Shown here piece after piece: positions 1-64,000 of a DNA stretch of 64,000 nucleotides (positions within the stretch are counted from its first letter, which is position 1; every line of letters starts with the position of its first letter). A program made the translations under genes and the position numbers. The notes under the pieces are model-generated. The model was not told the origin of the DNA and did no database searches. It worked only from the letters and a program-made list of their open reading frames with translations. The stretch covers positions 645,236-709,235 of the forward strand of contig OY764017.1 of the NCBI GenBank assembly GCA_963667795.1, written 5' to 3'. This DNA comes from Christensenellaceae bacterium (lineage in GTDB: Bacteria; Bacillota; Clostridia; Christensenellales; CAG-138).

Positions 1-390
1 TATCAGCCCGCGAACGATGGACTTGCGGACATTGTTTTCGTTTACGCCTTCGATTTGAGCGATTCTGTGCTTGCTTATCCCGAGAAAGTAGAGCGAATAG
101 ATACGGCGAGCTTGTATTTCCGGCAGTTTCTTGATTGCACAGAGAAGCCGTTCCTGCCGTAAGCGGTGCTCTACCAGCTCTTCTGCGGAAGGCGCAAGCA
201 GTAGTATGTCGTTTTCAATACCGTCGTCTCGATCCAGTGAAAAATAAGCCTTGTACCGATAGGTGCGCAATCGGTACGCAGCTTCTTGATTCTTGAAGGT
301 ATGCATTTGTGCTGCAATGTGGTCCGGGACTTCGACGAAACAGTCGGATGTGTAGTAGGGGTAATAATGTCTTAAATTGATCCGTTTCAT
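1..390 (-). CDS. Small sigma-70 region-4-like HTH protein of the kind carried by Firmicutes mobile elements. Starts at 390; the 3' end runs off the window.
   Basis: ATG at 388-390 lies 6 nt after AAAGGAG. The frame stays open to position 1 and translates MKRINLRHYYPYYTSDCFVEVPDHIAAQMHTF...LPEIQARRIYSLYFLGISKHRIAQIEGVNENNVRKSIVRGL. It is missing from the ORF track because there is no stop in the window. Confidence 0.6.
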   Translation of the reverse strand, partial: MKRINLRHYYPYYTSDCFVEVPDHIAAQMHTFKNQEAAYRLRTYRYKAYFSLDRDDGIENDILLLAPSAEELVEHRLRQERLLCAIKKLPEIQARRIYSLYFLGISKHRIAQIEGVNENNVRKSIVRGLI

Positions 391-467
391 TTTTTGCTCC
401 TTTCCAGTTCTGGTGTGCTGTGCCGACTGGAAGGAGGTTGGAGGAGAGCGGATTCTAATTTCCGGGC

Positions 468-510
468 AACCAAATAAAACGCCGCAAGCGGGGTAAAATC
501 CGTTTGCGGC
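468..510 (-). terminator. Intrinsic terminator after the surface-protein gene
   Basis: Hairpin GCCGCAAACGG-loop-CCGCTTGCGGC on the minus strand (481-510), followed by GTTTTATTTGG. Confidence 0.6.
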
Positions 511-560
511 GCTTCGTATGAAGTTGGCGAACGTTTTCTACACGTCCGGCTCCGCGGGAA

Positions 561-1955
561 TTACCGCATCTTCATCATTCTGGAGAATTTGCCAATGATA
601 ATGATCGACGTTAGAATCGCAATGATCGCAAGTCCGAACAGCAGCGAGACCCACCACTGCGAAAGTGTCTTTTGTTCTTCGGCCTCTTTTTCGGCCTTTT
701 CTTTTTCTTCGTCCGTTTCTTTGACGGGTTCCAGAATCTCTATTTTAAGCTCCACATTCTCCTGAAACTGTTCGCCGTCCGCGTCTTCGTAGGTGAACTC
801 GCAGGAGCCGTAAGTCGTTCCGTATTTGGTCGTGCTGTCGATCGTCGTGGCAAAGATCGACATCGTTTTGTCGGATGACTGTTCCGGTTCGAGATTGCCC
901 AGATACGCAGAGGCCGCGATCAGACCCGGAACGTCTAATGTGCATTTCACATTGTAGATCGTCGTGAGCCCCGTGTTGTACACGTTGACCGGCAGAGTGA
1001 ATGATTCGCCGGAAGTGATCTTTTCCGGCAACTCCACCTTATCGTGCGAGAACAAAATCGGTTGATCGACGGTCACACGAAACGCCGCGGTTTCCGTGAA
1101 TGCAACGTTGCTCGAACTTTCGTAGGAGATCGTGGCAGTCATGGTGTGCAGTCCGCCGAGCGCCATCGGCAGTGCCTGCATGTCGAACGAGAACTCCGCT
1201 TCCTTGGTACGCGCGAGCCCAAGCAGATACGGCGCGCTGTACTCGTTCAACAGAATGATGTTTTCGTCGTCGCTCGTAACGGCGACGCGGATGTTATGCG
1301 CCGTCCGCCGGCCGACGTTTTTCACCGTCATATCGACGTGCAGTGTGTCTCCGCTTTCCAGCGTGTCCGGCGCGACCACGCAGTCGGTCACCACCAAGAC
1401 CGGCTTGGACGAGGTCACGCCGCCGCTGCTTCCGGAGGAGGAAGGACTTTCTGTGGGCGAACTCGTATCGGTCGATTTGCCGTCCGTGATCGTCACATAC
1501 ATTGTAAAATTCTGAAAGATCGTATTTCCGCTCAAATCGAGCCCTTCCACCGTGATGACGACCGGATAGACACCGTTTTTCCGGTCGGTGGACAGCGCAA
1601 GGTCGAAGCGGATATAGTAACACTCTTTCGTGCCGGTGCCGTTGTTGACCGACTGCGTGCTCAGCGGCACGGATTTCTGGTAGTTGCCGAATACGAACGG
1701 CGCGGTTTCGGTACTGCCGAGATTCGGCGTGGCCGTAATCGTGCTCCCGGAAATACTGCCGGTCGTGACCAGTGGCAGGACGATCGTAGCGACATTGTTC
1801 GCCACGGTCGGGGAATATCCCTGACTGTACGTCATCGCCATCCCGTCGTAGAGGTTTGCGTCGTCAATGCCGAGGATGACCGAGGAAGTATCGGCCAGCG
1901 CGGCGGCCGGGACGATAAGAAGCAGAGTTAGGATACCGAGCATCCAACGTTTCAC
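561..1955 (-). CDS. Secreted, membrane-anchored surface protein with CARDB/COG1361-like repeats
   Basis: ORF 561..2033 trimmed to the GTG at 1953-1955, which forms a GTGA overlap with the ATPase stop and has AGAAGG 9 nt upstream. This gives signal peptide VKRWMLGILTLLLIVPAAALA. Contains TVKNVGRRTAHNIRV-type motifs and a C-terminal TM (WWVSLLFGLAIIAILTSIIIIG). The ATG at 1943 is an alternative start. Confidence 0.6.
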   Translation of the reverse strand: MKRWMLGILTLLLIVPAAALADTSSVILGIDDANLYDGMAMTYSQGYSPTVANNVATIVLPLVTTGSISGSTITATPNLGSTETAPFVFGNYQKSVPLSTQSVNNGTGTKECYYIRFDLALSTDRKNGVYPVVITVEGLDLSGNTIFQNFTMYVTITDGKSTDTSSPTESPSSSGSSGGVTSSKPVLVVTDCVVAPDTLESGDTLHVDMTVKNVGRRTAHNIRVAVTSDDENIILLNEYSAPYLLGLARTKEAEFSFDMQALPMALGGLHTMTATISYESSSNVAFTETAAFRVTVDQPILFSHDKVELPEKITSGESFTLPVNVYNTGLTTIYNVKCTLDVPGLIAASAYLGNLEPEQSSDKTMSIFATTIDSTTKYGTTYGSCEFTYEDADGEQFQENVELKIEILEPVKETDEEKEKAEKEAEEQKTLSQWWVSLLFGLAIIAILTSIIIIGKFSRMMKMR

Positions 1956-2626
1956 GATCGATCGCCTTCTTTCATCTTGTGTTCCCGAACCACCGTCAGC
2001 ACACCCGCGTCCATCTCGCAAACGGTGTCGCACAATTCTTCGATATCCTGAATATTATGGCTGGCTAGCAGGATCGTCCGCCCGCCCTTTGCAAGCGATT
2101 TGAACAGTTCGCGCATCTCCGCAACGCCGTGTTTGTCCAGCCCGTTCAGCGGCTCGTCGAGGATCATTAAACTCGGTTCCTCCATGATCGCCTGTGCAAT
2201 GCCGAGGCGCTGCCGCATGCCGAGCGAATACTTGCCGACCGGCTTGGACATCATGGGATCGAGCCCGACGCGCCGGATCGTGTCCGCAACCTGCTTTAGG
2301 CCAATCTTGCGTTTCAACCCGGCAAGGATCTCAAGGTTTTTCAACCCCGAAAACTGCGGCAAAAACCCGGGTGATTCGATGATGATTCCGATATCGTCCG
2401 GAAAGTCGACGTCCCGCCCGATCTGCTTGCCGTCGACCAGCACCTTGCCTTCGGTCGGCTGCAAAAAGCCACAGATGCACTTGAACATGACCGTCTTTCC
2501 GGAGCCGTTGTTGCCAACGATGCCGTGGATTTTCCCGCGCTCAAAATCGTGGGTGATGCCTTTGAGCACCGTGTCCTGCCCGAAGGTTTTGATGAGGTTT
2601 TGGAGTTGAATGGTGGGTTTGCTCAT
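1952..2626 (-). CDS. ABC transporter ATP-binding protein
   Basis: Walker A GNNGSGKT, ABC signature LSLGMRQRL, Walker B LMILDEP. ATGA overlap with the permease stop at 2623-2626. Confidence 0.9.
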   Translation of the reverse strand: MSKPTIQLQNLIKTFGQDTVLKGITHDFERGKIHGIVGNNGSGKTVMFKCICGFLQPTEGKVLVDGKQIGRDVDFPDDIGIIIESPGFLPQFSGLKNLEILAGLKRKIGLKQVADTIRRVGLDPMMSKPVGKYSLGMRQRLGIAQAIMEEPSLMILDEPLNGLDKHGVAEMRELFKSLAKGGRTILLASHNIQDIEELCDTVCEMDAGVLTVVREHKMKEGDRS

Positions 2627-4359
2627 TGATCTCCTCCCGTAAAGTGGAAGCTATACGTCCGCAGCGCCAACAACGTGAGTACGTACAGTAAAACGATTGC
2701 TGCGCCAAAGATGATGAATGTTTGCCAGAGCCGCGGCAACAGGTCGTAACCGAAGTTGTGCATGTGATACGTCGCCTGATTCAGCGGCGAAAGCCACCCG
2801 ACTGCCACGTTAGCCTTGTAAAGCAATTCGTCCGGCAGTTCGAAAATCTGTTTGAACAGTTGCGGATTCAGCAAGAAACCAAACAGGCTGAACGCGAACG
2901 CCGTTGCAATTCCCGCGGATTTGCCGCGCCGGATGTTGACGAACAGCATGAGAAAGACCATCACCAGCGTGTAAAGGAGCATGAGCAGCAATATTGTCGA
3001 AGCACATTCATACGGCCTGCTGAGTTCAAGCGTTTTGACCAGCGCCGGAAGCGCGACCGCCTTGCCCGCGCCGGAATAGCCGAGGATCGCCGCCGTTTCC
3101 GACCACATGTTGCCGATAAAGCTGTTGCCCATGCAGATGATCGTCGTCGCGGCAAAGATGAAAAGGATGTACAGCACCGTCGCGACCGATACGTAGACCG
3201 CCTGCCCCATGAGCCATGTGCGCCGCTTCATGCGGATAAGATAGTACGGCACACCTGCGCCGAGAAACGGCATGTCGACGAACAGCAGCACCAGCAGCAG
3301 CGAGATCAAAAGCACGGAGTTCGCGTCCCCGAACGTCCAGACGAACGGTTCGAACGCCTGCATGGTCGTGCCCATGTCGTATGCAAACGATGCCGCCTTG
3401 TCCGAGAGGAGAAAGCAGAGGATGAACGCGAGTGCGAACGTCAGCAGCACGCGCGCGTTGCCGCGCCACATGCGGAAGTTATAGCGCACGACCGATCGCA
3501 CCTGTCGCAGTTCGCCGAACAGGCGAAGCTTTCGCGCAGGGCGGAACGGTCTGTCCAGACGGACTTTTCTTTGTGGAAACAGCGTGCGAATGGACTTCCT
3601 TGCGTTGTCGTCGCGCAGATGGTCCTGTGCGATCAGATAGAAGCCGAGCATACAACCCGCCAGCAGGACGACCATTGTGATGCCTGCGCTCCAGCCACCG
3701 AACGGCCACGTACCTTCCAGCGTCAGGTAGTTCTGCGGGTTGAGCATGAAGACGTCGCGCGCGTAGCGCTCCTGCAGAATAATCAGCACATAATAGAGGA
3801 TGAACGGGGCGGAATACGCCATGTAGGCGTTCATGGTCACGGTCGAAAGCAACATACCGAGCATCGCCCAAAGCGCGCCTGCAAAGCCAAACAGGACGAT
3901 CTTGCCGATCAGTTCCGGCAGCTGTGATTGCACCGCCGTCTCCCCGAACGTCTCTACCGGCATGACGACCAGCGAAACGAGGACGTATCCGCCGAGAATG
4001 CCAAGCGTAAGCGTCAGAAAGCCCGAGATCGCGCAGGAAAGCTCTTTACCGAGGATATAACGCGTGACCGTCGTTCGCGGTAAAAATTGCTTGAGGTAGC
4101 CGCTTTTGAAATCGTCCACGAACGCGCCGGCATATGGGATCGTCGCCAAAATCGGCGCGGCAAACAGGATTGCATTGCCGGACAGCGCGCTGATCGTGAT
4201 GCGCCGGTGCGCAAACAGCGCCGCCGCCGGCTTTTCAAGCATGTAGATCGAGAGTACGTCCGAAAACGCGCTTAGCAGCACGCAAAGCATCGTGCCAAGT
4301 ACGCTTAGCACGAATGCTTTGGATAACGCTCGATTGAGGTCGGATCGTAGTTCGGGCAA
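2623..4359 (-). CDS. Polytopic ABC-type permease (578 aa)
   Basis: TTG start at 4357-4359, 7 nt after AAAGGAG. Hydrophobic throughout with many TM-like segments. Translationally coupled to the ATPase gene. Confidence 0.75.
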   Translation of the reverse strand: MPELRSDLNRALSKAFVLSVLGTMLCVLLSAFSDVLSIYMLEKPAAALFAHRRITISALSGNAILFAAPILATIPYAGAFVDDFKSGYLKQFLPRTTVTRYILGKELSCAISGFLTLTLGILGGYVLVSLVVMPVETFGETAVQSQLPELIGKIVLFGFAGALWAMLGMLLSTVTMNAYMAYSAPFILYYVLIILQERYARDVFMLNPQNYLTLEGTWPFGGWSAGITMVVLLAGCMLGFYLIAQDHLRDDNARKSIRTLFPQRKVRLDRPFRPARKLRLFGELRQVRSVVRYNFRMWRGNARVLLTFALAFILCFLLSDKAASFAYDMGTTMQAFEPFVWTFGDANSVLLISLLLVLLFVDMPFLGAGVPYYLIRMKRRTWLMGQAVYVSVATVLYILFIFAATTIICMGNSFIGNMWSETAAILGYSGAGKAVALPALVKTLELSRPYECASTILLLMLLYTLVMVFLMLFVNIRRGKSAGIATAFAFSLFGFLLNPQLFKQIFELPDELLYKANVAVGWLSPLNQATYHMHNFGYDLLPRLWQTFIIFGAAIVLLYVLTLLALRTYSFHFTGGDQ

Positions 4360-4430
4360 GATGGGGCTCCTTTATGCGAAACGTTAGTTCACCTGCGCAT
4401 AACAACACAAAACACTTGCGAATAATGGCG

Positions 4431-5855
4431 CTAGTATCCTTTTGTAGGATCGATGATCGTTCCATCGATCGCATTGATGACTACGAGCGGGTTAGCTTGA
4501 ACTTTAGTATTGAATGTTTGAACTGAACCATCAGATGCCACATATTGTACCGTTCCAAAGAAACACCACACAGGGACTAAAAGCCCTGAATCTATTGATT
4601 CTTGTTCCAGAATCCGCTGCTCACCTAAATATACATCGGTAATTTCTATATCAATGTTAGTAACGTCGGCGGCTCCATCAACAGGAAGCTGATAGTACGT
4701 AATTGCGCGACTAAAAATTTTGAAAATATCCTCATATGGCAACAACGACGCGTTTTTTATTAGCATCTCTTGTTCTTCATATGGAGATACCCAATCTATT
4801 CTATAAACTCCATTATTATCCATTGTAATGTTCAGTTGTTCATATGCCCATGAACCAGTGTAATCATCGTTTGAAACTAATGAAAGTACCGAAAAAAGAA
4901 CAGTCCCTGTACCATGTACATCCCTAGAGCACCTTACTCTATACGAATATTCTGAAGGCGTATTAGGGTAAGAACCATCGCTTTCTTTTATACTATCCGC
5001 AACAAGTAGTACGTCAAAAACACTGTAAGGAAGCGAAAGCTGATCAAGCAAGGATTCTGCTCTGGCTTGCGCTTCTTGAGGTGTGTAACTCAATTTATTT
5101 ACAGCCATTGCATCAATCGAGTTCATGTCTGTTACATCTTTCAAAATGATCTCTCCCCTGTCGGGAGCCTTGATCCTGCGATTATCGCAATACATAAATT
5201 CTGCGCCTTTAACCGATGATGACGACCAATTGTTTCGGACATATAGACAGCGCCCATTGTTTAATGAAGGGCTGCTTTCTCCAACGTCCACTCCGGTATA
5301 GCTGTATTCGGACCCACCATAATTCGCTTTATAGTCAACCAGCGCAGTCGATGCCGTCTTGTGGATCACTACTTCAGGTGCTGAATTATATTGTGATTGC
5401 AACTGCGCTAAACTGCTAACATAATCATCATGCATATCGTTCTGATCATAAGCTGTCTCAAGTTGCTTGAGTAAACTAATTTCATACGCAACTTCATCTT
5501 TAGACATTTCATAACTTTGTTGATCATACAACACTGCATCCTTAAGGAACACATTCGCTACTTTATCGATCATGTTTTGAGAAAAATCTATTGCTTTTAC
5601 TCTATAAATCGGGAAATTGACACCTAATACATGAATACGAGCATTTGCATTAACATGGATACTCTTATTACTAATATCACACTCGAAATTTGCGGGTAAT
5701 GTTTCAACGGCTAATTTTGTTGGTTCTTTCGCGATTTTCAACATATTATTAAGATTCTTTGCTTCTACAATGTTGGTTTCAGGTGTTTCTTTACAGCCAA
5801 CAAGGCTAAAAATCAGCGAGATAGCAACTATTATTAGTGCAGTTTTTTTAAGCAT
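4431..5855 (-). CDS. Lipoprotein, paralog family A (474 aa)
   Basis: Signal peptide with lipobox MLKKTALIIVAISLIFSLVGC. The C-terminal motif PVWCFFGTVQY...INAIDGTIIDPTKGY is shared with the 445-aa paralog. AT-rich relative to the transporter genes. Confidence 0.75.
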   Translation of the reverse strand: MLKKTALIIVAISLIFSLVGCKETPETNIVEAKNLNNMLKIAKEPTKLAVETLPANFECDISNKSIHVNANARIHVLGVNFPIYRVKAIDFSQNMIDKVANVFLKDAVLYDQQSYEMSKDEVAYEISLLKQLETAYDQNDMHDDYVSSLAQLQSQYNSAPEVVIHKTASTALVDYKANYGGSEYSYTGVDVGESSPSLNNGRCLYVRNNWSSSSVKGAEFMYCDNRRIKAPDRGEIILKDVTDMNSIDAMAVNKLSYTPQEAQARAESLLDQLSLPYSVFDVLLVADSIKESDGSYPNTPSEYSYRVRCSRDVHGTGTVLFSVLSLVSNDDYTGSWAYEQLNITMDNNGVYRIDWVSPYEEQEMLIKNASLLPYEDIFKIFSRAITYYQLPVDGAADVTNIDIEITDVYLGEQRILEQESIDSGLLVPVWCFFGTVQYVASDGSVQTFNTKVQANPLVVINAIDGTIIDPTKGY

Positions 5856-5956
5856 CTTGATTTCTCCCCGATCTATTATTTGATTATAACAACTATTTCG
5901 AGCAGTTCATATACGGTTGCTCTGCGGCATATTCCGCAGAGCAACCGTTTCTGAAG

Positions 5957-6391
5957 TTAACCTGCTGCGTATTTACCGCGAACATATGCGGTAATCCCTG
6001 TTCCCTGTGATCCTGCATTTAACCCCATATATCCGGCATAGTATGTATTTTGGTTAAGTCCAGACCACGTGTATGTAGTACTTACATTTCCGCTAGCATT
6101 GGGCATATAAGTTAGCATCGAAGAGACAAAAGTATTTAGGGCAGTCGCAAGGCCAATATCATAGTTGATATAATTTGTGCCGCTACTCCCATAGAATGTA
6201 ACTTTTATTTTCTTAGTGCTGGTAGGATACCACTTTTTGCCAGTATAATAGAATTGTTTGATAGGGCCCGCCGTACCCGTGTCGTATGGCAAGCTTCCTG
6301 TAGTACTGGGGAAACTACCAAGTGCATATACATCTGCTACGAAACTAAAAACCAGAACAAAGCATAGTATTGTCGCTATGATTTTTTTCAT
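5957..6391 (-). CDS. Small secreted protein (144 aa)
   Basis: ORF 5957..6607 trimmed to the ATG at 6389-6391 after AAAGGAGAAACGC. Signal peptide MKKIIATILCFVLVFSFVADVYA. N-terminus is paralogous to the IS-disrupted gene at 9378-11063. Confidence 0.65.
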   Translation of the reverse strand: MKKIIATILCFVLVFSFVADVYALGSFPSTTGSLPYDTGTAGPIKQFYYTGKKWYPTSTKKIKVTFYGSSGTNYINYDIGLATALNTFVSSMLTYMPNASGNVSTTYTWSGLNQNTYYAGYMGLNAGSQGTGITAYVRGKYAAG

Positions 6392-6765
6392 GCGTTTCTC
6401 CTTTATATATTGTGTTATTGTTTTTGAAAAGGTACAATTTGTATTGTCCTTGTGAACGCCATCACTTTGGTGATGGGGGCTGTCCGGCTCAATGTTTACA
6501 AGGACTTTTTCTTTGGACCAATCATAGGCATCCCCCCTAGATCGTGATCGTTCATATTGCGCCCTATGAGCGCAGCAAAGCTTGTATTGCTTCAATCTCA
6601 CCAACATAAAAGTTCGCTCGAATCCAGCCTGAATCGGCTCTCTATATATAAGACGTTTTACACCCGCTAAAATGTGACATTAAAATCGAAAAATTTTCGT
6701 TGTGCCCTACTATATAAACAACTTTTCAGCAAAAAAGGGACATTCTTTTGAAATTGTAAACCCGA
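6392..6765 (-). promoter_or_regulatory. Conserved about 370-nt leader/promoter region, copy A (copy B is at 11064-11477)
   Basis: Aligns by eye along its whole length with 11064-11477. Contains a nested hairpin, GTCCTTGTAAAC...CCATCAC-loop-GTGATGG...GTTCACAAGGAC, on the minus strand (6446-6505). Confidence 0.45.
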
Positions 6766-6861
6766 AAACGCGCCGAACAGCACGCAAAGCATCGTGCCAA
6801 GTACGCTCAGCACGAATGCTTTGGATAAAGCTCGGTTGAGATCGGAGTATAGTTCGGGCAA
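6766..6861 (-). pseudogene. Orphan 5' fragment of the permease gene (RBS, TTG start and about 32 codons)
   Basis: Translates MPELYSDLNRALSKAFVLSVLGTMLCVLFGAFSG, against MPELRSDLNRALSKAFVLSVLGTMLCVLLSAFSD in the intact gene at 4359. Homology stops abruptly at about 6766. Confidence 0.8.
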
Positions 6862-6948
6862 GGTGAGGCCTCCTTTTTACTTGTGCTATACCAAACCATG
6901 TTGTCAATAACCGAGTACAGGATTGACGATACTTCCATTAATAGCTTT

Positions 6949-7773
6949 TTAGTTTTCGCCAACATATAAATATGGTTTGTCATTAATGCAAGATTCCCAT
7001 CCGTCTGGATAATATTTTATTTGGTAGATGTCGCCATCGATCGATGGGCAGGGAATCGATATCGTGTAGCAGGCGCCACTATTAATGTGGACTTTACAAA
7101 AGCAGATAAATTGATAGTCTTCATATTGGAAGGATATAGTGTCACTTATAAACGTATCGCCCATCACCTCCTGATCGCTGGACAAGTCCTCGGAAAAACG
7201 TATCATTGCAGCTTCAAGTACGGTTTCTTCTTCTTGTACGACGCTTGCGTCATCACGGTCAATGGGTTGCCCGTCAATTATCGCGTTCCTATATGTCAAG
7301 TTTAACAATTCGAGCATTTGACCGGTCTTCGCGTCAACGTTGCATTGATATTTAGGGACCGTACCATCAGCATCAGGCGCTAATATCACGTAGACTGGAT
7401 TTTGGTTGTTCAATGTGATTGTAACGGTTAACAGGCCGATATCCGTTCCTATCTGCCGAAGAAGTTCCTGGGCGGCACATTGCGCGGCATCTTCAGGCGT
7501 TATCGTTGCAAGGTTCATCGCTTCTTCATCAGAATCCGTACAGTAATCCTGATAATAAAACGAATACTGGCGGTTTAAGGCTTCGTTGGTAGCCACAACT
7601 TCTTTTTTCGGGAGATCAGGCAAATCCTCCCAATTGATTTGGTCAATCTGCGGCGCAAACGTAGCAAGAGATGCATTTGTGATCTCTTCCTCTTGTGCGG
7701 TGTTTTGTTTTGTGCATGCACAGCAGCCAAGTATCAAAGCGATTATAAGCACACTACTGATGATTTTTCTCAT
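6949..7773 (-). CDS. Lipoprotein (274 aa), possibly ending at a premature stop
   Basis: Lipobox MRKIISSVLIIALILGC. Directly after its TAA (6949-6951), the same frame continues as KAINGSIVNPVLGY then a stop, which resembles the family C-terminal motif. Confidence 0.7.
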   Translation of the reverse strand: MRKIISSVLIIALILGCCACTKQNTAQEEEITNASLATFAPQIDQINWEDLPDLPKKEVVATNEALNRQYSFYYQDYCTDSDEEAMNLATITPEDAAQCAAQELLRQIGTDIGLLTVTITLNNQNPVYVILAPDADGTVPKYQCNVDAKTGQMLELLNLTYRNAIIDGQPIDRDDASVVQEEETVLEAAMIRFSEDLSSDQEVMGDTFISDTISFQYEDYQFICFCKVHINSGACYTISIPCPSIDGDIYQIKYYPDGWESCINDKPYLYVGEN

Positions 7774-7783
7774 ATTTTTTCTC

Positions 7784-7850
7784 CTAATATCCCATTGTTG
7801 GATCGATTATTGTTCCGTCAATTGCATTAATAGCAAATAAAGGTGGGTCT
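7784..7850 (-). pseudogene. Orphan 3' fragment of a family-A lipoprotein gene
   Basis: Translates ...DPPLFAINAIDGTIIDPTMGY then a stop, against ...NPLVVINAIDGTIIDPTKGY then a stop at 4431. There is an in-frame TGA just upstream. Its end supplies the TAGGAG ribosome-binding site of the 274-aa gene. Confidence 0.7.
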
Positions 7851-7940
7851 CCTCTGAAGCAATTTCAATTGTTTGCTTAGTTATTTTGCTCAGGGTTAAG
7901 TATCAGAGATTAATTTTAACAATATAAAAGTAAAGCATGT

Positions 7941-9278
7941 TCAATAACCCAACATTCTATCAATACGTTTTCCGGTCAAAGCATTAATGGTGCATAAGCT
8001 GTTATATGCAATAGATTCATCTTGCATCTGATTCCCATATACATTTGACATTGCAATATACTTTACGTCACCATTATCGTCGATATATTCTATATTCCCA
8101 TAGAATTCCCAAACCGGTACCGCCAAAATTGCATTATTGGATCCAACGATACAAGACATGCCCAGTTCGACACTGTCAATACGAACTGTTATTCTCTTTG
8201 GGTCGATATTAAGTGACGAATAAGTATATCGATTCTGTGAAACCGACATAAATTGGCTCATGGCATTTAAAGCTTCGTCCACGCTGATGATTTGACATGC
8301 ATCCGTTTCAATTACTATAGAACAGGGTTGCTGCCAAACAAACTCAACTAATCCATCGTTGTCAAAATACATTTTTATCATTTCCCAGAATACGGTTTCA
8401 GCATACTCCCTTCCGGCCGTTCCACCCTCAATTTGTTGACTGAAAACCTGCTTTTGCCCGCCGATATTTCTCATATAGATAAGTTCTATTCTTTCATCAA
8501 CTGGGTAATCCGATATTCCCGTTTGATTTGCTGTGCTTGCCACTAGTGTATACTCAGCAGAAGTATATCTTATTGCACTCAGCGTAAAGTCATCGGCCAA
8601 TTCTAACTTTTTCAGAATGTTCTCTGCCCGCTGCAAGGCATCTTCTTCAGATATCGGGCGAGGGGTGGGTTGTCCTTGCATGATATCCTTCCACCTGTAG
8701 TTGCTAATACGTATAAAGTTTTTTCTATTACCACCTCCTATTACGAGCACGGCTTTGTTCTTGCACCCGGTTTGGATTTTAGCCTCCTGTTCCGTCATTA
8801 CTTCGTCGATAGAAATGGCAGGTTCCGTTTCGGGTGCTGAACCAAGCGCATCCTGCATATTTGCAATAATGCCTTCGAGCATTTGTATATTATCGGCTGA
8901 CAACTTATCACGTACCGAATCCAATTGGTTGGTGTAAGTTTGGATATGTGAAGTGAGTTCGGGCCAGGTCTCACAAGCTTTGTAAAAGGTATGATTGTTT
9001 GAAAAGGCGTAGGCGACGTTATCGACAAAAGAAGCGTCAACCGATTGCCATGTAATGTTTCCCTGTAGGAATTCTCCGTTTGGTTCAACAACGGAAGCTG
9101 ATATTACAAGTTGAATGCCATCATCAAGCGCAACGCATTTCTTGTATTGGATATACCCATTTTCTTCTTCTGTTTCATAAGATTCTGACGGTTGTGCTTC
9201 CATTCCGGGCGTTGGCTGGCAAGCTCCCAATACACCCAGCAGTACTATAACAGTAATGAAGATTAAGATTTTTTTCAT
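7941..9278 (-). CDS. Lipoprotein, paralog family A (445 aa)
   Basis: Lipobox MKKILIFITVIVLLGVLGAC. C-terminal PVWEFYGNIEY...INALTGKRIDRMLGY parallels the 474-aa paralog. Confidence 0.75.
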   Translation of the reverse strand: MKKILIFITVIVLLGVLGACQPTPGMEAQPSESYETEEENGYIQYKKCVALDDGIQLVISASVVEPNGEFLQGNITWQSVDASFVDNVAYAFSNNHTFYKACETWPELTSHIQTYTNQLDSVRDKLSADNIQMLEGIIANMQDALGSAPETEPAISIDEVMTEQEAKIQTGCKNKAVLVIGGGNRKNFIRISNYRWKDIMQGQPTPRPISEEDALQRAENILKKLELADDFTLSAIRYTSAEYTLVASTANQTGISDYPVDERIELIYMRNIGGQKQVFSQQIEGGTAGREYAETVFWEMIKMYFDNDGLVEFVWQQPCSIVIETDACQIISVDEALNAMSQFMSVSQNRYTYSSLNIDPKRITVRIDSVELGMSCIVGSNNAILAVPVWEFYGNIEYIDDNGDVKYIAMSNVYGNQMQDESIAYNSLCTINALTGKRIDRMLGY

Positions 9279-9611
9279 ATTACTGATTTCCTTTCGGCAC
9301 TATATATGACGAATGTTGCTTTGTTCTGTGCACCAGCGTTAACGCTGGTGCACAGAACAAAATTAGAAGAAAAATCATCAGCTTGTTGTATAGCCGCCAT
9401 GCCGGATTTCAACATTTCCATGAATATAGTAGTCCGCATCATAATTCCGGAATCTAACCCTATAGTAAGTATTTGCATCTAGCGTATTATAGTTTGTACT
9501 ATCACCATTCCATATATATTTTCTTTGCATCGATCTAATGCTTTGAGGGAGTGTGCTAAAATATCGGACAGCATGGTAAGAGATTATAATAGGGATTAGG
9601 AGGACGAAACC

Positions 9612-9893
9612 ATGCTGAAACAACGAACCCAATACGATGATGAATTCAAGAAAAATGCGGTCAAACTAAGTTATGCAAGTCCAAAGCCGGTACGAGCCGT
9701 CGCAGACGATCTGGGCATAGCAGTAAACCTGCTGTACAACTGGCGCAAGAAATATACGGCGTCAGGCGAAAAAACGCCAATGGCCACAATGGAGGAAGAA
9801 CTCAAGGCGCTCCGGCTGGAAAACGCAGAATTGAAAATGGAGCGCGACATGCTAAAAAAAGCAGCGGCCTACTTTGCGAAGCTCCAGAAGTGA
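9612..9893 (+). CDS. IS3-family transposase OrfA (HTH)
   Basis: MLKQRTQYDDEFKKNAVKLSY...LYNWRKKY. An A7G slippery run at 9854-9861 lies near the 3' end, suitable for a -1 frameshift into OrfB. Confidence 0.9.
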   Translation: MLKQRTQYDDEFKKNAVKLSYASPKPVRAVADDLGIAVNLLYNWRKKYTASGEKTPMATMEEELKALRLENAELKMERDMLKKAAAYFAKLQK

Positions 9894-10768
9894 AATACAG
9901 ATTTATCTTTGAACATCCCGAATACCCGAAAGCAAAGTGGGCCGCGCAAATGAAGGTGTCGCGAAGCGGGTATTACCATTGGAAACGAACGCGGGCTCAG
10001 CGAGAGAAGCGCAAATGCGAGTATGCCGAACGGGTTCGACGCGTATTCATGGCGGGAGAATGGACATATGGCGCGAGTCGTATCTGCGGGAGACTCAGAA
10101 CGGAAGGATTCTCTTGCAGTTTTTACAAGGTGCGCGATTCCATGGAGATGCAAGGGCTGCGCTCGATCCATCGCAAAAAGCGCCGGCGATCCCTGACAGA
10201 CAGCCGGAAAGCGCGTGGCGATGGATATGCAAATCTGACGAGAAACCTTCGGATAGATGCACCTTTTCAGGTTCTCTCAAGCGATATCAGCTATATACGC
10301 ACGGGGGAAGGATTCGACTATCTGTGCCAGATCAAAGACGTGAAGAGCGGGATTGTCCTGGCGGAGAGTATGTCTGAACACATGAAAGCAGAGCTGGTCG
10401 TGAAAACGATTCGGAAAGCGTTACAACGTTGGGATATTCCAACGGGATGTATTTTTCACAGTGATCGCGGGAGCCAGTACACATCGGAGAGCGTAATGAA
10501 CTTGCTTACTAACGAAGGCCTTCGGCAAAGCTTTTCACGCGTAGGCATGCCGGGCGATAACAGCTGGAGTGAAAGCTTCTTTGCAAACCTGAAGAAGGAA
10601 GCGGTTCACTGGACCCATTTCCGGACGCGGGATGACGCCAAGCAAAAGTTATTTGCCTATATCGAAGGATTCTACAATACCAGACGAGTGCAAAAACGTC
10701 TTGGGTACTTAAGTCCTATGCAATGGCTAATGTGCTGGAATCAAGGCATTCAAGAATCTGTTGCTTAG
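9890..10768 (+). CDS. IS3-family transposase OrfB (DDE/rve integrase domain)
   Basis: Lies in the -1 frame relative to OrfA. Motifs SDISYIRT, FHSDRGSQYTS and SWSESFFANLKKE. Confidence 0.9.
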   Translation: MKYRFIFEHPEYPKAKWAAQMKVSRSGYYHWKRTRAQREKRKCEYAERVRRVFMAGEWTYGASRICGRLRTEGFSCSFYKVRDSMEMQGLRSIHRKKRRRSLTDSRKARGDGYANLTRNLRIDAPFQVLSSDISYIRTGEGFDYLCQIKDVKSGIVLAESMSEHMKAELVVKTIRKALQRWDIPTGCIFHSDRGSQYTSESVMNLLTNEGLRQSFSRVGMPGDNSWSESFFANLKKEAVHWTHFRTRDDAKQKLFAYIEGFYNTRRVQKRLGYLSPMQWLMCWNQGIQESVA

Positions 10769-11063
10769 CATTCTGTCCGAAAAAGTGTTGCATTCCCTGA
10801 TCCGTTGCTCGAATCTGGAGCAATTGTGCGTATTGACTTCCCACTAAAGGTGATGTGGAGTGTTTTGTTGGATACACTTGAGCGTTCACTGTAAAATACA
10901 GCATTTGCGATGAATAATTCGTATATGGCTTAAATCTATAGGAACTGTCTACATAAGCTATTATATTGATTTTTGCATCATAAGTAGAGTAAGCAAGCGC
11001 AACAGAAGCAAAAGAAAATACCAGTACAAATACGAGAATAGTCGCAAGGATGCGTTTTTTCAT

Positions 11064-11477
11064 TACGAATATCTCCTTTCGAATTAGAAGTGCCAAGTAT
11101 AATATGGCTTGAACCCAAGTTTGAATCGAAATATAATAGTATTGTCCTTGTGAACGCCATCACATTCGTGATGTGGGCTGACCCGCTCATTGTTTACAAG
11201 GACATTTTCTTTGGCACAATCATAGGCATCCCCCCTAACATCATGATTGTTCATATTGCGCTCTTTGAGCGCAGCAAAGCTTGTTCGCTTTTGTTTGCCA
11301 GTGCAAATGTTCGCTCCAATTCGATTTGAGTTGCCCCTCTCTATATAAGACGTTTTACACCAGTCAAAATGTGACATCAAATTAGAAAATTCTCGTTACC
11401 CTCTACTATATAAACGATTTTTCAGTGAAAAATGGGACGTTCTTTTGAAATTTTCTCGCACTGCGAGGTTAACCCCA
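11064..11477 (-). promoter_or_regulatory. Conserved leader/promoter region, copy B
   Basis: Homologous to 6392-6765. Has the same outer stem (GTCCTTGTGAAC / GTTTACAAGGAC on the plus strand) and an inner hairpin CATCAC-ATTC-GTGATG whose loop differs from copy A. Confidence 0.45.
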
Positions 11478-11572
11478 AACGTGCCAAACAGCACAAAAGG
11501 CATCATGCCAAGTGTTATTAATACGAGTGCTTTGGATAATGCGCGATTGCGATCGGAATGAGGCGCGGGCAA
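11478..11572 (-). pseudogene. Second, more diverged orphan 5' fragment of the permease gene
   Basis: TTG at 11570-11572 after TAGGAG. Translates (M)PAPHSDRNRALSKALVLITLGMMPFVLFGTFG, followed by the same leader sequence as copy A. Confidence 0.6.
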
Positions 11573-11903
11573 AGTGGGACTCCTATAAGTGAAAAGTCTG
11601 CAAGTGACCCGAAAGCGTGTATATTCTTCCCAGTAAATACGTACGGGCCTACTCTCGCAATTTCAGAACAACACCTCTTATCAATTACGCGCAGTTCACT
11701 TCTATGACGTTTAAACGCCATACAAAGAATTGGATGCGGAATTAGTGCGTTCTATTATTTAAGACACTATAAAGTGGAAAATTCGGCCTGGATTTACAAA
11801 AATAAGTAAATAATATATTTTTGCTTTTTTAGGCCGAATTTTCTGAAAGCAAGTGTCATATATATTGGTGTAAGCCAAATATTGTTTTAGAAAGGCAGAA
11901 ATT

Positions 11904-12296
11904 ATGAAAAGAAAAATCCTATGTTGTATGCTCGCGCTAATGATTTGCTTGAGCGTTTCCGGATCAGCGTTAGCCGCAACGCGACAGGCAGCGGGAAGCT
12001 GTTCGATGAGTGTTTCTGGAAAAAGCGTTTCTTATTCCGGATACTCTTCATCAGTTCAAACTGAAGACACCATTTCCGTTAAAGTGAAACTCATGGAGAA
12101 GCGTGGGTCTACTTGGTATCAAGTTGGATCAGCAGCATATAATAGTCTTAACGATGCAGACTTTGTTTCTGCTGGGAGATCTAAAACTGTTACCGGTGGC
12201 CATTATTATAAAGTCGTAGCAACACATTACTCACTAAAGAACGGTGTTGGTAGAACGGTCACTTCTCAAACTTCTGAAAGATGGATTGCAAACTAG
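11904..12296 (+). CDS. Small secreted protein (130 aa)
   Basis: Signal peptide MKRKILCCMLALMICLSVSGSALA. A terminator follows. Confidence 0.6.
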   Translation: MKRKILCCMLALMICLSVSGSALAATRQAAGSCSMSVSGKSVSYSGYSSSVQTEDTISVKVKLMEKRGSTWYQVGSAAYNSLNDADFVSAGRSKTVTGGHYYKVVATHYSLKNGVGRTVTSQTSERWIAN

Positions 12297-12308
12297 AAAA
12301 AATGATTG

Positions 12309-12352
12309 CGGGACTGCCCTGCAAATCGACGCAGTGACAGTCCCGTTTTTAT
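12309..12352 (+). terminator. Intrinsic terminator between convergent genes
   Basis: Stem CGGGACTG (12309-12316) pairs with CAGTCCCG (12338-12345), followed by TTTTTATT. Confidence 0.65.
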
Positions 12353-13197
12353 TACGAAATTGTAATGAACTTCAACAATTCTACCAGTGTATTCTGAGAC
12401 ATCTCAAAACTAGAAATGAATATCTCGCTGTTGTCGGTAAAAGTCCTGGCAAAAGCGGTCCCGTCTTCCATCGCTCCGATATAGTATTCTGTGCCTTCAG
12501 TTGTTTCGAATTCTCCAAAAGTGCCGTCCTCTATACTCGTCGCTGTTCCCGATGATTCGCTCACCGTTCGGTACTTTTGCTCTACTAATATAGATGCATC
12601 GTTGCTATAACTGTACTTAGATCTAATAAGTAATGACGCGTCTTCCACGCTTATTACATTTATACTTTCAAGTTCTGCCTTCTCTGCTTGAATATAGGCG
12701 ATAGGTAGCCCTAGCCAGCTCTCAGCATCATCTACATTGTCAAACGATAATGGCAGCTCAGAAAAATCAATTTCAGAGATGGTTGATCCTTGCTGTTGCG
12801 ATTGGAAGACCCCATCAATAATCTCAATTACAGTTTGATAAATCGAGCTTGCTAATGCTTTTCCTTTGTTAGTAAACAAGGAGAATCCCAAGAGCACAAG
12901 TATAACAGTCGCAACTATCCCAACGCGTCGAATTATGGGGCGCATTTTACGCTTGACCTGCAATGCGTACACTCTGTTTGCAAATTGAGCTGCAATACGT
13001 TCTGTATACAAAGAAAGTCTTAGCGGATCAGAATTCGCTTCGAGATCGTTTAACACTCTTTTCATAAAGGCCGACGCATCATTGGTTGAGGATTTTAGAA
13101 GCATGTCTGCCTCGGCACTGGTCAGAGCCGTCCCATTTATATCAAAATACGGGTGATCCAAAACTATCTGCTTTAGTTTTGTCCAATTCATTTTCAA
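12352..13197 (-). CDS. Putative anti-sigma factor (single-pass membrane protein)
   Basis: Located 13 bp downstream of the sigma gene. Has a cytoplasmic N-terminus, one TM (IVATVILVLLGFSLF) and an extracytoplasmic C-terminal domain. Confidence 0.55.
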   Translation of the reverse strand: MKMNWTKLKQIVLDHPYFDINGTALTSAEADMLLKSSTNDASAFMKRVLNDLEANSDPLRLSLYTERIAAQFANRVYALQVKRKMRPIIRRVGIVATVILVLLGFSLFTNKGKALASSIYQTVIEIIDGVFQSQQQGSTISEIDFSELPLSFDNVDDAESWLGLPIAYIQAEKAELESINVISVEDASLLIRSKYSYSNDASILVEQKYRTVSESSGTATSIEDGTFGEFETTEGTEYYIGAMEDGTAFARTFTDNSEIFISSFEMSQNTLVELLKFITIS

Positions 13198-13209
13198 TTC
13201 AAGTCCCTC

Positions 13210-13737
13210 CTACAGTAACACTAGAACTTCAATTTGCTGCAGTAGACTAGGATTCTTCGCGGCAATAGATTTTCTCATTTTAGCAAATCTTTTTGATAAG
13301 GCGTTTGGAGATAAGCCAAGACCTGGCGCTAGATCTTCGATTGGAATGTCCTCCAAATAATGCTTCTTAAATGCTTCACGATCTGCGTCCGGATATGCTT
13401 CCAATGCTCTATCTAGAAATATAATCCATTCTGCATAACAGTATGGCTTAGAGCTCTTTGAATCAGCCAGATGTTCCGTTGAATCCAAAAGGATAACTTT
13501 TCGAAAATTTGCTCCATCTCGCAAATAATTTATTGTTGCCCGTCTGAGGCAAACAGCTATATAAGCCATCGGTTCGTTCACATCCCGCAATAAATCGCGT
13601 CTTCGAAGTAGAGCGACTGCTGTATTATGCAATACCTCCTCTGCAATTCGAGTATCACCCGTAATCATTGTTGCTATCTTTTTTAAATCATAATAATTTT
13701 CTTCTAGAAACTTCTCGATATCAAATTCTTTGGCCAT
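13210..13737 (-). CDS. Sigma-70 family (ECF-like) RNA polymerase sigma factor
   Basis: ORF trimmed to the ATG at 13735-13737 after GGGAGAGG. Region-2-like segment EEVLHNTAVALLRR and region-4 HTH DIPIEDLAPGLGLSPNALSKRFAKMRKS. Confidence 0.7.
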   Translation of the reverse strand: MAKEFDIEKFLEENYYDLKKIATMITGDTRIAEEVLHNTAVALLRRRDLLRDVNEPMAYIAVCLRRATINYLRDGANFRKVILLDSTEHLADSKSSKPYCYAEWIIFLDRALEAYPDADREAFKKHYLEDIPIEDLAPGLGLSPNALSKRFAKMRKSIAAKNPSLLQQIEVLVLL

Positions 13738-13923
13738 GAACCTCTCCCGAGCAATATTGCTTTCAGTGCCTATTCTAGATAATCTATTCAAAATATGTAT
13801 TAGGTTTCCAAGTTAGGGTACACTATATATTGAAAACATGCAATTCTTCAATTATCCTTATAGTTTTGATTTTGCTGCAAATTGCGAAATTTCACTTTCA
13901 TGCTTAAATTCAATAGGTTAATA

Positions 13924-13952
13924 TTGACATTCTAGCTTTATTTGTTTACGAT
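13924..13952 (+). promoter_or_regulatory. Candidate sigma-A promoter
   Basis: TTGACA (13924-13929), a 17-nt spacer, then TACGAT (13947-13952). Confidence 0.4.
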
Positions 13953-13959
13953 TGTTATA

Positions 13960-14115
13960 TAAGTGCTACCGTCGCAAGCAATTAACCATGGGCAACTTAA
14001 GATGTGGGGATTGTCTGCGAAAGCTGTGACTAACGAACTCATCTTAGTCCCAACATTATCTGTGAGGGCGAGTAGCATGCAAAGGACGTGCAGCAAATGC
14101 TGCGCGTCCCTTTTG
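13960..14115 (+). ncRNA. Candidate small structured RNA (promoter, closing stem and terminator); function unknown
   Basis: Closing stem GCTAC-CG-TCGC (13965-13975) pairs with GCGA-GTAGC (14068-14076). Then a strong hairpin GGACGTGCAGCA-AA-TGCTGCGCGTCC (14084-14109) followed by CTTTTG. No convincing ORF inside. Confidence 0.3.
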
Positions 14116-14647
14116 ATAAAACAAAGCTAAAACACCCTTTTGACTTTCACAGTACGATTCTTGAGTAATAGGCAATAAATCATTTAGTTGTAGCTTGACT
14201 ATTATAGCCTATTAGTTGCATTATAGATCGTTTTTCCGTTCTAACGCTTGGTCAAAAGGAGCCCAGAATTCAGGTGGATATTCAGGATGCTTGCTATAGC
14301 CGAGCATTTTTTGTTTTTTCTGATGTTGCTGTTCGAACACATTAGCGAGTTTTAACTACTTAATGTTGTATGTGAAATCATTTATGTTATAATTATCGGT
14401 AAAGAATCTAAAGTATATCTTGCCTCTTCCCAGTCCGATCAATATCATACTGCTAATGATATAAAACTCACAACTACTTTGATGTGTTGAGAAATAATCA
14501 TTCCCTGCCAAACAAAAGCGCGTAGTCGCAGCACTTGAGGGAATCTGCCAAATTGCAAAATGCCGAAATATGATGATGCCATTGCTCTCTTTCGAATAGC
14601 TAACGGCATGTATGATTCATGCACATCCAGTAAAGGAGTGAAAGACT

Positions 14648-14848
14648 ATGGCTATTTCAAAAATTACAATATGCAATTTCAAGGGTTTCAAGGGAACTTT
14701 TAAATTAGAGCTAAACCAAGGTCTCAATATACTAGTTGGTAATAATGAAACTGGGAAATCTACTGTTTTAGAGGCAATTCATCTTGCATTAACAGGTCTT
14801 TATAATGGGAAGTATATAAATAGCGAATTATCACAATATCTTTTCAAC
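14648..14848 (+). pseudogene. N-terminal fragment of an AAA/OLD-type (RecF-like) ATPase, truncated by IS insertion
   Basis: MAISKITICNFKGFKGTFKLELNQGLNILVGNNETGKSTVLEAIHLAL, with Walker A GNNETGKS. The reading frame runs into the IS end TGACCTGC at 14849, which supplies the stop. Confidence 0.7.
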
Positions 14849-14926
14849 TGACCTGCTCCCCCAAAAAGTAGTCCACTCAAAAAGAAAAAAAGATAGTAAA
14901 ATCAAAAAAAAGGAGTGGACGAAGAA

Positions 14927-15193
14927 ATGAAGAAGAGCCGATACACAGAGGCGCAGATAGCCTTTGCATTGAAGCAGGCAGAATTGGGCACGCCGATATC
15001 GGAAGTGTGCCGAAAGCTCGGGATAGCAGAGCAGACGTTTTACCGCTGGAAGAATAAATATGGCGGGATGCTGCCAAGCGATATGAAGCGCCTCAAGCAG
15101 CTTGAGGAAGAGAATGCCAAACTGAAAAAGCTGATAGCGGATCTGAGCTTGGATAAGCTGATGCTGCAGGATGTACTGACAAAAAAATTCTAG
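14927..15193 (+). CDS. IS3-family transposase OrfA
   Basis: MKKSRYTEAQIAFALKQAELGTPISEVCRKLGIAEQTFYRWKNKY. ATG at 14927 follows AAGGAG. Confidence 0.8.
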   Translation: MKKSRYTEAQIAFALKQAELGTPISEVCRKLGIAEQTFYRWKNKYGGMLPSDMKRLKQLEEENAKLKKLIADLSLDKLMLQDVLTKKF

Positions 15194-15955
15194 GGCCTGC
15201 CGAGAAGCGGGAAGCCGTGCGATACCTGCAGGAACGTTTTGAAGCAAGCGAACGCAGAAGCTGTATGGTATTGCGGATCAACCGGGGATGGCACCGGAGG
15301 CAGCCGACCCGGGACGAGCAGGCCTTTTTACGAATGCGAATCAGGGAAATAGCCTCCGTGCGGAAACGATATGGATACCGAAGGATCCATGTCCTGTTAC
15401 TGCGTGAAGGTTGGAAAATCAACCATAAACGGGTTTACAGGCTGTACAAGGAAGAAGGATTAAACCTGAGGAAATCGACTGGCCGTAAGAAAATCAGCGT
15501 GTCCAGAGCGCCCGTGAAAGGCCTTGCAACAGTCGTGAATGAATGCTGGTGTATGGACTTCGTGTCGGATCAATTGTACAATGGGAAACGATTCAAGGCG
15601 CTGACAGTGCTGGATACGTTCAGCAGGGAAAGCTTAGCCATCTACGTGGGCAAATCGATCAAGGGTGAACAGGTCTGCGAGGCGTTGCAAAAAATCAAGG
15701 CAGCCCGCGGGCTGCCTCAAAGGATCAAGGTCGATAACGGGCCCGAATTCATATCACGGGCACTGGATGCATGGGCATACTTCAACAAAGTCAAGCTGGA
15801 CTATTCCCGACCCGGCACGCCGACGGACAATCCACACATCGAATCATTCAACGGCAGCTTTCGGGATGAATGCCTGAATATGAACTGGTTCATGTCGCTG
15901 GAGGATGCCAGAGACAAAATAGAGCGCTGGCGAAAGGACTACAACGAGTTCCGTC
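15187..15955 (+). pseudogene. IS3-family transposase OrfB, C-terminally truncated
   Basis: In the -1 frame: ILGPAEKREAVRYLQERF...DNGPEFISRAL...PGTPTDNPHIESFNGSFRDECLN. It breaks off where the IS256-like end GAGAGCGTATCGAAAATTGTGTAAA begins. Confidence 0.75.
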
Positions 15956-17151
15956 GAGAGCGTATCGAAAATTGTGTAAACCTCGATTGTCAGATAAAAT
16001 AACGACAATGGAGGTTTTCCTATATGGCAAGGAAAGAAAAGAGCCTCATGCGACAGCTGATCGACGAGCGAGGGATCAAGGATGTAGCCGGCGTGCAGGC
16101 GCTGGTGAAGGAACTGACCGCTGATCTGATTCAGGAATGCATGGACGCGGAGCTTGAAAGCGACCTCGGGTACAGCAAGTACGACTACCGGAATAAACAA
16201 ACGGACAACAGCCGGAACGGCAGCTACAAGAAAACTGTTGCCAGCAGCCAGGGCGATGTGGAACTGCCGGTGCCGCGCGACCGAAACGGCGAATATGAAC
16301 CGCAGATCGTAAAGAAGCACCAGATGGACATCTCGGACATCGAGGACAAGATTATTTTCCTGTATTCGCAGGGAACGTCGACGCGGGATATCGAACGCAC
16401 GATGCAGGAGCTGTACGGGATCGAGGTAGATGCGACTCGGGTGTCCAAGATTACGGACAAGATTCTGCCGGTCATTCGCGAATGGCAGAACCGGCCGCTG
16501 GAGAGCATATACGCCATGGTGATGCTGGACGCGATACACTACAAAGTCCGCGAAGAAGGCGTCGTCGTCAAGAAAGCCGTCTATATCGCCATCGGGACCG
16601 ACCTTCAAGGACAAAAGGATGTTCTGGGCCTGTGGATCGGCGCAACGGAAAGTTCGAAATACTGGCTGGGCGTGCTGAACGGCCTGAAAAACCGCGGCGT
16701 TTCGGACATTTTGCTGATATCGGTCGATGGACTGAACGGCTTTTTGGAAGCCATCGCGGCCGCCTATCCGAAGACGGAAATCCAACGCTGCATCATCCAT
16801 CAAATCCGCAGTTCCACGCGATATGTCTCTTAGAAGGACGTTAAGGCGTTCACGGCTGCACTCAAGCCCATCTACAAAGCACCGACCGAGGAAGCCGCAC
16901 TGCTTGCGCTGGATGAACTGGAGCGCGTCTGGGGCGCGAAATATCCGGCCGGCGTGAAATCCTGGCGGGATCACTGGGACGAGCTTTCCACCATGTACAA
17001 ATATCCCGAGCAGATTCGGCGGATGATCTACACGACCAACGCAATCGAAAATTTCAACCGCCAGCTTCGCAAGGTCACAAAAACGAAAAGTGCGTTTGTC
17101 AGCGATGACGCTCTGCTCAAGCAACTGTATCTCGTTACCATGCAAGTCACG
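15956..17151 (+). mobile_element. Degenerate IS256-family element (right end missing)
   Basis: The left inverted repeat resembles the IS256 type (GAGAGCGTATCGAAAATTGTGTAAA). The transposase frame is broken and truncated where the repeat module starts at 17152. Confidence 0.7.
16024..17151 (+). pseudogene. IS256-family (Mutator-type) transposase pseudogene
   Basis: An in-frame TAG at 16831-16833 interrupts ...IRSSTRYVS*KDVKAFTAALK. The same frame continues (ORF 16954..) to ...LYLVTMQVT and then loses homology. Confidence 0.8.
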
Positions 17152-17594
17152 AGTTCAGAATTGGTTCAAAACCTACTACCTGATGTTTATTTGATGTTTA
17201 TCGCCATCAATAATGGCTTATAATTGTTCATAATCATCAAAAACACATTTTGAATTATCCGCAAGGATCGGCGATTATCTTCAATTATCGTCGTATAATC
17301 ATAACTATATTACGCATAAATACGCACTCATAACCCGGAGGCCGTAGGATTGTCTTCTTGGCCAATCGTCGACAACAGGCAATGCTTTGTGTAGTACTCT
17401 CAACAGCATAAATTTCTAACCCCCTTATGCGTCAAAAATGCGGCAAAAATCAAAATCGATCTGCGAGTTCACAGCCTCGTAGGTCTTTCTCTATCTACCC
17501 TGAATAACGCTTGTTACGGATTTGTCGTATTGTCGCACGTTTTGGAAAATGAGCTAAAATGGAACCCCCTAAAAGTCACCTAATTAGGGGGTTT
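17152..17594. repeat. About 440-bp noncoding repeat module, copy 1 (copy 2 is at 34801-35241)
   Basis: Roughly 85-90 percent identical by eye to 34801-35241. Contains plus-strand hairpins at about 17460-17490 and 17564-17592 (AACCCCCT...AGGGGGTTTT). Confidence 0.8.
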
Positions 17595-17674
<80 letters not shown>

Positions 17675-17939
17675 TATTTTGTTGTCAATTTCTCGCCTGC
17701 GGCCAGCAGTGTCGGAGCCATCTGATTATTTTGTCATAATCGTCCGTGATCTCAAATAGTCGACTTTAATCGCGTATAATCGGTTACTTGAATTTGTTGT
17801 AATGTGCGACAAATTACGTGATCTCGGCAATCTATCGCAACCTCTTGCGGTCATATGTGTCAAAAAATGCGTCAAAAGCAGGTGACTTCTGAAGCGTTAC
17901 AGCCTCAACAACTCCTCGCCAAGAACGCTGACATACACT

Positions 17940-18085
17940 CCCACCCATATAAAATCGTTTAATGGCTGTTTCCGGGACGAATGCCTAAACATGAACTGGT
18001 TCATGTCTCTGGAGGATGCCCGAGACAAAGTAGAGCGCTGGCAGAGGAACTACACATAGTTTCGTCCGCCCAGCGCTTTGTGATA
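17940..18085 (+). pseudogene. Internal remnant of another IS3/IS407-like OrfB
   Basis: Translates FNGCFRDECLNMNWFMSLEDARDKVERWQRNYT*FRPPSAL. This is a diverged duplicate of 15841-15955 and has an in-frame stop. Confidence 0.7.
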
Positions 18086-18125
18086 TTACGATAATGCTAA
18101 ACTTCTACACTCGATTCAGCTTGGT

Positions 18126-18299
18126 TTACATTCCTTTGAGCAGGTTCCCGAGCGCCAGGATCGCAAAAGCAATCAGCGCCCACCACACCGGCGCAAACAG
18201 GAAGCTGAATGGAACCGCCACCATGAGTAAGGCCATAACCGCAATGATGAGCGCGATAAAAAAGGTAATGTTCTTGGGTCTCGATAAATGTAACTGCAT
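18126..18299 (-). CDS. Small membrane protein (57 aa)
   Basis: ATG at 18297-18299 lies 8 nt after AGGAGG. Translates MQLHLSRPKNITFFIALIIAVMALLMVAVPFSFLFAPVWWALIAFAILALGNLLKGM. Below the ORF-track length cutoff. Confidence 0.55.
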   Translation of the reverse strand: MQLHLSRPKNITFFIALIIAVMALLMVAVPFSFLFAPVWWALIAFAILALGNLLKGM

Positions 18300-18407
18300 A
18301 ATAGTTGCCTCCTGAAAATTTAATCTGATTTTGAGGTGTCGACTGCGTAATAAATCGTGTTCGAATGGCCGCAGGTAAAATAATTTACCTCAGAAGCAAT
18401 CTGCTAT

Positions 18408-18830
18408 TCAGCTATTCGAACTCTGTTTTTGCTGTTCGATTTCTTGCTTCTGCTGCGCGTTTTTCAGTTTCTGTTGCTCGTTTTCCAGTTTCTGCCTCTC
18501 GTTCTGTTTCTTCAGTTGCTCGTTTTCCTGCCTCTGTCGATCCGCATTCTCTTGCTTTCCCTGGTCGCTCTCTTTTTTGAGCTGGTCATAATCCTGTTTT
18601 TGCCGTGTGTTATTTGCTTTCGTCTGCTTTGCCAAATCCTTTGCTTCGCGCTCTTGCTTGCTGGTTCTCTTTGCGTAGATCCCGACAATCAAGCCCAGTA
18701 TACCAAGAACGATCTCCCCGATATTCCAGTAGACGGGATTACTCTGAAACATTGGCACCATTCCCGTTATCCCAAGGACACCAATAAAGATGAGCGCCAA
18801 CCCCATCAACACATTCGCTAGTTTTGTCAT
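18408..18830 (-). CDS. Membrane protein with two N-terminal TM segments and a Q/E/K-rich repetitive tail
   Basis: MTKLANVLMGLALIFIGVLGITGMVPMF...GEIVLGILGLIVGIYAKR, followed by ...QENEQLKKQNERQKLENEQQKLKNAQQKQEIEQQKQ. Confidence 0.6.
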   Translation of the reverse strand: MTKLANVLMGLALIFIGVLGITGMVPMFQSNPVYWNIGEIVLGILGLIVGIYAKRTSKQEREAKDLAKQTKANNTRQKQDYDQLKKESDQGKQENADRQRQENEQLKKQNERQKLENEQQKLKNAQQKQEIEQQKQSSNS

Positions 18831-18860
18831 GGTTATAATCTCCTTTTCGATCTAATTAAA

Positions 18861-19028
18861 TCAACTGCGGGAAAACACACCGACGAGCAAGCCAACACCC
18901 CCGAGTACGATTTCTCCCACGTTGATGAAGCTCGGATAGTTGGTAAACATGGGAACGATATTCGTAATGCCCAATATTCCCATTGCCAGAAACACCAACC
19001 CTAGAATCACGCTTGTTGCTTTTGCCAT
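18861..19028 (-). CDS. Small membrane protein (55 aa), paralog of the N-terminus of the 18408-18830 protein
   Basis: MAKATSVILGLVFLAMGILGITNIVPMFTNYPSFINVGEIVLGGVGLLVGVFSRS. It lies in a different frame from track ORF 18856..19095. Confidence 0.55.
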   Translation of the reverse strand: MAKATSVILGLVFLAMGILGITNIVPMFTNYPSFINVGEIVLGGVGLLVGVFSRS

Positions 19029-19072
19029 TCAAAATTCCTCCCTTCTTCAGTTCTAGTTGCAAAATCAAACAC

Positions 19073-20218
19073 CTAAAATCGGAAGATCGCCGCAAGACCC
19101 GTTTCGGTCGGCATCCGATCCATTGGTAGCACGATTACCTCTCCCTTATGCTTCCAGACAGTATTTACGATTTGATCGATTAAATCTCCGCGTTCAGGAT
19201 TGTCTGTGCTCCCAAATTCGAGTTTGCCCGATTCGGTGTTAAACTTGCCCGGTATGCTTTTATCTGCTTCGACAAGCAAGGTTGCGATCCTGCCTTCAAA
19301 CGCGGCGCGTGCCACATCGATCCGTCTGTCGGATGCTGTGTGGTTCGATTTCGCGTTCTGATACCGATCTATGCTTTCCAATTCTTTTTCTTGATAAATT
19401 GGCTCCATCAGTTTCCACGCTTGATCTGCCAGTTGAATCAAGTCAATCGATTCACAGGAAGACTCGATTCCATCTGCAACCAAGTATGAGTTGCTGCTTA
19501 CCTTCCGAAACATGCTTTGATGTTCGGTTAATGATACAAGAATCAATGGCAGCTTCATCGGTCTTGAATAATGTTCAAGAACGGTATGGTCAACATACCG
19601 GAAGAACTTTTCAATATCCTTATCAATCGCATCTTTTCTTCCACCGTGTCCATGAAATGTTGCAACGCCATCACTTCCGCCGTAACGCCCATGGGTCAAA
19701 AATCCCTCCGGGTGTTCTTCCCCAAGCACTTCTTCCATGCTTCTGGGAATATCAGCGTCAATCTCCAGTTCTTTTATACCGTAACGATTTCCTTCGTATA
19801 AAGAGAAATGGGTGCTGCTTAGTCCCAGTAGGTGACAGGGATGCGCAGACTGAAAATAACGAATCAACGGTTTTAAGTGAAAACTCTCGGCAACAATCGC
19901 AGCGCTTTCAACCGGGGTGTTGAGTAAATAAACGACGCAATCATCTTGGGTGACAAGAACTGCTAATCCGTCCATGGTGTTTTGCCAAAACGGGACGTCT
20001 TCTTTCAGCGTATGCAGCGGTTCCATAATCGATTTCACGTCTTCTTTTGACAGGCTTGGTTCAAGCGAATCTTCTATCTGCTGAAGCAATTGCTTGAAAA
20101 CAATAGCGTCCTTCTGGTTTTCCGGGGCAAATCGATGCGTTGGTTGATACAGAGAGATGCATGTTTTCGCCTCTGAAAAAACGATATCGTCCGGGAAATC
20201 TTTCGCTGTTCTATACAT
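19073..20218 (-). CDS. baeRF-like protein (bacterial archaeo-eukaryotic release-factor-like family), 381 aa
   Basis: N-terminal CISLYQPTHRFAPENQ, central FHGHGGRKD, and C-terminal VIVLPMDRMPTETGLAAIFRF. The pattern matches baeRF-type proteins as I recall them; this was not checked with an HMM. Confidence 0.45.
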   Translation of the reverse strand: MYRTAKDFPDDIVFSEAKTCISLYQPTHRFAPENQKDAIVFKQLLQQIEDSLEPSLSKEDVKSIMEPLHTLKEDVPFWQNTMDGLAVLVTQDDCVVYLLNTPVESAAIVAESFHLKPLIRYFQSAHPCHLLGLSSTHFSLYEGNRYGIKELEIDADIPRSMEEVLGEEHPEGFLTHGRYGGSDGVATFHGHGGRKDAIDKDIEKFFRYVDHTVLEHYSRPMKLPLILVSLTEHQSMFRKVSSNSYLVADGIESSCESIDLIQLADQAWKLMEPIYQEKELESIDRYQNAKSNHTASDRRIDVARAAFEGRIATLLVEADKSIPGKFNTESGKLEFGSTDNPERGDLIDQIVNTVWKHKGEVIVLPMDRMPTETGLAAIFRF

Positions 20219-20453
20219 GATGTTGACCCTCCTGTAGTACTTGTTGATAAATCGCGTTGGCGAGCCGCCGTACCCATCTGGATTTATTTATGACATCATT
20301 GTTTCATTCATACAGCTCTAATATAATGATAGCACTTTCTAAATCATTTGTATAAATATTTTTATTTTTTATTGTATTATTTTTATTATTATTATATGAT
20401 GTTTTTATCAACCGAATCCGATTAGAGCCACTCACAATAGAAAACGAGGTTAT

Positions 20454-21017
20454 ATGAGAAGTTATTCAAAGTGTAATGTATGCGGATACATAGGTGAAGA
20501 GGGCAAGATCAAGCAAGTCTGCCCGGCTTGCAATGCTCCTTTTTTAAGTTTTGAGCATTACGAGTATGGAATCAACGAGAAACGGCTCTCCAATCTGAAT
20601 CTGCATCTCCATCCGGTTCTAACGCATTTTCCGGTCAGCATCGCGGTTCTATCTTTCATTATTCTTATCATCGCTTTTTCGATGAAGAATGGTGCAAACA
20701 GCGCGTGGATTCTGATCGAGAAGATCATCTCCATCCTTCTGCCGTTCACCATCATCGCGGCTATGGTAACAGGTTTATATGATGCAAAGGCACGCTTAAA
20801 AGATGCGATCGGCAGACTCCAGAAACAGAAGATCCAATTGGGCACGCTCTTCCTGGTCGTTTCGGGCATATCCGCTATACTGATCAATTACGAGGCCTTC
20901 TCCGTTCTTGGAAAAATTACCATTCTTGCGCTTGGGTTGGTCGGCGTTGTGCTCAGCGCAATGCTTGGCAAACGAGGTGCATCCCTTCTCGTGGTTCTGA
21001 TCAAGGACCATTCCTAA
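20454..21017 (+). CDS. Zinc-ribbon plus DUF2231-like membrane protein
   Basis: N-terminal CNVCGY...CPACN, followed by HPVLTHFPVSIAVLSF and further TM segments. Confidence 0.55.
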   Translation: MRSYSKCNVCGYIGEEGKIKQVCPACNAPFLSFEHYEYGINEKRLSNLNLHLHPVLTHFPVSIAVLSFIILIIAFSMKNGANSAWILIEKIISILLPFTIIAAMVTGLYDAKARLKDAIGRLQKQKIQLGTLFLVVSGISAILINYEAFSVLGKITILALGLVGVVLSAMLGKRGASLLVVLIKDHS

Positions 21018-21066
21018 CCCAGTACCACACGCGAATTCAAAAGAAATAAAACATGGAGGTCATCAC

Positions 21067-21360
21067 ATGAACAGTTTTGAACGAAAAATCAACCGTGCAA
21101 AAAACAAGGTATCGGGTCTCATGAAGCAGACCGCCGGGAAAGTCACCGGCGACGAAGTTCTGGAACTCAAAGGGAGAATGCAATCCTCCCAGGCAGATCT
21201 TCAGAAGAAGACGGACGTGGACGAAGCCATTCATCAGATCAAAAAGTCCGCTGACCATGAAAAAGCCAACTTTGTGCACAGGGTGAATGGTGCGCAACAG
21301 TCCGTCGCGAAAAAAATCAATGATTCGCTCGACGAACGCGCCGAAAAAAAGTCGAGATAA
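21067..21360 (+). CDS. CsbD-like stress protein
   Basis: KNKVSGLMKQTAGKVTGDEVLELKGRMQ, a typical CsbD-type repeat. 97 aa and hydrophilic. Confidence 0.65.
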   Translation: MNSFERKINRAKNKVSGLMKQTAGKVTGDEVLELKGRMQSSQADLQKKTDVDEAIHQIKKSADHEKANFVHRVNGAQQSVAKKINDSLDERAEKKSR

Positions 21361-21432
21361 GCGCATCCCGGTCACTCAAACAAAACCCCGAACTCAAATT
21401 CAATTAACAAAATGATATAGGAGGCACACACA

Positions 21433-21693
21433 ATGGGTTGGATCGCATGGATTATTTTAGGCGGCGTTGCCGGATGGATCGCCAGCATGATCACCAAGAA
21501 CAATGCAAAAATGGGACTCATCGGGAATATTCTCGTCGGCATTGTTGGCGCATTCGCCGGCAACTTCCTGATCAGCTTGTTCAGCGGCGGCAGCATTGCA
21601 GTATTTGGCTTTAACTTCACAACGTTCATCATCGCCATCGGTGGTGCGGTTGTTCTGCTGCTGGTTTTCAACTGGCTTCGGAAGCGACGTTAA
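21433..21693 (+). CDS. GlsB/YeaQ/YmgE-family stress-response membrane protein
   Basis: MGWIAWIILGGVAGWIASMITKNN...GNILVGIVGAFAGNFL. Confidence 0.75.
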   Translation: MGWIAWIILGGVAGWIASMITKNNAKMGLIGNILVGIVGAFAGNFLISLFSGGSIAVFGFNFTTFIIAIGGAVVLLLVFNWLRKRR

Positions 21694-21712
21694 CGCGCAG
21701 CACACATCATTT

Positions 21713-21798
21713 CATAAATATTTTGCCCAAAGTGGCACAGAAAGAGGCATCTTATCATAAATATTTTGCCCAAAGTGGCACAGAAAGAGGCATCTTAT
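21713..21798 (+). repeat. Perfect 43-bp tandem duplication spanning the 5' UTR and ribosome-binding site of the dodecin-like gene
   Basis: CATAAATATTTTGCCCAAAGTGGCACAGAAAGAGGCATCTTAT occurs twice (21713-21755 and 21756-21798). Only the second copy abuts the start codon. Confidence 0.9.
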
Positions 21799-22003
21799 GT
21801 CCGTTGTAAAAATCATTGAACTTCTGGCCGAATCACCCGTAAGTTGGGAAACGGCAACGCAGGCTGCCGTTACCGAAGCTTCGAAGACGATTCAGCACAT
21901 CAAGAATGTTTATGTCAAGGACATGAAGGCATTCGTTGAGAATGGTAAAATCGTCAGCTACCGCGTGAATGTGAAAGTTTCATTCGTCGTAAACGAGTCA
22001 TAA
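21797..22003 (+). CDS. Dodecin-like protein
   Basis: MSVVKIIELLAESPVSWETATQAAVTEASKTIQHIKNVYVKDMKAFVENGKIVSYRVNVKVSF. Confidence 0.7.
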   Translation: MSVVKIIELLAESPVSWETATQAAVTEASKTIQHIKNVYVKDMKAFVENGKIVSYRVNVKVSFVVNES

Positions 22004-22048
22004 GCGCGGTTTCACTACAAATAATCTCTGGAAAGGAACGTGATCATT

Positions 22049-22204
22049 ATGTGGACCATTATCATCATTCTGTTTGTGCTCTGGCTGCTTGGTGCATTCG
22101 GCACGCGATATATCCCCAATGCTCCAAGATTAGGAAGCTGGGTTCATATCCTTGTCGTCGTCGCGGCAGTGTTGCTGATTCTGAAAGTCGTCAACGTAAT
22201 TTAA
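22049..22204 (+). CDS. lmo0937-like small membrane protein (51 aa)
   Basis: MWTIIIILFVLWLLGAFGTRYIPNAPRLGSWVHILVVVAAVLLILKVVNVI. GGAAAGGAA lies upstream. Below the ORF-track length cutoff. Confidence 0.6.
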   Translation: MWTIIIILFVLWLLGAFGTRYIPNAPRLGSWVHILVVVAAVLLILKVVNVI

Positions 22205-22466
22205 TCCTGTCATGAATCGGCCGCCAACAACATACCAGATCTTTGATGAGCACTGTCATTTACAGCAGTGCTCATGTTGGCAGTGGACCGATCCACCTGA
22301 AAAAATCGTCTGAGTACGATAAAACCCCCGCGGTTTCATCTCACCGGAGTTTGTGCGATTTTCGCTCGCAGGAGGCATCGATGAGGGAGGCGATTCTGCC
22401 TCACTTTTCAACTTTTTTGCTTATATCTGTTTCTAAAATCAAATGAGAAAAAGCAGCACGAATTGT

Positions 22467-22495
22467 TTGACATATCGTCTCCATCCATATAGAAT
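22467..22495 (+). promoter_or_regulatory. Candidate sigma-A promoter of the antitoxin-like gene
   Basis: TTGACA (22467-22472), a 17-nt spacer, then TAGAAT (22490-22495). Confidence 0.5.
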
Positions 22496-22531
22496 TTACA
22501 TGAGCGAAAAGAAAAGGGTTGGGCTAAAGGC

Positions 22532-22780
22532 ATGAAGATATCGACCAAAGCGATTGTTTCAAACTCAGATATGATCAAGAGTTACAAGTCTTGCAGAGAA
22601 AAAGCTGAGGCACATGGAAAGATCTTCATTTTAAAAAACAATCAACCAGACGCTGTGTTGATCTCAGCCGCAGAGTATGAGAAACTTTCCGAATTAATCG
22701 AGTATATCGAATCACTCGATGAATCAGAAAGTACCGCCTTCATAGAGGCACTCCCCGCCGTTCTTGCAAAGAATGGCTGA
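22532..22780 (+). CDS. Phd/YefM-type antitoxin-like protein (orphan)
   Basis: ISTKAIVSNSDMIKSYKSCREKAEAHGKIFILKNNQPDAVLISAAEYEKLSE. No toxin-sized ORF follows. Confidence 0.55.
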   Translation: MKISTKAIVSNSDMIKSYKSCREKAEAHGKIFILKNNQPDAVLISAAEYEKLSELIEYIESLDESESTAFIEALPAVLAKNG

Positions 22781-22828
22781 TGCCCGGCATTCAAGGGCGT
22801 ACATCGAACGATCACTTTCAACCAATAC

Positions 22829-22859
22829 GGGAGCAGATGATCTGCCCCCGTGTTTTTTT
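22829..22859 (+). terminator. Intrinsic terminator between convergent genes
   Basis: GGGAGCAGA-TGA-TCTGCCCCC (one mismatch in the stem), followed by GTGTTTTTTT. Confidence 0.55.
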
Positions 22860-22866
22860 GATTTGT

Positions 22867-25800
22867 TTATCCCATTAAAACGTCGATCCAGTGTTCTCTT
22901 GCGTCGTCTTTCAGTGCAACTGCGCCGGTCAAGTTCTCTCCGTCCATCGTCATGCTCACGACACCTGTCTGCACTCTGTTGGGATTCTGGACAGTGATAT
23001 GATATGTTGCGCTATCAAAGTGATATTCCACGCTGTAAGACTGCCATCCGGCCGGAATGCCCGGATTGATGATGAGGTAATCACCTTCCTTTTGGATGCC
23101 GAGAATACTCTCCAGCCCCGCGCGATAGAGCCACCCCGCAGCGCCGGTATACCAGGACCATCCCCCACGTCCCATATGCGGCCAAGCCGCGTAAACATCC
23201 GCCGGGAGCGCGTATGGTTCCGTTTTATACTTCGCATAACCGCGATAACTGCTCGTATGATGAATCGGATTGATCAGGTCATAGAGCGCCAGCGCCTTGT
23301 CGCCCCCGCCGAGTTTTGCAAAAGCGATGATCGCCCAGGCGGCAGCATGGGTGTATTGCCCGCCGTTTTCGCGAACTCCCGGCACATAGCCTTTGATATA
23401 CCCCGGTTCGCTTTTGCCTTTGTCAAACGGCGGAGTCATCAGCTTTATCAGCCCTTCATCACGATTGACCAGATAGTCCTCTAGCGATTGCATCGCCTTG
23501 CGCGTTCGCTCGGCTTCTCCGCCGCCGGATAGCACCGACCAGGATTGCGCAATCGAATCGATCTTGCAATCGACATTGCGAATCGAACCCAGCGCCGTAC
23601 CGTCGTCAAAATACGCGCGGCGATACCAGCCGCCGTCCCAGGCGTGTTCTTCTACGGCTTTCAGTAAGGTTTTTCGGGTTTCTCGCAGGGTGCTTGCCAA
23701 TGTATGATCGCCCCAAGCGTCGCAAACCGATGAAAACTCACCAAGCACGTCGGAAAGAAACCAGCCGAGCCAAACGCTCTCTCCCAAACCCTTCTCGCCA
23801 ACGGCATTCATGCCGTCATTCCAGTCTCCACCGCCCATCAACGGAAGCCCGTGTACACCGAACGATAACCCTCGCCGGATTGCTCGGAGGCAATGCTCGT
23901 AAAGCGTCGCCTCTTCTGTCGATGTCGTTGCGCGCTCATAGCGCTCGTGCTCCTGTTCGGTTAGCTGGTTCCCCTGTAGGAACGGAACCATTTCCAGCAG
24001 GATTGAGTCGTCTCCGCTGATGCGCGTATACTCCGCCGTCACATACGGCAACCAGAGGAAATCATCCGAAAAGCGCGTGCGCACGCCGCTGCCCATCGGC
24101 TCATGCCACCAATGCTGCACATCGCCTTCGACAAACTGATGCTTTGCGTGCCGCAATATCTGCCCTCTCGCGAGCGCCGGGTTAGTCGCCGCAACGGCGA
24201 GGATATCCTGCAACTGATCGCGAAAACCAAATGCGCCGCCGGACTGGTAAAAGCCGGTTCGCGCCCATAAGCGGCATGCGATCACCTGATATAAGAGCCA
24301 GCCGTTCTGCAATAGGTTCAGTGCAGCGTCCGGCGTTATGACACGCACCTTGCTAAGCGCAGCATCCCAGCTATCGGCAACCGCCTGCAGCGTATCCTGC
24401 ACCCTCTGCGCGTCAAGATATGCATCGCATGCGCGAGCAATTTCACCCTCGCCATCCGCAGCGCCCAGTAAAAATACAACCGTTCTTTCTTCACCCGGTT
24501 GGAGTTCCAAATTGATCTGCATTGCTCCGCAAGGATCAAGGCCGATCCCCAGCTCACCCGAAAGACAATCCCGCTTGAGACAATCCGGTGATTTCAACCC
24601 GCCCGTTCCGAAAAACTCCTTACGATCTCCCGTCACGGTGTGTTCCTCAACCGAGCAATTCATGTAACAGATTCTTCCGGGAAAATCTTCATTATATGGA
24701 TTCCGCATCAATAAAGCACCGGACTCGCTCATGGAAGTTTGAATGTGCATCGCGGTAATCTGGTCGCTTACGCCCAGCACCGGGCGTACATAATATGTCG
24801 CGCTGAGCCGCCTGATCTCATTTGTCTCGTTTTTCAATACAAGCAGGCTAATTTTCAACGCATCCTTTTCCGGTACAAACTGGGTCAGCGTCTGCGAGAT
24901 GCCAAGGCAGCTATGCGAAAATACCGAGTAACCAAACCCGTGCCGGATATGATAGATTCCTTCATCTCGTATCGGCAGCGCCGTGGGCGTAAAGATTTTA
25001 CCTGTGTCTTTGTCGCACAGATAGAGTACCTCGCCGGGCGGATCGGAGACGGCATCGTTTGACCACGGTGTGAGTCGAAACTCATGACTGTTTTCGCGCC
25101 AGGTATAGCCCGAGCCTGATTCCGACACGATAAAACCGAAGTTTGGGTTTGCGATCACGTTGATCCATGGCGCAGGCGTATGTTCGTGCTCCAAACGAAT
25201 GCAGTATTCTTTGCCGTCGGGACGAAACCCGCCGATGCCATTGTCGTATAGGAGTTCCTGATGTTGCAGGATGTCCGGGGGATAAACTGCGGTTTCCTTG
25301 GAAAACAACGTTTGCTCCGGCAAGTACCGTTTGGCTATGCCGGATAGCTGCGCCTCCATCGTACCGTTACCGCCTTGCAGAAATATCCGCGAAGCGGAGA
25401 TCAGGAGCGCATAGTCCTCCTGGGTAATATCTTTTCGATTCAACAACACGATTTCATCCGGTCGAAGCATTGTGTTGTATCGCTTGTAGGACTCCATAAT
25501 CCCCACCGCCAAATCGCGCAAAGGGGATGTGTAGGCGGCCTCTTCGCTGACAATGACGATCATATCCGCACTGATATCCATCACACCCCAGTATTCGTAG
25601 GCTTTAATCGCCTCATGCAGCAGCGGAATCTGAGTTTCCGCGGTGAGCGCAACCAGCAGGATGGGCAGATCGCCCGAAATGCCATAGCGCCAAAGTGCGG
25701 ACTGTCCGCGATGATTTTGCGAAATTCTATCGCTGTTGATCCGACGAGCGGGGCTCAAAAACAGCAGATGGGAGAGCATATTCAGATACAGCGTGATTTC

Positions 25801-28800
25801 GGATGCTTTGAAGTCCCGATACTTGGTTTCAATTCGGCTTCGTTCATAGGCATGATGCGCGCTTAACTCAATATCTCGCATCGTCTCATACCGTTTCGCT
25901 ATTGCAAGCAGCGCTTCCTTATCCCCCGCTGTGATCATGACAAGCGCGAGTGCTGCCGTTTTCCCCGGCTCAATCACAACTCGCGTTCGAAGGCTGATGA
26001 TCGGATCCAGCACCGCGCCAACGGTGCCGCTCAGCGGTTGACTCGACCGGAGCGCCTGAGGACAACTCGCATCGTTTCCTCGGCCAATAAACTGCGCGCG
26101 ATCCGTTTCAAACTCGATCTCCTCATTTTGATCTGAATTTCTGACCAAATGCGCCCCAAGACAGACCTCCATCTCCTTATCTGATCTCGGGCGTCGCTTT
26201 GCGGTGATCATCCCACTTTGCGCATGAAAGTCCGTTTCCACAAAGAGGTTGCTAAAAGCCATATGCGCCTGATCTGCCGCGCGCGGCGCGAGCACAACCT
26301 CGCAATAGCTGGTGATCTCAATCGTCTTTGTCGCGTCAGAATGATTTTCCAGTGTCACTTTGCGAATCTCGACGTTGTCGTTTGTTGCGACAAATACCTC
26401 GGTTTTCGAGTCAACTTCGCCATCCGTTCGCCGATAGATCGCTTTGTCGTCTGCAAACTCCACCTCGTAACTGTCCGGCATCTGATTCAGCGGCGCGTAG
26501 GCGGAAGACCATTGTTTTCCGCTCTCCATATCGCGCAGATAGAGAAACGTTCCAAAACGATCGAGCGTACTGTCCTCCTGCCAACGCGTTATGGCCACAA
26601 CCTTGTTCTTGCTGTATCCCGTGCCCGCATCTGTCAGCATCACAGAATAGTTCCCGTTGGAGAGCATATGTACGCGTGGCAAACCCGTATTCGGACGCCT
26701 AAACATGCGAACGGGCAATTCCTGCTTGGAGAATTTAAACGATGGCAGCGAAACCTTCTCGCTAACCGCCTTTGTCATTACGATATTGGCCGGAACCTTC
26801 TCCTGCAATAAATGACGATAGGCTCGAACCGCCGGGTTCTTCGCAAACCGCTCCTGCATACGGTTATGATTCAGATACTCGTTGATCACAAGCAGGCTCA
26901 TCCCCTGATGATGCGCCATAAAGCTCTTGATGATGACGCGCCGCGGTTCAAAGTACAGCCGATCTTTTGTAAAATCCGCCGCTTCATAGAACCCATATGC
27001 GCCATCCATATGCTCTTCTTTGAGGCGAGCTATGTTTTTGAGCGCTTCGTCCGGTTGAACGAGCAATGCCAGAAAAGTCGCATACGGCGCAACGACCGAA
27101 TCCTCATTTAACCCGCGCTTTAATCCGAGCCACGGAATGCCGATGGCTTTGTATTGATAGTCGTTTCGCTTGTCGAGCGAGTTATACGCAGACTCCGACA
27201 TGCCCCATGGCATGCTGCGCTTTTTTGCGAATTTCATCTGGCTTCGCACCGCAAACGAACAGGCTTCATCGAGCAAAGTATTGCTATAGCTTTTCATAAT
27301 GAGCAGCGGCATCAGGTATTCAAACATAGTACCCGTCCAAGATACCAACCCCTTGTATCGACCTTGTACGGTAAGCGTGCGCCCCATGCTGAACCAATGC
27401 GACGCAGGAATCTCCCCGTTTGCAATCGCAATATAGCTTGCCAGCCGCGCCTCCGAAGCAAGCAAATCATAGTAGGAATTCGTTAATTTATTGTCCTCCA
27501 GATTGTACCCAATGGAGAACAGTTTCTTCTTTTCGTTGTAGAGCGGGCGGAATTGGACAGCGGCGTTGATCGTCCGAATTCGGTCGATCAACGCCGTGCA
27601 TCGTAATACCTCGCGAAGCGATCGCTCGGCTGATTGCGACAACGCAATCTGAACTCCGCTCAACCAAGGCGTAACCTCCGGGCTAGGTTGCACTTCGGCG
27701 CCAATTTTCGGGTCACGCATGCGTCCCGCAAGCGCAGATGCTGCCCGCTGGCGCACCGGCAGTTCGCCAAATGCGCAATTACCTCCCAGTAAATCCAATA
27801 ATCTGCCGAGGTCTTCCGGCGTATCGGCCGCCTCCGGCAGAGCGCGCGGCAGCAGCGCCGAAGAGAAATAATCTGCTAGCACGGTCAATTGCCCTTGCAT
27901 CTGTAGTCTAGCCTTTTCAAGCCAAACGTCACCCTCAAGGCTCGCGGCGCCCAGTTCTTCGAGCCAGTCGACCAGTGCGTCATGCATTACGCGCATGCCG
28001 GAGATGGAGCCTGCACCCAACGAAGCGACTGTTTCTTTCGCCTGCAGTATGCGCGTACGCCAGGCGATGTAGCGCTCTTTTTCCCCGCAAGAAACGGTCA
28101 CGGCAAGACCGTCAAAGAAACCAATGTCAATCAGGGGTCGATCCAGATATTCCTGCAGCCCTTGCGCGAGCGTCATGAGATACCCCGTGAGGTTCCCGCT
28201 GTCAACCGTCGAGACATAAACCGGGTTCAGCGGTTTGAGTGTTACGGTATCATACCAGTTAAATAAATGCCCGTTCCATTTGGGCAGTCCTTCGATGGTT
28301 GCAATCGTGTTCTCCACCAACCCGATCAACTCGATGGTGCCGATGAATCCCATATCTCGCGCCGTCAGCGCCGCGAGCAGTCCAAAGCCGATGTTGGTCG
28401 GCGAGGTGCGCGCGGCAACGCCTTTGTATGGCTCCAGCTGATAGTTGTCCGGCGCCAGGAAGTGTGTATCCTCCGCGCTGAACTCCTCAAAGTACCGCCA
28501 TGTCTTCCTTGCGGTATTCTCGAGTTCAGCCTTGTCCGCGAGATTCAGTCCGCTCGTAACGATCGTTTCCTTGCTGATTGCAAACGCAATCACAGGAGAT
28601 ACCACCCAGAGGAGAATCAGCGGAAGCAACATCAACACTCGATCCCATGCGCCCATGGATGCCACGGCAGCGATGCACGCGAGCGACTGCCAGATCGGCG
28701 CCTGCATAAAGCGCACATATCCGGCAGGCGTGGCAAGCGGCTTCGCCTCCGAATCGGCTGATGTCACCCACTCCAATAGGTTCTTTTTCGTCACCCATAC

Positions 28801-31626
28801 GCGCATCAGCGTCAGGAAAATTGCGCTGACCGCCAGCCACGCCTGATAGGGCAGGAACGTGATATCCAGCAGCCCTTCCAGCAAGGCGGACTTCAGCGAA
28901 TCAACCACCGGTATATACCGCTTGGTGCGTGCATTTCGCTGAAACACCGATAACACACTGCTCAAAAGCGTGCCAATCAACGGCATCATGATCGTCAACA
29001 GCAGAAATCCAAGCCAAACCAATATACTCCCCGGCAGCACGGTCATCGCCAACAGCAAAAGCAGCATCAGGGCGGGAGTGCGCAGGCTGCGCCTGAGATT
29101 ATCGTAGATTTTCCAGCGGGAAAGAGCCGAAAGCGGATTCTTGATCCAGCTGCCGTCAGCACTTCGCACCATTGGCAGCACGTAGGAAAGCAACTGCCAG
29201 TCCCCGCGTACCCAGCGCCGCTGTCTCGCGGCATAGGCTTGATATTGCGCAGGAAACCCGTCCACTAGGGTCAGGTCAGAGGCGAGTCCTGTTCTGAGGT
29301 AGGAGCCTTCCAATAAATCGTGACTAAGCACCGTATTCTCCGGAATGGTCCCCTTAAGTACCGTTTGAAATACTGCAAGATCATAGATCCCTTTTCCCGT
29401 GAAGATCCCTTCGCCGAACATATCCTGATACACATCCGACAGCGCACCGGAATAAGGATCGATTGCATCCTGATTGGTGAAAATGCGCGAAAACAGTGTC
29501 CCGCTCGCGCATTCAATGTCGATATGTGGCTGAATCAAGCCGTATCCTTTTGTAACGACACGGCGTGTTTCGTCAACAAACGGACGGTTCAACGGGTGCG
29601 CCATGGTACCAATCAGGCGTTTCGCCATCCCGATCGGCAAAATCGTCTCACTGTCCAGTGTAATCACGTAACGAATCTTTCCGAATGGCGGTGTTTTGGA
29701 CGATGCGCAGACGAAGCTCGTATCCGGAGAGCCCTGAATAAGATCGTTGAACTCCATAATCGCTCCGCGCTTGCGTTCCCAACCGATCCAGATATCGTTA
29801 CTCGCGTTATATTGTCGTTCCCGATGGAAGAAGAAGAATATCTCCTTTCCTCCGGCATACCTATCATTGAGCGCTTTGATCCCCGCCAGCGCGGATGCCG
29901 TAATGCTCTCGTCCGCGGGCAAATGCGCTCTGCATGCATCACCAAATGCTCCAATGATGGCAAAATACAGATTTCGCTCGCGGTTTCGAAGATAATGCTC
30001 CTCCATGGTCTGCAAAACCTCCGCAACGCGGTCTTCACTTGGCAGCAAGGTTGGAATGATGACCATCGTACTCAATTCATCCGGTATTCCATCCTTCAAC
30101 TCCAGCTTTGGAAGAAGCTTCGGTTTCGTGATTCGACCGACCATGCGGTTCACAAGATAAACCGCTATCTCCGAAGCCGGTATCAACAACACAAGCGTAC
30201 AAAGAAAGCCATAGAATACTTTCCCGCTTGACGCGGCATGTGCGCCATAGATCGTGCCAAGAAGAACAATCGCAGTGGAGATCACCGAAATTGCAAGAAG
30301 GTACAATAGCCAGCGTGTCTTTCTGTGATCGCTTTCGGCACTTCTTCGCTTTTTCCCCGTCAACTGGCTCTTTAACTGGCTCACACCTTCGTCTATGAGG
30401 TAATATCCAACATGGCCCGTCCGTTCAGAATCCAGTCCTTTGCCGAACGCGTCCGCAGCCAGTTTCAGCGCTTCCCACGCCACATGTACTTCAGAGCAAC
30501 GGCAGTCTACCGCGATGCACGAGATCTGTTGTTTGTAGAAATCTCTCGTCGGTAAATCCATCGCTTGATAGACCTGATCGCCCCCTGTTCGAAGGACTTG
30601 TTCAATCCTGCTTGCGGCGGGTAACAACGCGCTCCAATCCAGCGATGAAAAATAGTGAAGCCGCTTCACGCTGTTCTCCATAGCGACCGTCGCGAGAGAT
30701 TGCGCGCTGTGCTCCATCTGCGTCACTTCATCCGCAGACGTTCCATGTTTTGATAGAACTGCTTCCAAAATCGCAATCGCGCCCGAAGGGTTTCGCTCCG
30801 CGCGCCGCAGTCGAAAACAGAGATGCTCGGCAAAGGTGAGATCGACCCCGGCACCTGTTAAAATGCTTGACGCAAGCTGCGCATGAAATTTTGCCAACGT
30901 TTTAGAAGTTTCCTTCATAAACACGTCAAAAACCGCGTCTGCTCTCTTGCGGCTTTTTACCTCGGCAATGATGTCTTCACAAAGGCAGCGAATATCTTCC
31001 AGATTCACGAGGCGCAGTACAATCGGCAGGGCTCGTACTTCCCGTTCAAGCAGAATATTCTTTGCCTGATAGGCAGAAAAATAGGATGTGAGCGCAGCTT
31101 CATCCAGCGTGTTGCTACTTCCCGCAATCAGCTCGACCGCCATCACATAAACCCGCGCATACCCTTTGTAAGGGCCAGATTGCAGCACAGGCAGGCGTAG
31201 ATAGTCCTTTCTTTTTAATTCCGTCCGCAGCACACGATACTGTGAGTCGATGATATAGAAATTATCGAGCAACCACTCCGCCGAAGCCGGCACGTCGATC
31301 TTACTCATCAGGTTTTCGTTGAGGTCTTCACAAGCCGTTTGAATGCATTTAAAATTGCTCTTCAGCCGCGAAAGCGGCCAGTCAAGCGAGCTTCTTTTTT
31401 TTGACGCCAGATGCGCAATAGTCGCCTGCCGCGCGTAGGTATGCGGGTCTTCTATGGAAAGCGCCGCGACGCGTTTGCTTCCGACTCGTTCCCGCGCAAA
31501 AATCAATATGATCATGAAAAAAAATAAAAAGGCACCTGCTAATACTAAGATGCCGATGAGTAACGTATTCACGTATTCCAAGCTCCTTCCAAACCTATAT
31601 CCCAAACAAGGAATTGTTGCTGGCAT
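22867..31626 (-). CDS. Cyclic beta-1,2-glucan synthase-like giant glycosyltransferase/phosphorylase (2919 aa)
   Basis: A single 8.76-kb ORF. It has N-terminal TM segments, a glycosyltransferase region with VITLDSETILP, more TM segments, and a C-terminal GH94-like region (RFSDDFLWLPYV, GGGDWNDGMN). Size and domain order match ChvB/NdvB/Cgs proteins. Confidence 0.8.
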   Translation of the reverse strand: MPATIPCLGYRFGRSLEYVNTLLIGILVLAGAFLFFFMIILIFARERVGSKRVAALSIEDPHTYARQATIAHLASKKRSSLDWPLSRLKSNFKCIQTACEDLNENLMSKIDVPASAEWLLDNFYIIDSQYRVLRTELKRKDYLRLPVLQSGPYKGYARVYVMAVELIAGSSNTLDEAALTSYFSAYQAKNILLEREVRALPIVLRLVNLEDIRCLCEDIIAEVKSRKRADAVFDVFMKETSKTLAKFHAQLASSILTGAGVDLTFAEHLCFRLRRAERNPSGAIAILEAVLSKHGTSADEVTQMEHSAQSLATVAMENSVKRLHYFSSLDWSALLPAASRIEQVLRTGGDQVYQAMDLPTRDFYKQQISCIAVDCRCSEVHVAWEALKLAADAFGKGLDSERTGHVGYYLIDEGVSQLKSQLTGKKRRSAESDHRKTRWLLYLLAISVISTAIVLLGTIYGAHAASSGKVFYGFLCTLVLLIPASEIAVYLVNRMVGRITKPKLLPKLELKDGIPDELSTMVIIPTLLPSEDRVAEVLQTMEEHYLRNRERNLYFAIIGAFGDACRAHLPADESITASALAGIKALNDRYAGGKEIFFFFHRERQYNASNDIWIGWERKRGAIMEFNDLIQGSPDTSFVCASSKTPPFGKIRYVITLDSETILPIGMAKRLIGTMAHPLNRPFVDETRRVVTKGYGLIQPHIDIECASGTLFSRIFTNQDAIDPYSGALSDVYQDMFGEGIFTGKGIYDLAVFQTVLKGTIPENTVLSHDLLEGSYLRTGLASDLTLVDGFPAQYQAYAARQRRWVRGDWQLLSYVLPMVRSADGSWIKNPLSALSRWKIYDNLRRSLRTPALMLLLLLAMTVLPGSILVWLGFLLLTIMMPLIGTLLSSVLSVFQRNARTKRYIPVVDSLKSALLEGLLDITFLPYQAWLAVSAIFLTLMRVWVTKKNLLEWVTSADSEAKPLATPAGYVRFMQAPIWQSLACIAAVASMGAWDRVLMLLPLILLWVVSPVIAFAISKETIVTSGLNLADKAELENTARKTWRYFEEFSAEDTHFLAPDNYQLEPYKGVAARTSPTNIGFGLLAALTARDMGFIGTIELIGLVENTIATIEGLPKWNGHLFNWYDTVTLKPLNPVYVSTVDSGNLTGYLMTLAQGLQEYLDRPLIDIGFFDGLAVTVSCGEKERYIAWRTRILQAKETVASLGAGSISGMRVMHDALVDWLEELGAASLEGDVWLEKARLQMQGQLTVLADYFSSALLPRALPEAADTPEDLGRLLDLLGGNCAFGELPVRQRAASALAGRMRDPKIGAEVQPSPEVTPWLSGVQIALSQSAERSLREVLRCTALIDRIRTINAAVQFRPLYNEKKKLFSIGYNLEDNKLTNSYYDLLASEARLASYIAIANGEIPASHWFSMGRTLTVQGRYKGLVSWTGTMFEYLMPLLIMKSYSNTLLDEACSFAVRSQMKFAKKRSMPWGMSESAYNSLDKRNDYQYKAIGIPWLGLKRGLNEDSVVAPYATFLALLVQPDEALKNIARLKEEHMDGAYGFYEAADFTKDRLYFEPRRVIIKSFMAHHQGMSLLVINEYLNHNRMQERFAKNPAVRAYRHLLQEKVPANIVMTKAVSEKVSLPSFKFSKQELPVRMFRRPNTGLPRVHMLSNGNYSVMLTDAGTGYSKNKVVAITRWQEDSTLDRFGTFLYLRDMESGKQWSSAYAPLNQMPDSYEVEFADDKAIYRRTDGEVDSKTEVFVATNDNVEIRKVTLENHSDATKTIEITSYCEVVLAPRAADQAHMAFSNLFVETDFHAQSGMITAKRRPRSDKEMEVCLGAHLVRNSDQNEEIEFETDRAQFIGRGNDASCPQALRSSQPLSGTVGAVLDPIISLRTRVVIEPGKTAALALVMITAGDKEALLAIAKRYETMRDIELSAHHAYERSRIETKYRDFKASEITLYLNMLSHLLFLSPARRINSDRISQNHRGQSALWRYGISGDLPILLVALTAETQIPLLHEAIKAYEYWGVMDISADMIVIVSEEAAYTSPLRDLAVGIMESYKRYNTMLRPDEIVLLNRKDITQEDYALLISASRIFLQGGNGTMEAQLSGIAKRYLPEQTLFSKETAVYPPDILQHQELLYDNGIGGFRPDGKEYCIRLEHEHTPAPWINVIANPNFGFIVSESGSGYTWRENSHEFRLTPWSNDAVSDPPGEVLYLCDKDTGKIFTPTALPIRDEGIYHIRHGFGYSVFSHSCLGISQTLTQFVPEKDALKISLLVLKNETNEIRRLSATYYVRPVLGVSDQITAMHIQTSMSESGALLMRNPYNEDFPGRICYMNCSVEEHTVTGDRKEFFGTGGLKSPDCLKRDCLSGELGIGLDPCGAMQINLELQPGEERTVVFLLGAADGEGEIARACDAYLDAQRVQDTLQAVADSWDAALSKVRVITPDAALNLLQNGWLLYQVIACRLWARTGFYQSGGAFGFRDQLQDILAVAATNPALARGQILRHAKHQFVEGDVQHWWHEPMGSGVRTRFSDDFLWLPYVTAEYTRISGDDSILLEMVPFLQGNQLTEQEHERYERATTSTEEATLYEHCLRAIRRGLSFGVHGLPLMGGGDWNDGMNAVGEKGLGESVWLGWFLSDVLGEFSSVCDAWGDHTLASTLRETRKTLLKAVEEHAWDGGWYRRAYFDDGTALGSIRNVDCKIDSIAQSWSVLSGGGEAERTRKAMQSLEDYLVNRDEGLIKLMTPPFDKGKSEPGYIKGYVPGVRENGGQYTHAAAWAIIAFAKLGGGDKALALYDLINPIHHTSSYRGYAKYKTEPYALPADVYAAWPHMGRGGWSWYTGAAGWLYRAGLESILGIQKEGDYLIINPGIPAGWQSYSVEYHFDSATYHITVQNPNRVQTGVVSMTMDGENLTGAVALKDDAREHWIDVLMG

Positions 31627-32207
31627 ACCTTATGACATTCTCTGCCACAATGGAGCATCGAACAGATCGATCCCGCTGTTGAGCGCTCTGCGATCTGTTA
31701 ACCGGAGCCTGGCCAAGTTGCACCGCGATACTTGTTATATTTTTGCTTGTAGTTCCCCTCTTGTTTCAATTTGTTCAAATCATCATAATATTTATGCAAT
31801 AAATAATTCGTCACTTATGATTGGTTATTCCATTATACTACACATTTGTACAATTCACTCTCCGCGCTGAAAATAAATCGATTCCTTCAATCTAGGGTCG
31901 CAAACGATCTATTTGCTGTTCTTAATGATAATTATCGTACTTATATGCCTATTATTGTTGTAACAATTGTTTGTGTTTTACTAGTATTATTCGTTCCAAT
32001 GAAGTATGCTAAATATGAGAGTGTCTTTCCGCAGCGTACGCAACCCGAAACTGTGTGTGAGCGTAAACTCGACTCGCCCGCCTACCGCGTCAGGATGCAA
32101 CCGAACAAACAAGCCTTTGCAACTTCACAGCACAATGATAAACATGATTCCCTTCAGCCTACTGACTCAATTTCTAATTACTCTTTTGATAACGGACGGA
32201 TGAAAAT

Positions 32208-34760
32208 ATGCGTAAAATGGTTGATCAAGCGGGAAGGCCCGAAAACCTGATAGGGTTTGCACGATTCTCCGTGCTATATAATGATGCGGGTCAGCCGTGT
32301 GATTGTGTTTTCACGCAGGTGAATCCGGCGTTTGAAACGCTTTTCTCGCTCAAGCGCATGGACGTTATCGGTAAAACACTAAGCGAGGTTCTTCCTCCAG
32401 TGACAAATCTGAAGGATAGCCAATTACCATTTTTGATTGAACAAGTGATCCGCGAGGGTAGCGCCGAACTGGAACAGTATTGCGGTAAGATTCAACACCT
32501 GTTCAGCGTGTTCACTTTTTCCAGTGACCCAAAATCGATCACCGCAATATTCTCCGATCGAACAGAGCAAAACAAAGCGCCACAAGCACTCAAGAACGCA
32601 AACGAACGATTCATGCAGTTGTTTAACGCAGGATTCGACGCAGCCATTATCGTGCGTAAGAGCGATGGTTGTATTGTAGAAGTCAATTCTAGTTTTCTTT
32701 CCCTTTCGCGATTCTCGCGCAAAGAATTAGTCGGTAAAAGCATCGCCGATCTAGGACTGTTTACACGCTCGAACGCGACCAGCGGCGAGCCTGAGCAAGT
32801 CATCGATATCGACAAGCTAGACAATATGGAAGTTTCCATCCGCCATAAAAACGGGCGTACATTTGACGGACTTATCTCTGCCAAAGCGCTTTTTCTTTGG
32901 GGCAGTAAGCATATTTGCATCTATCTTCGAGATATATCCAATCGCAAGCAATCTGATGAAGCCTTGGTTGTTTCCGAAAAAAATTATAGGCGCTTGTTTG
33001 AAGCGGCAAAGGACGGCATTCTGATTTTGGACGCGGAAACCGGCGAGATCACAAGCGTGAATCCGTTCTTAATCAACCTGTTGGGATATAGTGAAGAGGA
33101 GTTTCTTAAAAAATGCATCTGGGACTTAGGGGTATTTAAAGATATCCTTGCAAACCGGGAAAATTTTTTGGAGTTGCAAAGCAAGGAGTATATCCGCTAC
33201 GAAAACCTTCCATTGGAAACAGCCGATGGGCGCAACGTCCACGTTGAGTTTGTCAGCAACGTATATCTGGTTGGCAATCGAAAGGTGATTCAATGCAATA
33301 TCCGCGACATCACGGAGCGAAAGTTGCTGGAGGAAGCGCTCGAAAAAGAAAAGCGCATGTTCGAAATTACTCTGATCTCCGTGGGCGATGGTGTGATTTC
33401 CTGTGACAACAAAGGCCGTATCATCTTTCTCAACAGAGCTGCCGAGCTGCTTACGGAATGGACGCTTGATGAAGCGAGAAATGAAACGCTGGAAAAAGTG
33501 TTTACCATCGTCGACGAGTTCTCTCGCAGGGTGAGCCAAAACATCATTGATGATGCGATTAAAAACGAGAATGTTTTTCAACAGGGACGCCATATCTTGC
33601 TCATCTCCAAATACGGCATTGAGCGTTCGGTGGAATACACCGTAGCGCCAATCATCGAGGACAACGGAGCCGTGGTTGGCAGTGTGCTCGTATTTCGCGA
33701 TTTTTCAGATAAGCGCCGTGAAGAGAAGAAAATCGAATTCCTCAGCTATCACGATCAGCTCACCGGGCTTTACAACCGTCGCTTCTATGAAGAGGAGCTC
33801 AAACGGCTGGACACAAAGCGGAATCTACCGCTCGCCATCGTCATGGGCGATGTCAACGGACTCAAGTTGGTCAATGATTCCTTCGGTCATCTTGCCGGAG
33901 ATGAATTGCTCATGAAAGTCGCCTCTGTTATGCAAAAGGGTTGCCGGACAGATGATATTCTGGCGCGGCTTGGCGGCGACGAGTTTGTGATCATTCTTCC
34001 CCAGACCGATGCAAAAGGTGCAGAATCCGCGATTCAGCGTATCAAGGATTTACTGAATATTGAAAAGGTTGGAGCAATCGATCTTTCCGTTTCTTTTGGA
34101 TACGAAATCAAGAAGCAGGCAGACGAAAACATGCAGGAAATCTTTAAAAATGCGGAAGATCATCTCTACCGACACAAGCTTTACGAAAGCCTGAGTATGC
34201 GAAGTCAAACGATCAATCTCGTTCTGAATACACTTTTTGAAAAGAATCAACGGGAAATGATGCACTCCAAGCGTGTTGGCGAGATAGCTGAACTCATCGC
34301 AGTCAAATTGGGTCTGAGCGAGGAGGACGTTCGAAACATGAAAACCGCCGGATCAATGCACGACATCGGAAAAATCGGCATTGACGAAGCTATACTCAAC
34401 AAGCCCTCACGACTGACGGACTTCGAACGGGAGGAGATGCAGCGACATCCAGAAATCGGATATCGCATCTTAAGTTCGGTTAGTGAATTTTCGGAGATTG
34501 CCGTGTGCATTCTGGAGCATCACGAGCGCTGGGATGGTACCGGATACCCGCGCGGATTGAAGGGTAACGAAATCTGCCTGGAAGCTCGAATTCTCGCTAT
34601 TGCAGATGCGTATGATGCGATGACCAGCGATAGAACCTACCACCCTGCGCTCAACGCCCAGGAAGCGCTTGCAGAGATTCACGCATGCGAAGGCGCGCAG
34701 TTTGATCCAGATATCGTTCGGCTGTTTACCGTAGGGGTTCTTGGAGAAACAAGAGTATAG
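32208..34760 (+). CDS. PAS-PAS-PAS-GGDEF-HD-GYP signalling protein (c-di-GMP turnover)
   Basis: Repeated PAS-like modules, GGDEF motif RLGGDEFVIILP, and HD-GYP motifs HDIGKIGI and HHERWDGTGYP. Confidence 0.85.
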   Translation: MRKMVDQAGRPENLIGFARFSVLYNDAGQPCDCVFTQVNPAFETLFSLKRMDVIGKTLSEVLPPVTNLKDSQLPFLIEQVIREGSAELEQYCGKIQHLFSVFTFSSDPKSITAIFSDRTEQNKAPQALKNANERFMQLFNAGFDAAIIVRKSDGCIVEVNSSFLSLSRFSRKELVGKSIADLGLFTRSNATSGEPEQVIDIDKLDNMEVSIRHKNGRTFDGLISAKALFLWGSKHICIYLRDISNRKQSDEALVVSEKNYRRLFEAAKDGILILDAETGEITSVNPFLINLLGYSEEEFLKKCIWDLGVFKDILANRENFLELQSKEYIRYENLPLETADGRNVHVEFVSNVYLVGNRKVIQCNIRDITERKLLEEALEKEKRMFEITLISVGDGVISCDNKGRIIFLNRAAELLTEWTLDEARNETLEKVFTIVDEFSRRVSQNIIDDAIKNENVFQQGRHILLISKYGIERSVEYTVAPIIEDNGAVVGSVLVFRDFSDKRREEKKIEFLSYHDQLTGLYNRRFYEEELKRLDTKRNLPLAIVMGDVNGLKLVNDSFGHLAGDELLMKVASVMQKGCRTDDILARLGGDEFVIILPQTDAKGAESAIQRIKDLLNIEKVGAIDLSVSFGYEIKKQADENMQEIFKNAEDHLYRHKLYESLSMRSQTINLVLNTLFEKNQREMMHSKRVGEIAELIAVKLGLSEEDVRNMKTAGSMHDIGKIGIDEAILNKPSRLTDFEREEMQRHPEIGYRILSSVSEFSEIAVCILEHHERWDGTGYPRGLKGNEICLEARILAIADAYDAMTSDRTYHPALNAQEALAEIHACEGAQFDPDIVRLFTVGVLGETRV

Positions 34761-34800
34761 AGATTCGTCTCACCGATGTCTGACTTGAGGACCGAATATC

Positions 34801-35241
34801 AGTTCAGAATTGGTTCAAACCTACTACCTGATGTTTATTTGATGTTTATTGCCATCAATAACGGCTTATAATCGTTCATAATCATCAAAAATACATTTTG
34901 AATTATCCGCAAAGATCGGCGATTATCTTCAATTATCGTCGTATAATCACAACTATATTTCGCACAAGTACGCACTCATAACCCGGAGGTCGTAGGATCT
35001 CTTAGTCAATCGTCGACAAAAGGCAATGCTTTGCGGAGCGCTCTCAATAGAATAAATTTTTGACCCCCTCGTGCGTCAAAAATGCGACAAAAATCAAAAT
35101 CGACCTGCGAGCTTACTGCCTCGCAGGTCTTTCTCTATCTACCCTGAATAACGCTTTTTCGTGATTTGTCGCATTGTCGCACGAACTCTAAAACGAGCTA
35201 AAGTTGAACCCCCTAAAAAGTCGCCTACTTAGGGGGGGGTG
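34801..35241. repeat. About 440-bp noncoding repeat module, copy 2
   Basis: Homologous to 17152-17594. Contains a perfect hairpin GACCTGCGAG-CTTACTG-CCTCGCAGGTC and a hairpin CCCCCT...AGGGGGG. It begins 40 bp after the stop of the GGDEF gene. Confidence 0.8.
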
Positions 35242-35249
35242 GCGTGCCC

Positions 35250-36590
35250 GGTACTGCCAAGAATTATGCGCAAAAAGGAACGAGGCCGTAGGGTTGACGT
35301 TCAGCTGACGGCAGATTCGACGTCTGCCTGAATTTCCAGATGCTTCATGTTCATGTACTTCTTGTTCCCCCATTGCGTGCCTGCGACATGTCGCAGGCGT
35401 GCGCAAACCAGCATGAGTGCTGAATTGCCGTCCGGAAATGTACCGACCACCCGCGTTCTGCGACGAATCTCCCGGTTCAACCGTTCGATCACGTTGTTGG
35501 TGCGGATGCGCAGCCAGTGCTCGTATGGGAATTCCATATAGGTCAAAGTCTCCTCAATGCCGTTTTCCACCTTTTTAGCCGCTTCTTTGAGCTTCATAGC
35601 CCGCAGAGCTTCTACAACTTGAACAGCCTTCTCACGGGTGGCAGTTTTGCTCTCCTGTGCATGAATCGCTTTGAGCATTCTGGCCACCAGCTTCATCTTG
35701 CTGCGCGGTGTGGCCGAGAATACATTGCGATAGAAGTGGACGGTGCAACGCTGGTACTTTGCTTGCGGGAACACCTCTGCGGCGGCTTCCAGCATACCGA
35801 GACATTTATCGCCGACGATCAGGCGCACGCCGTCCAGCCCGCGCCCTTTGAGCCATTGCAGGAACGCCGTCCAGCTGGCTTTGTCTTCCTTCATTCCCTC
35901 GGCGGCGCCGATCACCTCGCGGTATCCATCCTCGTTGACGCCTAATGCAACAAGAATACTCACGTTCTCAAACTCGCCGCCCCAATTCCGCCTCAGGTAG
36001 ATCCCGTCCACGTAGACATACGGATATGTTCCGCCGTGCAAAGGCCTGTTGCGCCATGCTTCAATGTGAACGTAAGCTTTCTTGTTTAGCTCGCTGATGG
36101 TGGCGGGAGATACTTTGGTACCCCATAAGGCTTCGATAATATCCTCAACCCGGCGCACCGACACTCCGGCCAGATACATTTCAATCAGAGCTTCCTCAAC
36201 GCTGCTTTCCCGTCGGCGATACCGTTCGATGATCGCTGTTTCAAACGGGATTCCCTTCAGCCGCGGCATTTTCAGCGTCACGTCCCCGCTGGTTGTGGTC
36301 AGATTCCGGTTGTAGTGTCCGCTCCGATATCCCTGCCGGGCTTCGGTTCGCTCATATTTGGCTGCCTGGGTCAGCTCCTGTGCTTCCTTTTCCAGCAGGT
36401 CGTTCAGCGTTTCTTCCACGCTGCCGCGCACCAGTTCTTTCAATTCGTCCTTGATTGCGCCTTCATTTAACTGTATGATTTTCTTGGACATATGGTTAGC
36501 CTCCTTTGTGTGAATGGTTCTTGCAAACCTATTCTATCATTTGGCCTCTATATGTCCTTTTTTAATTTGCGCAACTTATTGTACGTTATC
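35250..36590 (-). mobile_element. Intact IS256-family insertion sequence (1341 bp)
   Basis: 8-bp target duplication GCGTGCCC (35242-35249 and 36591-36598). Ends are GGTACTGCCAAGAATTATGCGCAAAA and the reverse complement of the other end, GATAACGTACAATAAGTTGCGCAAAT. Confidence 0.85.
35301..36491 (-). CDS. IS256-family (Mutator-type) transposase
   Basis: 396 aa: MSKKIIQLNEGAIKDELKELVRGSVEETLNDLLEKEA...VYVDGIYLRRNWGG...RTNNVIERLNREIRRR. Confidence 0.9.
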   Translation of the reverse strand: MSKKIIQLNEGAIKDELKELVRGSVEETLNDLLEKEAQELTQAAKYERTEARQGYRSGHYNRNLTTTSGDVTLKMPRLKGIPFETAIIERYRRRESSVEEALIEMYLAGVSVRRVEDIIEALWGTKVSPATISELNKKAYVHIEAWRNRPLHGGTYPYVYVDGIYLRRNWGGEFENVSILVALGVNEDGYREVIGAAEGMKEDKASWTAFLQWLKGRGLDGVRLIVGDKCLGMLEAAAEVFPQAKYQRCTVHFYRNVFSATPRSKMKLVARMLKAIHAQESKTATREKAVQVVEALRAMKLKEAAKKVENGIEETLTYMEFPYEHWLRIRTNNVIERLNREIRRRTRVVGTFPDGNSALMLVCARLRHVAGTQWGNKKYMNMKHLEIQADVESAVS

Positions 36591-36591
36591 G

Positions 36592-36665
36592 CGTGCCCGG
36601 GAGGATTCGAACCTCTGGCCTTTGGAGTCGGAGTCTGATGCTCTATCCAGTTGAGCTACAGGCAC
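36592..36665 (-). tRNA. tRNA-Arg(CCG)-like copy, probably impaired
   Basis: GTGCCTG TA GCTC AACTGGATA GAGC A TCAGA CTCCGAC TCCAA AGGCC AGAGG TTCGAAT CCTCC CGGGCAC G. There are two mismatches in the anticodon stem, and the IS256 insertion separates the body from its CCA and trailer. Confidence 0.6.
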
Positions 36666-36850
36666 ATATGTTCTGTTGTCAATTCCTCGCCTACGGCCAG
36701 CAGTGTCGAAGTTCCGCTAATATCTGAAACTTTTTTTATTGTATAATTGATCAGACGCGAAGGCCTTACGTTAAGCATTCGTCTGCCATCGCCAAATGTC
36801 TCTTTTTTAGGTGCATTGAAAACTTAATTTTCTTTCGGTTTCCGGGTAGG

Positions 36851-37603
36851 TTACTCTTTATAGTGCAAATCAAAAAATTCGCCACACACCACCTGAATCT
36901 TCCCCGGCGCGCTGCCTGAATATCGGAATGGATAGCACGTGACGATTACGAACAAATTTTCATCCGATTGTGGCAATGTCCAATCTGCCGTTTTCTCGAA
37001 AACTTGGATTTCTTTTACGGTATAAGTTGCCGTTCGATTATCAACATACCAAAAGATGATCTCGTCGCCAATCTCTACATTTTCCAGCACCTTCAGATGA
37101 TTCCGATTTCGGTGGCCTAAAATTACACACATACCATCTTCGCCGGGCAACGCGCTGTCCGGCATCCATCCGGGACTTTGACGAAGCGTTGCTTCGTCCA
37201 CGTTATTCCGCACGGTGATGCTTTCCGCCCCGATTATCAGTTGCCCAAGAATATCATTCGAGCCACTTTTTACATCGCTGCTTGAAGGCGTCGGAGTAGT
37301 TGTGATGGTTGTGGAAGGATCAGGTGTAGAATCAGAATAAAATTGTTCTTCGTTTATCTCTGCTGGGGTTGGCGTAGTGGCCAGCGTATTGGGCGAGAAT
37401 GATTCGAACACCGTGGGTTCTGCCAGAGGCTCTGCTTGCTTACTGGAATTTCCACAAGCGATATCAAGTGGATATTTCAGTCCGAGATATATACCCGCAG
37501 CAACTCCGAAAGCCATCATAAGAACAAACATGAATTTTCGCATATAACTCCTTTGTGAAGATAGACGGGAGGCAACTGCCTCCCGTCTATCAATGTGGTT
37601 CAT
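36851..37603 (-). CDS. Sortase-family transpeptidase
   Basis: N-terminal TM, catalytic-type motifs VILGHRN and FVIVTCYPF. ATGA overlap with the adhesin stop (37600-37603). Confidence 0.75.
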   Translation of the reverse strand: MNHIDRREAVASRLSSQRSYMRKFMFVLMMAFGVAAGIYLGLKYPLDIACGNSSKQAEPLAEPTVFESFSPNTLATTPTPAEINEEQFYSDSTPDPSTTITTTPTPSSSDVKSGSNDILGQLIIGAESITVRNNVDEATLRQSPGWMPDSALPGEDGMCVILGHRNRNHLKVLENVEIGDEIIFWYVDNRTATYTVKEIQVFEKTADWTLPQSDENLFVIVTCYPFRYSGSAPGKIQVVCGEFFDLHYKE

Positions 37604-39073
37604 CTGACAGATTTACGCTTTTTTCTGCGGATAAGAACAAAAACAACCGCACCCGCCGCAAACAGGATACCGCCGCCGATCAGTAGCACGTCATCCCATT
37701 TATCGCTGTCCAACCCCAGCTTCACTTCCGGCGTATTGGTAACGACGAGCTCCAGCGGATCGTCGGCGGTGTCGGTGAGCTGCAGCGTGAAATCCTGCGC
37801 GGGAGCCGGGAAGAAGCCGCTGGGCGTGACGGACTCGACCAGACGGTATTTGCCCGCGGGCAGACCACAGACATACGCCTGTGCGTTACTGTTCATCGTG
37901 ATCGTCGTGATAGTTCCCGCATCGCTGTACCAATACACTCTGTCCAACAAAAAGAAGGTGAAAGGCGTCTCTGCCGAGTCGGGCACGATTTGAAACGCCG
38001 CACCGTTGAGCGGCTTTAACGTCTTCGCATGGATTTTACTGATTTCCAGAGTCAGGGGTAAGTCGTTAATTTCTACGTTTGTTATGGCAAGCGATGGATC
38101 GCCGTCTGTTGCCGCAATTGCCGTCATGCCGATTTCCACAAGCTGATCTTCGGCATATGCGAATCCCGGCAACGCGTAGCTCTCATGGATGGTCACCTTG
38201 CCGGCGATATATCGAACTGTTGCGGTGCCGTCTTCTGCTATGGTCAATTCATCTACCGAATTTTCCACATCGCCAGCCGGGCGATAGGTTCCATCCTCTT
38301 CGAGTACGAGACTGATAATCACACCGTCTTCGGCCAGTAATTGAAATCGGGTTCCCGGCAAAGCTGCTTGAGTAACAGCGTTAGTCTTCGAGATGACGAG
38401 AGACGCAGGAATGTTTTCGACCGTCAAAGTCAGTGGCGATTCAGTGGAGTGCGCCGACGTAATTTCAAACGCAATTCTTGCAAGCGGCGCGTAGCCGAAA
38501 AGCTGCTGCTCGTCCAACGTGTAGGAACCCTGTGGCAAATACTGAATCCTGATTTGGCCAGACGAATCCGCAATCAAACAATCGGTGTATTGTTCCACGC
38601 TTTCGTCATCGGTGACAGCTGAAGCGGGCCGATAAGTTCCATCCTGCATATATGCCAGCGAGACAGTCTCACCGTCCGAATCCTTGAGCGTGAATGTAAC
38701 TCCGGCGATTGCAGCGTCTGTATCTGCATTAATCTTGGTCAGAATCAATTCCGTAGGACAGTTTTCAACCGATATGACAGCAGGGTTTTCTTCCGTGTTG
38801 ATGCTGCCAATCGTCACAGCAACCGGATCGTGTATACCGTAACCGTCATAGGCCTGCTCTACGAGCTGATAGGTTCCCATCGGGATGTGCGAAATCAGCG
38901 CTTTGCCGTTTTCATTCGTTTGAAACGTATCGCTTCCAGTGGCCGTGACCTTGTATTGACCATCCTCCTGCAGTGTGAAGCGGAGCGCGGAGCCGGAACT
39001 ATCGAGCAGCTTGAAGCCGACGTTTTCGAGAGCATCGCCGCTGAACTTGTCCGTTTTCGTCAACGCTAGATAT
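37600..39073 (-). pseudogene. Surface adhesin with repeated SpaA/prealbumin-like fold domains, 5'-truncated by the IS3-family copy
   Basis: Repeats carry G(T/S/K)Y.L.E...GY/GF motifs (GTYQLVEQAYDGYG, GSYTLDEQQLFGYA, GKYRLVESVTPSGF). C-terminal TM plus RRKKRKSVR tail. The first 29 codons of track ORF 37600..39159 come from IS sequence. Confidence 0.75.
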
Positions 39074-39138
39074 GGGAGTGTGCTAAAATATCGGACAGCA
39101 TGGTAAGAGATTATAATAGGGATTAGGAGGACGAAACC

Positions 39139-39420
39139 ATGCTGAAACAACGAACCCAATACGATGATGAATTCAAGAAAAATGCGGTCAAACTAAGTTA
39201 TGCAAGTCCAAAGCCGGTACGAGCCGTCGCAGACGATCTGGGCATAGCAGTAAACCTGCTGTACAACTGGCGCAAGAAATATACGGCGTCAGGCGAAAAA
39301 ACGCCAATGGCCACAATGGAGGAAGAACTCAAGGCGCTCCGGCTGGAAAACGCAGAATTGAAAATGGAGCGCGACATGCTAAAAAAAGCAGCGGCCTACT
39401 TTGCGAAGCTCCAGAAGTGA
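39139..39420 (+). CDS. IS3-family transposase OrfA
   Basis: Identical to the OrfA at 9612-9893. A7G slippery run at 39381-39388. Confidence 0.9.
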   Translation: MLKQRTQYDDEFKKNAVKLSYASPKPVRAVADDLGIAVNLLYNWRKKYTASGEKTPMATMEEELKALRLENAELKMERDMLKKAAAYFAKLQK

Positions 39421-40295
39421 AATACAGATTTATCTTTGAACATCCCGAATACCCGAAAGCAAAGTGGGCCGCGCAAATGAAGGTGTCGCGAAGCGGGTAT
39501 TACCATTGGAAACGAACGCGGGCTCAGCGAGAGAAGCGCAAATGCGAGTATGCCGAACGGGTTCGACGCGTATTCATGGCGGGAGAATGGACATATGGCG
39601 CGAGTCGTATCTGCGGGAGACTCAGAACGGAAGGATTCTCTTGCAGTTTTTACAAGGTGCGCGATTCCATGGAGATGCAAGGGCTGCGCTCGATCCATCG
39701 CAAAAAGCGCCGGCGATCCCTGACAGACAGCCGGAAAGCGCGTGGCGATGGATATGCAAATCTGACGAGAAACCTTCGGATAGATGCACCTTTTCAGGTT
39801 CTCTCAAGCGATATCAGCTATATACGCACGGGGGAAGGATTCGACTATCTGTGCCAGATCAAAGACGTGAAGAGCGGGATTGTCCTGGCGGAGAGTATGT
39901 CTGAACACATGAAAGCAGAGCTGGTCGTGAAAACGATTCGGAAAGCGTTACAACGTTGGGATATTCCAACGGGATGTATTTTTCACAGTGATCGCGGGAG
40001 CCAGTACACATCGGAGAGCGTAATGAACTTGCTTACTAACGAAGGCCTTCGGCAAAGCTTTTCACGCGTAGGCATGCCGGGCGATAACAGCTGGAGTGAA
40101 AGCTTCTTTGCAAACCTGAAGAAGGAAGCGGTTCACTGGACCCATTTCCGGACGCGGGATGACGCCAAGCAAAAGTTATTTGCCTATATCGAAGGATTCT
40201 ACAATACCAGACGAGTGCAAAAACGTCTTGGGTACTTAAGTCCTATGCAATGGCTAATGTGCTGGAATCAAGGCATTCAAGAATCTGTTGCTTAG
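39417..40295 (+). CDS. IS3-family transposase OrfB
   Basis: Identical to the OrfB at 9890-10768. Confidence 0.9.
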   Translation: MKYRFIFEHPEYPKAKWAAQMKVSRSGYYHWKRTRAQREKRKCEYAERVRRVFMAGEWTYGASRICGRLRTEGFSCSFYKVRDSMEMQGLRSIHRKKRRRSLTDSRKARGDGYANLTRNLRIDAPFQVLSSDISYIRTGEGFDYLCQIKDVKSGIVLAESMSEHMKAELVVKTIRKALQRWDIPTGCIFHSDRGSQYTSESVMNLLTNEGLRQSFSRVGMPGDNSWSESFFANLKKEAVHWTHFRTRDDAKQKLFAYIEGFYNTRRVQKRLGYLSPMQWLMCWNQGIQESVA

Positions 40296-40324
40296 CATTC
40301 TGTCCGAAAAAGTGTTGCATTCCC

Positions 40325-40548
40325 GGCAAGCCAAAGGGGCTTATCAGGAATGTAACAGCCAGCATGATCAGTCCGTTCTTGGTATCGCCCGTTAGTAACA
40401 GCATCGACGTGAAAGCGCCCGACAGAAACGTAACGATCCCTATGACCCATGCGGCACATTGAATGCATATCTTACAGACCAAAACCATCAACCGTAAGGC
40501 AAAGATAACAGGAGCCAACAGGATTTTCAAGACGGTTTTCATCTGCAA
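40325..40548 (-). pseudogene. Small conjugative-element membrane protein, 3'-truncated by the IS
   Basis: MQMKTVLKILLAPVIFALRLMVLVCKICIQCAAWVIGIVTFLSGAFTSMLLLTGDTKNGLIMLAVTFLISPFGLPG, then read-through into the IS end. The same tail, MQHFFGQNAKQQILECLDSSTLAIA, appears at copy 1. Confidence 0.65.
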
Positions 40549-40606
40549 TCACCTCCGATGGTTTTATCATAGTAAGCCTGCTTTTTCACCGCAAGGATAT
40601 GGCAGC

Positions 40607-40945
40607 TTAAAGCGCCGCCAGCCGTTTGAGCATCTCGGATGCGAGCGTAAACAGCTGTTCGTGATTAGCCTTCAGCATATCAACATCTTTCGCGTAAATG
40701 CTGCCGCCCTGATTCGCGCGTTTCGCGAGTTGATTCAGGTTCGTTCCGTACTTTCTCAGCTGCACAATCAGCTCGCGAATCTCAGGAAGATCGAGCCGCA
40801 CCGAATATCCGTCGATCGCCATTTTGCGAAAGTACGCTTCCTGATTCCGTATGCCAAGCTGTTCCATCTTTTGTAAAATCAACTCCTGTTCACGCGCCGT
40901 GACGCGAAATAGCATTGCAATATTGCGTGTGCGTTTTTCTTTCAT
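40607..40945 (-). CDS. mobC: MobC-family relaxosome accessory protein
   Basis: MKEKRTRNIAMLFRVTAREQELILQKMEQLGIRNQEAYFRKMAIDGY...NLNQLAKRAN. ATG at 40943-40945 lies 7 nt after GGAGG and overlaps the upstream stop. Confidence 0.8.
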   Translation of the reverse strand: MKEKRTRNIAMLFRVTAREQELILQKMEQLGIRNQEAYFRKMAIDGYSVRLDLPEIRELIVQLRKYGTNLNQLAKRANQGGSIYAKDVDMLKANHEQLFTLASEMLKRLAAL

Positions 40946-41972
40946 CAACGTTCCTCCAATCCGGCGCAGCGGTTCCGCCCATACACAGGGATATGCTCCT
41001 GCATTTTTGAAAAAGCGCGGAGATTGTCCTTGATGGGCGGTTTTTCATCTTCGATATCGTCTTCCAACTCCTTTTCGGATGTTTTTTCTTGTGCGGAATC
41101 ATCCAGCACGCTATCGCTATCACCGCGCCCCTTGTCGATGTTCAGCAACACATCCAGTTCAGCAAGACGAACTGATTTTTCGCTGAGTTCCTGCTCCTGT
41201 GGAAACGGCTGCTTGACTTCTTTTTCGGCCGCCTGCCGTTGCTGTTCGAGGTCGGCGAGCGTTTGCTTGACGTTTTCCAACCGCTCCGGAATAGCGCGCA
41301 GCGTATTGTCGATCCTCTGGATATTGCCGAACAGATCGTCGCCGAGTTCCACAGTGTGCGAAAGCGTGCCTTTGAGCGTAAGACGAAACGATTTTAATAA
41401 TGCGTCGAAGGATAAAAAAAGATCGAAACCGCAATAGGCTCCGATCTGTTTTGATTCCGGGGAGGTCTGCGCTTTGCACGCCGCAAGCAGCGTCGCACCT
41501 GCGTCTTTCTTTTCGGCATAGGCAACCCCGCTTAGCTCAATTCCGGAGAATTCGTTGCCAGCGTGTACTGCGAATCGCTCTATGTCGGACAGATACCCAG
41601 TGATTCGATCCTGAGCACGCCTAATCTCCTGCGGGAAACGTTTGAGCAGCGCGTCCTCCAACGCGTATTTCTGCGTCAGGTAGTTGGCGCGCACGAGCTT
41701 GAGCTTGGCAACGTCAACTTCCAGATCCATCTTCTCTTTGATCCGCTCATCGCCGGTGGCCAGCGCTTTGACCTCGGCGTATGTCAGCGCTGTTTCGTCG
41801 ACGTCCTCACAGGAACGCACTGGACTTTTGCTGGTCATGATCTGGCCGATGAACTTCTGCTTGTTTTCCAGCGTCGCCCACATATACGCGTCGAAGGTTC
41901 CCTCAGTCACGTACCGGTAAATGTGCACGGCGGAACAGGTGTTGCCCTGCCGGATCGCGCGGCCTTCGCGCT
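40945..41972 (-). CDS. Polyvalent ArdC-like/methyltransferase/SNF2-helicase protein, exon 2
   Basis: Begins (C)AG CGC GAA GGC, giving QREGRAIRQGN (helicase motif VI), immediately after the intron 3' end. Exon 1 plus exon 2 totals 6588 nt, which is 2195 codons plus a stop, in frame. Confidence 0.8.
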
Positions 41973-44485
41973 GTAGGCTAAGTACCCACCGCCTTGCCAC
42001 ATTGCTGTGGTAGGTTTGCAAGCACTCGCCCCCGAACCGTACATACAACTCTCGCTGTATACGGCTCTCCACTAACATTATCAATCTAACTTACCATAGT
42101 GTATTTTTCGATGACACTCATGACAGACTGCAATAGTTTTTCGCCGCCGTGCTATCATAAGCCTTTCCCAATATTTCTTACCTTGCAAGTCTTTTAGCTT
42201 TCGAACATGGTGCATTTCTAATGGCACATTTTCTGCACCGCAGATTTCACACCTTTTGGCTTTAAGCCTGTCCAATAAACTGGTACCGCTAAGATATTTA
42301 AGGTCATTTGGGAGCGTATCACATCTAGCTGTTCTGGCTGTAGTTTTACGCTTGAAGCCTTCATTGTAGAACAAACGAACCCTTTCCTTGCCGTCTTTAC
42401 CTTTAAATCGAACGCCAAAATCTTTTCCGATACGGTATTTTTTAAGCAATTTCGGAATGTAGGTGCGGTATTTTGTGCAATAAGTTTTGTACATGCTGTA
42501 TCCCATCATGTATTTGAAGCTGTTAATTATTGAGCTGTTGTTGGCAATAGAGTAATAATTGTAGAACCCACGAATTTCAGAATTATACTTGTCTAAAATC
42601 TCAAGATCATCACTGTCCTTCATGCTGTACCGTGCTGTAGGTTTCCAGATTTCCTTTCCATCTACATACATCAATTTAATGGCTTTTAGTTCCAACAGTT
42701 TTTTGCGGATGGTTTGGCTAGTTACCTTTAACACAACTCGTCCTACATAGTCTCTCTTGAGTCGTCCCATGTTGTCACGTTTGCTGAGATTGGACTTTCG
42801 AACATGAATGTCATAACCAAGGAATTTTGCAGGCTTTTGAGCGTTTGTTATTAACGTTTTTTCGCCTGACAATTCAAGCAAAAGAGTCTCAGCCATAAAA
42901 CTCTTGATATCCTCCTTCGCCCGCTTGCAATCATATTTATTCCCAATGATGCCAACAAGAAAATCATCGGCATATCGAACATATTGAAGCCGCCGATAAT
43001 CCTCATCCATAGCAACGCCATATGGGACGTTGTTTCTGGTTTTTTCAATTTCCCTTATTTGCTCAACTATTTGCTCTTTTACAACCTCATCCACACAGGC
43101 ATTCAGCTTTTTAACCAAATTGCCACGCTGGACTTCAAGTTTACGGTATTCGGAATTCCTTTTTCGCTCCTTACCTTTATTGAACTTGTCCTTATACTTT
43201 TGCATAAATTTATCGAACTCGTCCAAATAGATGTTTGCTAGTATCGGGCTAATAATCCCACCTTGTGGTGTGCCGCTGTATGTTTTGTGGTACTGCCAAT
43301 CTTCCAAATATCCTGCATTCAGAAATTTACGTATAAGCCTTAGAAAACGATTATCAGAGATGCGTTTTTCAAGTATTCGAATCATAACATCATGATTGAT
43401 GTTATCAAAGAATCCTTTTATGTCGCCCTCGACAAACCACTTAACGCCAGTAAAATTGTTCTTTACCTGAATTAGTGCAGTATGACAACTTTTATTAGGT
43501 CGGAACCCATGTGAAGTGTTTTCAAATGAACCTTCATAAATTGCTTCTAAAATCATTCGAAGCACTTCCTGTACAAGTTTGTCGTTGAAAGATGGTATAC
43601 CCAGTGGTCTCTTCTTACCATTCTTTTTAGGGATATATACCCTTCTGGATGGCATAGGTTGGTAACTTTCGTTTTTTAATGCTTCAATCAGGGTTTCGAT
43701 ACGTTTCAGACTCATACCATCAATGGTCTGTTCATCTGAACCTTTCGTCATGTTCCCTTCATTTGCATAGATTTTTTGATAAGCTACCGCATACATTTCC
43801 CGATTAAAAAGAACCCTATACAACCGTTCGTAGTGATACGATAAGTCTTTACTATGGTTTGATAAACTTTTTAACACTTTTTCGGGATTTCTCAAGTGTC
43901 TCACACACCTTCCTAAAATTATGTTAATGAATATTAGCTGCTTCCCTTCGCCATGTACAAGGCTTTCCCTTGCTCGGACTACTACGGAAGCTCCGTTACC
44001 ATGCCGGATATTCAAGGGTCTACGCCCTATAGCCATTGCTGACGTTCCAGTTTAGGTAATCCCCGTTTAGCTGCATAACAACTTAGCACGATAGATTGTC
44101 GGATACGACTTCCGTCCTTTTATGCTTATTGCATATGTGCCGCAACTTGTCTCTGCCGTTTTACCTGAACAGCGGTAAAACGGTGTTGCAGTATGACGAT
44201 TTTAGCCATCTTACGTCATAGTCCCGACACAGACCACTCAGACTATCGTTCAACCAGTAAGGGTTTTATCCTCATATCTATCTTTTCATCTCCCCATTCA
44301 GTCGCAGCCTGATAGCTGGCTGACTCATGGCTTTACCGACGTGCTTTGTTCCCTGATGTTTGGTTTCCCTCACAGGTCAGTCGGTTGATGACAGGCACAC
44401 CGTTTTCTCCTCCTTTCTCGGTGTTTAGACACTTGCCTGCTACCTTGCTAAAGGTAGGTTTGTTATACGGCCTCTACGGGCGCAC
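41973..44485 (-). mobile_element. Group II intron (2513 nt) with LtrA-like intron-encoded protein
   Basis: 5' end GTGCGCCCG at 44485. Domain V GAGCCGTATACAGCGAGAGTTGTATGTACGGTTC at 42067-42034. 3' end ...GGTGGGTACTTAGCCTAC at 41973. Splicing it out restores ...WRPADLE-QREGRAIRQGN. Confidence 0.85.
42081..43895 (-). CDS. Group II intron reverse transcriptase/maturase/HNH endonuclease
   Basis: RT motif YVRYADDFLVG, a maturase domain, and C-terminal CEICG...HHVRKLKDL...CHECHRKIHYG. Start assigned to the TTG at 43893-43895, downstream of AGGAAGG, by analogy with the length of LtrA. The longer track ORF to 44036 is probably intron RNA. Confidence 0.8.
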   Translation of the reverse strand: MRNPEKVLKSLSNHSKDLSYHYERLYRVLFNREMYAVAYQKIYANEGNMTKGSDEQTIDGMSLKRIETLIEALKNESYQPMPSRRVYIPKKNGKKRPLGIPSFNDKLVQEVLRMILEAIYEGSFENTSHGFRPNKSCHTALIQVKNNFTGVKWFVEGDIKGFFDNINHDVMIRILEKRISDNRFLRLIRKFLNAGYLEDWQYHKTYSGTPQGGIISPILANIYLDEFDKFMQKYKDKFNKGKERKRNSEYRKLEVQRGNLVKKLNACVDEVVKEQIVEQIREIEKTRNNVPYGVAMDEDYRRLQYVRYADDFLVGIIGNKYDCKRAKEDIKSFMAETLLLELSGEKTLITNAQKPAKFLGYDIHVRKSNLSKRDNMGRLKRDYVGRVVLKVTSQTIRKKLLELKAIKLMYVDGKEIWKPTARYSMKDSDDLEILDKYNSEIRGFYNYYSIANNSSIINSFKYMMGYSMYKTYCTKYRTYIPKLLKKYRIGKDFGVRFKGKDGKERVRLFYNEGFKRKTTARTARCDTLPNDLKYLSGTSLLDRLKAKRCEICGAENVPLEMHHVRKLKDLQGKKYWERLMIARRRKTIAVCHECHRKIHYGKLD

Positions 44486-47400
44486 GTTCCAGATCGGCAG
44501 GTCGCCACGGAATATCCAGATGGTGCTCGGCGTACAGAAGCCGCTGCACGTTCGTTCCGCTACCCATCTTGGCCGTCGATCCGAGCAGGATGCGCACCTG
44601 CCCGGAGCGCACTTTTGCAAACAGCTCGGCCTTTTTCGTCTCGGTGTTCGCGTCATGGATAAATGCGATTTCCTCTGTCGGAACACCGAGCTCGATCAGC
44701 TTCTTTTTCAGATCGTCGTATACGCTGAATTCACGATCGCCCTTCGGCGTCGCCAGGTCGCAGAAGACAAGCTGCGTGAACCGCTCCGCCTGCGATTCGC
44801 TCCAGAGGCGGAATACATTGCCGAGGCACACGCCGACCTTGCCGTTCGGATCGTCCGGCAGCGCAGGATTCAGTAGCCGCTGATCGAGCGCGAGCTTTCG
44901 CCCGTCGTTCGTGATCGTCAGCATATTGTCCACGGAGGGGTCGATCATTTGATTTCGCACGTGCTCCGCACGCTTGGCCAGCCCCGCGACGAGCTCCCTT
45001 TGAATCTCGCTCGGTTCGAGTCGGATGTTGTGATACTCGACCTCCGGCACCGGAAGGCGAAGCATGTCCGCGGTCTTGATGTCCGCCACTTCCTTGAACA
45101 TGGCGATCAGTTCCGGTAAGTTGAAAAAACGCGCAAAGCGCGTCCTCGCCCGATAGCCCGTGCCTTCCGGTGCGAGCTCGATGCTCGTCACCGTTTCGCC
45201 GAACGTTGAAGCCCATGCGTCGAAATGCTGCAATCCGTTTCGGCGTAGCGTACCGTATTGCAGATAGCGCTGCATGGTGTATAGCTCTGTCATGGAATTG
45301 CTCACCGGCGTGCCGGTTGCGAACACCACGCCGCGCCCGCCCATGAGCTCGTCCATGTAGCGGCATTTCATGAACAGGTCGGCGGACTTCTGCGCCTCGG
45401 TCTGCGAGATGCCGGCGACGTTTCGCATCTTCGTAAAGACTGCGAGATTCTTAAAGCTGTGCGCCTCGTCGACGAACAGTCGATCCACGCCAAGTTCCTC
45501 AAAGGTGATCACGTCGTCCTTACGCTCGGTGCTGTTGAGCTTGTCCAGCTTGAGCTTAATCGATTTTCGCGCGCGCTCCATTTGCTTGATCGTGAAGCGT
45601 TCCGCCCGTGCGCTCTTGGCTTCGGAAATACCGTCGAGCACTTCGTCCAGCTGTTCCTGCAGATGTGCGCGCTGGCGTTCGAGGGACATCGGAATCTTCT
45701 CGAACTGCGAATGCCCGATGATGACCGCGTCATAATCGCCGGTTGCGATCCGGCTGCAGAATGTCCTGCGACGCGTCTTCTCAAAATCGCGACGGGTCGT
45801 AACTAGAATGTTGGAGGAAGGATAGAGTTGCAAAAACTCCGCCGCCCACTGCTCTGTGAGATGGTTCGGTACAACGAACAGCGATTTTTGGCAAAGGCCG
45901 AGCCGCTTTAGCTCCATTGCCGCGGCGGCCATTGCGAATGTTTTGCCTGCGCCGACGACGTGCGCCAGCAGCGCATTGCCGCCGTAGAGCATGCGTGCGA
46001 CGGAGTCCTCCTGATGTGGGCGCAACGTGATCTCCGGGTTCATGCCGACGAATCGGATATGGCTGCCGTCGTACTCGCGCGGGCGGGTGCTGTTGAAGCG
46101 CTCGTTGTATAGCGCCGTCAACTGCTCACGTCGCGCCGCGTCTTTCCAGATCCACTGCGTGAACACATCTTTGATAAGCTGTTGTTTTTGCTGTGCAAGA
46201 ACTGTCTCTTTTTTGTTCAGCACGCGTTGTTCCTTGCCTTCCGCATCGCGCACGGTATCGAAGATACGGACGTCGCGCAGGTTCAGCGTATCTTCCAGAA
46301 TCCTGTAGCCGCTTGCACGCGATGTGCCGTATGTTACGGTTGCCGGGACGCTGCCATAGTCGGAGGATTTGTTCGTCACCGTCCAGTTCGCGGTGTAGCC
46401 GGAAAACTGGACGTGCATTCGCGAACGCGCCCAGCCGCCGGTCTGGAACAGCTCGTACATGAATTCCTCAACGATCTCCGGCGGAACCCACGTAGAACCC
46501 AGCCGCACGTCGATCTCGCTGGCTGTCAGCTCGGCAGGCTGCGCCTTTTCAAGTGCGGCGATGTTGCTATCGACCTGGGAAAGCACGGACGCATCCACGC
46601 CATGACCGGACAACATTTCGCGAAGCTGGCGTACCTGCCGGAGCTTTTCGCGTACGTTGCCGGAAAGATACTCGTCCGCCGTTACCATCGGGAACTGAGC
46701 CGGATCGAAAAACGCCCATGCGATGTTTGCCGGGACAAGCTCACCGTAATCGCGAAAGATCACGCCGGTCAGGCCGGCGACGATCTGCTCCTCGCTCATA
46801 CCAGTCAGCTCGGCCATGTACGGAAGATCCACGCGCGCCTTTTCGCCCAGCGAAACCGCCAGCGCCTCGCTGGGCGTATCCACGTGCGTGATGTCGATCT
46901 GCTGCCGGATTGTGCGCTTGGTGAACATGTCGGCCTTGCCCGCAAGGTTGCCTTCCTCGTCCAACACCTCCAAGGAACAGAGCAGGCAATAGGACGAATC
47001 GTCCGAAAACGCCATGTTGTTGCCGCGGCTGTTGATCAGGCCGTATTTCTTTGCAAACGCATCATACAGCTCGTTCAGGCGTGCTTGCTCCGCGACAATC
47101 TCTGTGTCAGGATGCCCGTTCAGCTGAAGTTCGATCAATCGGTGGGTGCAATCCCGCAGCTCGATCATACCGCGAATGCGGCTGCCCGCCGTCACGGACG
47201 CATCCACTTTGCTCATGCGGCTGTTCTCGCGATAGTAGAGCTCGCCGTCGACGATCGTGAAGCTGAAATTTCGCACGTTTGGATCAGCCGGAATCGAGTC
47301 GCTGTCGGCTTCCTCCAGATCGTCTACCGGTGTGAATTCCGTAAGTTCTGCATGGAGGCCGGACAATGCGTCATGAAGCTGGTCGGCAAGCACCGCGCCA

Positions 47401-50045
47401 TCGACGGGCTTTACCGTGCATTCCTGTCTGCCGTACTGCGTACTTTCGGTGGTCAGCGCGCCCAGAATCATATCCGGATTGTCCACGAAATATTGATTGA
47501 CCGTAAGGCCATCGGGCGTTGTGCCGAGGTGCACCCAGTCCGGTTCGATTTCGATTGGCCGGTCACGCTTTTGCAAGAACAGGATATCAGTCACGACCGT
47601 GGTACCAGCGTTGGCAAAAAACGCGTTGTTCGGCAGCCGCACCGCACCGATCAGGTCGCCCCGCTGCGCAAGATGCCTGCGCACAGACGGATTCTTTTTG
47701 TCCATGGTGCCGCTGGACGTAATGAACGCGACGATCCCGCCCGGACGCACCTTATCGAGCGCCTTGGCAAAAAAGTAATCGTGGATAAGAAAATGGTGCC
47801 GGTCGTATCGCTTGTCCGCAATGCCGTAGTCGCCGAACGGCACGTTGCCGACAGCTGCGTCGAAAAAACTGTCCGGCAGGTCGGCTTCCTCAAAGCCCTG
47901 TATTCTGATGTCGTTTTCGGGATATAGCAATTTGGCAATTCTGCCGGTAATGCTGTCGAGTTCTACGCCATAGAAGTGGCTGTCCGCCATGCCTTCCGGC
48001 ACCAAACCGAAGAAGTTGCCAATGCCGCAGGCTGGCTCGAGCACATTTCCCGTGGAAAACCCCATACGTTCCAACGCCGCATAGATCGCCTTGATCACGG
48101 TTGGGCTGGTGTAGTGCGCATTCAAAACGGATTCGCGCGCGGAAACGTATTCTTCATCCGTGAGCAGGTTTTGCAGCTCGCGGTATTCGTTTTGCCAGCC
48201 GGATTTCGTTTCATCGAACGCGTCCGTCAGTCCGCCCCAGCCGACGTAACGGGACAGGATTTCCTGCTCCTGTGACGTGGCTTGCCGTTGTTCGGATTCT
48301 ATCTGCCTTAGGGTACGGATGGCGGCAATATTCATAGCGTATTTTGTCTTGGGGCCGCCAACGCCAAGCGTATCGTCGGTAATGCGGAAGTTCTTTGCCG
48401 GAATAATCGGCTCGGGGGCCGTTTCACTTTCCTGTACGAGTTCGGTTGCTTCCGGTTCCAATCGTTCTTCATGCAGACCAGTTTTTTCCTCATCGGTAAG
48501 GTACCGATCGGATTGGATCAATTCACCAATGCGCCTGTGAACCTGCGTCCAAGTCAGCGTAATGCCCGGTGTATCGCCCCATTGCCGAAAATGCAGACCT
48601 TTGGCGTTGTAATCGATCAGGCCGGAAGCGCCGTTTTGATAGGCGACGGAGTGGCCGCCTGTGCCGTATTCCTGTTTCAGAAATTCAGCGGCTGCTTTTG
48701 TGTCCGGGCTGTTTTGATAGAATTCAAAGACGCGGGATTTCCCGTGCGCGAACCCGCTGCCGCGACAGAGCTCGTCGTCGATATCCTGTTGGGATAAAAA
48801 AGAAGCGGAGGCGTCGTGCGCTTCCGCTTCCAGCAGACTCAGCTGTTCGGATTCCGGGATTAGTTGTAGATCAGTTCCCGCAGGACCGCTTCTTCGGCTG
48901 CTGCCTTGAGGTTGTTCATCCGGCGCGCCCACTCCATCTGGTCGGTCGCCTTCAGTTGCTCGTTCACGCCCTCCGCGGCGGCCATTCGCGCCAGCGTCGC
49001 GTCGACCTGCTCCCGGGCCTGCCGGTCGATCTCTGCCAGGTGCGCCGTCAGCCTGCCCGACAGCAGAAGCGCACTGTACTGGCCCTTGCGATGCTCCTTG
49101 AGGAAGCGCCTCCGCATCCTCGCGTATTTGCCCGGCGCTTCGCTCGGCTGTTCCTCCAGCGTCAGGTTCGGCATCCAATAATCCCCGTTCTGCCGATATG
49201 TCAGTTCCATGTTCGTCGCTCCTTTCAGATTCAGATTGATCACCCTCAGCATCATTGTCCCTTTCTTTCGTCTCGGTTGCAATGTTGTCGCGCGTCTGCC
49301 GTTCGATGGAACGGACGCTTCGTTCGATCTGCCGCAGGATCATCTGTGAAATATCGCCGGTGGCGCAGCCGAGTTGCGAGATCACCAGCGGCGTATCGAA
49401 GTACTGCACGTCAATGAAGTTGCTTGCGGCCAGCACCATTCGCGGGTCGATGCCGACACGCGTGAGAACGCCGTATGCCACGCCGCCATAGACGGTATGG
49501 TAAAATCTCCCCTGGAGCGCTTCACCGGTCAGCCCGGATAGTTCGCTACCGTCCATGATCAGTGGCAAAACGTCGGCATAATCTCCGATATTGTCGGTCA
49601 CGACGTTGCGAACCACGGAGAGAAGCTGTTGAGCAAAGTTGTCCTCCGGCTCGATTTCACCAAATCGGTTTGTCAATTCTTCGATGATCTGTTGCCGGTC
49701 TTCCGGTTGCACTTCCCACAATTGGACGGGAATGTTGGAGCGCGTGTTCGTGTCCGAAACGTCGAACACATACTTCAATCGCAACCGGTCGCCGGAATCG
49801 TCGATCAGTGCGATTCCCTTCGCGCCTTTGTTGACCCAGCGCTTGAACACGCTGTTCCAAAGCTCGATCGGTGCGCAGGCACGTGCATCCGAGCGCTGAG
49901 CGTAGATCAGAAGCTGATCGTAGAATGGATATTTATAGAGCCATGCGGTGGTATCGAGATAGCGCATCCAATTTTCGCGCGAACTTGTAATGCGCATCAT
50001 GGTGGCTTCCGACAATGCCTTCATGGTTTCCAGTTTTGTGGCCAA
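44486..50045 (-). CDS. Polyvalent ArdC-like/methyltransferase/SNF2-helicase protein, exon 1
   Basis: N-terminal ArdC-like ssDNA-binding-type segment (YPFYDQLLIYAQRSDA...KGAKGIALI). MTase motifs VLEPACGIGNFFG and GNVPFG. Helicase motif I AHVVGAGKTF and motif II LFVDEAHSFKN. The frame ends in ...HHLDIPWRPADLE at the intron. Confidence 0.8.
48860..49210 (-). CDS. tnpV: TnpV-like protein (116 aa), nested out of frame inside exon 1 of the polyvalent gene
   Basis: ATG at 49208-49210 lies 8 nt after AAAGGAG. Translates MELTYRQNGDYWMPNLTLEEQPSEAPGKYARMRRRFLKEHRKGQYSALLLSGRLTAHLAEIDRQAREQVDATLARMAAAEGVNEQLKATDQMEWARRMNNLKAAAEEAVLRELIYN, which closely follows the TnpV pattern as I recall it. Confidence 0.7.
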   Translation of the reverse strand: MELTYRQNGDYWMPNLTLEEQPSEAPGKYARMRRRFLKEHRKGQYSALLLSGRLTAHLAEIDRQAREQVDATLARMAAAEGVNEQLKATDQMEWARRMNNLKAAAEEAVLRELIYN

Positions 50046-50082
50046 GAAATCACCTCCAGTCTGCTAGATTGTGCACATCACC

Positions 50083-50598
50083 TTATCGTTCAAAATCGTG
50101 GCCGGCGTGTTGATTGCCTTTTTCGAAATGTGGGGGTTGAGGCTTTGCCTGCTTGTCGAGCAGCAGATTATTGATGATCCCGTCGATCTGATTCAGGTTT
50201 TGTTCCACAGACAGTTCAGCCGTCCGTAACGGATTCCGTTTTGCGCAGAACGACGGGATTTCCGTGAAACCCACAACATCCACGTAGTATGCGCGAGCAC
50301 GACCTTCCCGGTCGATGGTCACAACGTCGCTCACCGACAGGCTATGGCCACGGAAATCTTGCGGATGATTCATGTTGAACTGGAAAAACAACCAGTCCAG
50401 AAACTCCTGATCGGTCTGACGATCCGCAGCTGGTGTCAATTGCCCGGAATACACGCAATCGTACCGTCCCGGCAGAACGGATATTTCCTTCGATTTCAAA
50501 CTGCGAAGAGGCATAAAGAGAAGTTTTCGGCTCTCCGGTGTGTCTTTCAGTTGGTAGATGGCATAGGTGATATCGACGGATTTTATATTCTCACTCAT
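50083..50598 (-). CDS. YodL-like domain protein
   Basis: Trimmed to the ATG at 50596-50598 after AAAGGAAG. MSENIKSVDITYAIYQLKDTPESRKLLFMPL... Confidence 0.6.
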   Translation of the reverse strand: MSENIKSVDITYAIYQLKDTPESRKLLFMPLRSLKSKEISVLPGRYDCVYSGQLTPAADRQTDQEFLDWLFFQFNMNHPQDFRGHSLSVSDVVTIDREGRARAYYVDVVGFTEIPSFCAKRNPLRTAELSVEQNLNQIDGIINNLLLDKQAKPQPPHFEKGNQHAGHDFER

Positions 50599-50788
50599 TG
50601 TTCTGGCTTCCTTTCGTATAGTCCTTTTTCCAGTACTTGCAAAGCACCCCGATGCAAACAGGCCGCTTGTATCTGCACTCCTTGCACGGTTTGTTGGCAG
50701 GTGCGACAGGCGGCACCTCGTTTTCACGCCTGGTACGCGGCACCTCCTGCATCATGCGTTCGTAGGGGCTGTCGGTAAAATACGTCAT
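50591..50788 (-). CDS. Small cysteine-rich conjugative-element protein
   Basis: MTYFTDSPYERMMQEVPRTRRENEV...KPCKECRYKRPVCIGVLCKYW. ATGA overlap with the upstream stop. Confidence 0.55.
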   Translation of the reverse strand: MTYFTDSPYERMMQEVPRTRRENEVPPVAPANKPCKECRYKRPVCIGVLCKYWKKDYTKGSQNNE

Positions 50789-51435
50789 AGCACACCATCC
50801 CATTTTCCTTTTTTCTGCACGGCTTCGTTACAGACCGGCGGCTTTTTCTCTTCGATTTCTTCTTCGTCCTCGTCGTCATATTCGTAGTCGAAATCTTCCA
50901 TGCGTGGTGCGGTCTTTGCCGACGCTTTTTTCTTTTTGAAGAAGACGAACGCACCGATTCCGCTGGCAATCAGCAGCGTGATCAGAATCAAAGGAGCGTT
51001 GGATTTGCTATCGTCTGCATCCGATGTTGCATCGGAACTTGCCGTCGGACGCGCTGTCGGCGTCGGTGTTGGCGTGACCTCGATTTCGTATCCGGCTTCG
51101 CCCAGAATTTCCATCAGATCGGCTTCGTCGACCTTGTTGAGAAAGTAGACGTTTTCGCTTTCGGAAGCACGGTCGATGATGATGTAGAAATAGTTGCCGT
51201 TCTTGGTCACGACCGTGATGAACTGCTTGTCCTCGGACGATGTGCCGGAGATGTCGTCCACCAAAGTGAGATTGCCTTCCGGGGTCAATGTCTTGGTGAC
51301 GGTTGCGGGCGTGGCGATCGGCGTCGGGGTCGCCGAGGGTTCGCCGTTCGCCAGCGCCGGAGATGAAAAAACCGCCATGCTCAGAAGCATGACGGTCAGC
51401 AGCACCAGCGCGCCGATTGCTTTTCGTCTATTCAT
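50785..51435 (-). CDS. DUF4366-like secreted, membrane-anchored conjugation protein
   Basis: Signal peptide, then FITVVTKNGNYFYIIIDR, a TPTPTP linker, and a C-terminal TM. Confidence 0.65.
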   Translation of the reverse strand: MNRRKAIGALVLLTVMLLSMAVFSSPALANGEPSATPTPIATPATVTKTLTPEGNLTLVDDISGTSSEDKQFITVVTKNGNYFYIIIDRASESENVYFLNKVDEADLMEILGEAGYEIEVTPTPTPTARPTASSDATSDADDSKSNAPLILITLLIASGIGAFVFFKKKKASAKTAPRMEDFDYEYDDEDEEEIEEKKPPVCNEAVQKKGKWDGVL

Positions 51436-51643
51436 GGGATGTTCCTCCTTTTTCCGTGAGCGAGCGCATGATCGCCGCCAGCTCGTCCGGGGTCGCGTCG
51501 ATCATGTCCACCCGACCCTGTATTTTCAGATTCTCAAGTTCCGCCCGTTTCCGTTCCAGTTGTTTCACACGTCGTTGCAGGCTCTTTATTTTCGTCTTGT
51601 GCTTTTCGATCTCGGTGTCGATCCGCTCGATTCTCGGATTCAT
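51428..51643 (-). CDS. DUF4315-like coiled-coil protein
   Basis: MNPRIERIDTEIEKHKTKIKSLQRRVKQLERKRAELEN. Preceded by a GGAGGAACAGC ribosome-binding site. Confidence 0.6.
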   Translation of the reverse strand: MNPRIERIDTEIEKHKTKIKSLQRRVKQLERKRAELENLKIQGRVDMIDATPDELAAIMRSLTEKGGTSHE

Positions 51644-51653
51644 GCTGTTCCTC

Positions 51654-53375
51654 CTAGTCCAAGCGCCCGAAGGCGAAAAAGTGAGATTTGTAGTATTTCG
51701 TGTTGATGCTTTTGTACTCGACGCCGTTGCCCGCGCAGTGGATCATCATGCCGTCGCCGACGTAGATGCCGACGTGCGTGACGGGATGGCCGATCTCCGC
51801 GGCGCGCGCACCCGTGAAGAAGATCAGATCGCCCGGCTGGGCCTCGCCTTTAGAAACGACCGTCGATCGCTTGTACAAGCCGCGCGCATTCGTCCTGCCG
51901 ACGCTTGCAACACCCGAGTGATTGAGCGCCCAGCAAACGAAGCCGGAGCAGTCGAACCCGGTGCCCGGCTTGCTGCCACCCCAAACATATGGATAGCCGA
52001 GATACTTGTTGGCCTCTTCGATCAGCGCGGCAAAGTCGGGATCGGACAGTGCTTCGGGCGGGATTTCGTACGCTTCCGGCGGCGTGACGTCCAGCGTGCC
52101 GATGTAAGGATTGTCGGAGCTCGAAAACAGCTCCGGCTTATTGCCGTACGTCTGCATGAGCACGACGTAGGTTTCGGCCTGCTCCGCATCCATGCTGCCC
52201 GCCGCTGCTGTGGCAAGCCCATTGTTGGTAAGCGTTATGTCCAGTATCTTGTATTCATATTGGACTTCGAAGTCCTCCCAGACCAGCGTCTCTTCACCGG
52301 CTTCCGGGTCGTATACCGGAATGAGCTGTTGCTCAGTTTCATAGCGGATTTCAACGATTTCCACGATGCTGAGCGCATACTGGAGATTGAACAACGCAGA
52401 CAGCTCGCTTTGCACGTCGGCAAGCGTGAACGACACGTATTTGGCCGTCAGATACGACATCAGGGAATAGGGATTGTGCCCGATTTCGTCGACTTCATAG
52501 TTGTACTCATCGTATCCGGCATAATCGGTTTCGATGCTGTCGATTTGGCGATCCAGACTGTTTTCCAGCTCGCAGTAGCGCGCTTCGACCTTGAGCATGT
52601 CGGCGTCTTCGGACACATAGGACGTGCCGAGGATCGCGTTCAGCTCGCCGACGCTCATTTCCGTGCAGGACGAAAAACTGTTCAGCAGCATGATCAACAG
52701 CAATCCGACGATTCCGGCAATCACCCAGCCTTTCTTGTTTTTCGTGAATACTTCTACTAGCTTTTTGGCTTTCTCCGCCGCGGAACGCGTCGCTTTCCCG
52801 GCGGCAGTTGCGCCGCCGCTTGCTGCACTTCGTCCGGCTTTCACGGCAGCATATTGTCGTTTGATCGTCTGCTTTTGTTTCCAGCGTGAAAGGAGATTGC
52901 TGTTCTCGTGTGGGTTTTCCAGCTTTGTCTTTTCGTGTAAAAATCGCAGATTCACGCGGTCGGACTTTCGATCGGCGCGGGCAGCAGTGTGGTAGGGGTG
53001 CATCTTTTGTGCGTGCTCGACTGTTCGTCCAACGCGATAGGCAGCTTCTTCCGATCGGTGCGCGGCCTCGATGCCTGCGTTGTCATCGCTCGATTTATCG
53101 ATCTGGCGGTGAACTTCCGCTGCAATCGCATCCGTGGCAACATGTGTGAGCTTACTTGGCTTTTTCTTGTCGACCTCCTCAAAACGCAAACGCACCGTCT
53201 TTTTGCCGGTGTCGGCGTTGACGGTGCGTTCGGATTTTATGATTTTTCGTTTTGGGATTTTCGCTTTGGCTTCATTTACCTTGTCTGAGGCGTGTTCGGC
53301 TTTGCGGATAGGTGGCTTTAGCTCCGGTGACGCGTGGTCTTCGTCGGAGAAGCGCAGGCAGGAATAATCTCTCAC
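51654..53375 (-). CDS. NlpC/P60 (C40) peptidoglycan hydrolase of the conjugation apparatus
   Basis: C-terminal YVWGGSKPGTGFDCSGFVCWALN...GDLIFF...HVGIYVGDGMMIHC. Start taken as the GTG at 53373-53375, 10 nt after GAAAGGAG. The ATG at 53399 is the longest alternative. Confidence 0.8.
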   Translation of the reverse strand: MRDYSCLRFSDEDHASPELKPPIRKAEHASDKVNEAKAKIPKRKIIKSERTVNADTGKKTVRLRFEEVDKKKPSKLTHVATDAIAAEVHRQIDKSSDDNAGIEAAHRSEEAAYRVGRTVEHAQKMHPYHTAARADRKSDRVNLRFLHEKTKLENPHENSNLLSRWKQKQTIKRQYAAVKAGRSAASGGATAAGKATRSAAEKAKKLVEVFTKNKKGWVIAGIVGLLLIMLLNSFSSCTEMSVGELNAILGTSYVSEDADMLKVEARYCELENSLDRQIDSIETDYAGYDEYNYEVDEIGHNPYSLMSYLTAKYVSFTLADVQSELSALFNLQYALSIVEIVEIRYETEQQLIPVYDPEAGEETLVWEDFEVQYEYKILDITLTNNGLATAAAGSMDAEQAETYVVLMQTYGNKPELFSSSDNPYIGTLDVTPPEAYEIPPEALSDPDFAALIEEANKYLGYPYVWGGSKPGTGFDCSGFVCWALNHSGVASVGRTNARGLYKRSTVVSKGEAQPGDLIFFTGARAAEIGHPVTHVGIYVGDGMMIHCAGNGVEYKSINTKYYKSHFFAFGRLD

Positions 53376-53480
53376 ATGGCAGCAACTCCTTTCGGGCATA
53401 AGAAAACCCGCCTTGGTGAGGCGGGATCAAGGCTATTACCTTGGATTGCAATATTACAATCAGCTCAAAAACAATTCAAA

Positions 53481-54059
53481 TCATCTTCCGCAGCATTTTT
53501 TAAACTTAAAACCAGATCCGCACGGGCATGCGTCATTCCGCCCGACCTTCTGTAAGAACACTTGGTCGATTTCGATAATTCTGTCCATTAATTGTTTTGG
53601 TATCTCCATGGTGTCTCCAACAGCGGTGCATCTAATTCGTTCAAATTCGTTTCTTAATTCGATATACTCTTTTACTAATGGAGATTGAGTGTATGGTATA
53701 AATCTGCTTGGCGTTCGTTTCGCTTCCATATCTTTTTGGTATGAGAACAAAGTTTGGCTGCAATCCTCACTGTTCGGAGTGATATCAATGATTTGCTTGT
53801 CCGGGTTTTGCCATACTGCGTGCGCTTCACAATCCAAATAGAGGTTCCTTCTGGAAGTTATTCCCCAACCTACTAAAGCAGTGCCTCCGTATCCAGCCAC
53901 ATACTTTTTGACATTTTTGAAACAGTCTCCTTCTTCACAATCATCCTTAGGTTCTCTTGGAATGTAAGATAAGTCACATATCCCATTATTGTTGCATAGG
54001 TGAATAATTTCATCAGTAAGTCTTTGAGGTGTTTTACCACTTGTTTCTCGTTCTTGCAT
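53481..54059 (-). CDS. SEC-C motif protein of unknown function (AT-rich cargo)
   Basis: C-terminal [14 protein letters not shown]. The N-terminal domain is not recognised. ATG at 54057-54059 lies downstream of GAGGAG; the track start at 54080 is a TTG. Confidence 0.55.
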
Positions 54060-54203
54060 AAAGCTATGTGTTCTCCTCAAACGATCTGTTCTATGTTACA
54101 GCGGTTGCATTTATGGGCTCATTTATAAGCATGTTGAAAACAAACTGTACACATTCACTTTATTATATCATGTTGGCTATTTATTGTATTAGTACGCGTG
54201 GAA

Positions 54204-56618
54204 TTATCTAAACCATTCCCCCGGTTTCGTCGTCATCACCTGATACAACCGCGACTCCTTGTTGAAATGATCGAGGAACGGGAGGATGGTGTCGCCATAC
54301 ACGATCAACCCTTCGCCTTCGCCGGAATGCGTCACGTACGAGAGCTGATGCGGCGAGATATTGAGCAGCTTTGCGAGGATCGCGCGGTCGCCCGGAGCCT
54401 GATTCAACAGCAGAATGAAGTCGCTGTTTTCAAAGATGTTCTCGGCCTGCTTCGAGTTGAGCAGGTCTTTCACGTTCTGCGTGATCGCCGTCGGGATGCC
54501 GCTCCACTTACGAAACCGCTTCCAAATCTCCGCACTGTAGGACGCTGTGATCTCGTCCTTGAGCAGCAGATGGAATTCGTCGATATAGTACCGCGTCGAC
54601 TTCTTTCGCGCGCGGTTGGCGGACACGCGCCCCCAGACATGATCCTGAATCACGTGCATGGCCAGCGTCTTGAGCTGCGAACCAGCCTCCTTGGTGTCGA
54701 AGCAGACCAGCCTGTTACGAACGTCCACGTTCGTGCGGTGGTTGAACAGATTGAACGTGCCGTGCACGTACGGGTCGATAGCCTTTGTCATGTTGTCCGC
54801 GTCCTCATCCCGATGGCCTGCGGTCGCGTCCCGAATCTCGATCAGGGCGGCGTACAGTTCCGAAAGAGTCGGCATGCTGTCCGGACGCGGGTCTTCGAAG
54901 TAGCGGGTGTACACCATGCGCGCCGCTTTTTCGATTACGGACTTTTGGCCGAAGGTGAGCACGCCGGGGCTGACGATAATCTCGAACATGGACATGAGGA
55001 AGTTGACCTTGAGCGGGATCGGATTGTCGCCGTCGCAGTAGTTGGAATGGATGTCCATTGGGTTGACGTATTCGGTACTGGTCGGCGAAATGCGGATCAC
55101 CTGGCCGTGCAGTTCCGTCACAAGCGGCGCGTATTCGCCCTCGGGATCGCACACGATCATGTCATCACTGGTGAGGATGAACACGATGAACATCTCCCGC
55201 TTGGCCGCGAATGACTTGCCGCTGCCGGGCGTGCCGAGGATCAGCCCGTTGGGGTTTTTGAGCAGCTTGCGATCAACCATGATCAGGTTGTTGCTCAGCG
55301 GGTTGACGCCGTAATAGAGCGCCTCCGGCCCGCGCTGGCAAAGCTCCTGCGACATGAATGGCACGAAGATCGCCGTCGAGCTGGTCGTCAGCGACCGCTG
55401 GATCGGCACGAGGTTGCTGCCAAGCGGCAGGGACGACATCAGGCCCTGCTCCTGCTGAAAGTCCAGCCGGACGAGCGCGCAGTTGTACTTCTGCGCGATG
55501 CCCGCGGCCTGAAACGCGTCGTTCTCCAGCTGCTGTTTGGTTTCGCCGGTGTTGACGATCAGGAACGTGACAAGAAACATCCGCTCGTTCCGGCTTTGCA
55601 GTTCCTTGAGCAGGCTCTTGGCCTCGCCGCCGTAGGTCGCGAGGTCGGACGGGATGATGTCCATATCGTATCCCGAACGAACCGCCTTTTTTTGTTCCTC
55701 AATCTTCATTCTGTCGAGGTCGGTGATCTTGCGCTTGATCGTTTTGATGGCCTCGTTCTGGTCGACAGACCGGATGTGCATACTGACGATCAGACTGCTC
55801 TGCATGTCCAGAAAGTCCGCCAGCATGCGGTCGTTCAGTTCGGGCGCGAGGATGCTTAGAAACGAAACCGCGCCGAAACGTTTGCCCATGCGAAACCAGC
55901 GTCCGTTTCGGAATTCGAACGACGACGGCGCGATGAAATCCTTGGTGGACAGGCCGGTTGCGGGCAGCTGTTTCCAGTCGAAACGGAACGCTTCCTCCTG
56001 ACTGCCCATGAGGAAGATCGCGTGCATGAGCCGGAGCCGATCCTTGCCGGAAAGCGACGCGGCCGCCACGCCGAGCTGCTTGAAGTTGTGTAGGATGTCT
56101 AGCTCGATCCGTTCCAGCCGCTGTTTGGCGATCCGGTAGCTGTCGGCCTCGATGCCGAACGTGATATACCGCGTCTTTTTCAGGCCGTTGTTCCCTTTGG
56201 CAAGCTGCGTTTTGAGCATCTCCGAATACTCGGCGCGGATCTCGTCGAAGGCGTCGCCCCGAAGCGGAACGAGGATGCTTTGCTCCATCGCGTCGTGCCC
56301 GCCATAGAGGTTCAGGAAGGAGAACTGGAAGCGAATCGACGCGTCGAAGTAGTTCAGAAAGTCGCACCAGCCCTCGAAGATGGCGGTTTTGTCGTCATTC
56401 TGGGCAAGCTGATAGTTGATGTCCTCGAAACGGACGGTCTTGGTGTAAAGCGCGTCGGTGACGCGGCAAACGCCGTCAGGCCACATCCGCTGATAGGGGA
56501 TGCTGTCCTGCGCTGTTGCCGGCTGCTTCCGGCCCGTGCCGTGCGCGCGCTTAACGGCCGCGTCGATTTGTTTTTTGTCTGCGCGGGTGAGCTTTACCGC
56601 GGTGGTTTTTCTGGACAA
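54204..56618 (-). CDS. VirB4-family type IV secretion ATPase
   Basis: 804 aa. Walker A GTPGSGKSF. TTG start lies 9 nt after AAGGAGG. Confidence 0.85.
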   Translation of the reverse strand: MSRKTTAVKLTRADKKQIDAAVKRAHGTGRKQPATAQDSIPYQRMWPDGVCRVTDALYTKTVRFEDINYQLAQNDDKTAIFEGWCDFLNYFDASIRFQFSFLNLYGGHDAMEQSILVPLRGDAFDEIRAEYSEMLKTQLAKGNNGLKKTRYITFGIEADSYRIAKQRLERIELDILHNFKQLGVAAASLSGKDRLRLMHAIFLMGSQEEAFRFDWKQLPATGLSTKDFIAPSSFEFRNGRWFRMGKRFGAVSFLSILAPELNDRMLADFLDMQSSLIVSMHIRSVDQNEAIKTIKRKITDLDRMKIEEQKKAVRSGYDMDIIPSDLATYGGEAKSLLKELQSRNERMFLVTFLIVNTGETKQQLENDAFQAAGIAQKYNCALVRLDFQQEQGLMSSLPLGSNLVPIQRSLTTSSTAIFVPFMSQELCQRGPEALYYGVNPLSNNLIMVDRKLLKNPNGLILGTPGSGKSFAAKREMFIVFILTSDDMIVCDPEGEYAPLVTELHGQVIRISPTSTEYVNPMDIHSNYCDGDNPIPLKVNFLMSMFEIIVSPGVLTFGQKSVIEKAARMVYTRYFEDPRPDSMPTLSELYAALIEIRDATAGHRDEDADNMTKAIDPYVHGTFNLFNHRTNVDVRNRLVCFDTKEAGSQLKTLAMHVIQDHVWGRVSANRARKKSTRYYIDEFHLLLKDEITASYSAEIWKRFRKWSGIPTAITQNVKDLLNSKQAENIFENSDFILLLNQAPGDRAILAKLLNISPHQLSYVTHSGEGEGLIVYGDTILPFLDHFNKESRLYQVMTTKPGEWFR

Positions 56619-56970
56619 TGCTTTGGACCTCCTTGTCGAGCACCGCCTGCCGATGCAGCGTGGCGTAGAAGTTGTTGGTTTGATATGGCCGCACCTGCGG
56701 ACGGCGGAAACTCAGTTCCACGATGTTTTTGACGATCTGTTCAAACGGCATGCCGTTCTTTTCGTACATGGCGAAGAGGAAGAACGGCATCATGGCCACG
56801 ATCATGACGATCGCGGCGGCGCTGATGCTGACGCGCGGTTTGAGCAGAAAGAAAATCGGCACACCCACAAGTGCGCCGAGACTAAAGCAGATCAATTGTC
56901 GTTTGGTCAGATTGAGCAGGACCTGCGTTTTGATTTTGGTTAAGTCCTTTGGGACAGGTACATAGGCCAA
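56551..56970 (-). CDS. PrgI-family membrane protein
   Basis: MAYVPVPKDLTKIKTQVLLNLTKRQLICFSLGALVGVPIFFLL. TTG start lies 7 nt after AGGAGG. Confidence 0.7.
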   Translation of the reverse strand: MAYVPVPKDLTKIKTQVLLNLTKRQLICFSLGALVGVPIFFLLKPRVSISAAAIVMIVAMMPFFLFAMYEKNGMPFEQIVKNIVELSFRRPQVRPYQTNNFYATLHRQAVLDKEVQSIVQKNHRGKAHPRRQKTNRRGR

Positions 56971-57164
56971 GGGGACACCTCCTTCAATTGAAAATAAGCG
57001 CTGCGCAACAGAGAATAGAATATTTCAGCGAAGACTATTTTCAATCTGTAATACTTGATATACTGGCAGTGAACAACCACTTGAAGGGGTTTTATTCACG
57101 AATAAAGACTCGTTTCATCATGGCCGCTAATGGGAATTATCTATTCAAAGAAGTGGGAGGCTAT

Positions 57165-57314
57165 ATGGATCCATTCAAAGGTTTTGCAAATTTAGCAATG
57201 ATTCTTGTAGGAATAGTTGCTGCCGTTATCGTAATTGCTGCGATCGTTGCAGTTTTCCATGGTAATTTTATCGGGATTCTACTTATTGCCATAATCGTGG
57301 TTCTAGCACTCTAG
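57165..57314 (+). CDS. Small two-TM membrane peptide (49 aa), AT-rich cargo
   Basis: ATG lies 4 nt after GGGAGG. MDPFKGFANLAMILVGIVAAVIVIAAIVAVFHGNFIGILLIAIIVVLAL. Confidence 0.4.
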   Translation: MDPFKGFANLAMILVGIVAAVIVIAAIVAVFHGNFIGILLIAIIVVLAL

Positions 57315-57680
57315 TTAATTGCTATTTCCTTTTACTGCCTTTCTTCCGAACTTTTCGCTAAGTTTAACTTTACTCTCATATATGATTTCACCGCTTTGTT
57401 TATCTTTAACAGTTTCGTGATAGCTGTCATTAACACGATCAAATACCATTACTCTATCAACGAATTTTCTACGATCAACACAGAAGCTGTCTCCAAAGAT
57501 GGCTTCGTGGCATAGTCGTTTTCTACGCCCAATAAGTGCTTTACTTTTTACCCAACTTCGATCCAGTTTAATTCGAATTTCATCGCTGATATAAGCAGTT
57601 CTATTACACGATCCACACCGAGGACAACATGCTTCTTCCGAATTGAATTCTTGCCCACATTGACTACAGTAAACGATCAT
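57315..57680 (-). CDS. Zinc-ribbon protein of unknown function (121 aa), AT-rich cargo
   Basis: ATG at 57678-57680 after AAGGAGGG. MIVYCSQCGQEFNSEEACCPRCGSCN... Confidence 0.55.
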   Translation of the reverse strand: MIVYCSQCGQEFNSEEACCPRCGSCNRTAYISDEIRIKLDRSWVKSKALIGRRKRLCHEAIFGDSFCVDRRKFVDRVMVFDRVNDSYHETVKDKQSGEIIYESKVKLSEKFGRKAVKGNSN

Positions 57681-57755
57681 AAACGTTACCCTCCTTGTTA
57701 TGTGTAGTTTGGGTAGAGCTTTTGAAGATTCCATCTTGAATAAAGATGGTGAGCG

Positions 57756-58013
57756 CTAATCAGACGATGTCCTTTCTGAAAGTTGCACGTGAAGCTCCGA
57801 CATAACTTCCTTGTGAGAAAACCGTTGGTCAGTCGAGTGGGCTTCGGCTTCCACTTTGCGGAGCTTGAAGTAGGCCTCATTTTCAGAGCTCAATTTGGCT
57901 TTGGCTTCTTCTAGAGAATGCCAGCCGTTCTCGTCGCCGGATTTTCTCCCCTTAGCAATTTCGTGCATCAAACGATCCATCGCCCGAATTTTCTCATCGT
58001 CGCAATTACTCAT
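57756..58013 (-). CDS. Small hydrophilic protein, possibly antitoxin-like (start uncertain)
   Basis: MSNCDDEKIRAMDRLMHEIAKGRKSGDENGWHSLEEAKAKL...SHKEVMSEL. Weak ribosome-binding site. The longer ORF to 58106 is an alternative. Confidence 0.35.
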   Translation of the reverse strand: MSNCDDEKIRAMDRLMHEIAKGRKSGDENGWHSLEEAKAKLSSENEAYFKLRKVEAEAHSTDQRFSHKEVMSELHVQLSERTSSD

Positions 58014-58095
58014 TATTACATTTCTCACTTTGCCAGCTTTCATACTATCAATACTATACCTTGATTTACTGAGAAATGCAGCGATGCCAATCAAA

Positions 58096-58965
58096 TTAAT
58101 GCGCACTAAAAATACTCTTACTCAAACTCCCCGTCTTGAACAGCGTGAAGCACAGCAGCACCGTGTAGCCCATACACGTCCAGACCACCTTCATGATATC
58201 CTCGTCTATGGTGATACTTTGCACCAACACCGCGTAGATGCCGACGCAAACCATGATGAGGAATGCCTGAAAGCCCAGCGCAAGCAGCGACTTAAGATAG
58301 TTCTGGCCGACGTTGCCCCATTCGTGATTTGCCATCGTAGCCAGCGGGATCGGGCCAAGCGACACTGTGAGATAGATTTCTACCATGCGCCCGTAGATCA
58401 CGACGAAAATGCAGACGGACAGGATGCTCATGGACAGCCCAACGATCATGCTTTGGAAATACAGGCCGATCAGCTGCCCAAGCTCCATGGCTTCCAGCTT
58501 GGTGGTAAGGCTGCCGATTGTACTGGAAATGTCGATGTTCGTGTTGGTCGAAATCACGCCGGCGGCGCGATTGACGACGCTCTGTGACACATCGAAGATT
58601 CCCATGACGATGTTGAAGGTGTTGGTCACGATCAGGACCGCGACAAACGTCTTGAAGATCCAGCGAAAGAACATCCAAGTGTCCACGTCGTGCAGGTTGT
58701 TTTTGTCGATGACCATCTGGATCAGTTCATAGCACATGATGAACGTGAGCACCACGCCCGCGATAGGGATGATGACCGTTTCGGACAGCGTTTTGATCAT
58801 GGAGAAGACGCCGCCGTTCCAAGCCGACGGCGTCGTTCCCACCTGCGTCGCAATTTCTCCGACCTTCTGATTGACCGTGTCGAACATGCCGGCGAGATTA
58901 TCCGTGATCCCTCTGATGAGCAGTTCTTTGAGCCACTCCGTAATCTTTTGGATGATGGTATCCAT
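58096..58965 (-). CDS. VirB6/TrbL-like polytopic conjugation channel protein
   Basis: 289 aa with multiple TM segments. Sits between the Maff2 and PrgI/VirB4 genes, the usual order in Clostridial ICEs. Confidence 0.7.
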   Translation of the reverse strand: MDTIIQKITEWLKELLIRGITDNLAGMFDTVNQKVGEIATQVGTTPSAWNGGVFSMIKTLSETVIIPIAGVVLTFIMCYELIQMVIDKNNLHDVDTWMFFRWIFKTFVAVLIVTNTFNIVMGIFDVSQSVVNRAAGVISTNTNIDISSTIGSLTTKLEAMELGQLIGLYFQSMIVGLSMSILSVCIFVVIYGRMVEIYLTVSLGPIPLATMANHEWGNVGQNYLKSLLALGFQAFLIMVCVGIYAVLVQSITIDEDIMKVVWTCMGYTVLLCFTLFKTGSLSKSIFSAH

Positions 58966-58982
58966 ACAGCGCCATCATCCGA

Positions 58983-59198
58983 TCAACTGAACAGGCCGGA
59001 GAGGAGCGGCACTAGCACCATCCCAACCAGCGCGATGCCGCCGCCCGCCATGAGCTGCTTGATGCCCTGGCTTTTCGCGCCGGGGTTGTCGTTGCCGTAG
59101 CCTTCGAGCAGGTTGATGGCGCCCCATACGGCAAGGCCTGCGCCGATGGCGATGACGAGGGTTTGCAATACGTCGATTGCGCTGTTGAAGAATTCCAT
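58983..59198 (-). CDS. Maff2-family small membrane protein
   Basis: MEFFNSAIDVLQTLVIAIGAGLAVWGAINLLEGYGNDNPGAKSQGIKQLMAGGGIALVGMVLVP. ATG follows GGAGGTACAACT. Confidence 0.75.
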   Translation of the reverse strand: MEFFNSAIDVLQTLVIAIGAGLAVWGAINLLEGYGNDNPGAKSQGIKQLMAGGGIALVGMVLVPLLSGLFS

Positions 59199-59343
59199 AG
59201 TTGTACCTCCGTTTTTTAATTTTGTGATACAGAAAAGTGCCATCCGTTAAGGATGACACTCCGGGCAAGTTTGATTTAGTGTGGGTTTTAAGAGACATCA
59301 AAAATTGGTTATTTTGAAGCACTTGTTGCAAATAGATAAAATA

Positions 59344-59802
59344 TCAGAATTTTGAAAATTTTGAGAGTTCTGCTATTTCGTGAATTAGTTCTTCAAAAGA
59401 TTCTTTGCTCCAAAAACGCGGATGAACATGACCATGCAGGACAAAATTTCGACTATTTTCATCATTGCATGCATGTGTAAATTTGAAATGTTTTTTTGTA
59501 TTTTCAAGAAGCTTTATATACTCTGGATTATCTTGGTTTTCTTCTAATGCAAGATTGATAAGACCCATTCCGACCCGTACCCGAACCGGTTGTTCGTTAC
59601 GATCAAACAAAGGTAATCCATAATCGGATGTTGTTGTACGAATCATTTCTTCTAAGTATGTATATGCAAAAGGAGTTAGTACAGAATAGGAATTTGGGAA
59701 CTCTTCATATAATTCTTTTACAACATTCCAGTCTGGTAACCAATTCCAAAAATGGGCATATCTGTTTATTTCATCAAAATCTTCAACTATAGACACGAAC
59801 AT
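59344..59802 (-). CDS. Hypothetical protein (152 aa), AT-rich cargo
   Basis: MFVSIVEDFDEINRYAHFWNWLPDWNVVKELYEEFPNSY... No recognisable motifs. Trimmed from track ORF 59344..59850. Confidence 0.45.
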   Translation of the reverse strand: MFVSIVEDFDEINRYAHFWNWLPDWNVVKELYEEFPNSYSVLTPFAYTYLEEMIRTTTSDYGLPLFDRNEQPVRVRVGMGLINLALEENQDNPEYIKLLENTKKHFKFTHACNDENSRNFVLHGHVHPRFWSKESFEELIHEIAELSKFSKF

Positions 59803-59821
59803 CCCCCCTTTGCAAAGTACT

Positions 59822-61564
59822 CTAACCCTCGAATTCATTATAGTCATCATTAGGCAGCAGCCGCAATCGCCTTTTCAAATACTTTCCCACATCAAACGCG
59901 TTTCGTTCGTCCGCATCCGTGAGCAGCAAATACATCGGATGCTTTGTTATGTCGTACTTTCTCGAATAAAACGGATGTACGCCTTGTATCTGCAAAATGC
60001 ATCGATTGCCTGGCATGACGGCGAGTTCGTCCGGTGTCATGAGCGGTTTCCCGAGCTTTGTATAATTCAAGCCATGACTGCGTTGATTGCCCCGTGTATC
60101 CGATTCGTTGTAGGTGTCGATGGTCTCTTTGCCCAACGATTCGGATATGCTCTTGAGCGTGCTCGGTTCTTTGCCGCCTAAGAATAATATCGATGAGCAG
60201 TTGCCAATGATGGTTTCGGCGTGCTCTTTATAGACCGCTTTTAGTTGGCTTTGCGTCTGCACAATAATATGCGCGGAAATGTTGCGACTGCGAATGACGG
60301 CGATCAAGTGCTGGAAGTTCGGTATCTTTTGGTTGGCAAATTCATCAAGTAGGCATGTCACATGCACCGGCAGCCGCCCGCCGCAGGAGAGCGCCTTATC
60401 GCACAGCGTATTGAACATCTGCGAATACAACATGGCGGAGATGAAATTGAACGTCAGATCGGTGTCCGACACAATGCAAAACAGCGCGGTTTTTCTGTCG
60501 CCGATTTTGTCGAGCGCCATTTCATCATAGGATAAAAGACGCCGCACTTCTTCAATGTCGAACGGGGCAAGCCTTGCGCCGCAGGATACCAAAATGCTCT
60601 TCATAGTCTTTCCTGCCGCCAATTTGAATTTCTTATATTGTCGTACCGCAAAGTGATCGGGTTTCTCAAGCGCAAGTTGCTCAAACAGTAAATCCACCGG
60701 AGATCGGTAGTCCTCGTCGTCCTCGCGTACTTCGCTGCTGTTGATCAACTCCAACAGTGTCAGGAAATTTCTCTCTTCTTCCGGCGCTTCAAAGGCGATA
60801 TAGCCGATCAGCGCCTGGTAGAATAATGCCTCCGCTTTTGTCCAAAATTCTTCACCGCCTCGCGTGTCTTCTTCCTTGGTGTTCTGCATAATCACGGTCA
60901 CAAGTCGTAACACGTCCGTTTCCGATCGGACATAGGCAAACGGATTGTAATGCATGGATTCAAAAAAACGTATGGTGTTGAGCACGCGGATGATATACCC
61001 GTATCCCACCAGCATTTTGCCGCATTCCGAAAGAACGGTGCCCTTGGGATCGGTCACAATATAGCTCGCATTCATCTGCATGAGGTTCGGCTTGACGTGG
61101 TATCTGGTTTTGCCGGAACCAGAGCTGCCGATTACCAGCACGTTAAGGTTGACGTTGCGTTTTTCGGGATCGGCAATCTGCCCCAGCGTAAGTTGCTCGG
61201 TCTGCGTTAAAACAATGTTCTTGGAAAAATCGCTGTTGATGAACGGCTTGATATCCGCACGACCGCCCCATCGCGCGCTGCCGTATTCTTCGCCTTTTCG
61301 ATATTTGCGTGCGTTCCTGCCTTTCACATACACCGCAAGCCAAACTGCGGCGGCTCCAATCAACCCAATCAGCAGATCGTTCGGATGAAAACTTGGTATC
61401 CAACAAGAGAACGCGGCGGCAAATCCAGCCGGTAACCCAAGCACCTTTTCGCTGATGTCAGGGCCCGGGGCAAGACGAAATCCCTGCCCGACCTTGGTGC
61501 AAAGCAGAAACAGCAGAACATATGGCAACGCCCGGGTGATGATTCGTTTAGCATCCTGCTTCAT
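59822..61564 (-). CDS. VirD4/TraG-type coupling protein
   Basis: N-terminal TM segments and Walker A GSSGSGKT. ATGA overlap with the PcfB stop. Confidence 0.85.
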   Translation of the reverse strand: MKQDAKRIITRALPYVLLFLLCTKVGQGFRLAPGPDISEKVLGLPAGFAAAFSCWIPSFHPNDLLIGLIGAAAVWLAVYVKGRNARKYRKGEEYGSARWGGRADIKPFINSDFSKNIVLTQTEQLTLGQIADPEKRNVNLNVLVIGSSGSGKTRYHVKPNLMQMNASYIVTDPKGTVLSECGKMLVGYGYIIRVLNTIRFFESMHYNPFAYVRSETDVLRLVTVIMQNTKEEDTRGGEEFWTKAEALFYQALIGYIAFEAPEEERNFLTLLELINSSEVREDDEDYRSPVDLLFEQLALEKPDHFAVRQYKKFKLAAGKTMKSILVSCGARLAPFDIEEVRRLLSYDEMALDKIGDRKTALFCIVSDTDLTFNFISAMLYSQMFNTLCDKALSCGGRLPVHVTCLLDEFANQKIPNFQHLIAVIRSRNISAHIIVQTQSQLKAVYKEHAETIIGNCSSILFLGGKEPSTLKSISESLGKETIDTYNESDTRGNQRSHGLNYTKLGKPLMTPDELAVMPGNRCILQIQGVHPFYSRKYDITKHPMYLLLTDADERNAFDVGKYLKRRLRLLPNDDYNEFEG

Positions 61565-62049
61565 AGGCTTTTCTCCTGTTCCCGATTGCGCTCTTTTGCG
61601 GACGTCCTGTTTCGCACAAGCTGCTGAAACTTATGAAGTTGTGCAAGGATGGAGGGCTTGTTTTCGCGCTTGACCGTCTTTGCCGTGAACTCGCGAAACG
61701 CGGCGGTCATTGCGTCGGTATCCGGCGCTTTGAAGAACACCAGATACTTCGGCGGACGCTGGCTCGCATCTCGTTTGACGGCAAAGTCCACGCCATATTT
61801 GTTCGCCACCCGCTCAAATGCTTTGATGTTGCTGTCCGTCACCTCAACATTCGTTACGCCTTTTTCTTGCCCAACCAGTTGCTTTACCGTTTGTTTGCCA
61901 TGCTTCACCGTATCTTTTCCTGAAGAAGTTCTATTCCGGTACTTTTTCGTTTCAAGGTATCTGCGCATAGCGTCTCGCAGCACACGTGCGGTCAGCTTGC
62001 TCGTAGTGATTACAAGCGTTATGGAACGGTTTTCTATTTCTTCCTGCAT
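61561..62049 (-). CDS. PcfB-family protein
   Basis: ITLVITTSKLTARVLRDAMRRYL...KAFERVANKYGVDFAVKRD...YLVFFKAPDTDAMTAAFREF. Confidence 0.7.
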   Translation of the reverse strand: MQEEIENRSITLVITTSKLTARVLRDAMRRYLETKKYRNRTSSGKDTVKHGKQTVKQLVGQEKGVTNVEVTDSNIKAFERVANKYGVDFAVKRDASQRPPKYLVFFKAPDTDAMTAAFREFTAKTVKRENKPSILAQLHKFQQLVRNRTSAKERNREQEKSL

Positions 62050-62067
62050 GATTTTGTGCCTCCAGTC

Positions 62068-62418
62068 CTACAAAGCCTTTGTATGCCCACAGTTTTTTAC
62101 GGTCAAAAGACCGGTTAGCGTCGTAGCCGTGATCTTCAGCCGTTTTGCGATTGCGATATCGCTTTTCATGGTTTCGCTGATACGCTCTCCGCAAACGACA
62201 AGCACATGCGATCTGCGAAGCAATTCTCGGCTCATATCAATGCTGTCCTTATGTTCCTGCGGAACATCGTTGTTGGTAAACAGCGGCAGATACAGCGCTG
62301 GACAGATGGGCGAAAAGCCAACCTCATATACGGCGCGTCAGTAATCAGCCGCAAGTTTTGTGTCTTTCCCGACATTGCCGCTCCAAGCGGCGGTCACATA
62401 CGCAAGCGGTCGTTTCAT
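62068..62418 (-). pseudogene. DUF4406-like gene with an in-frame TGA
   Basis: MKRPLAYVTAAWSGNVGKDTKLAADY-TGA(62338-62340)-RAVYEVGFSPICPALYLPLFTNND...ERISETMKSDIAIAKRL. As I recall, homologs have Cys (TGY) at this position. Confidence 0.6.
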
Positions 62419-62477
62419 TTCGTTTTTTATTCCTTTCTCAGTATGCGGAAATTTGATCGCTCGTAGCGGCAAAGCGC

Positions 62478-63332
62478 TCATCCTTTTTCCATGTCGTGGT
62501 TGAATTGTGTTTTGTAGAAGCTGGTCATAGTGCTGGGGGCATTGAATAGAACCGTCAGCATATATTTTTTAATATTGCGCACGTCAGTCGTGTTTCTATT
62601 CAGGCACTCGAAAATGTACTCCATGTGCTGACTGCCGATCTTCAGCAGCTTGCTTTTTACTGCCGCAGCGGGAAAATCATCTCCGGCGACGGTTAGAACA
62701 TTTCGCTTTGAGCAGAGCGTTTCCGCCATCAACTCGACGATTTCATCCAATCGTTCGCGCCAATTCGGATTGTCTGTAAGCAGCCCGTCATAATCGATGT
62801 TCTCTTTGATCAACTCTCGATATACCACCAGCTCATCCCGTCCGGTCCCATCCCTTCCCAATTCCTGCTGTTTTCGTGATTTAGGATTGGATTGATTATG
62901 GATTGATCTTTGTGTGTTTACTCTTTTCGTTCTTTCTCTATATGTATTTAATTGCGCGGGATTTTTCGTATCCGGTTTATCCATATACGGGTTTTCCGTA
63001 TCTGGATTGTCCGCATATGGCGAAGCCGTATCCGGCAGACGGGGCTGCTCGTAGATCACGTACTCCGTGTCTGTGATACGCCCCTTTTCATCCCGCAATT
63101 GATTGCGAACGATATAACCTTCCCGTTCCAATTCTCGCAGCGCTCCGCCGATGCTATCCACGCCTTCTCTGCAAATCGCAGCCAGACCGCGCGTTGTGTA
63201 GTTCCATTCGTCCGGCAAAGAAAGAATCATTGACAACAAACCTTTTGCTTTGAGCGTCAGACTGCGGTTTTTCAGATGATGATTCGCCATAACGGTATAG
63301 TCGCACGTCTTTTCAACGCGGAATACTGCCAT
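62478..63332 (-). CDS. Replication-initiator-like winged-helix protein of the element
   Basis: Trimmed to the ATG at 63330-63332 after GGAGGATAAAGCA. MAVFRVEKTCDYTVMANHHLKNRSLTLKAKGLLSMILSLPDEWNYT... Confidence 0.6.
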   Translation of the reverse strand: MAVFRVEKTCDYTVMANHHLKNRSLTLKAKGLLSMILSLPDEWNYTTRGLAAICREGVDSIGGALRELEREGYIVRNQLRDEKGRITDTEYVIYEQPRLPDTASPYADNPDTENPYMDKPDTKNPAQLNTYRERTKRVNTQRSIHNQSNPKSRKQQELGRDGTGRDELVVYRELIKENIDYDGLLTDNPNWRERLDEIVELMAETLCSKRNVLTVAGDDFPAAAVKSKLLKIGSQHMEYIFECLNRNTTDVRNIKKYMLTVLFNAPSTMTSFYKTQFNHDMEKG

Positions 63333-63397
63333 TGCTTTATCCTCCGTGATAGCAAAAAGACGTTCCGAAGAACGCCTTCTTGCTCGATTCAAACATG

Positions 63398-64000
63398 TTA
63401 CCGTTCCAGCTCCCGCTGCCGCTTTTTCTGCCATTGCGCCAGCAAACTCAGGATCGTTTCCTCCATCTGCCGCGGCGTATAGCTCTTCGGGAAGTATCGC
63501 TGGAGCTTATCGCTGCTCAGCGTGATGCGATCGACCTCCTTCTTTTCTTCGGACATGATTGCCGCCACAACATCCTCGGATAGTTTACCTTCCTGACTGA
63601 ATTTTTTCAGGCGTTGCGCTTGGGAAAGCGAGGGCGTTGCTTCCTGCGCCGTCATCGCGTCCAACACTTGTGTTTGTTCGCCCGGCTGTAAATACGACAA
63701 TTCTACAGCAGGATTGAACGCGATTTTTCGGTCGTCAACCATTTCCAACAGCGCAGGAATTAGTTCGGTTAAGCGAATGAATCGTGAAACCTGATTTTTG
63801 CTTTCTCCCATTTGTTCAGCTAATATTTCTCGCGATTCTTTCCCTGCTAACTTCCGCCCAACTTGGGCGGAAGTTAAATCTGTACGTTGTCCTTGCCTTT
63901 TCATTGCTTCCAACTTCATTTTGTATGCAAACGCCCGTTCGCTCGGAAGAATCGTTTCGCGTTGCAAGTTGCTATCGCACATCAGGATGGTAGCTGCATC
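63398..64000 (-). CDS. ParB/Spo0J-like protein; the 5' end lies beyond the window
   Basis: The frame is open to position 64000 (DAATILMCDSNLQRETILPSERAFAYKMKLEAMKRQG...), with HTH-like SRFIRLTELIPALLEMV. Confidence 0.7.
   Translation of the reverse strand, partial: DAATILMCDSNLQRETILPSERAFAYKMKLEAMKRQGQRTDLTSAQVGRKLAGKESREILAEQMGESKNQVSRFIRLTELIPALLEMVDDRKIAFNPAVELSYLQPGEQTQVLDAMTAQEATPSLSQAQRLKKFSQEGKLSEDVVAAIMSEEKKEVDRITLSSDKLQRYFPKSYTPRQMEETILSLLAQWQKKRQRELER

Follow-up and report, generated by a model that had tools for sequence, protein, structure and literature searches.

Probable exchange of DUF6034 surface-lipoprotein cassettes beside an ABC transporter operon in a Christensenellaceae gut bacterium

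Why should the beginning of an ABC permease gene be repeated among a series of lipoprotein genes upstream of that gene, as is seen in the 64,000-nt stretch of Christensenellaceae DNA analysed here (the window)? We consider it probable that in this region of a gut bacterium expression cassettes for DUF6034 surface lipoproteins are stacked and can be exchanged. The stack is flanked by an ECF sigma/anti-sigma module and by a conserved ABC transporter operon consisting of permease, ATPase and, as its last gene, a CARDB protein.

561-2033, minus strand: CARDB-domain protein (PF07705, E = 1.8e-11), N-terminal signal/TM segment and C-terminal TM anchor by hydropathy
1952-2626, minus strand: ABC transporter ATP-binding protein (PF00005, E = 1.7e-29)
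2623-4359, minus strand: ABC permease, 578 aa, polytopic with about 10-12 TM segments, GC 0.57
4431-5855, minus strand: lipo474, DUF6034 lipoprotein, 474 aa (PF19499, E = 4.8e-64; GC 0.39)
5906-5955, no strand: inverted repeat I2, 25-nt arms, 88% complementary, spacer absent, right after the small144 gene
5957-6391, minus strand: small144, small secreted protein, 144 aa
6949-7773, minus strand: lipo274, lipoprotein, 274 aa
7941-9278, minus strand: lipo445, DUF6034 lipoprotein, 445 aa (PF19499, E = 3.3e-27)
9378-11063, minus strand: split small secreted-protein gene interrupted by an IS3-family element (9546-10797), 143 aa when rejoined
11904-12296, plus strand: sec130, secreted protein, 130 aa, divergent relative to the array
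12352-13197, minus strand: putative single-pass anti-sigma factor, 281 aa, TM segment at about residues 92-110
13210-13791, minus strand: ECF-type sigma-70 family factor, 193 aa (TIGR02937, 49 bits for a cut-off of 42.9; PF04542)

The step in base composition between transporter and cassettes noted in the preliminary description is confirmed, the GC content being 0.55-0.57 in the transporter genes and 0.39-0.44 in the cassette genes. No Pfam family was found for the permease, whose 258 relatives in genome contigs belong mainly to Christensenellaceae/Clostridia MAGs, and the NCBIfam models nearest to the ATPase, of the lantibiotic-protection/DrrA/GldA type, all scored under their cut-offs. In related loci, too, the ATPase gene is followed by the CARDB gene, and the synteny of sec130 is kept in distant ones. 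Structure prediction, proposed earlier for the lipoproteins and run on lipo474, gave an AF2 model (pLDDT 90) whose predicted fold matches 5coz and YycI. Lipoproteins inside one array are only 20-40% identical, the body being variable and the C-terminus conserved, whereas their junction repeats are 89-95% identical. Lipo274, for which no Pfam family was found, has an orthologue (94% at the nucleotide level) in L001 (OY762278.1), the locus closest to the window, and a homologue in L092 that is followed by a permease 5' copy; small144, which matched no known family, has orthologues in L001, L007, L091 and L095-L098. The second secreted-protein gene is disrupted by an IS as had been proposed: the IS3 element, with limits set by comparison with L007, carries HTH_Tnp_1 and rve domains and plus-strand ORFs at 9612-9893 and 9890-10768, and once it is removed the signal peptide of the 143-aa product matches that of small144.

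The copies and remnants that mark the ends of the cassettes are the following.

4260-4367, minus strand: repeat copy 1, the intact reference, comprising RBS, TTG start and codons 1-33 (cytoplasmic N-terminus and TM1)
4263-4321, minus strand: 17-bp hairpin (4283-4321), then a 6-bp hairpin and UUUU (4263-4282), within the permease 5' coding region
6762-6869, minus strand: orphan copy 2, 89% identical to the reference, with RBS, TTG and hairpin (6785-6823) intact
6904-6948, minus strand: DUF6034 tail remnant, final 13 codons from a deleted gene (AINGSIVNPVLGY and stop, coded by 6907-6945)
7787-7853, minus strand: deletion scar, a 14-nt permease RBS/start remnant (7840-7853) joined to a lipo474-like DUF6034 tail of 19 codons (7787-7843)
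11473-11580, minus strand: orphan copy 3, the most distal, 72% identical to the reference, hairpin decayed

A repeat search placed the permease RBS, TTG start and first ~33 codons in a single repeat family, D1, of three direct copies, and together with the alignment (89% and 72%) it bears out the threefold occurrence in the same orientation described before. In the three-way alignment both orphans are homologous to the permease from the RBS to about nt 100 (codon 33-34). They do break at the same codon, as had been stated, yet not as independent events, because both are copies of one junction; the sequences beyond it are homologous, with a ~17-nt deletion in copy 2. The reading frame of orphan copy 2 is open for 64 codons (6667-6861), and no lipoprotein tail lies upstream of orphan copy 3. 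Contrary to the earlier description, the long repeat does not mark all gene junctions: between lipo445 and lipo274 a fourth permease RBS/start remnant of 14 nt (AGGAGACCCACCTT, 7840-7853) is all that is left. The recurring fragments of the lipoprotein C-terminus could both be confirmed. The segment 7787-7843 encodes PLFAINAIDGTIIDPTMGY and a stop and matches the tail of lipo474 with 84% identity over 19 aa (tblastn, E = 3e-8), while the match of AINGSIVNPVLGY is weak by itself (E = 0.012); 6907-6945 is nevertheless a real remnant, since an intact DUF6034 gene of 512 aa ends at the orthologous position in L001. With an IS insertion, two deletion scars and an orphan copy 3 reduced to 72%, the window array is partly decayed, and it may be eroding rather than in active use.

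Orphan copies also occur upstream of intact permease genes in L001 (three), L007 (two), L008 (three to four), L004 (two) and L003 (one), as well as in the metagenome contigs L080, L085 and L088. The same layout is thus found in at least five related Christensenellaceae loci plus metagenome contigs, and is therefore neither chance nor an assembly artefact. The permease 5' variant is linked to the lipoprotein gene upstream of it.

The 17-bp hairpin, the core of the cassette-terminal permease 5' end, occupies permease nt 39-77 and is followed at nt 78-97 by the second hairpin with its U-tract. RNAfold gives -46.7 kcal/mol (z = -4.3), making this the most stable 60-nt segment in the permease gene (rank 0 of 168); the fold z is -3.4 in orphan copy 2 and +0.85 in orphan copy 3. 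The ends of at least five junction types fall in permease nt 79-112, shortly 3' of the hairpins, a clustering for which homology alone does not account. One possibility, which we entertain tentatively, is structure-stimulated illegitimate recombination, in which the hairpin would stall replication or be cleaved, with template switching or end-joining just 3' of it. Every orphan fragment ends right after the first hairpin or after the second with its U-tract, in line with this, and the hairpin is the most stable structure of the gene. The sample is however small, with about 5-7 independent junction types, and selection could mimic the pattern, for example if cassettes required a 3' hairpin or longer permease fragments were toxic; longer fragments do exist in distant relatives (242 aa in L036, the whole gene in L017), and G.U pairs favour a role at the RNA rather than the DNA level. 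This explanation addresses the origin of the junctions and can coexist with their spread by homology. Each lipoprotein gene may also acquire a 3' hairpin from an orphan permease 5' end.

At the other end of the cassette, both orphans run into a common leader.

6392-6765, minus strand: leader repeat, copy 2, five collinear pieces (D2-D6)
6443-6508, minus strand: 66-nt three-stem structured RNA element, copy 1 (CM R1, 86.8 bits forward against 24 reverse)
6648-6679, minus strand: ECF-type promoter-like motif TGTCACA-N17-CGTCTTAT, copy 1
11064-11477, minus strand: leader repeat, copy 3, from the repeat search
11141-11206, minus strand: 66-nt structured RNA element, copy 2 (CM R1, 83.2 bits), with a mini-ORF at 11194-11223
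11345-11376, minus strand: ECF-type promoter-like motif, copy 2

The claim of a shared leader of ~370 nt is upheld by this second repeat block, the segments 6441-6755 and 11139-11452 being 77-92% identical in five collinear pieces. The 66-nt element, which had no match in Rfam, scores 49-89 bits on the forward strand against 14-27 bits on the reverse, and 13 of its 23 pairs are changed on both sides, a covariation reached by none of 500 shuffles; a mini-ORF with an SD (6496-6525) lies alongside copy 1. The functions of this element and of the permease 5' hairpin are putative. The promoter-like motif has two matches in the window for 0.07 expected, and over 1.48 Mb all 11 strict matches were on the sense strand inside arrays. 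In L079 and L030 the sigma gene keeps its synteny with array and transporter, and anti-sigma homologues adjoin it in L079, L078 and L030. A relaxed form of the motif precedes both the sigma gene and the array in L079; no matching motif was found upstream of the sigma gene in the window, and the assignment of a particular sigma factor to the cassette motif is provisional.

Since every cassette has its own promoter-like motif, expression needs no position beside the permease. This argues against a programmed high-frequency switch of the phase or antigenic variation type, in which recombination between repeats would change, within a population, the lipoprotein co-expressed with the transporter. 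The cassette ends are direct repeats with RBS and start codons intact, and a conserved C-terminus joined to a variable body is what a variable surface protein would present, but deletions from direct repeats are irreversible, no invertase and no inverted repeats were found, and the genomes seem to differ through rare evolutionary events. We regard such a switch as very unlikely.

The evidence for exchange comes from comparing assemblies that are 78-99% identical; the closest relatives of the window are segments of other assemblies with ~90-99% identity. Compared with L001, the window is short of exactly one cassette, and the crossover falls within the leader repeat: the window leader is a chimera of the two leaders flanking that cassette in L001, corresponding to L001 5180-5461 on the 5' side and to L001 ~7900-7967 on the 3' side. 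Homologous recombination between direct repeats, or the reverse process, would be expected to yield such an arrangement. What recombines is the entire ~470-nt module of permease 5' end and leader, and the documented crossover lies in its leader part. Both the window and L001 have the lipo474 cassette next to the permease, but in the paralogous L007 it is third from that gene and is followed by an orphan permease 5' end; lipo445, distal in the window, has homologues adjoining the permease in L003 and L004. These comparisons support the proposal of the preliminary description that recombination would place a different lipoprotein gene beside the transporter. Its likening of the locus to orphan-module arrays from which direct-repeat recombination deletes modules is supported by the L001 comparison, although cassettes appear to be gained and swapped as well.

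Between 6443 and 4423 the window differs from L001 at 20 positions in 2.0 kb (99.0% identity), whereas identity falls to 89% in the next 210 nt, with 23 differences, and lies at 88-93% over the whole permease. Within one genome the small144-lipo474 cassettes of L001 and L007 are 99.2% identical, for flanks of 91.3% (permease), 91.6% (ATPase) and 92.9% (CARDB), and in L095-L099 the same cassette (~92%) stands beside a permease just ~78% identical. Judged by these identities, the cassette appears to be younger than its transporter flanks. Such values are hard to reconcile with tandem duplication in place followed by divergence without exchange, which would make the fragments and tails inert scars of old duplications and deletions in a decaying locus. 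The worn state of the window array, with its decayed orphan copy 3, two tail remnants, 14-nt RBS remnant and interrupted gene, agrees with that account, as do the single ancestral junction common to both orphans and the plain duplications of distant loci (a full second permease in L017, the 242-aa fragment in L036). One cassette is nonetheless found at different array positions, its GC is unlike that of the transporter, and lipoproteins of one array are far more diverged than their junction repeats. The present data already point toward incongruence between cassette and transporter, and we consider in-place duplication unlikely.

A partial copy of the end of a target gene at each junction is also the classic signature of tandem site-specific integration, of the integron or tandem genomic island type, with the permease 5' end as an attachment site at which the gene is restored and a partial copy left. 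The junction ends clustered beside the hairpins and a structured element in every cassette would suit this. The first 22 kb of the window and the neighbourhood of the arrays, however, yielded no tyrosine, serine or HUH recombinase but only IS3 and IS256 transposases; the junctions have no conserved core site and differ by up to ~30 nt, the sole mapped crossover is in the leader, and the ends of the high-identity blocks vary from comparison to comparison. As sense-strand RNA the structured element has by far the better score; it contains G.U pairs and does not match the attC R''/R' cores, and the small144-lipo474 cassette had no match in plasmid and phage collections. Site-specific insertion is thus highly improbable.

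Homology-driven gain, loss and swapping of cassettes is, on the available sequences, the best and a probable reading. The repeats, the cassette-sized indel with its in-repeat crossover, the differing positions of cassettes and a cassette identity far above that of the flanks are directly observed. A cassette would comprise, in order, a sigma-dependent promoter, a structured 5' leader, an optional small secreted-protein gene, a lipoprotein gene and the permease RBS with ~33 codons. Both ends would be kept conserved, probably as functional RNA structures, and would therefore persist as islands of homology shared by loci that have otherwise diverged. Through these islands cassettes could be added, deleted and swapped by general homologous recombination, presumably of the RecA type, whether as unequal crossing-over in the array, as ectopic conversion from one paralogous locus to another or by integrating the DNA of other strains. 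As part of this reading, the orphan permease 5' ends are probably by-products of exchange events, and the lipoproteins may work with the adjacent transporter. Homologous recombination explains the spread of existing junctions, not the first formation of the permease-5'/leader junction.

Several known systems share parts of this design. CDI/Rhs orphan toxin/immunity modules each carry a short conserved piece of the main gene, through which homologous recombination brings a new module to the expressed position. The arrays described here likewise combine variable modules with a piece of a conserved gene, but in mirror-image geometry, the modules lying upstream of the conserved gene and carrying its 5' end; toxin and immunity domains are absent, and the modules, with their own promoters, need not be silent. 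Integron and integrase-less (CALIN) arrays stack one- or two-gene cassettes in a single orientation, each with a structured element, and vary in content between relatives. These likenesses extend to our arrays, which however lack an integron integrase, attI and attC core sites, have imprecise junctions and a promoter for each cassette, and on the evidence favour homology-driven exchange. In capsule and O-antigen switching a variable surface segment of differing GC is replaced horizontally via conserved flanks; the same elements are present here, but there one locus is replaced whole, whereas here the units are small and tandem and part of the flank is duplicated.

Recombination among tandem paralogues is already known from the S. 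aureus lpl and esaG clusters. The T7SS immunity arrays (esaG, tipC) are strings of non-identical paralogues in which homology blocks at gene ends lead to copy loss and expansion (Garrett et al., 2022, PMC9484751). Conserved blocks at gene ends driving copy changes are thus common to both, but those arrays encode immunity against a toxin and are without orphan fragments of a neighbouring gene and without a promoter or leader for each cassette. In lpl (nuSa-alpha island), homologous recombination at conserved nucleotide blocks rearranges, removes and shuffles tandem variable lipoprotein genes (Tsuru and Kobayashi, 2008, PMC2568036; PMC4470592). Both are arrays of variable lipoproteins recombining at conserved blocks, yet lpl proteins are DUF576, in contrast to the DUF6034/YycI-like proteins of another host considered here. 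In our arrays, moreover, one of the blocks comes from a transporter gene that lies downstream and is no paralogue, its 5' end being repeated as orphan fragments; the second, a leader, bears a promoter and a structured RNA; and whole cassettes appear to move also between paralogous loci and between species.

All genes of the array and of the transporter operon lie on the minus strand except that for sec130, which is divergent. In order of transcription, from high to low coordinates, the locus is laid out as follows.

Features of the lipoprotein array and the adjoining transporter operon (window coordinates)
13791-13210, minus strand: ECF-type sigma factor
13197-12352, minus strand: putative single-pass anti-sigma protein
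11904-12296, plus strand: sec130, divergent 130-aa secreted protein
11580-11473, minus strand: orphan permease 5' end, copy 3
11477-11064, minus strand: leader, copy 3
11063-9378, minus strand: small secreted-protein gene split by an IS3 element (IS at 9546-10797)
9278-7941, minus strand: lipo445, DUF6034 lipoprotein
7853-7787, minus strand: scar
7773-6949, minus strand: lipo274, 274-aa lipoprotein
6948-6904, minus strand: DUF6034 tail remnant, 13 codons
6869-6762, minus strand: orphan permease 5' end, copy 2
6765-6392, minus strand: leader, copy 2
6391-5957, minus strand: small144, small secreted protein
5855-4431, minus strand: lipo474, DUF6034 lipoprotein
4359-2623, minus strand: permease, 578 aa, intact operon
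2626-1952, minus strand: ABC ATPase
2033-561, minus strand: CARDB-domain membrane protein

The ATPase carries an ABC_tran domain (PF00005, E = 1.7e-29). The permease has about 10-12 hydrophobic segments and found no Pfam or NCBIfam match even at E = 10 and no sequence relative in the PDB, where searches with the lipoprotein and the CARDB protein also returned nothing useful. The sigma factor, which consists of sigma-70 regions 2 and 4 only, matches the ECF superfamily model (TIGR02937, 49 bits against a cut-off of 42.9) as well as PF04542 and PF08281. Small144, lipo274, the anti-sigma protein and the IS-split protein after rejoining had no Pfam match at E = 10, and sec130 had one at chance level only (E = 0.19). 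Erosion has affected part of the array: the IS has inserted, two deletions have left scars and one orphan has decayed.

Two of the lipoproteins belong to DUF6034 (PF19499, cut-off 27 bits): the product of 4431-5855 matches the model over its full length (217 bits, E = 4.8e-64, positions 1-481 of 481) and that of 7941-9278 also lies above the cut-off (96 bits, E = 3.3e-27), while lipo274 (6949-7773) gave no match to it. In an alignment of 72 members strong conservation is limited to the lipobox cysteine (Cys21) and the last 60 or so residues (414-474), all invariant or nearly so, with the C-terminal motif LLVPVW...INAIDG..I....GY. The predicted structure of lipo474 is confident (pLDDT 90, pTM 0.86); its best structural match is an uncharacterised protein from Eubacterium rectale (5coz, E = 9e-12), followed by YycI (2o3o, E = 5e-5), a regulator of the sensor histidine kinase WalK. 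A full-text search of a library of papers found no mention of DUF6034.

The preliminary description had reported three direct copies of the permease 5' end, and a repeat search recovers them at 4260-4367, 6762-6869 (89%) and 11473-11580 (72%). Alignment bears out that both orphans, the extra copies, keep the RBS and the TTG start and break at nearly the same point, homology ending at about nt 100 (codon 33-34), and that both are followed by a shared leader, a collinear repeat (6441-6755 against 11139-11452) of 77-92% identity. The compositional step is equally real, with the three transporter genes at a GC content of 0.55-0.57 and the cassette genes at 0.39-0.44, and the two fragments of a lipoprotein C-terminus are genuine on alignment. 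The weaker of these is backed by synteny with the closest locus (L001, in OY762278.1), because an intact DUF6034 gene, of 512 aa, ends at the same position there. Fused to the tail at 7787-7843 is yet another remnant of the permease RBS and start, the fourth, AGGAGACCCACCTT at 7840-7853; within two mismatches this sequence has three matches in the window against 0.18 expected, the others being the intact copy and orphan copy 3. The first 33 or so codons of the permease, which stand with their RBS at the cassette end, encode the cytoplasmic N-terminus and TM1. Orphan copy 3 is the most diverged, adjoins the sigma/sec130 module and has no lipoprotein tail upstream, features that fit a displaced original permease start of the locus, which would have been pushed out by successive insertions. 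For concerted evolution among the 5' copies, a 76-nt comparison is too low in resolution (copies 92-99% alike). An assembly artefact is ruled out because the copies are non-identical and the same layout recurs in independent assemblies.

This recurrence is broad. Permease relatives number 258 in contigs of one-per-species genomes, nearly all of them Christensenellaceae or Clostridia MAGs, and in most of the related loci DUF6034 genes flank the permease gene, in arrays of 1-13. Orphans lie upstream of an intact permease in L001 (three), L007 (two), L008 (three or four), L004 (two) and L003 (one), and orphan 5' ends occur in the metagenome contigs L080, L085 and L088; lipoprotein genes stand upstream with no orphan in L002, L006 and L039 (arrays) and L005 (one gene). 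Among distant relatives, L017 has a second, complete copy of the permease, and L036 and L040 have fragments of 242 aa and 70 nt, respectively. Synteny of the sigma/anti-sigma/sec130 module with array and transporter extends to L079, L078, L030 and L087, in which the permease is only about 60% identical. An extra DUF6034 gene, not present in the window, lies between permease and ATPase in L001 (11753-13090) and L002 (12327-13778). Exact-protein look-ups with the window permease and lipo474 returned no record, and a metagenome scan with a 19-nt core of the permease 5' end yielded 15 contigs, mostly short, with no near-identical strain among them.

Comparison of these loci points to gain, loss and swapping of whole cassettes. 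The preliminary description had argued that recombination between the direct repeats would delete modules and place other lipoprotein genes next to the transporter, and this interpretation is supported. The window corresponds to L001 minus one cassette (about L001 5461-7900), and its leader is chimeric, following L001 5180-5461 on the 5' side and L001 ~7900-7967 on the 3' side, with the switch between window ~6500 and ~6480, that is, a crossover inside the leader repeat. The second difference between the two loci is a plain deletion in the window, in which the 512-aa lipoprotein gene was lost save for its last 45 nt. Lipo474 adjoins the permease in the window and in L001 and is third in L007, where its gene is interrupted by the same IS3 type and then followed by an orphan permease 5' end; lipo445, distal in the window, adjoins the permease in L003 and L004. 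Identity also varies sharply along the locus: window and L001 differ at 20 positions across the cassette at 6443-4423 (99.0%) and at 23 in the next 210 nt (89%), with the permease at 88-93% throughout. Within the single genome of OY762278.1 two cassette copies are 99.2% identical, and the permease, ATPase and CARDB genes of its two loci are 91.3, 91.6 and 92.9% identical. L095-L099 have one cassette only, free of orphans and placed after another ECF sigma gene; there cassette identity is about 92%, against just 78% or so for the adjoining permease. Variants of the permease 5' end go together with the lipoprotein gene that lies upstream. The high-identity block is limited by the 5' edge of a structured RNA element in the leader (about 6511) and by the intergenic/permease 5' region (about 4423-4330), and recombination therefore resolves at these conserved structured ends.

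We thus consider that the cassettes are probably exchanged through homology. The conserved nucleotide blocks are the permease-5'-plus-leader module (89-95%) and the DUF6034 C-terminal tail, and general homologous recombination through conserved cassette ends would be the simplest account. A donor made up of an orphan 5' end, leader, genes, a further 5' end and permease would pair with a recipient permease in two registers; insertion would leave one more orphan, and the reverse event would delete a cassette. Homology does not explain the first formation of a junction.

At least five junction types are found. The window type is common to L001 and L007, and the others comprise three in L008, an in-frame fusion in L004 and one in L001 at 2179. 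They differ in position and sequence and have no common core across the at least five types, and every one ends within permease nt 79-112, directly 3' of hairpins formed by the permease 5' core. The first of these is a 17-bp hairpin at gene nt 39-77 (codons 13-26), followed by a 6-bp hairpin and UUUU. The fold has a z-score of -4.3 in the intact copy, -3.4 in copy 2 and, in copy 3, which is decayed, +0.85. No other 60-nt stretch of the 1.7-kb permease gene is as stable as the region of the 17-bp hairpin, in the window as in L001, L002 and L007. The same codons hold a hairpin of other sequence in L019 and L030, of a distant clade, a sign that structure may be selected for inside the coding sequence, and the G.U pairs of the permease hairpin favour a role as sense-strand RNA. 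Codons 17-32 of the permease show elevated third-position identity (0.76), though they are not alone in this. The clustering of junctions may reflect selection, which would keep a 3' hairpin or terminator-like structure behind the lipoprotein genes or disfavour longer permease fragments; alternatively the hairpin may itself stimulate illegitimate recombination. In L004 (8559-9929) the in-frame chimera has permease residues 1-27, with RBS, start and TM1, in place of the signal peptide of a lipo445-like DUF6034 protein, joined right at the lipobox (LGTMLCAFVAC, then QPTP); the L003 orthologue has an ordinary signal peptide.

The element in the leader is 66 nt long and comprises a 12-bp closing stem around two hairpins.

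Copies of the 66-nt RNA element and of the 17-bp permease hairpin
6443-6508, minus strand: RNA element, window
11141-11206, minus strand: RNA element, window
82-147, 7406-7468 and 7851-7916: RNA element, L001
1986-2051, 5687-5752 and 8011-8076: RNA element, L007
3763-3832: RNA element, L079
4283-4321, minus strand: 17-bp hairpin, intact permease of the window
6785-6823, minus strand: 17-bp hairpin, orphan copy 2 of the window

The analysis rests on a hand-drawn structure and a covariance model, a first MAFFT/RNAalifold alignment having misaligned the inner hairpin and given the outer stem only. With this model 18 strong copies were detected in genome loci, plus four or five in metagenome contigs; sense-strand scores are 49-89 bits, compared with 14-27 bits for the antisense strand. 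Standard pairs fill 81.7% of the base-pair cells, compared with 35-37% in slid controls, and both sides have changed in 13 of the 23 pairs against 6.0 +/- 1.5 in shuffles, a value reached by none of 500. In most cases a Shine-Dalgarno sequence and a mini-ORF of about 3-11 codons (window 6496-6525, 11194-11223) precede the element; in L001 and L008 it also stands in the gap from the stop codon of a lipoprotein gene to the permease start that follows, and in L036 and L009 it lies between the genes for the ATPase and the CARDB protein. Against Rfam, a cmscan of 1-16000 with 4227 covariance models at E <= 1 gave no family for the leader, and two spurious snoRNA matches only, elsewhere.

Just 3' of each orphan lies a promoter-like motif, TGTCA(C/T)-N~17-CGTCTTAT, with two matches in the window, both in leaders, against 0.07 expected. 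In a scan of 1.48 Mb all 11 matches to the strict motif were on the sense strand and inside arrays, and the relaxed motif gave 18 sense and 2 antisense matches. We infer that the neighbouring sigma factor uses this motif. In L079 a relaxed version of it (GTCAT-N~17-GTCTATAT) precedes both the sigma gene (1367-1397) and the array (3471-3501), which suggests autoregulation of the ECF sigma factor; the window sigma gene has no such motif upstream, the motif being confined to the two leaders. Scans of 4000-14200 showed no enrichment of sigma-70 promoters (32 against 26.1 in shuffles) or of intrinsic terminators (8 against 8.4). In the single-cassette relatives L095 (299-838), L096 and L097 the gene for another ECF sigma factor, of 179 aa (PF07638), lies directly upstream of small144-lipo474, and the leader of this type has a consensus sigma-A-like promoter (TTGCAA-N17-TATAAT) where the TGTCAC motif would stand.

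Site-specific integration of the cassettes is disfavoured: Pfam scans of the ORFs in 0.5-22 kb and of most larger window ORFs detected no integrase or recombinase, only IS3 (rve) and IS256 transposases, while the junctions have no common core, the crossover and block ends vary, and the cassette found no match in plasmid or phage collections. Tandem integration of a site-specific island with att duplication lacks both an identical junction core and an integrase, and an integron reading finds no integron integrase adjoining the array and no precise junctions. The attC core consensus is RYYYAAC for R'' and GTTRRRY for R', and the cassette hairpins, their arm sequences read against it, have no such cores. 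An IS200/IS605-like reading encounters neither recombinase nor common junction core. Site-specific, integron and IS200/IS605-like readings were all rejected because of this double absence. It is improbable, in our judgement, that the cassettes are delimited or captured by nucleic-acid structure, with the permease hairpin and leader element as recombination or template-switch sites and perhaps an enzyme acting in trans; this would be an integron-like capture system of Firmicutes with no integrase in cis, serving to diversify YycI-like surface lipoproteins that act together with a dedicated ABC transporter under control of an ECF sigma factor.

Elsewhere the window contains IS elements, pilus genes, a conjugative element, a group II intron and a giant glucan-synthase-like GH94 gene; none of them encodes a recombinase placed to serve the array. 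The IS3-family element (orfB, 292 aa) occurs twice, at 9546-10797 and about 39100-40400, and a 95%-identical copy at L007 3040-4291 interrupts the lipo474 gene; its presence in both arrays indicates that the same IS repeatedly hits them. Within 14648-16833 an AAA_15/AAA_23 ATPase gene (OLD/AbiEii-like) retains only its N-terminal 67 aa, truncated by a second IS3-type element (14915-16002) that is followed by a truncated IS256/Mutator transposase (16024-16833). A bacterial eRF1-like family 3 protein (baeRF, PF18845, E = 2e-37) is encoded at 19073-20218. Encoded on the minus strand at 22867-31626 is a protein of 2919 aa that combines GH94 supersandwich, GH94 catalytic and glucoamylase domains and is similar to a synthase or phosphorylase of cyclic beta-1,2-glucan. 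An AT-rich group II intron reverse transcriptase/maturase gene (42081-44036) adjoins the conjugative-element region (44463-64000), which encodes a giant SNF2/ResIII protein, a CD1107-like protein, an NlpC/P60 hydrolase, VirB4/TraG-like and VirD4 coupling proteins, TrbL/VirB6 and DUF6017.

Taken as a whole the locus looks like an envelope module, in which variable, membrane-anchored YycI-like lipoproteins with a common C-terminal domain are encoded by cassettes beside an ABC exporter-like transporter and a CARDB surface protein, and the ECF sigma/anti-sigma pair would drive the cassette promoters. Judging by the conserved C-terminus, the variable body and the horizontal exchange of cassettes, the lipoprotein may be a surface-exposed component that docks on a conserved partner and is subject to diversifying selection, to which phage, host or competitors could contribute. 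In the gut flora of humans and animals the Christensenellaceae are a prominent and heritable group, and it appears to be a habit of the whole family to keep arrays of these highly variable lipoproteins next to a dedicated ABC transporter and to an ECF sigma module; the exchange of cassettes offers a concrete way into studying envelope function. The locus adds an RNA element with no Rfam match, an unusually stable in-gene hairpin and a protein family mentioned in none of the papers of the library searched; the leader RNA, the permease hairpin and the ECF-type motif are conserved features open to direct testing, and functional RNA structures may double as portable homology for cassette exchange.

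The likeness to orphan-module arrays drawn in the preliminary description holds in part: the logic of CDI and Rhs loci is resembled, but the geometry is mirrored, the modules lie upstream of the transporter, and no toxin or immunity domains were found in modules that encode lipoproteins and small secreted proteins. Integrons are resembled in layout without the parts that define them. The closest described phenomena are clusters of tandem paralogues that evolve by homologous recombination at conserved blocks, such as the lpl lipoprotein cluster of S. aureus, whose unit of evolution extends across a gene boundary (PMC2568036), and the arrays of esaG and tipC immunity genes (PMC9484751). The array described here likewise has tandem non-identical paralogues with conserved nucleotide blocks, and copy gain or loss with a breakpoint inside such a block (window against L001). 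Unlike the lpl and esaG type, it has as one of its homology blocks a duplicate of the 5' end of another gene, which lies downstream; its other block is a leader that bears a promoter and a structured RNA; and entire expression cassettes pass from one paralogous locus to another and from species to species.

Follow-up and report, generated by a model that had tools for sequence, protein, structure and literature searches.

A tnpV gene nested out of frame in a polyvalent methylase/helicase gene: a probable dual-coding pair in conjugative elements of gut Clostridia

Can a single stretch of bacterial DNA encode a complete folded protein in one frame and, in another frame of the same strand, the linker of a much larger protein? 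In bacteria, long genes that lie wholly within another gene on the same strand are uncommon and disputed. The question is posed here by a 64,000-nucleotide stretch of a Christensenellaceae contig (the window), in which an intact tnpV reading frame lies within a gene for a giant multidomain protein. Sequence comparison leads us to conclude that this overlap is very probably a true same-strand nested dual-coding pair, fixed in a polyvalent-protein family of conjugative elements from gut Clostridia. Both frames are intact in more than 100 related elements, which argues for a real two-in-one coding region.

The polyvalent gene and the tnpV frame within it

The embedding gene encodes the polyvalent protein of a conjugative element, a multidomain methylase and SNF2/ResIII helicase (Pfam matches to Eco57I methylase, SNF2, and ResIII), and belongs to a conjugation module with T4CP, TrbL, VirB4-like, NlpC/P60, and CD1107-like genes nearby. 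Its minus-strand open reading frame (ORF; 50045..44463, 1860 aa) remains open across tnpV. In the helicase part, the gene is interrupted by a group II intron, recognized by an ORF with RVT_1, maturase, and HNH domains at 44036..42081 and by an Rfam RF00029 match at 42069..41973. The intron is absent from the homologous locus L004, which joins both exons to a protein of about 2195 aa; alignment to this locus placed the boundary of exon 1 (Table 1). The description of the overlap as part of exon 1 of a 2195-aa gene, made in a preliminary description of this DNA, is thus borne out by the intron and by L004. The intron lies outside the tnpV overlap but defines the structure of the polyvalent gene.

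Table 1. Positions of the features of the tnpV/polyvalent locus in the window
Feature	Position	Strand	Evidence
Polyvalent gene, exon 1 (N-terminal domain, methylase, SNF2/ResIII helicase)	50045..44486	minus	ORF, Pfam, alignment to L004
N-terminal domain of the host protein, aa 1-278, possibly ArdC-N-like	50045..49212	minus	conservation, AF2, fold match
Host-frame linker, aa 262-414 (core aa 279-395, shadow frame of tnpV)	49262..48804	minus	AF2, composition
Shine-Dalgarno sequence AAAGGAG of tnpV	49225..49219	minus	read from the sequence; 8-nt spacer to ATG
tnpV coding sequence, 116 codons plus TAA	49210..48860	minus	PF14198, phrog_24764, AF2, dN/dS
Group II intron in the helicase part of the polyvalent gene	44485..41975	minus	ORF with RVT_1, maturase, and HNH; RF00029
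Polyvalent gene, exon 2	41974..40945	minus	collinear with L004 9993-11614; ORF listed

The N-terminal domain is predicted with high confidence (AF2 pLDDT about 90 for aa 1-260). It may be ArdC-like, as it had been labeled. By sequence, no match to ArdC-N was obtained in Pfam (E<1), NCBIfam, or, by profile, among PDB sequences; the top PDB fold match is ArdC of R388 (6sna_A), although a weak one (E=0.027, probability 1.00, target-normalised TM 0.46).

The tnpV ORF, present in the ORF list of the window and in the sequence itself, extends from ATG 49210 to TAA 48862..48860 and encodes 116 aa. It is wholly embedded in the host gene, covering host codons 279-395, and is shifted by one nucleotide (+1) relative to it, as (50045-49210) mod 3 = 1. 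Its Shine-Dalgarno (SD) sequence is read in the host frame as Glu-Arg-Ser; in principle, it could be kept for these residues rather than as a ribosome-binding site. The translation matches Pfam PF14198 over the full profile (1-111/111) with E=4.8e-41 and 139.6 bits (curated cut-off, 27), and phrog_24764 with E=8e-38. The latter, a family of unknown function, was the only match in PHROGs, and NCBIfam gave none. We found 473 TnpV homologues, mostly of 114-117 aa. The AF2 model of TnpV (mean pLDDT, 87.8), composed of a beta-hairpin and helices, predicts a compact, confidently folded protein and not a chance ORF; no match was found for this model in PDB and BFVD at E<0.001, and a look-up of the exact TnpV sequence of the window returned no record. 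The preliminary description had recognized, from the letters alone, a 116-codon ORF preceded by AAAGGAG at 8 nt from its ATG, a translation of the TnpV family, and a location inside polyvalent exon 1 at a one-nucleotide shift. The sequence, the PF14198 profile, and the coordinates agree with these three statements, respectively.

Over the overlap, the host frame is open and rich in G, D, A, R, E, S, and P, in keeping with the low-complexity D/E/R/G/A-rich stretch noted earlier. In a structure prediction of the host protein built with database homologues, aa 262-414 have a pLDDT below 50 and are flanked by confident domains on either side; this linker is therefore predicted to be disordered.

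Recurrence in related elements and selection on the two frames

Related loci were sampled in two ways, by TnpV and by the N-terminal domain, each sample comprising the best 80 of about 590 matches, and remoter members of the family could differ. Among the matches listed, 35 of 83 TnpV loci have tnpV enclosed by a very long ORF, with the relative frame found in the window. In all 35, the N-terminal domain known from the window ends at the tnpV ATG and the downstream domains are present as well, while none of the free-standing tnpV loci among the 83 has the N-terminal domain or the downstream domains. Loci chosen solely by the N-terminal domain (best 80 of about 590) carried tnpV directly after this domain in 77/77 cases with enough downstream sequence, in the +1 frame in 76/77 (L102 matches in frame 0) and fully within the host ORF in 73/77.

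Complete nested loci number 104, all of which share the position of tnpV and its frame offset, and the N-terminal domain, at 33-95% identity, is directly upstream of tnpV in every one; the minimum pairwise TnpV identity is 0.29. As these loci are mutually related, the counts do not represent independent events; the loci fall into 81 clusters at 95% and 26 clusters at 60% TnpV identity, and the latter number is the better effective sample. Moreover, an HMM of the shadow-linker peptide matched 119/120 protein homologues of host aa 1-520. These comparisons indicate that the nesting is a constant part of a whole polyvalent-protein family and not a peculiarity of the window. The alignment of homologues envisaged in the preliminary description did not resolve the locus into three consecutive genes, the nesting being kept in all 104 complete loci. 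The Subdoligranulum locus H1 has no annotated features and is nested nevertheless. Candidate carriers of the module among isolates are [Clostridium] asparagiforme DSM 15981, Butyrivibrio hungatei DSM 14810, and Pseudoflavonifractor sp. MSJ-30. In annotated public records, plasmid matches were either free-standing tnpV genes or located in unannotated records.

The initiation signals of tnpV are conserved along with its position. Its start codon is ATG in 104/104 nested loci, an SD sequence of the GGAG type or better is found in 93/104, with 8-nt spacing in 88, and the SD-region consensus GAAAGGAG is at least 80% conserved across the 104 loci.

The overlap contained no host-frame stop in any of the 104 nested loci, compared to 3-9 expected, whereas each of 43 free-standing tnpV genes had at least one stop in the same frame (range 1-10, mean 3.8). 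This openness is reflected in the third codon positions of tnpV. T was never found at third positions preceding AA, AG, or GA codons in nested loci (0/3588), as opposed to 988/8410 (11.7%) at their remaining third positions and 164/1343 at the same risk sites in free-standing tnpV. When tnpV was recoded synonymously with the codon usage of the host gene and the openness of the alternative frame was scored, P(open) was 0.018 for the window, with about 3.9 stops expected, and the median over nested loci was 0.007. The earlier statement that such an open alternative frame is unlikely by chance agrees with this test.

The substitution patterns of the two frames, suggested earlier as a check, differ. 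In the TnpV frame, variability follows pos3 > pos1 > pos2 and the median dN/dS is about 0.25 in nested versus 0.16 in free-standing genes, which indicates that this frame is under purifying selection. The apparent dN/dS of the host frame over the overlap is 1.57, near the 1.80 of the same non-coding frame in free-standing genes, and residue-level purifying selection on the host frame was not detected within the overlap. The host frame thus appears to be selected almost only to stay open, its residues not being conserved. That the embedding gene is still needed is suggested by its joining of conserved domains on both sides of the overlap. At high divergence, third-position divergence is 0.47 in nested and 0.62 in free-standing genes, which might reflect an extra constraint on the host frame or a composition effect.

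Proposed use of the two frames, possible origin, and competing explanations

In the most likely reading of these data, the polyvalent frame runs across a tnpV gene of greater age, the shadow frame of which provides a spacer, and TnpV is made by internal initiation. Ribosomes starting at the polyvalent gene's own start codon would translate the N-terminal domain first, cross the -1 shadow of tnpV, about 117 codons long, thereby producing a G/D/A/R/E/S/P-rich disordered spacer, and then move on to the methylase and helicase domains. A second set of ribosomes would bind the conserved GAAAGGAG and initiate in the +1 frame at the tnpV ATG, 8 nt further on, yielding the folded 116-aa TnpV. Selection would act on the amino acid sequence of TnpV and, in the host frame, almost only against stops, hence the avoidance of T at third positions before AA, AG, and GA. 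We infer that tnpV is the older partner, once a free-standing gene of mobilisable elements, and that loss of the stop codon from an upstream gene, which encoded the N-terminal domain, let translation run on through the shadow frame of tnpV and fused this gene with the downstream one. The TnpV tree, short and of low resolution, has about 8 changes between the nested and the free-standing state, and any order or count of nesting and escape events read from it is tentative. Of the two readings offered in the preliminary description, a tnpV cassette domesticated as a linker fits better, since TnpV looks older and the linker derived; plain overprinting fits less well.

We lean somewhat towards a more far-reaching proposal, in which two genes were fused via a third, still-working gene whose shadow frame became the disordered spacer, and the pair co-evolved as an obligate dual-coding module in gut Clostridia. 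Ribosome traffic on the polyvalent frame may adjust how much TnpV is made internally, and such tuning, if it exists, would link the dosage of TnpV to how strongly the establishment protein is expressed. The location of free-standing TnpV genes beside relaxases or recombinases makes a role in DNA processing or transfer our best guess, albeit one held with low confidence.

Several other explanations of the locus were weighed against internal initiation within a read-through gene. A captured tnpV could have been domesticated as a linker and no longer be expressed, its TnpV frame being a fossil. The host frame indeed needs the tnpV stretch; however, a fossil frame under a linker with unconstrained residues should decay fast, and the TnpV frame remains unbroken in 104/104 loci, even at identities as low as 29%, with the ATG kept in all, the SD in most, and the dN/dS and codon-position pattern of a protein-coding gene. 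We consider this explanation very improbable, and we judge no better the proposal that the long frame is not one polypeptide, with the N-terminal domain, TnpV, and the methylase/helicase part being made separately. Gene callers divide the locus in this way, and in L154, a short contig, a TAG immediately precedes the tnpV ATG. Yet in the 104 loci, no stop interrupts the N-terminal ORF ahead of tnpV or inside it, even the risky third-position T is absent, and the parts on either side of tnpV invariably share one frame. Nor is there a conserved restart codon or SD sequence after tnpV: a start codon with an SD sequence near the tnpV end was found in just 16/104 loci, and the host frame of the window has neither such a pair nor any ATG, GTG, or TTG between 30 nt before and 300 nt after the tnpV stop. 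This supports the earlier remark that the downstream domains have no plausible start of their own.

Slightly less probable still is a programmed +1 frameshift, by which TnpV would be a C-terminal extension of the N-terminal domain and the SD-like element a stimulator. In prfB and dnaX, elements of the SD type are known stimulators of frameshifting, and the element at tnpV is unusually well conserved. Against such a fusion, the TnpV frame of nested loci is closed by an upstream stop that lies 3-342 nt from the ATG, a distance of only 3-6 nt in six loci and varied in the others; in addition, the tnpV ATG is invariant, and free-standing TnpV starts at the same residue. Least credible, with a negligible chance of being correct, is an open frame that arose from an assembly indel or from GC-rich composition. 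The high GC3 of nested tnpV (0.70-0.93) does lower the frequency of stops, but free-standing tnpV genes with a GC of up to 0.62 all have stops in the shadow frame, and permutation of each nested gene's own synonymous codons gave a median P(open) of 0.15. Furthermore, the same arrangement is found in more than 100 independent assemblies, complete genomes included. Both an assembly artefact and a by-product of composition were thus tested and rejected on these three grounds, and a frameshift fusion and a restart after tnpV are rejected on the evidence given above.

Annotation consequences and comparison with known systems

Gene callers cannot represent this locus. Either tnpV is dropped, or it is called and the polyvalent gene is cut after tnpV, with the ~280-aa N-terminal domain left unannotated. 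Consequently, many gut-microbiome conjugative elements are probably mis-annotated at the polyvalent gene. The nesting would tie TnpV, an uncharacterised protein, to expression of the element's entry and establishment gene. With more than 100 loci and frame-specific selection, it could serve as a reference case. If the two flanking genes were indeed fused through tnpV, the pair would be among the deepest and best-supported same-strand nested pairs in bacteria, and a clear case in which the newcomer created by overprinting is the long gene rather than the short one. It would suggest reading through an occupied gene as a route of gene fusion and show how small the demands on a disordered linker are, namely, just the absence of stop codons.

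In Bacillus subtilis, comS lies inside srfAB and encodes a lineage-restricted 46-aa protein without a free-standing family. Both comS and tnpV are small, out-of-frame, same-strand genes in a giant multidomain gene of a Firmicute, with their own internal start, which is predicted in the case of tnpV. Unlike comS, however, tnpV encodes a 116-aa Pfam family that also occurs free-standing and is conserved across many genera, and it is situated in a disordered linker rather than in a catalytic module. Phages provide further nested pairs with two functional products, such as Rz1 in Rz of lambda and B in A and E in D of phiX174. Nested viral genes have been reviewed (PMC8227390). Like them, tnpV is on the same strand, fully embedded, out of frame, and part of a mobile element. 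The carrier of tnpV, though, is a bacterial conjugative element and not a virus, and whereas the embedded phage genes are thought to be newcomers by overprinting, tnpV appears to be the older partner and the linker the newcomer.

Free-standing TnpV proteins of Tn4451/Tn4453 and of MOBQ2 mobilisable elements share with nested TnpV the PF14198 family, the length, the start residue, and an occurrence in mobile elements of Firmicutes. Their genes differ in standing alone beside recombinases or relaxases and in having 1-10 stops in the frame that is open in nested loci. TnpV was at one time postulated to act in excision (PMC3158075), and a contribution to transfer has been suggested as a possibility (PMC12084326). 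None of the titles and abstracts found in the open-access literature on TnpV, PF14198, overlapping and nested genes, and polyvalent proteins describes the nesting.

Polyvalent proteins of conjugative elements were described by Iyer et al. 2017 (PMC5512222); in the text of that paper covered by a term search, TnpV, overlapping frames, and frameshifts are not mentioned. As far as that text goes, the protein encoded here resembles those polyvalent proteins in its large size, in an N-terminal "header" followed by a methylase-helicase pair, and in its setting in a conjugation module. It would differ from them, as portrayed there, in its linker, which appears to be not a plain spacer but the second reading of another gene.

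Architecture of the tnpV locus in the window

The small ORF matches the Pfam family TnpV (PF14198) over the whole profile (E=4.8e-41) and lies one nucleotide out of frame within the open host ORF, the offset (50045-49210) mod 3 being 1, so that host codons 279-395 are covered by it. The long ORF carries methylase and ResIII/SNF2 helicase matches. Each of these points bears out the preliminary description, which had also rightly called the host ORF exon 1 of a larger gene: a group II intron splits the polyvalent gene within its helicase part, and L004, an 89%-identical homologue, is free of the intron and encodes the joined exons as one protein of about 2195 aa. An RT ORF is also contained in the helicase gene of another homologous locus, L167. 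A conjugation module, comprising a coupling protein, TrbL, a VirB4-like ATPase, NlpC/P60, and a CD1107-like protein, adjoins the polyvalent gene. Downstream of the latter, a Mutator-family transposase is found beside sortase/SpaA genes, and a PAS-GGDEF-HD protein and a very large ORF are encoded beyond the conjugation genes.

Coordinates of features in the window and in homologous loci
Feature	Record	Position	Strand	Remark
Host ORF	window	50045..44463	minus	1860 aa
tnpV ORF	window	ATG 49210 to TAA 48860-48862	minus	116 aa
Shine-Dalgarno AAAGGAG	window	49225..49219	minus	8-nt spacer to tnpV ATG
Group II intron	window	44485..41975	minus	splits helicase part of polyvalent gene
Intron RT/maturase/HNH ORF	window	44036..42081	minus	
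Intron Rfam RF00029 match	window	42069..41973	minus	
Mutator-family (IS256-like) transposase	window	35301-36491	minus	E=1e-108
PAS-GGDEF-HD protein	window	32208-34760	plus	
Long ORF	window	22867-31626	minus	2919 aa
Neighbours of free-standing tnpV (large serine recombinase, Mob_Pre relaxase, MobA/VirD2 relaxases, tyrosine integrase)	L012, L047, L024, L029	L012 4088-5968; L047 4519-5964; L024 4-1308; L029 4505-5602, 6863-8296		
TAG before tnpV ATG	L154	1165-1173		
Frame-0 tnpV match	L102	1122-1349		
Nested tnpV module	L084	8001-8345		
Mis-called tnpV locus	L003	9064-10843		
Mis-called tnpV locus	L165-L167	8109-9369		

In the predicted structure of host residues 1-520, confident domains span aa 1-260 (pLDDT ~90) and aa 415-520 (~87), and the connecting aa 262-414, which hold the entire overlap, stay below a pLDDT of 50. 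Read in the host frame, the overlap consists largely of G (16%), D (11%), A (11%), R (10%), E (9%), S (8%), and P (8%). TnpV itself is confidently predicted to form a beta-hairpin followed by helices (mean pLDDT 87.8), a model with no counterpart in PDB or BFVD. The N-terminal host domain had been called ArdC-like. Its best fold match is indeed the anti-restriction protein ArdC of R388 (6sna), albeit weak (E=0.027), but no sequence method supports membership in that family, and we regard the likeness as a lead rather than a finding.

Recurrence of the nested arrangement

The closest TnpV relatives with available DNA, L001 and L002 (~90% identity) and L003 (63%, on a 3.67-Mb contig), all keep tnpV open together with a second unbroken frame that leads from a homologous N-terminal domain across tnpV to the methylase/helicase part. 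When these were combined with the best 80 of about 590 genome matches to a TnpV alignment, 35 of the resulting 83 TnpV loci had tnpV enclosed, in the same relative frame, by a very long ORF that typically extended ~850 nt upstream of it and more than 5 kb downstream; several stops interrupted the host-equivalent frame in the remainder. The split was clean: in all nested loci an N-terminal-domain homologue (33-95% identity) ends at the tnpV ATG and the downstream domains are present, whereas both are absent from every free-standing locus among the 83.

A second sample, the best 80 of about 590 metagenome matches, was selected with the N-terminal-domain alignment only. tnpV directly followed this domain in all 77 loci with enough downstream sequence, in the +1 frame in 76 of them, and was wholly contained in the host ORF in 73; of the four exceptions, three are cut by contig ends. 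In the remaining one, L154, the tnpV ATG is immediately preceded by a TAG, which makes the N-terminal domain a separate ORF. In L102, whose match is in frame 0, and in the database protein P0203, the host frame passes into the TnpV frame midway. Indels, sequencing errors, or true fusions may account for these three variants. Among 120 database protein homologues of host aa 1-520, 119 contain the peptide encoded in the shadow of tnpV.

The pooled set comprises 104 complete nested loci (81 clusters at 95% TnpV identity, 26 at 60%), with TnpV identities as low as 0.29 between pairs. Their hosts are Clostridia, Oscillospiraceae and Lachnospiraceae among them; Butyrivibrio hungatei DSM 14810 and [Clostridium] asparagiforme DSM 15981 are examples from isolates. 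The N-terminal domain and the tnpV-linker module are constant across these loci, and the host part downstream of the linker is highly variable (complete ORFs of 229 to 2325 aa in loci L003-L164, some with repeated domains). One nested module lies, almost without annotation, on a 335-kb plasmid-typed record, Subdoligranulum variabile 'plasmid 23' (OY725857.1, L084).

Constraint on the two frames and translation signals

TnpV residues are conserved and those of the linker are not, as seen from both substitution rates and codon positions. The median dN/dS in the TnpV frame is 0.25 for nested and 0.16 for free-standing pairs, and the apparent host-frame value over the overlap, 1.57, differs little from that of the corresponding non-coding frame in free-standing genes (1.80). 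Variability falls from the third (0.47) to the first (0.35) and second (0.29) codon position of TnpV, a normal coding pattern that is inverted for the host frame.

The host frame is nevertheless kept open, although its residues are unconserved: none of the 104 nested loci has a host-frame stop, whereas each of the 43 free-standing genes has one or more (mean 3.8). Synonymous recoding of nested tnpV with host-gene codon usage predicted 3-9 stops (median probability of an open frame 0.007), and permuting each gene's own synonymous codons gave a median of 0.15. For a stop to arise in the host frame, a tnpV codon must end in T and the next one must begin with AA, AG, or GA. At third positions ahead of such codons (risky sites), T was found in 0/3588 cases in nested genes, versus 988/8410 (11.7%) at safe sites; free-standing genes carry it at 164 of 1343 risky sites.

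All 104 nested copies start with ATG, preceded by the consensus GAAAGGAG (conserved at 80% or more). An 8-nt spacer is found in 88 loci, and 93 have a Shine-Dalgarno sequence of GGAG type or better; this signal is more variable in free-standing genes. Production of TnpV by frameshifting, fused to the N-terminal domain, is an unlikely alternative to separate translation, because a stop closes its frame 3 to 342 nt upstream of the ATG, and in six nested loci at a distance of only 3-6 nt. No separate, conserved start serves the downstream domains: from -30 to +300 nt relative to the tnpV stop, a start codon backed by a Shine-Dalgarno sequence occurs in only 16/104 loci, and the window has no ATG, GTG, or TTG there. 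These domains thus depend on read-through of the tnpV stretch, as first proposed from the window alone. Nested tnpV is real, statistically solid, and conserved, and a dual-coding module with putative internal initiation of TnpV explains the locus best.

Origin, annotation, and known nested genes

Free-standing tnpV extends well beyond the nested family, to plasmids of Campylobacter, Enterococcus, Streptococcus, and enterobacteria. In Clostridia it adjoins serine recombinases, a tyrosine integrase, and relaxases; loci with such neighbours represent small mobilisable elements, a setting that hints at a role of TnpV in DNA processing or transfer. An excision role was once postulated from a weak likeness to lambda Xis (PMC3158075), and work on Faecalibacterium elements, in which PF14198 occurs in 16/24 MOBQ2 mobilisable elements, suggested a role in transfer (PMC12084326). 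Since tnpV is widespread as a free-standing, folded, and conserved protein gene, while the linker frame is disordered and unconstrained, the data suggest that tnpV is the older gene and that the linker is a derived reading, the reverse of the order in classical overprinting. Plausibly, the stop of an upstream gene was lost, whereupon ribosomes would run through the shadow frame of tnpV into the next gene. In a neighbour-joining TnpV tree the nested copies fall mostly into one large clade that is interspersed with some free-standing lineages. The tree shows ~8 state changes, but such a tree of a short protein is too weak for counting events.

The titles and abstracts returned by full-text searches on TnpV, PF14198, polyvalent proteins, and overlapping genes do not describe tnpV nesting, and neither TnpV nor overlapping frames came up in a term search of the polyvalent-protein reference paper (PMC5512222). 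At L003 and L165-L167 automatic gene calling recovers tnpV and begins the large gene after it, leaving the ~850-nt (roughly 280-codon) N-terminal domain uncalled, apparently a systematic annotation failure; other assemblies contain a call for the long ORF but none for tnpV. Same-strand nested genes are a kind already known, with near analogues in comS inside srfAB and in phage nested genes such as Rz1 in Rz.
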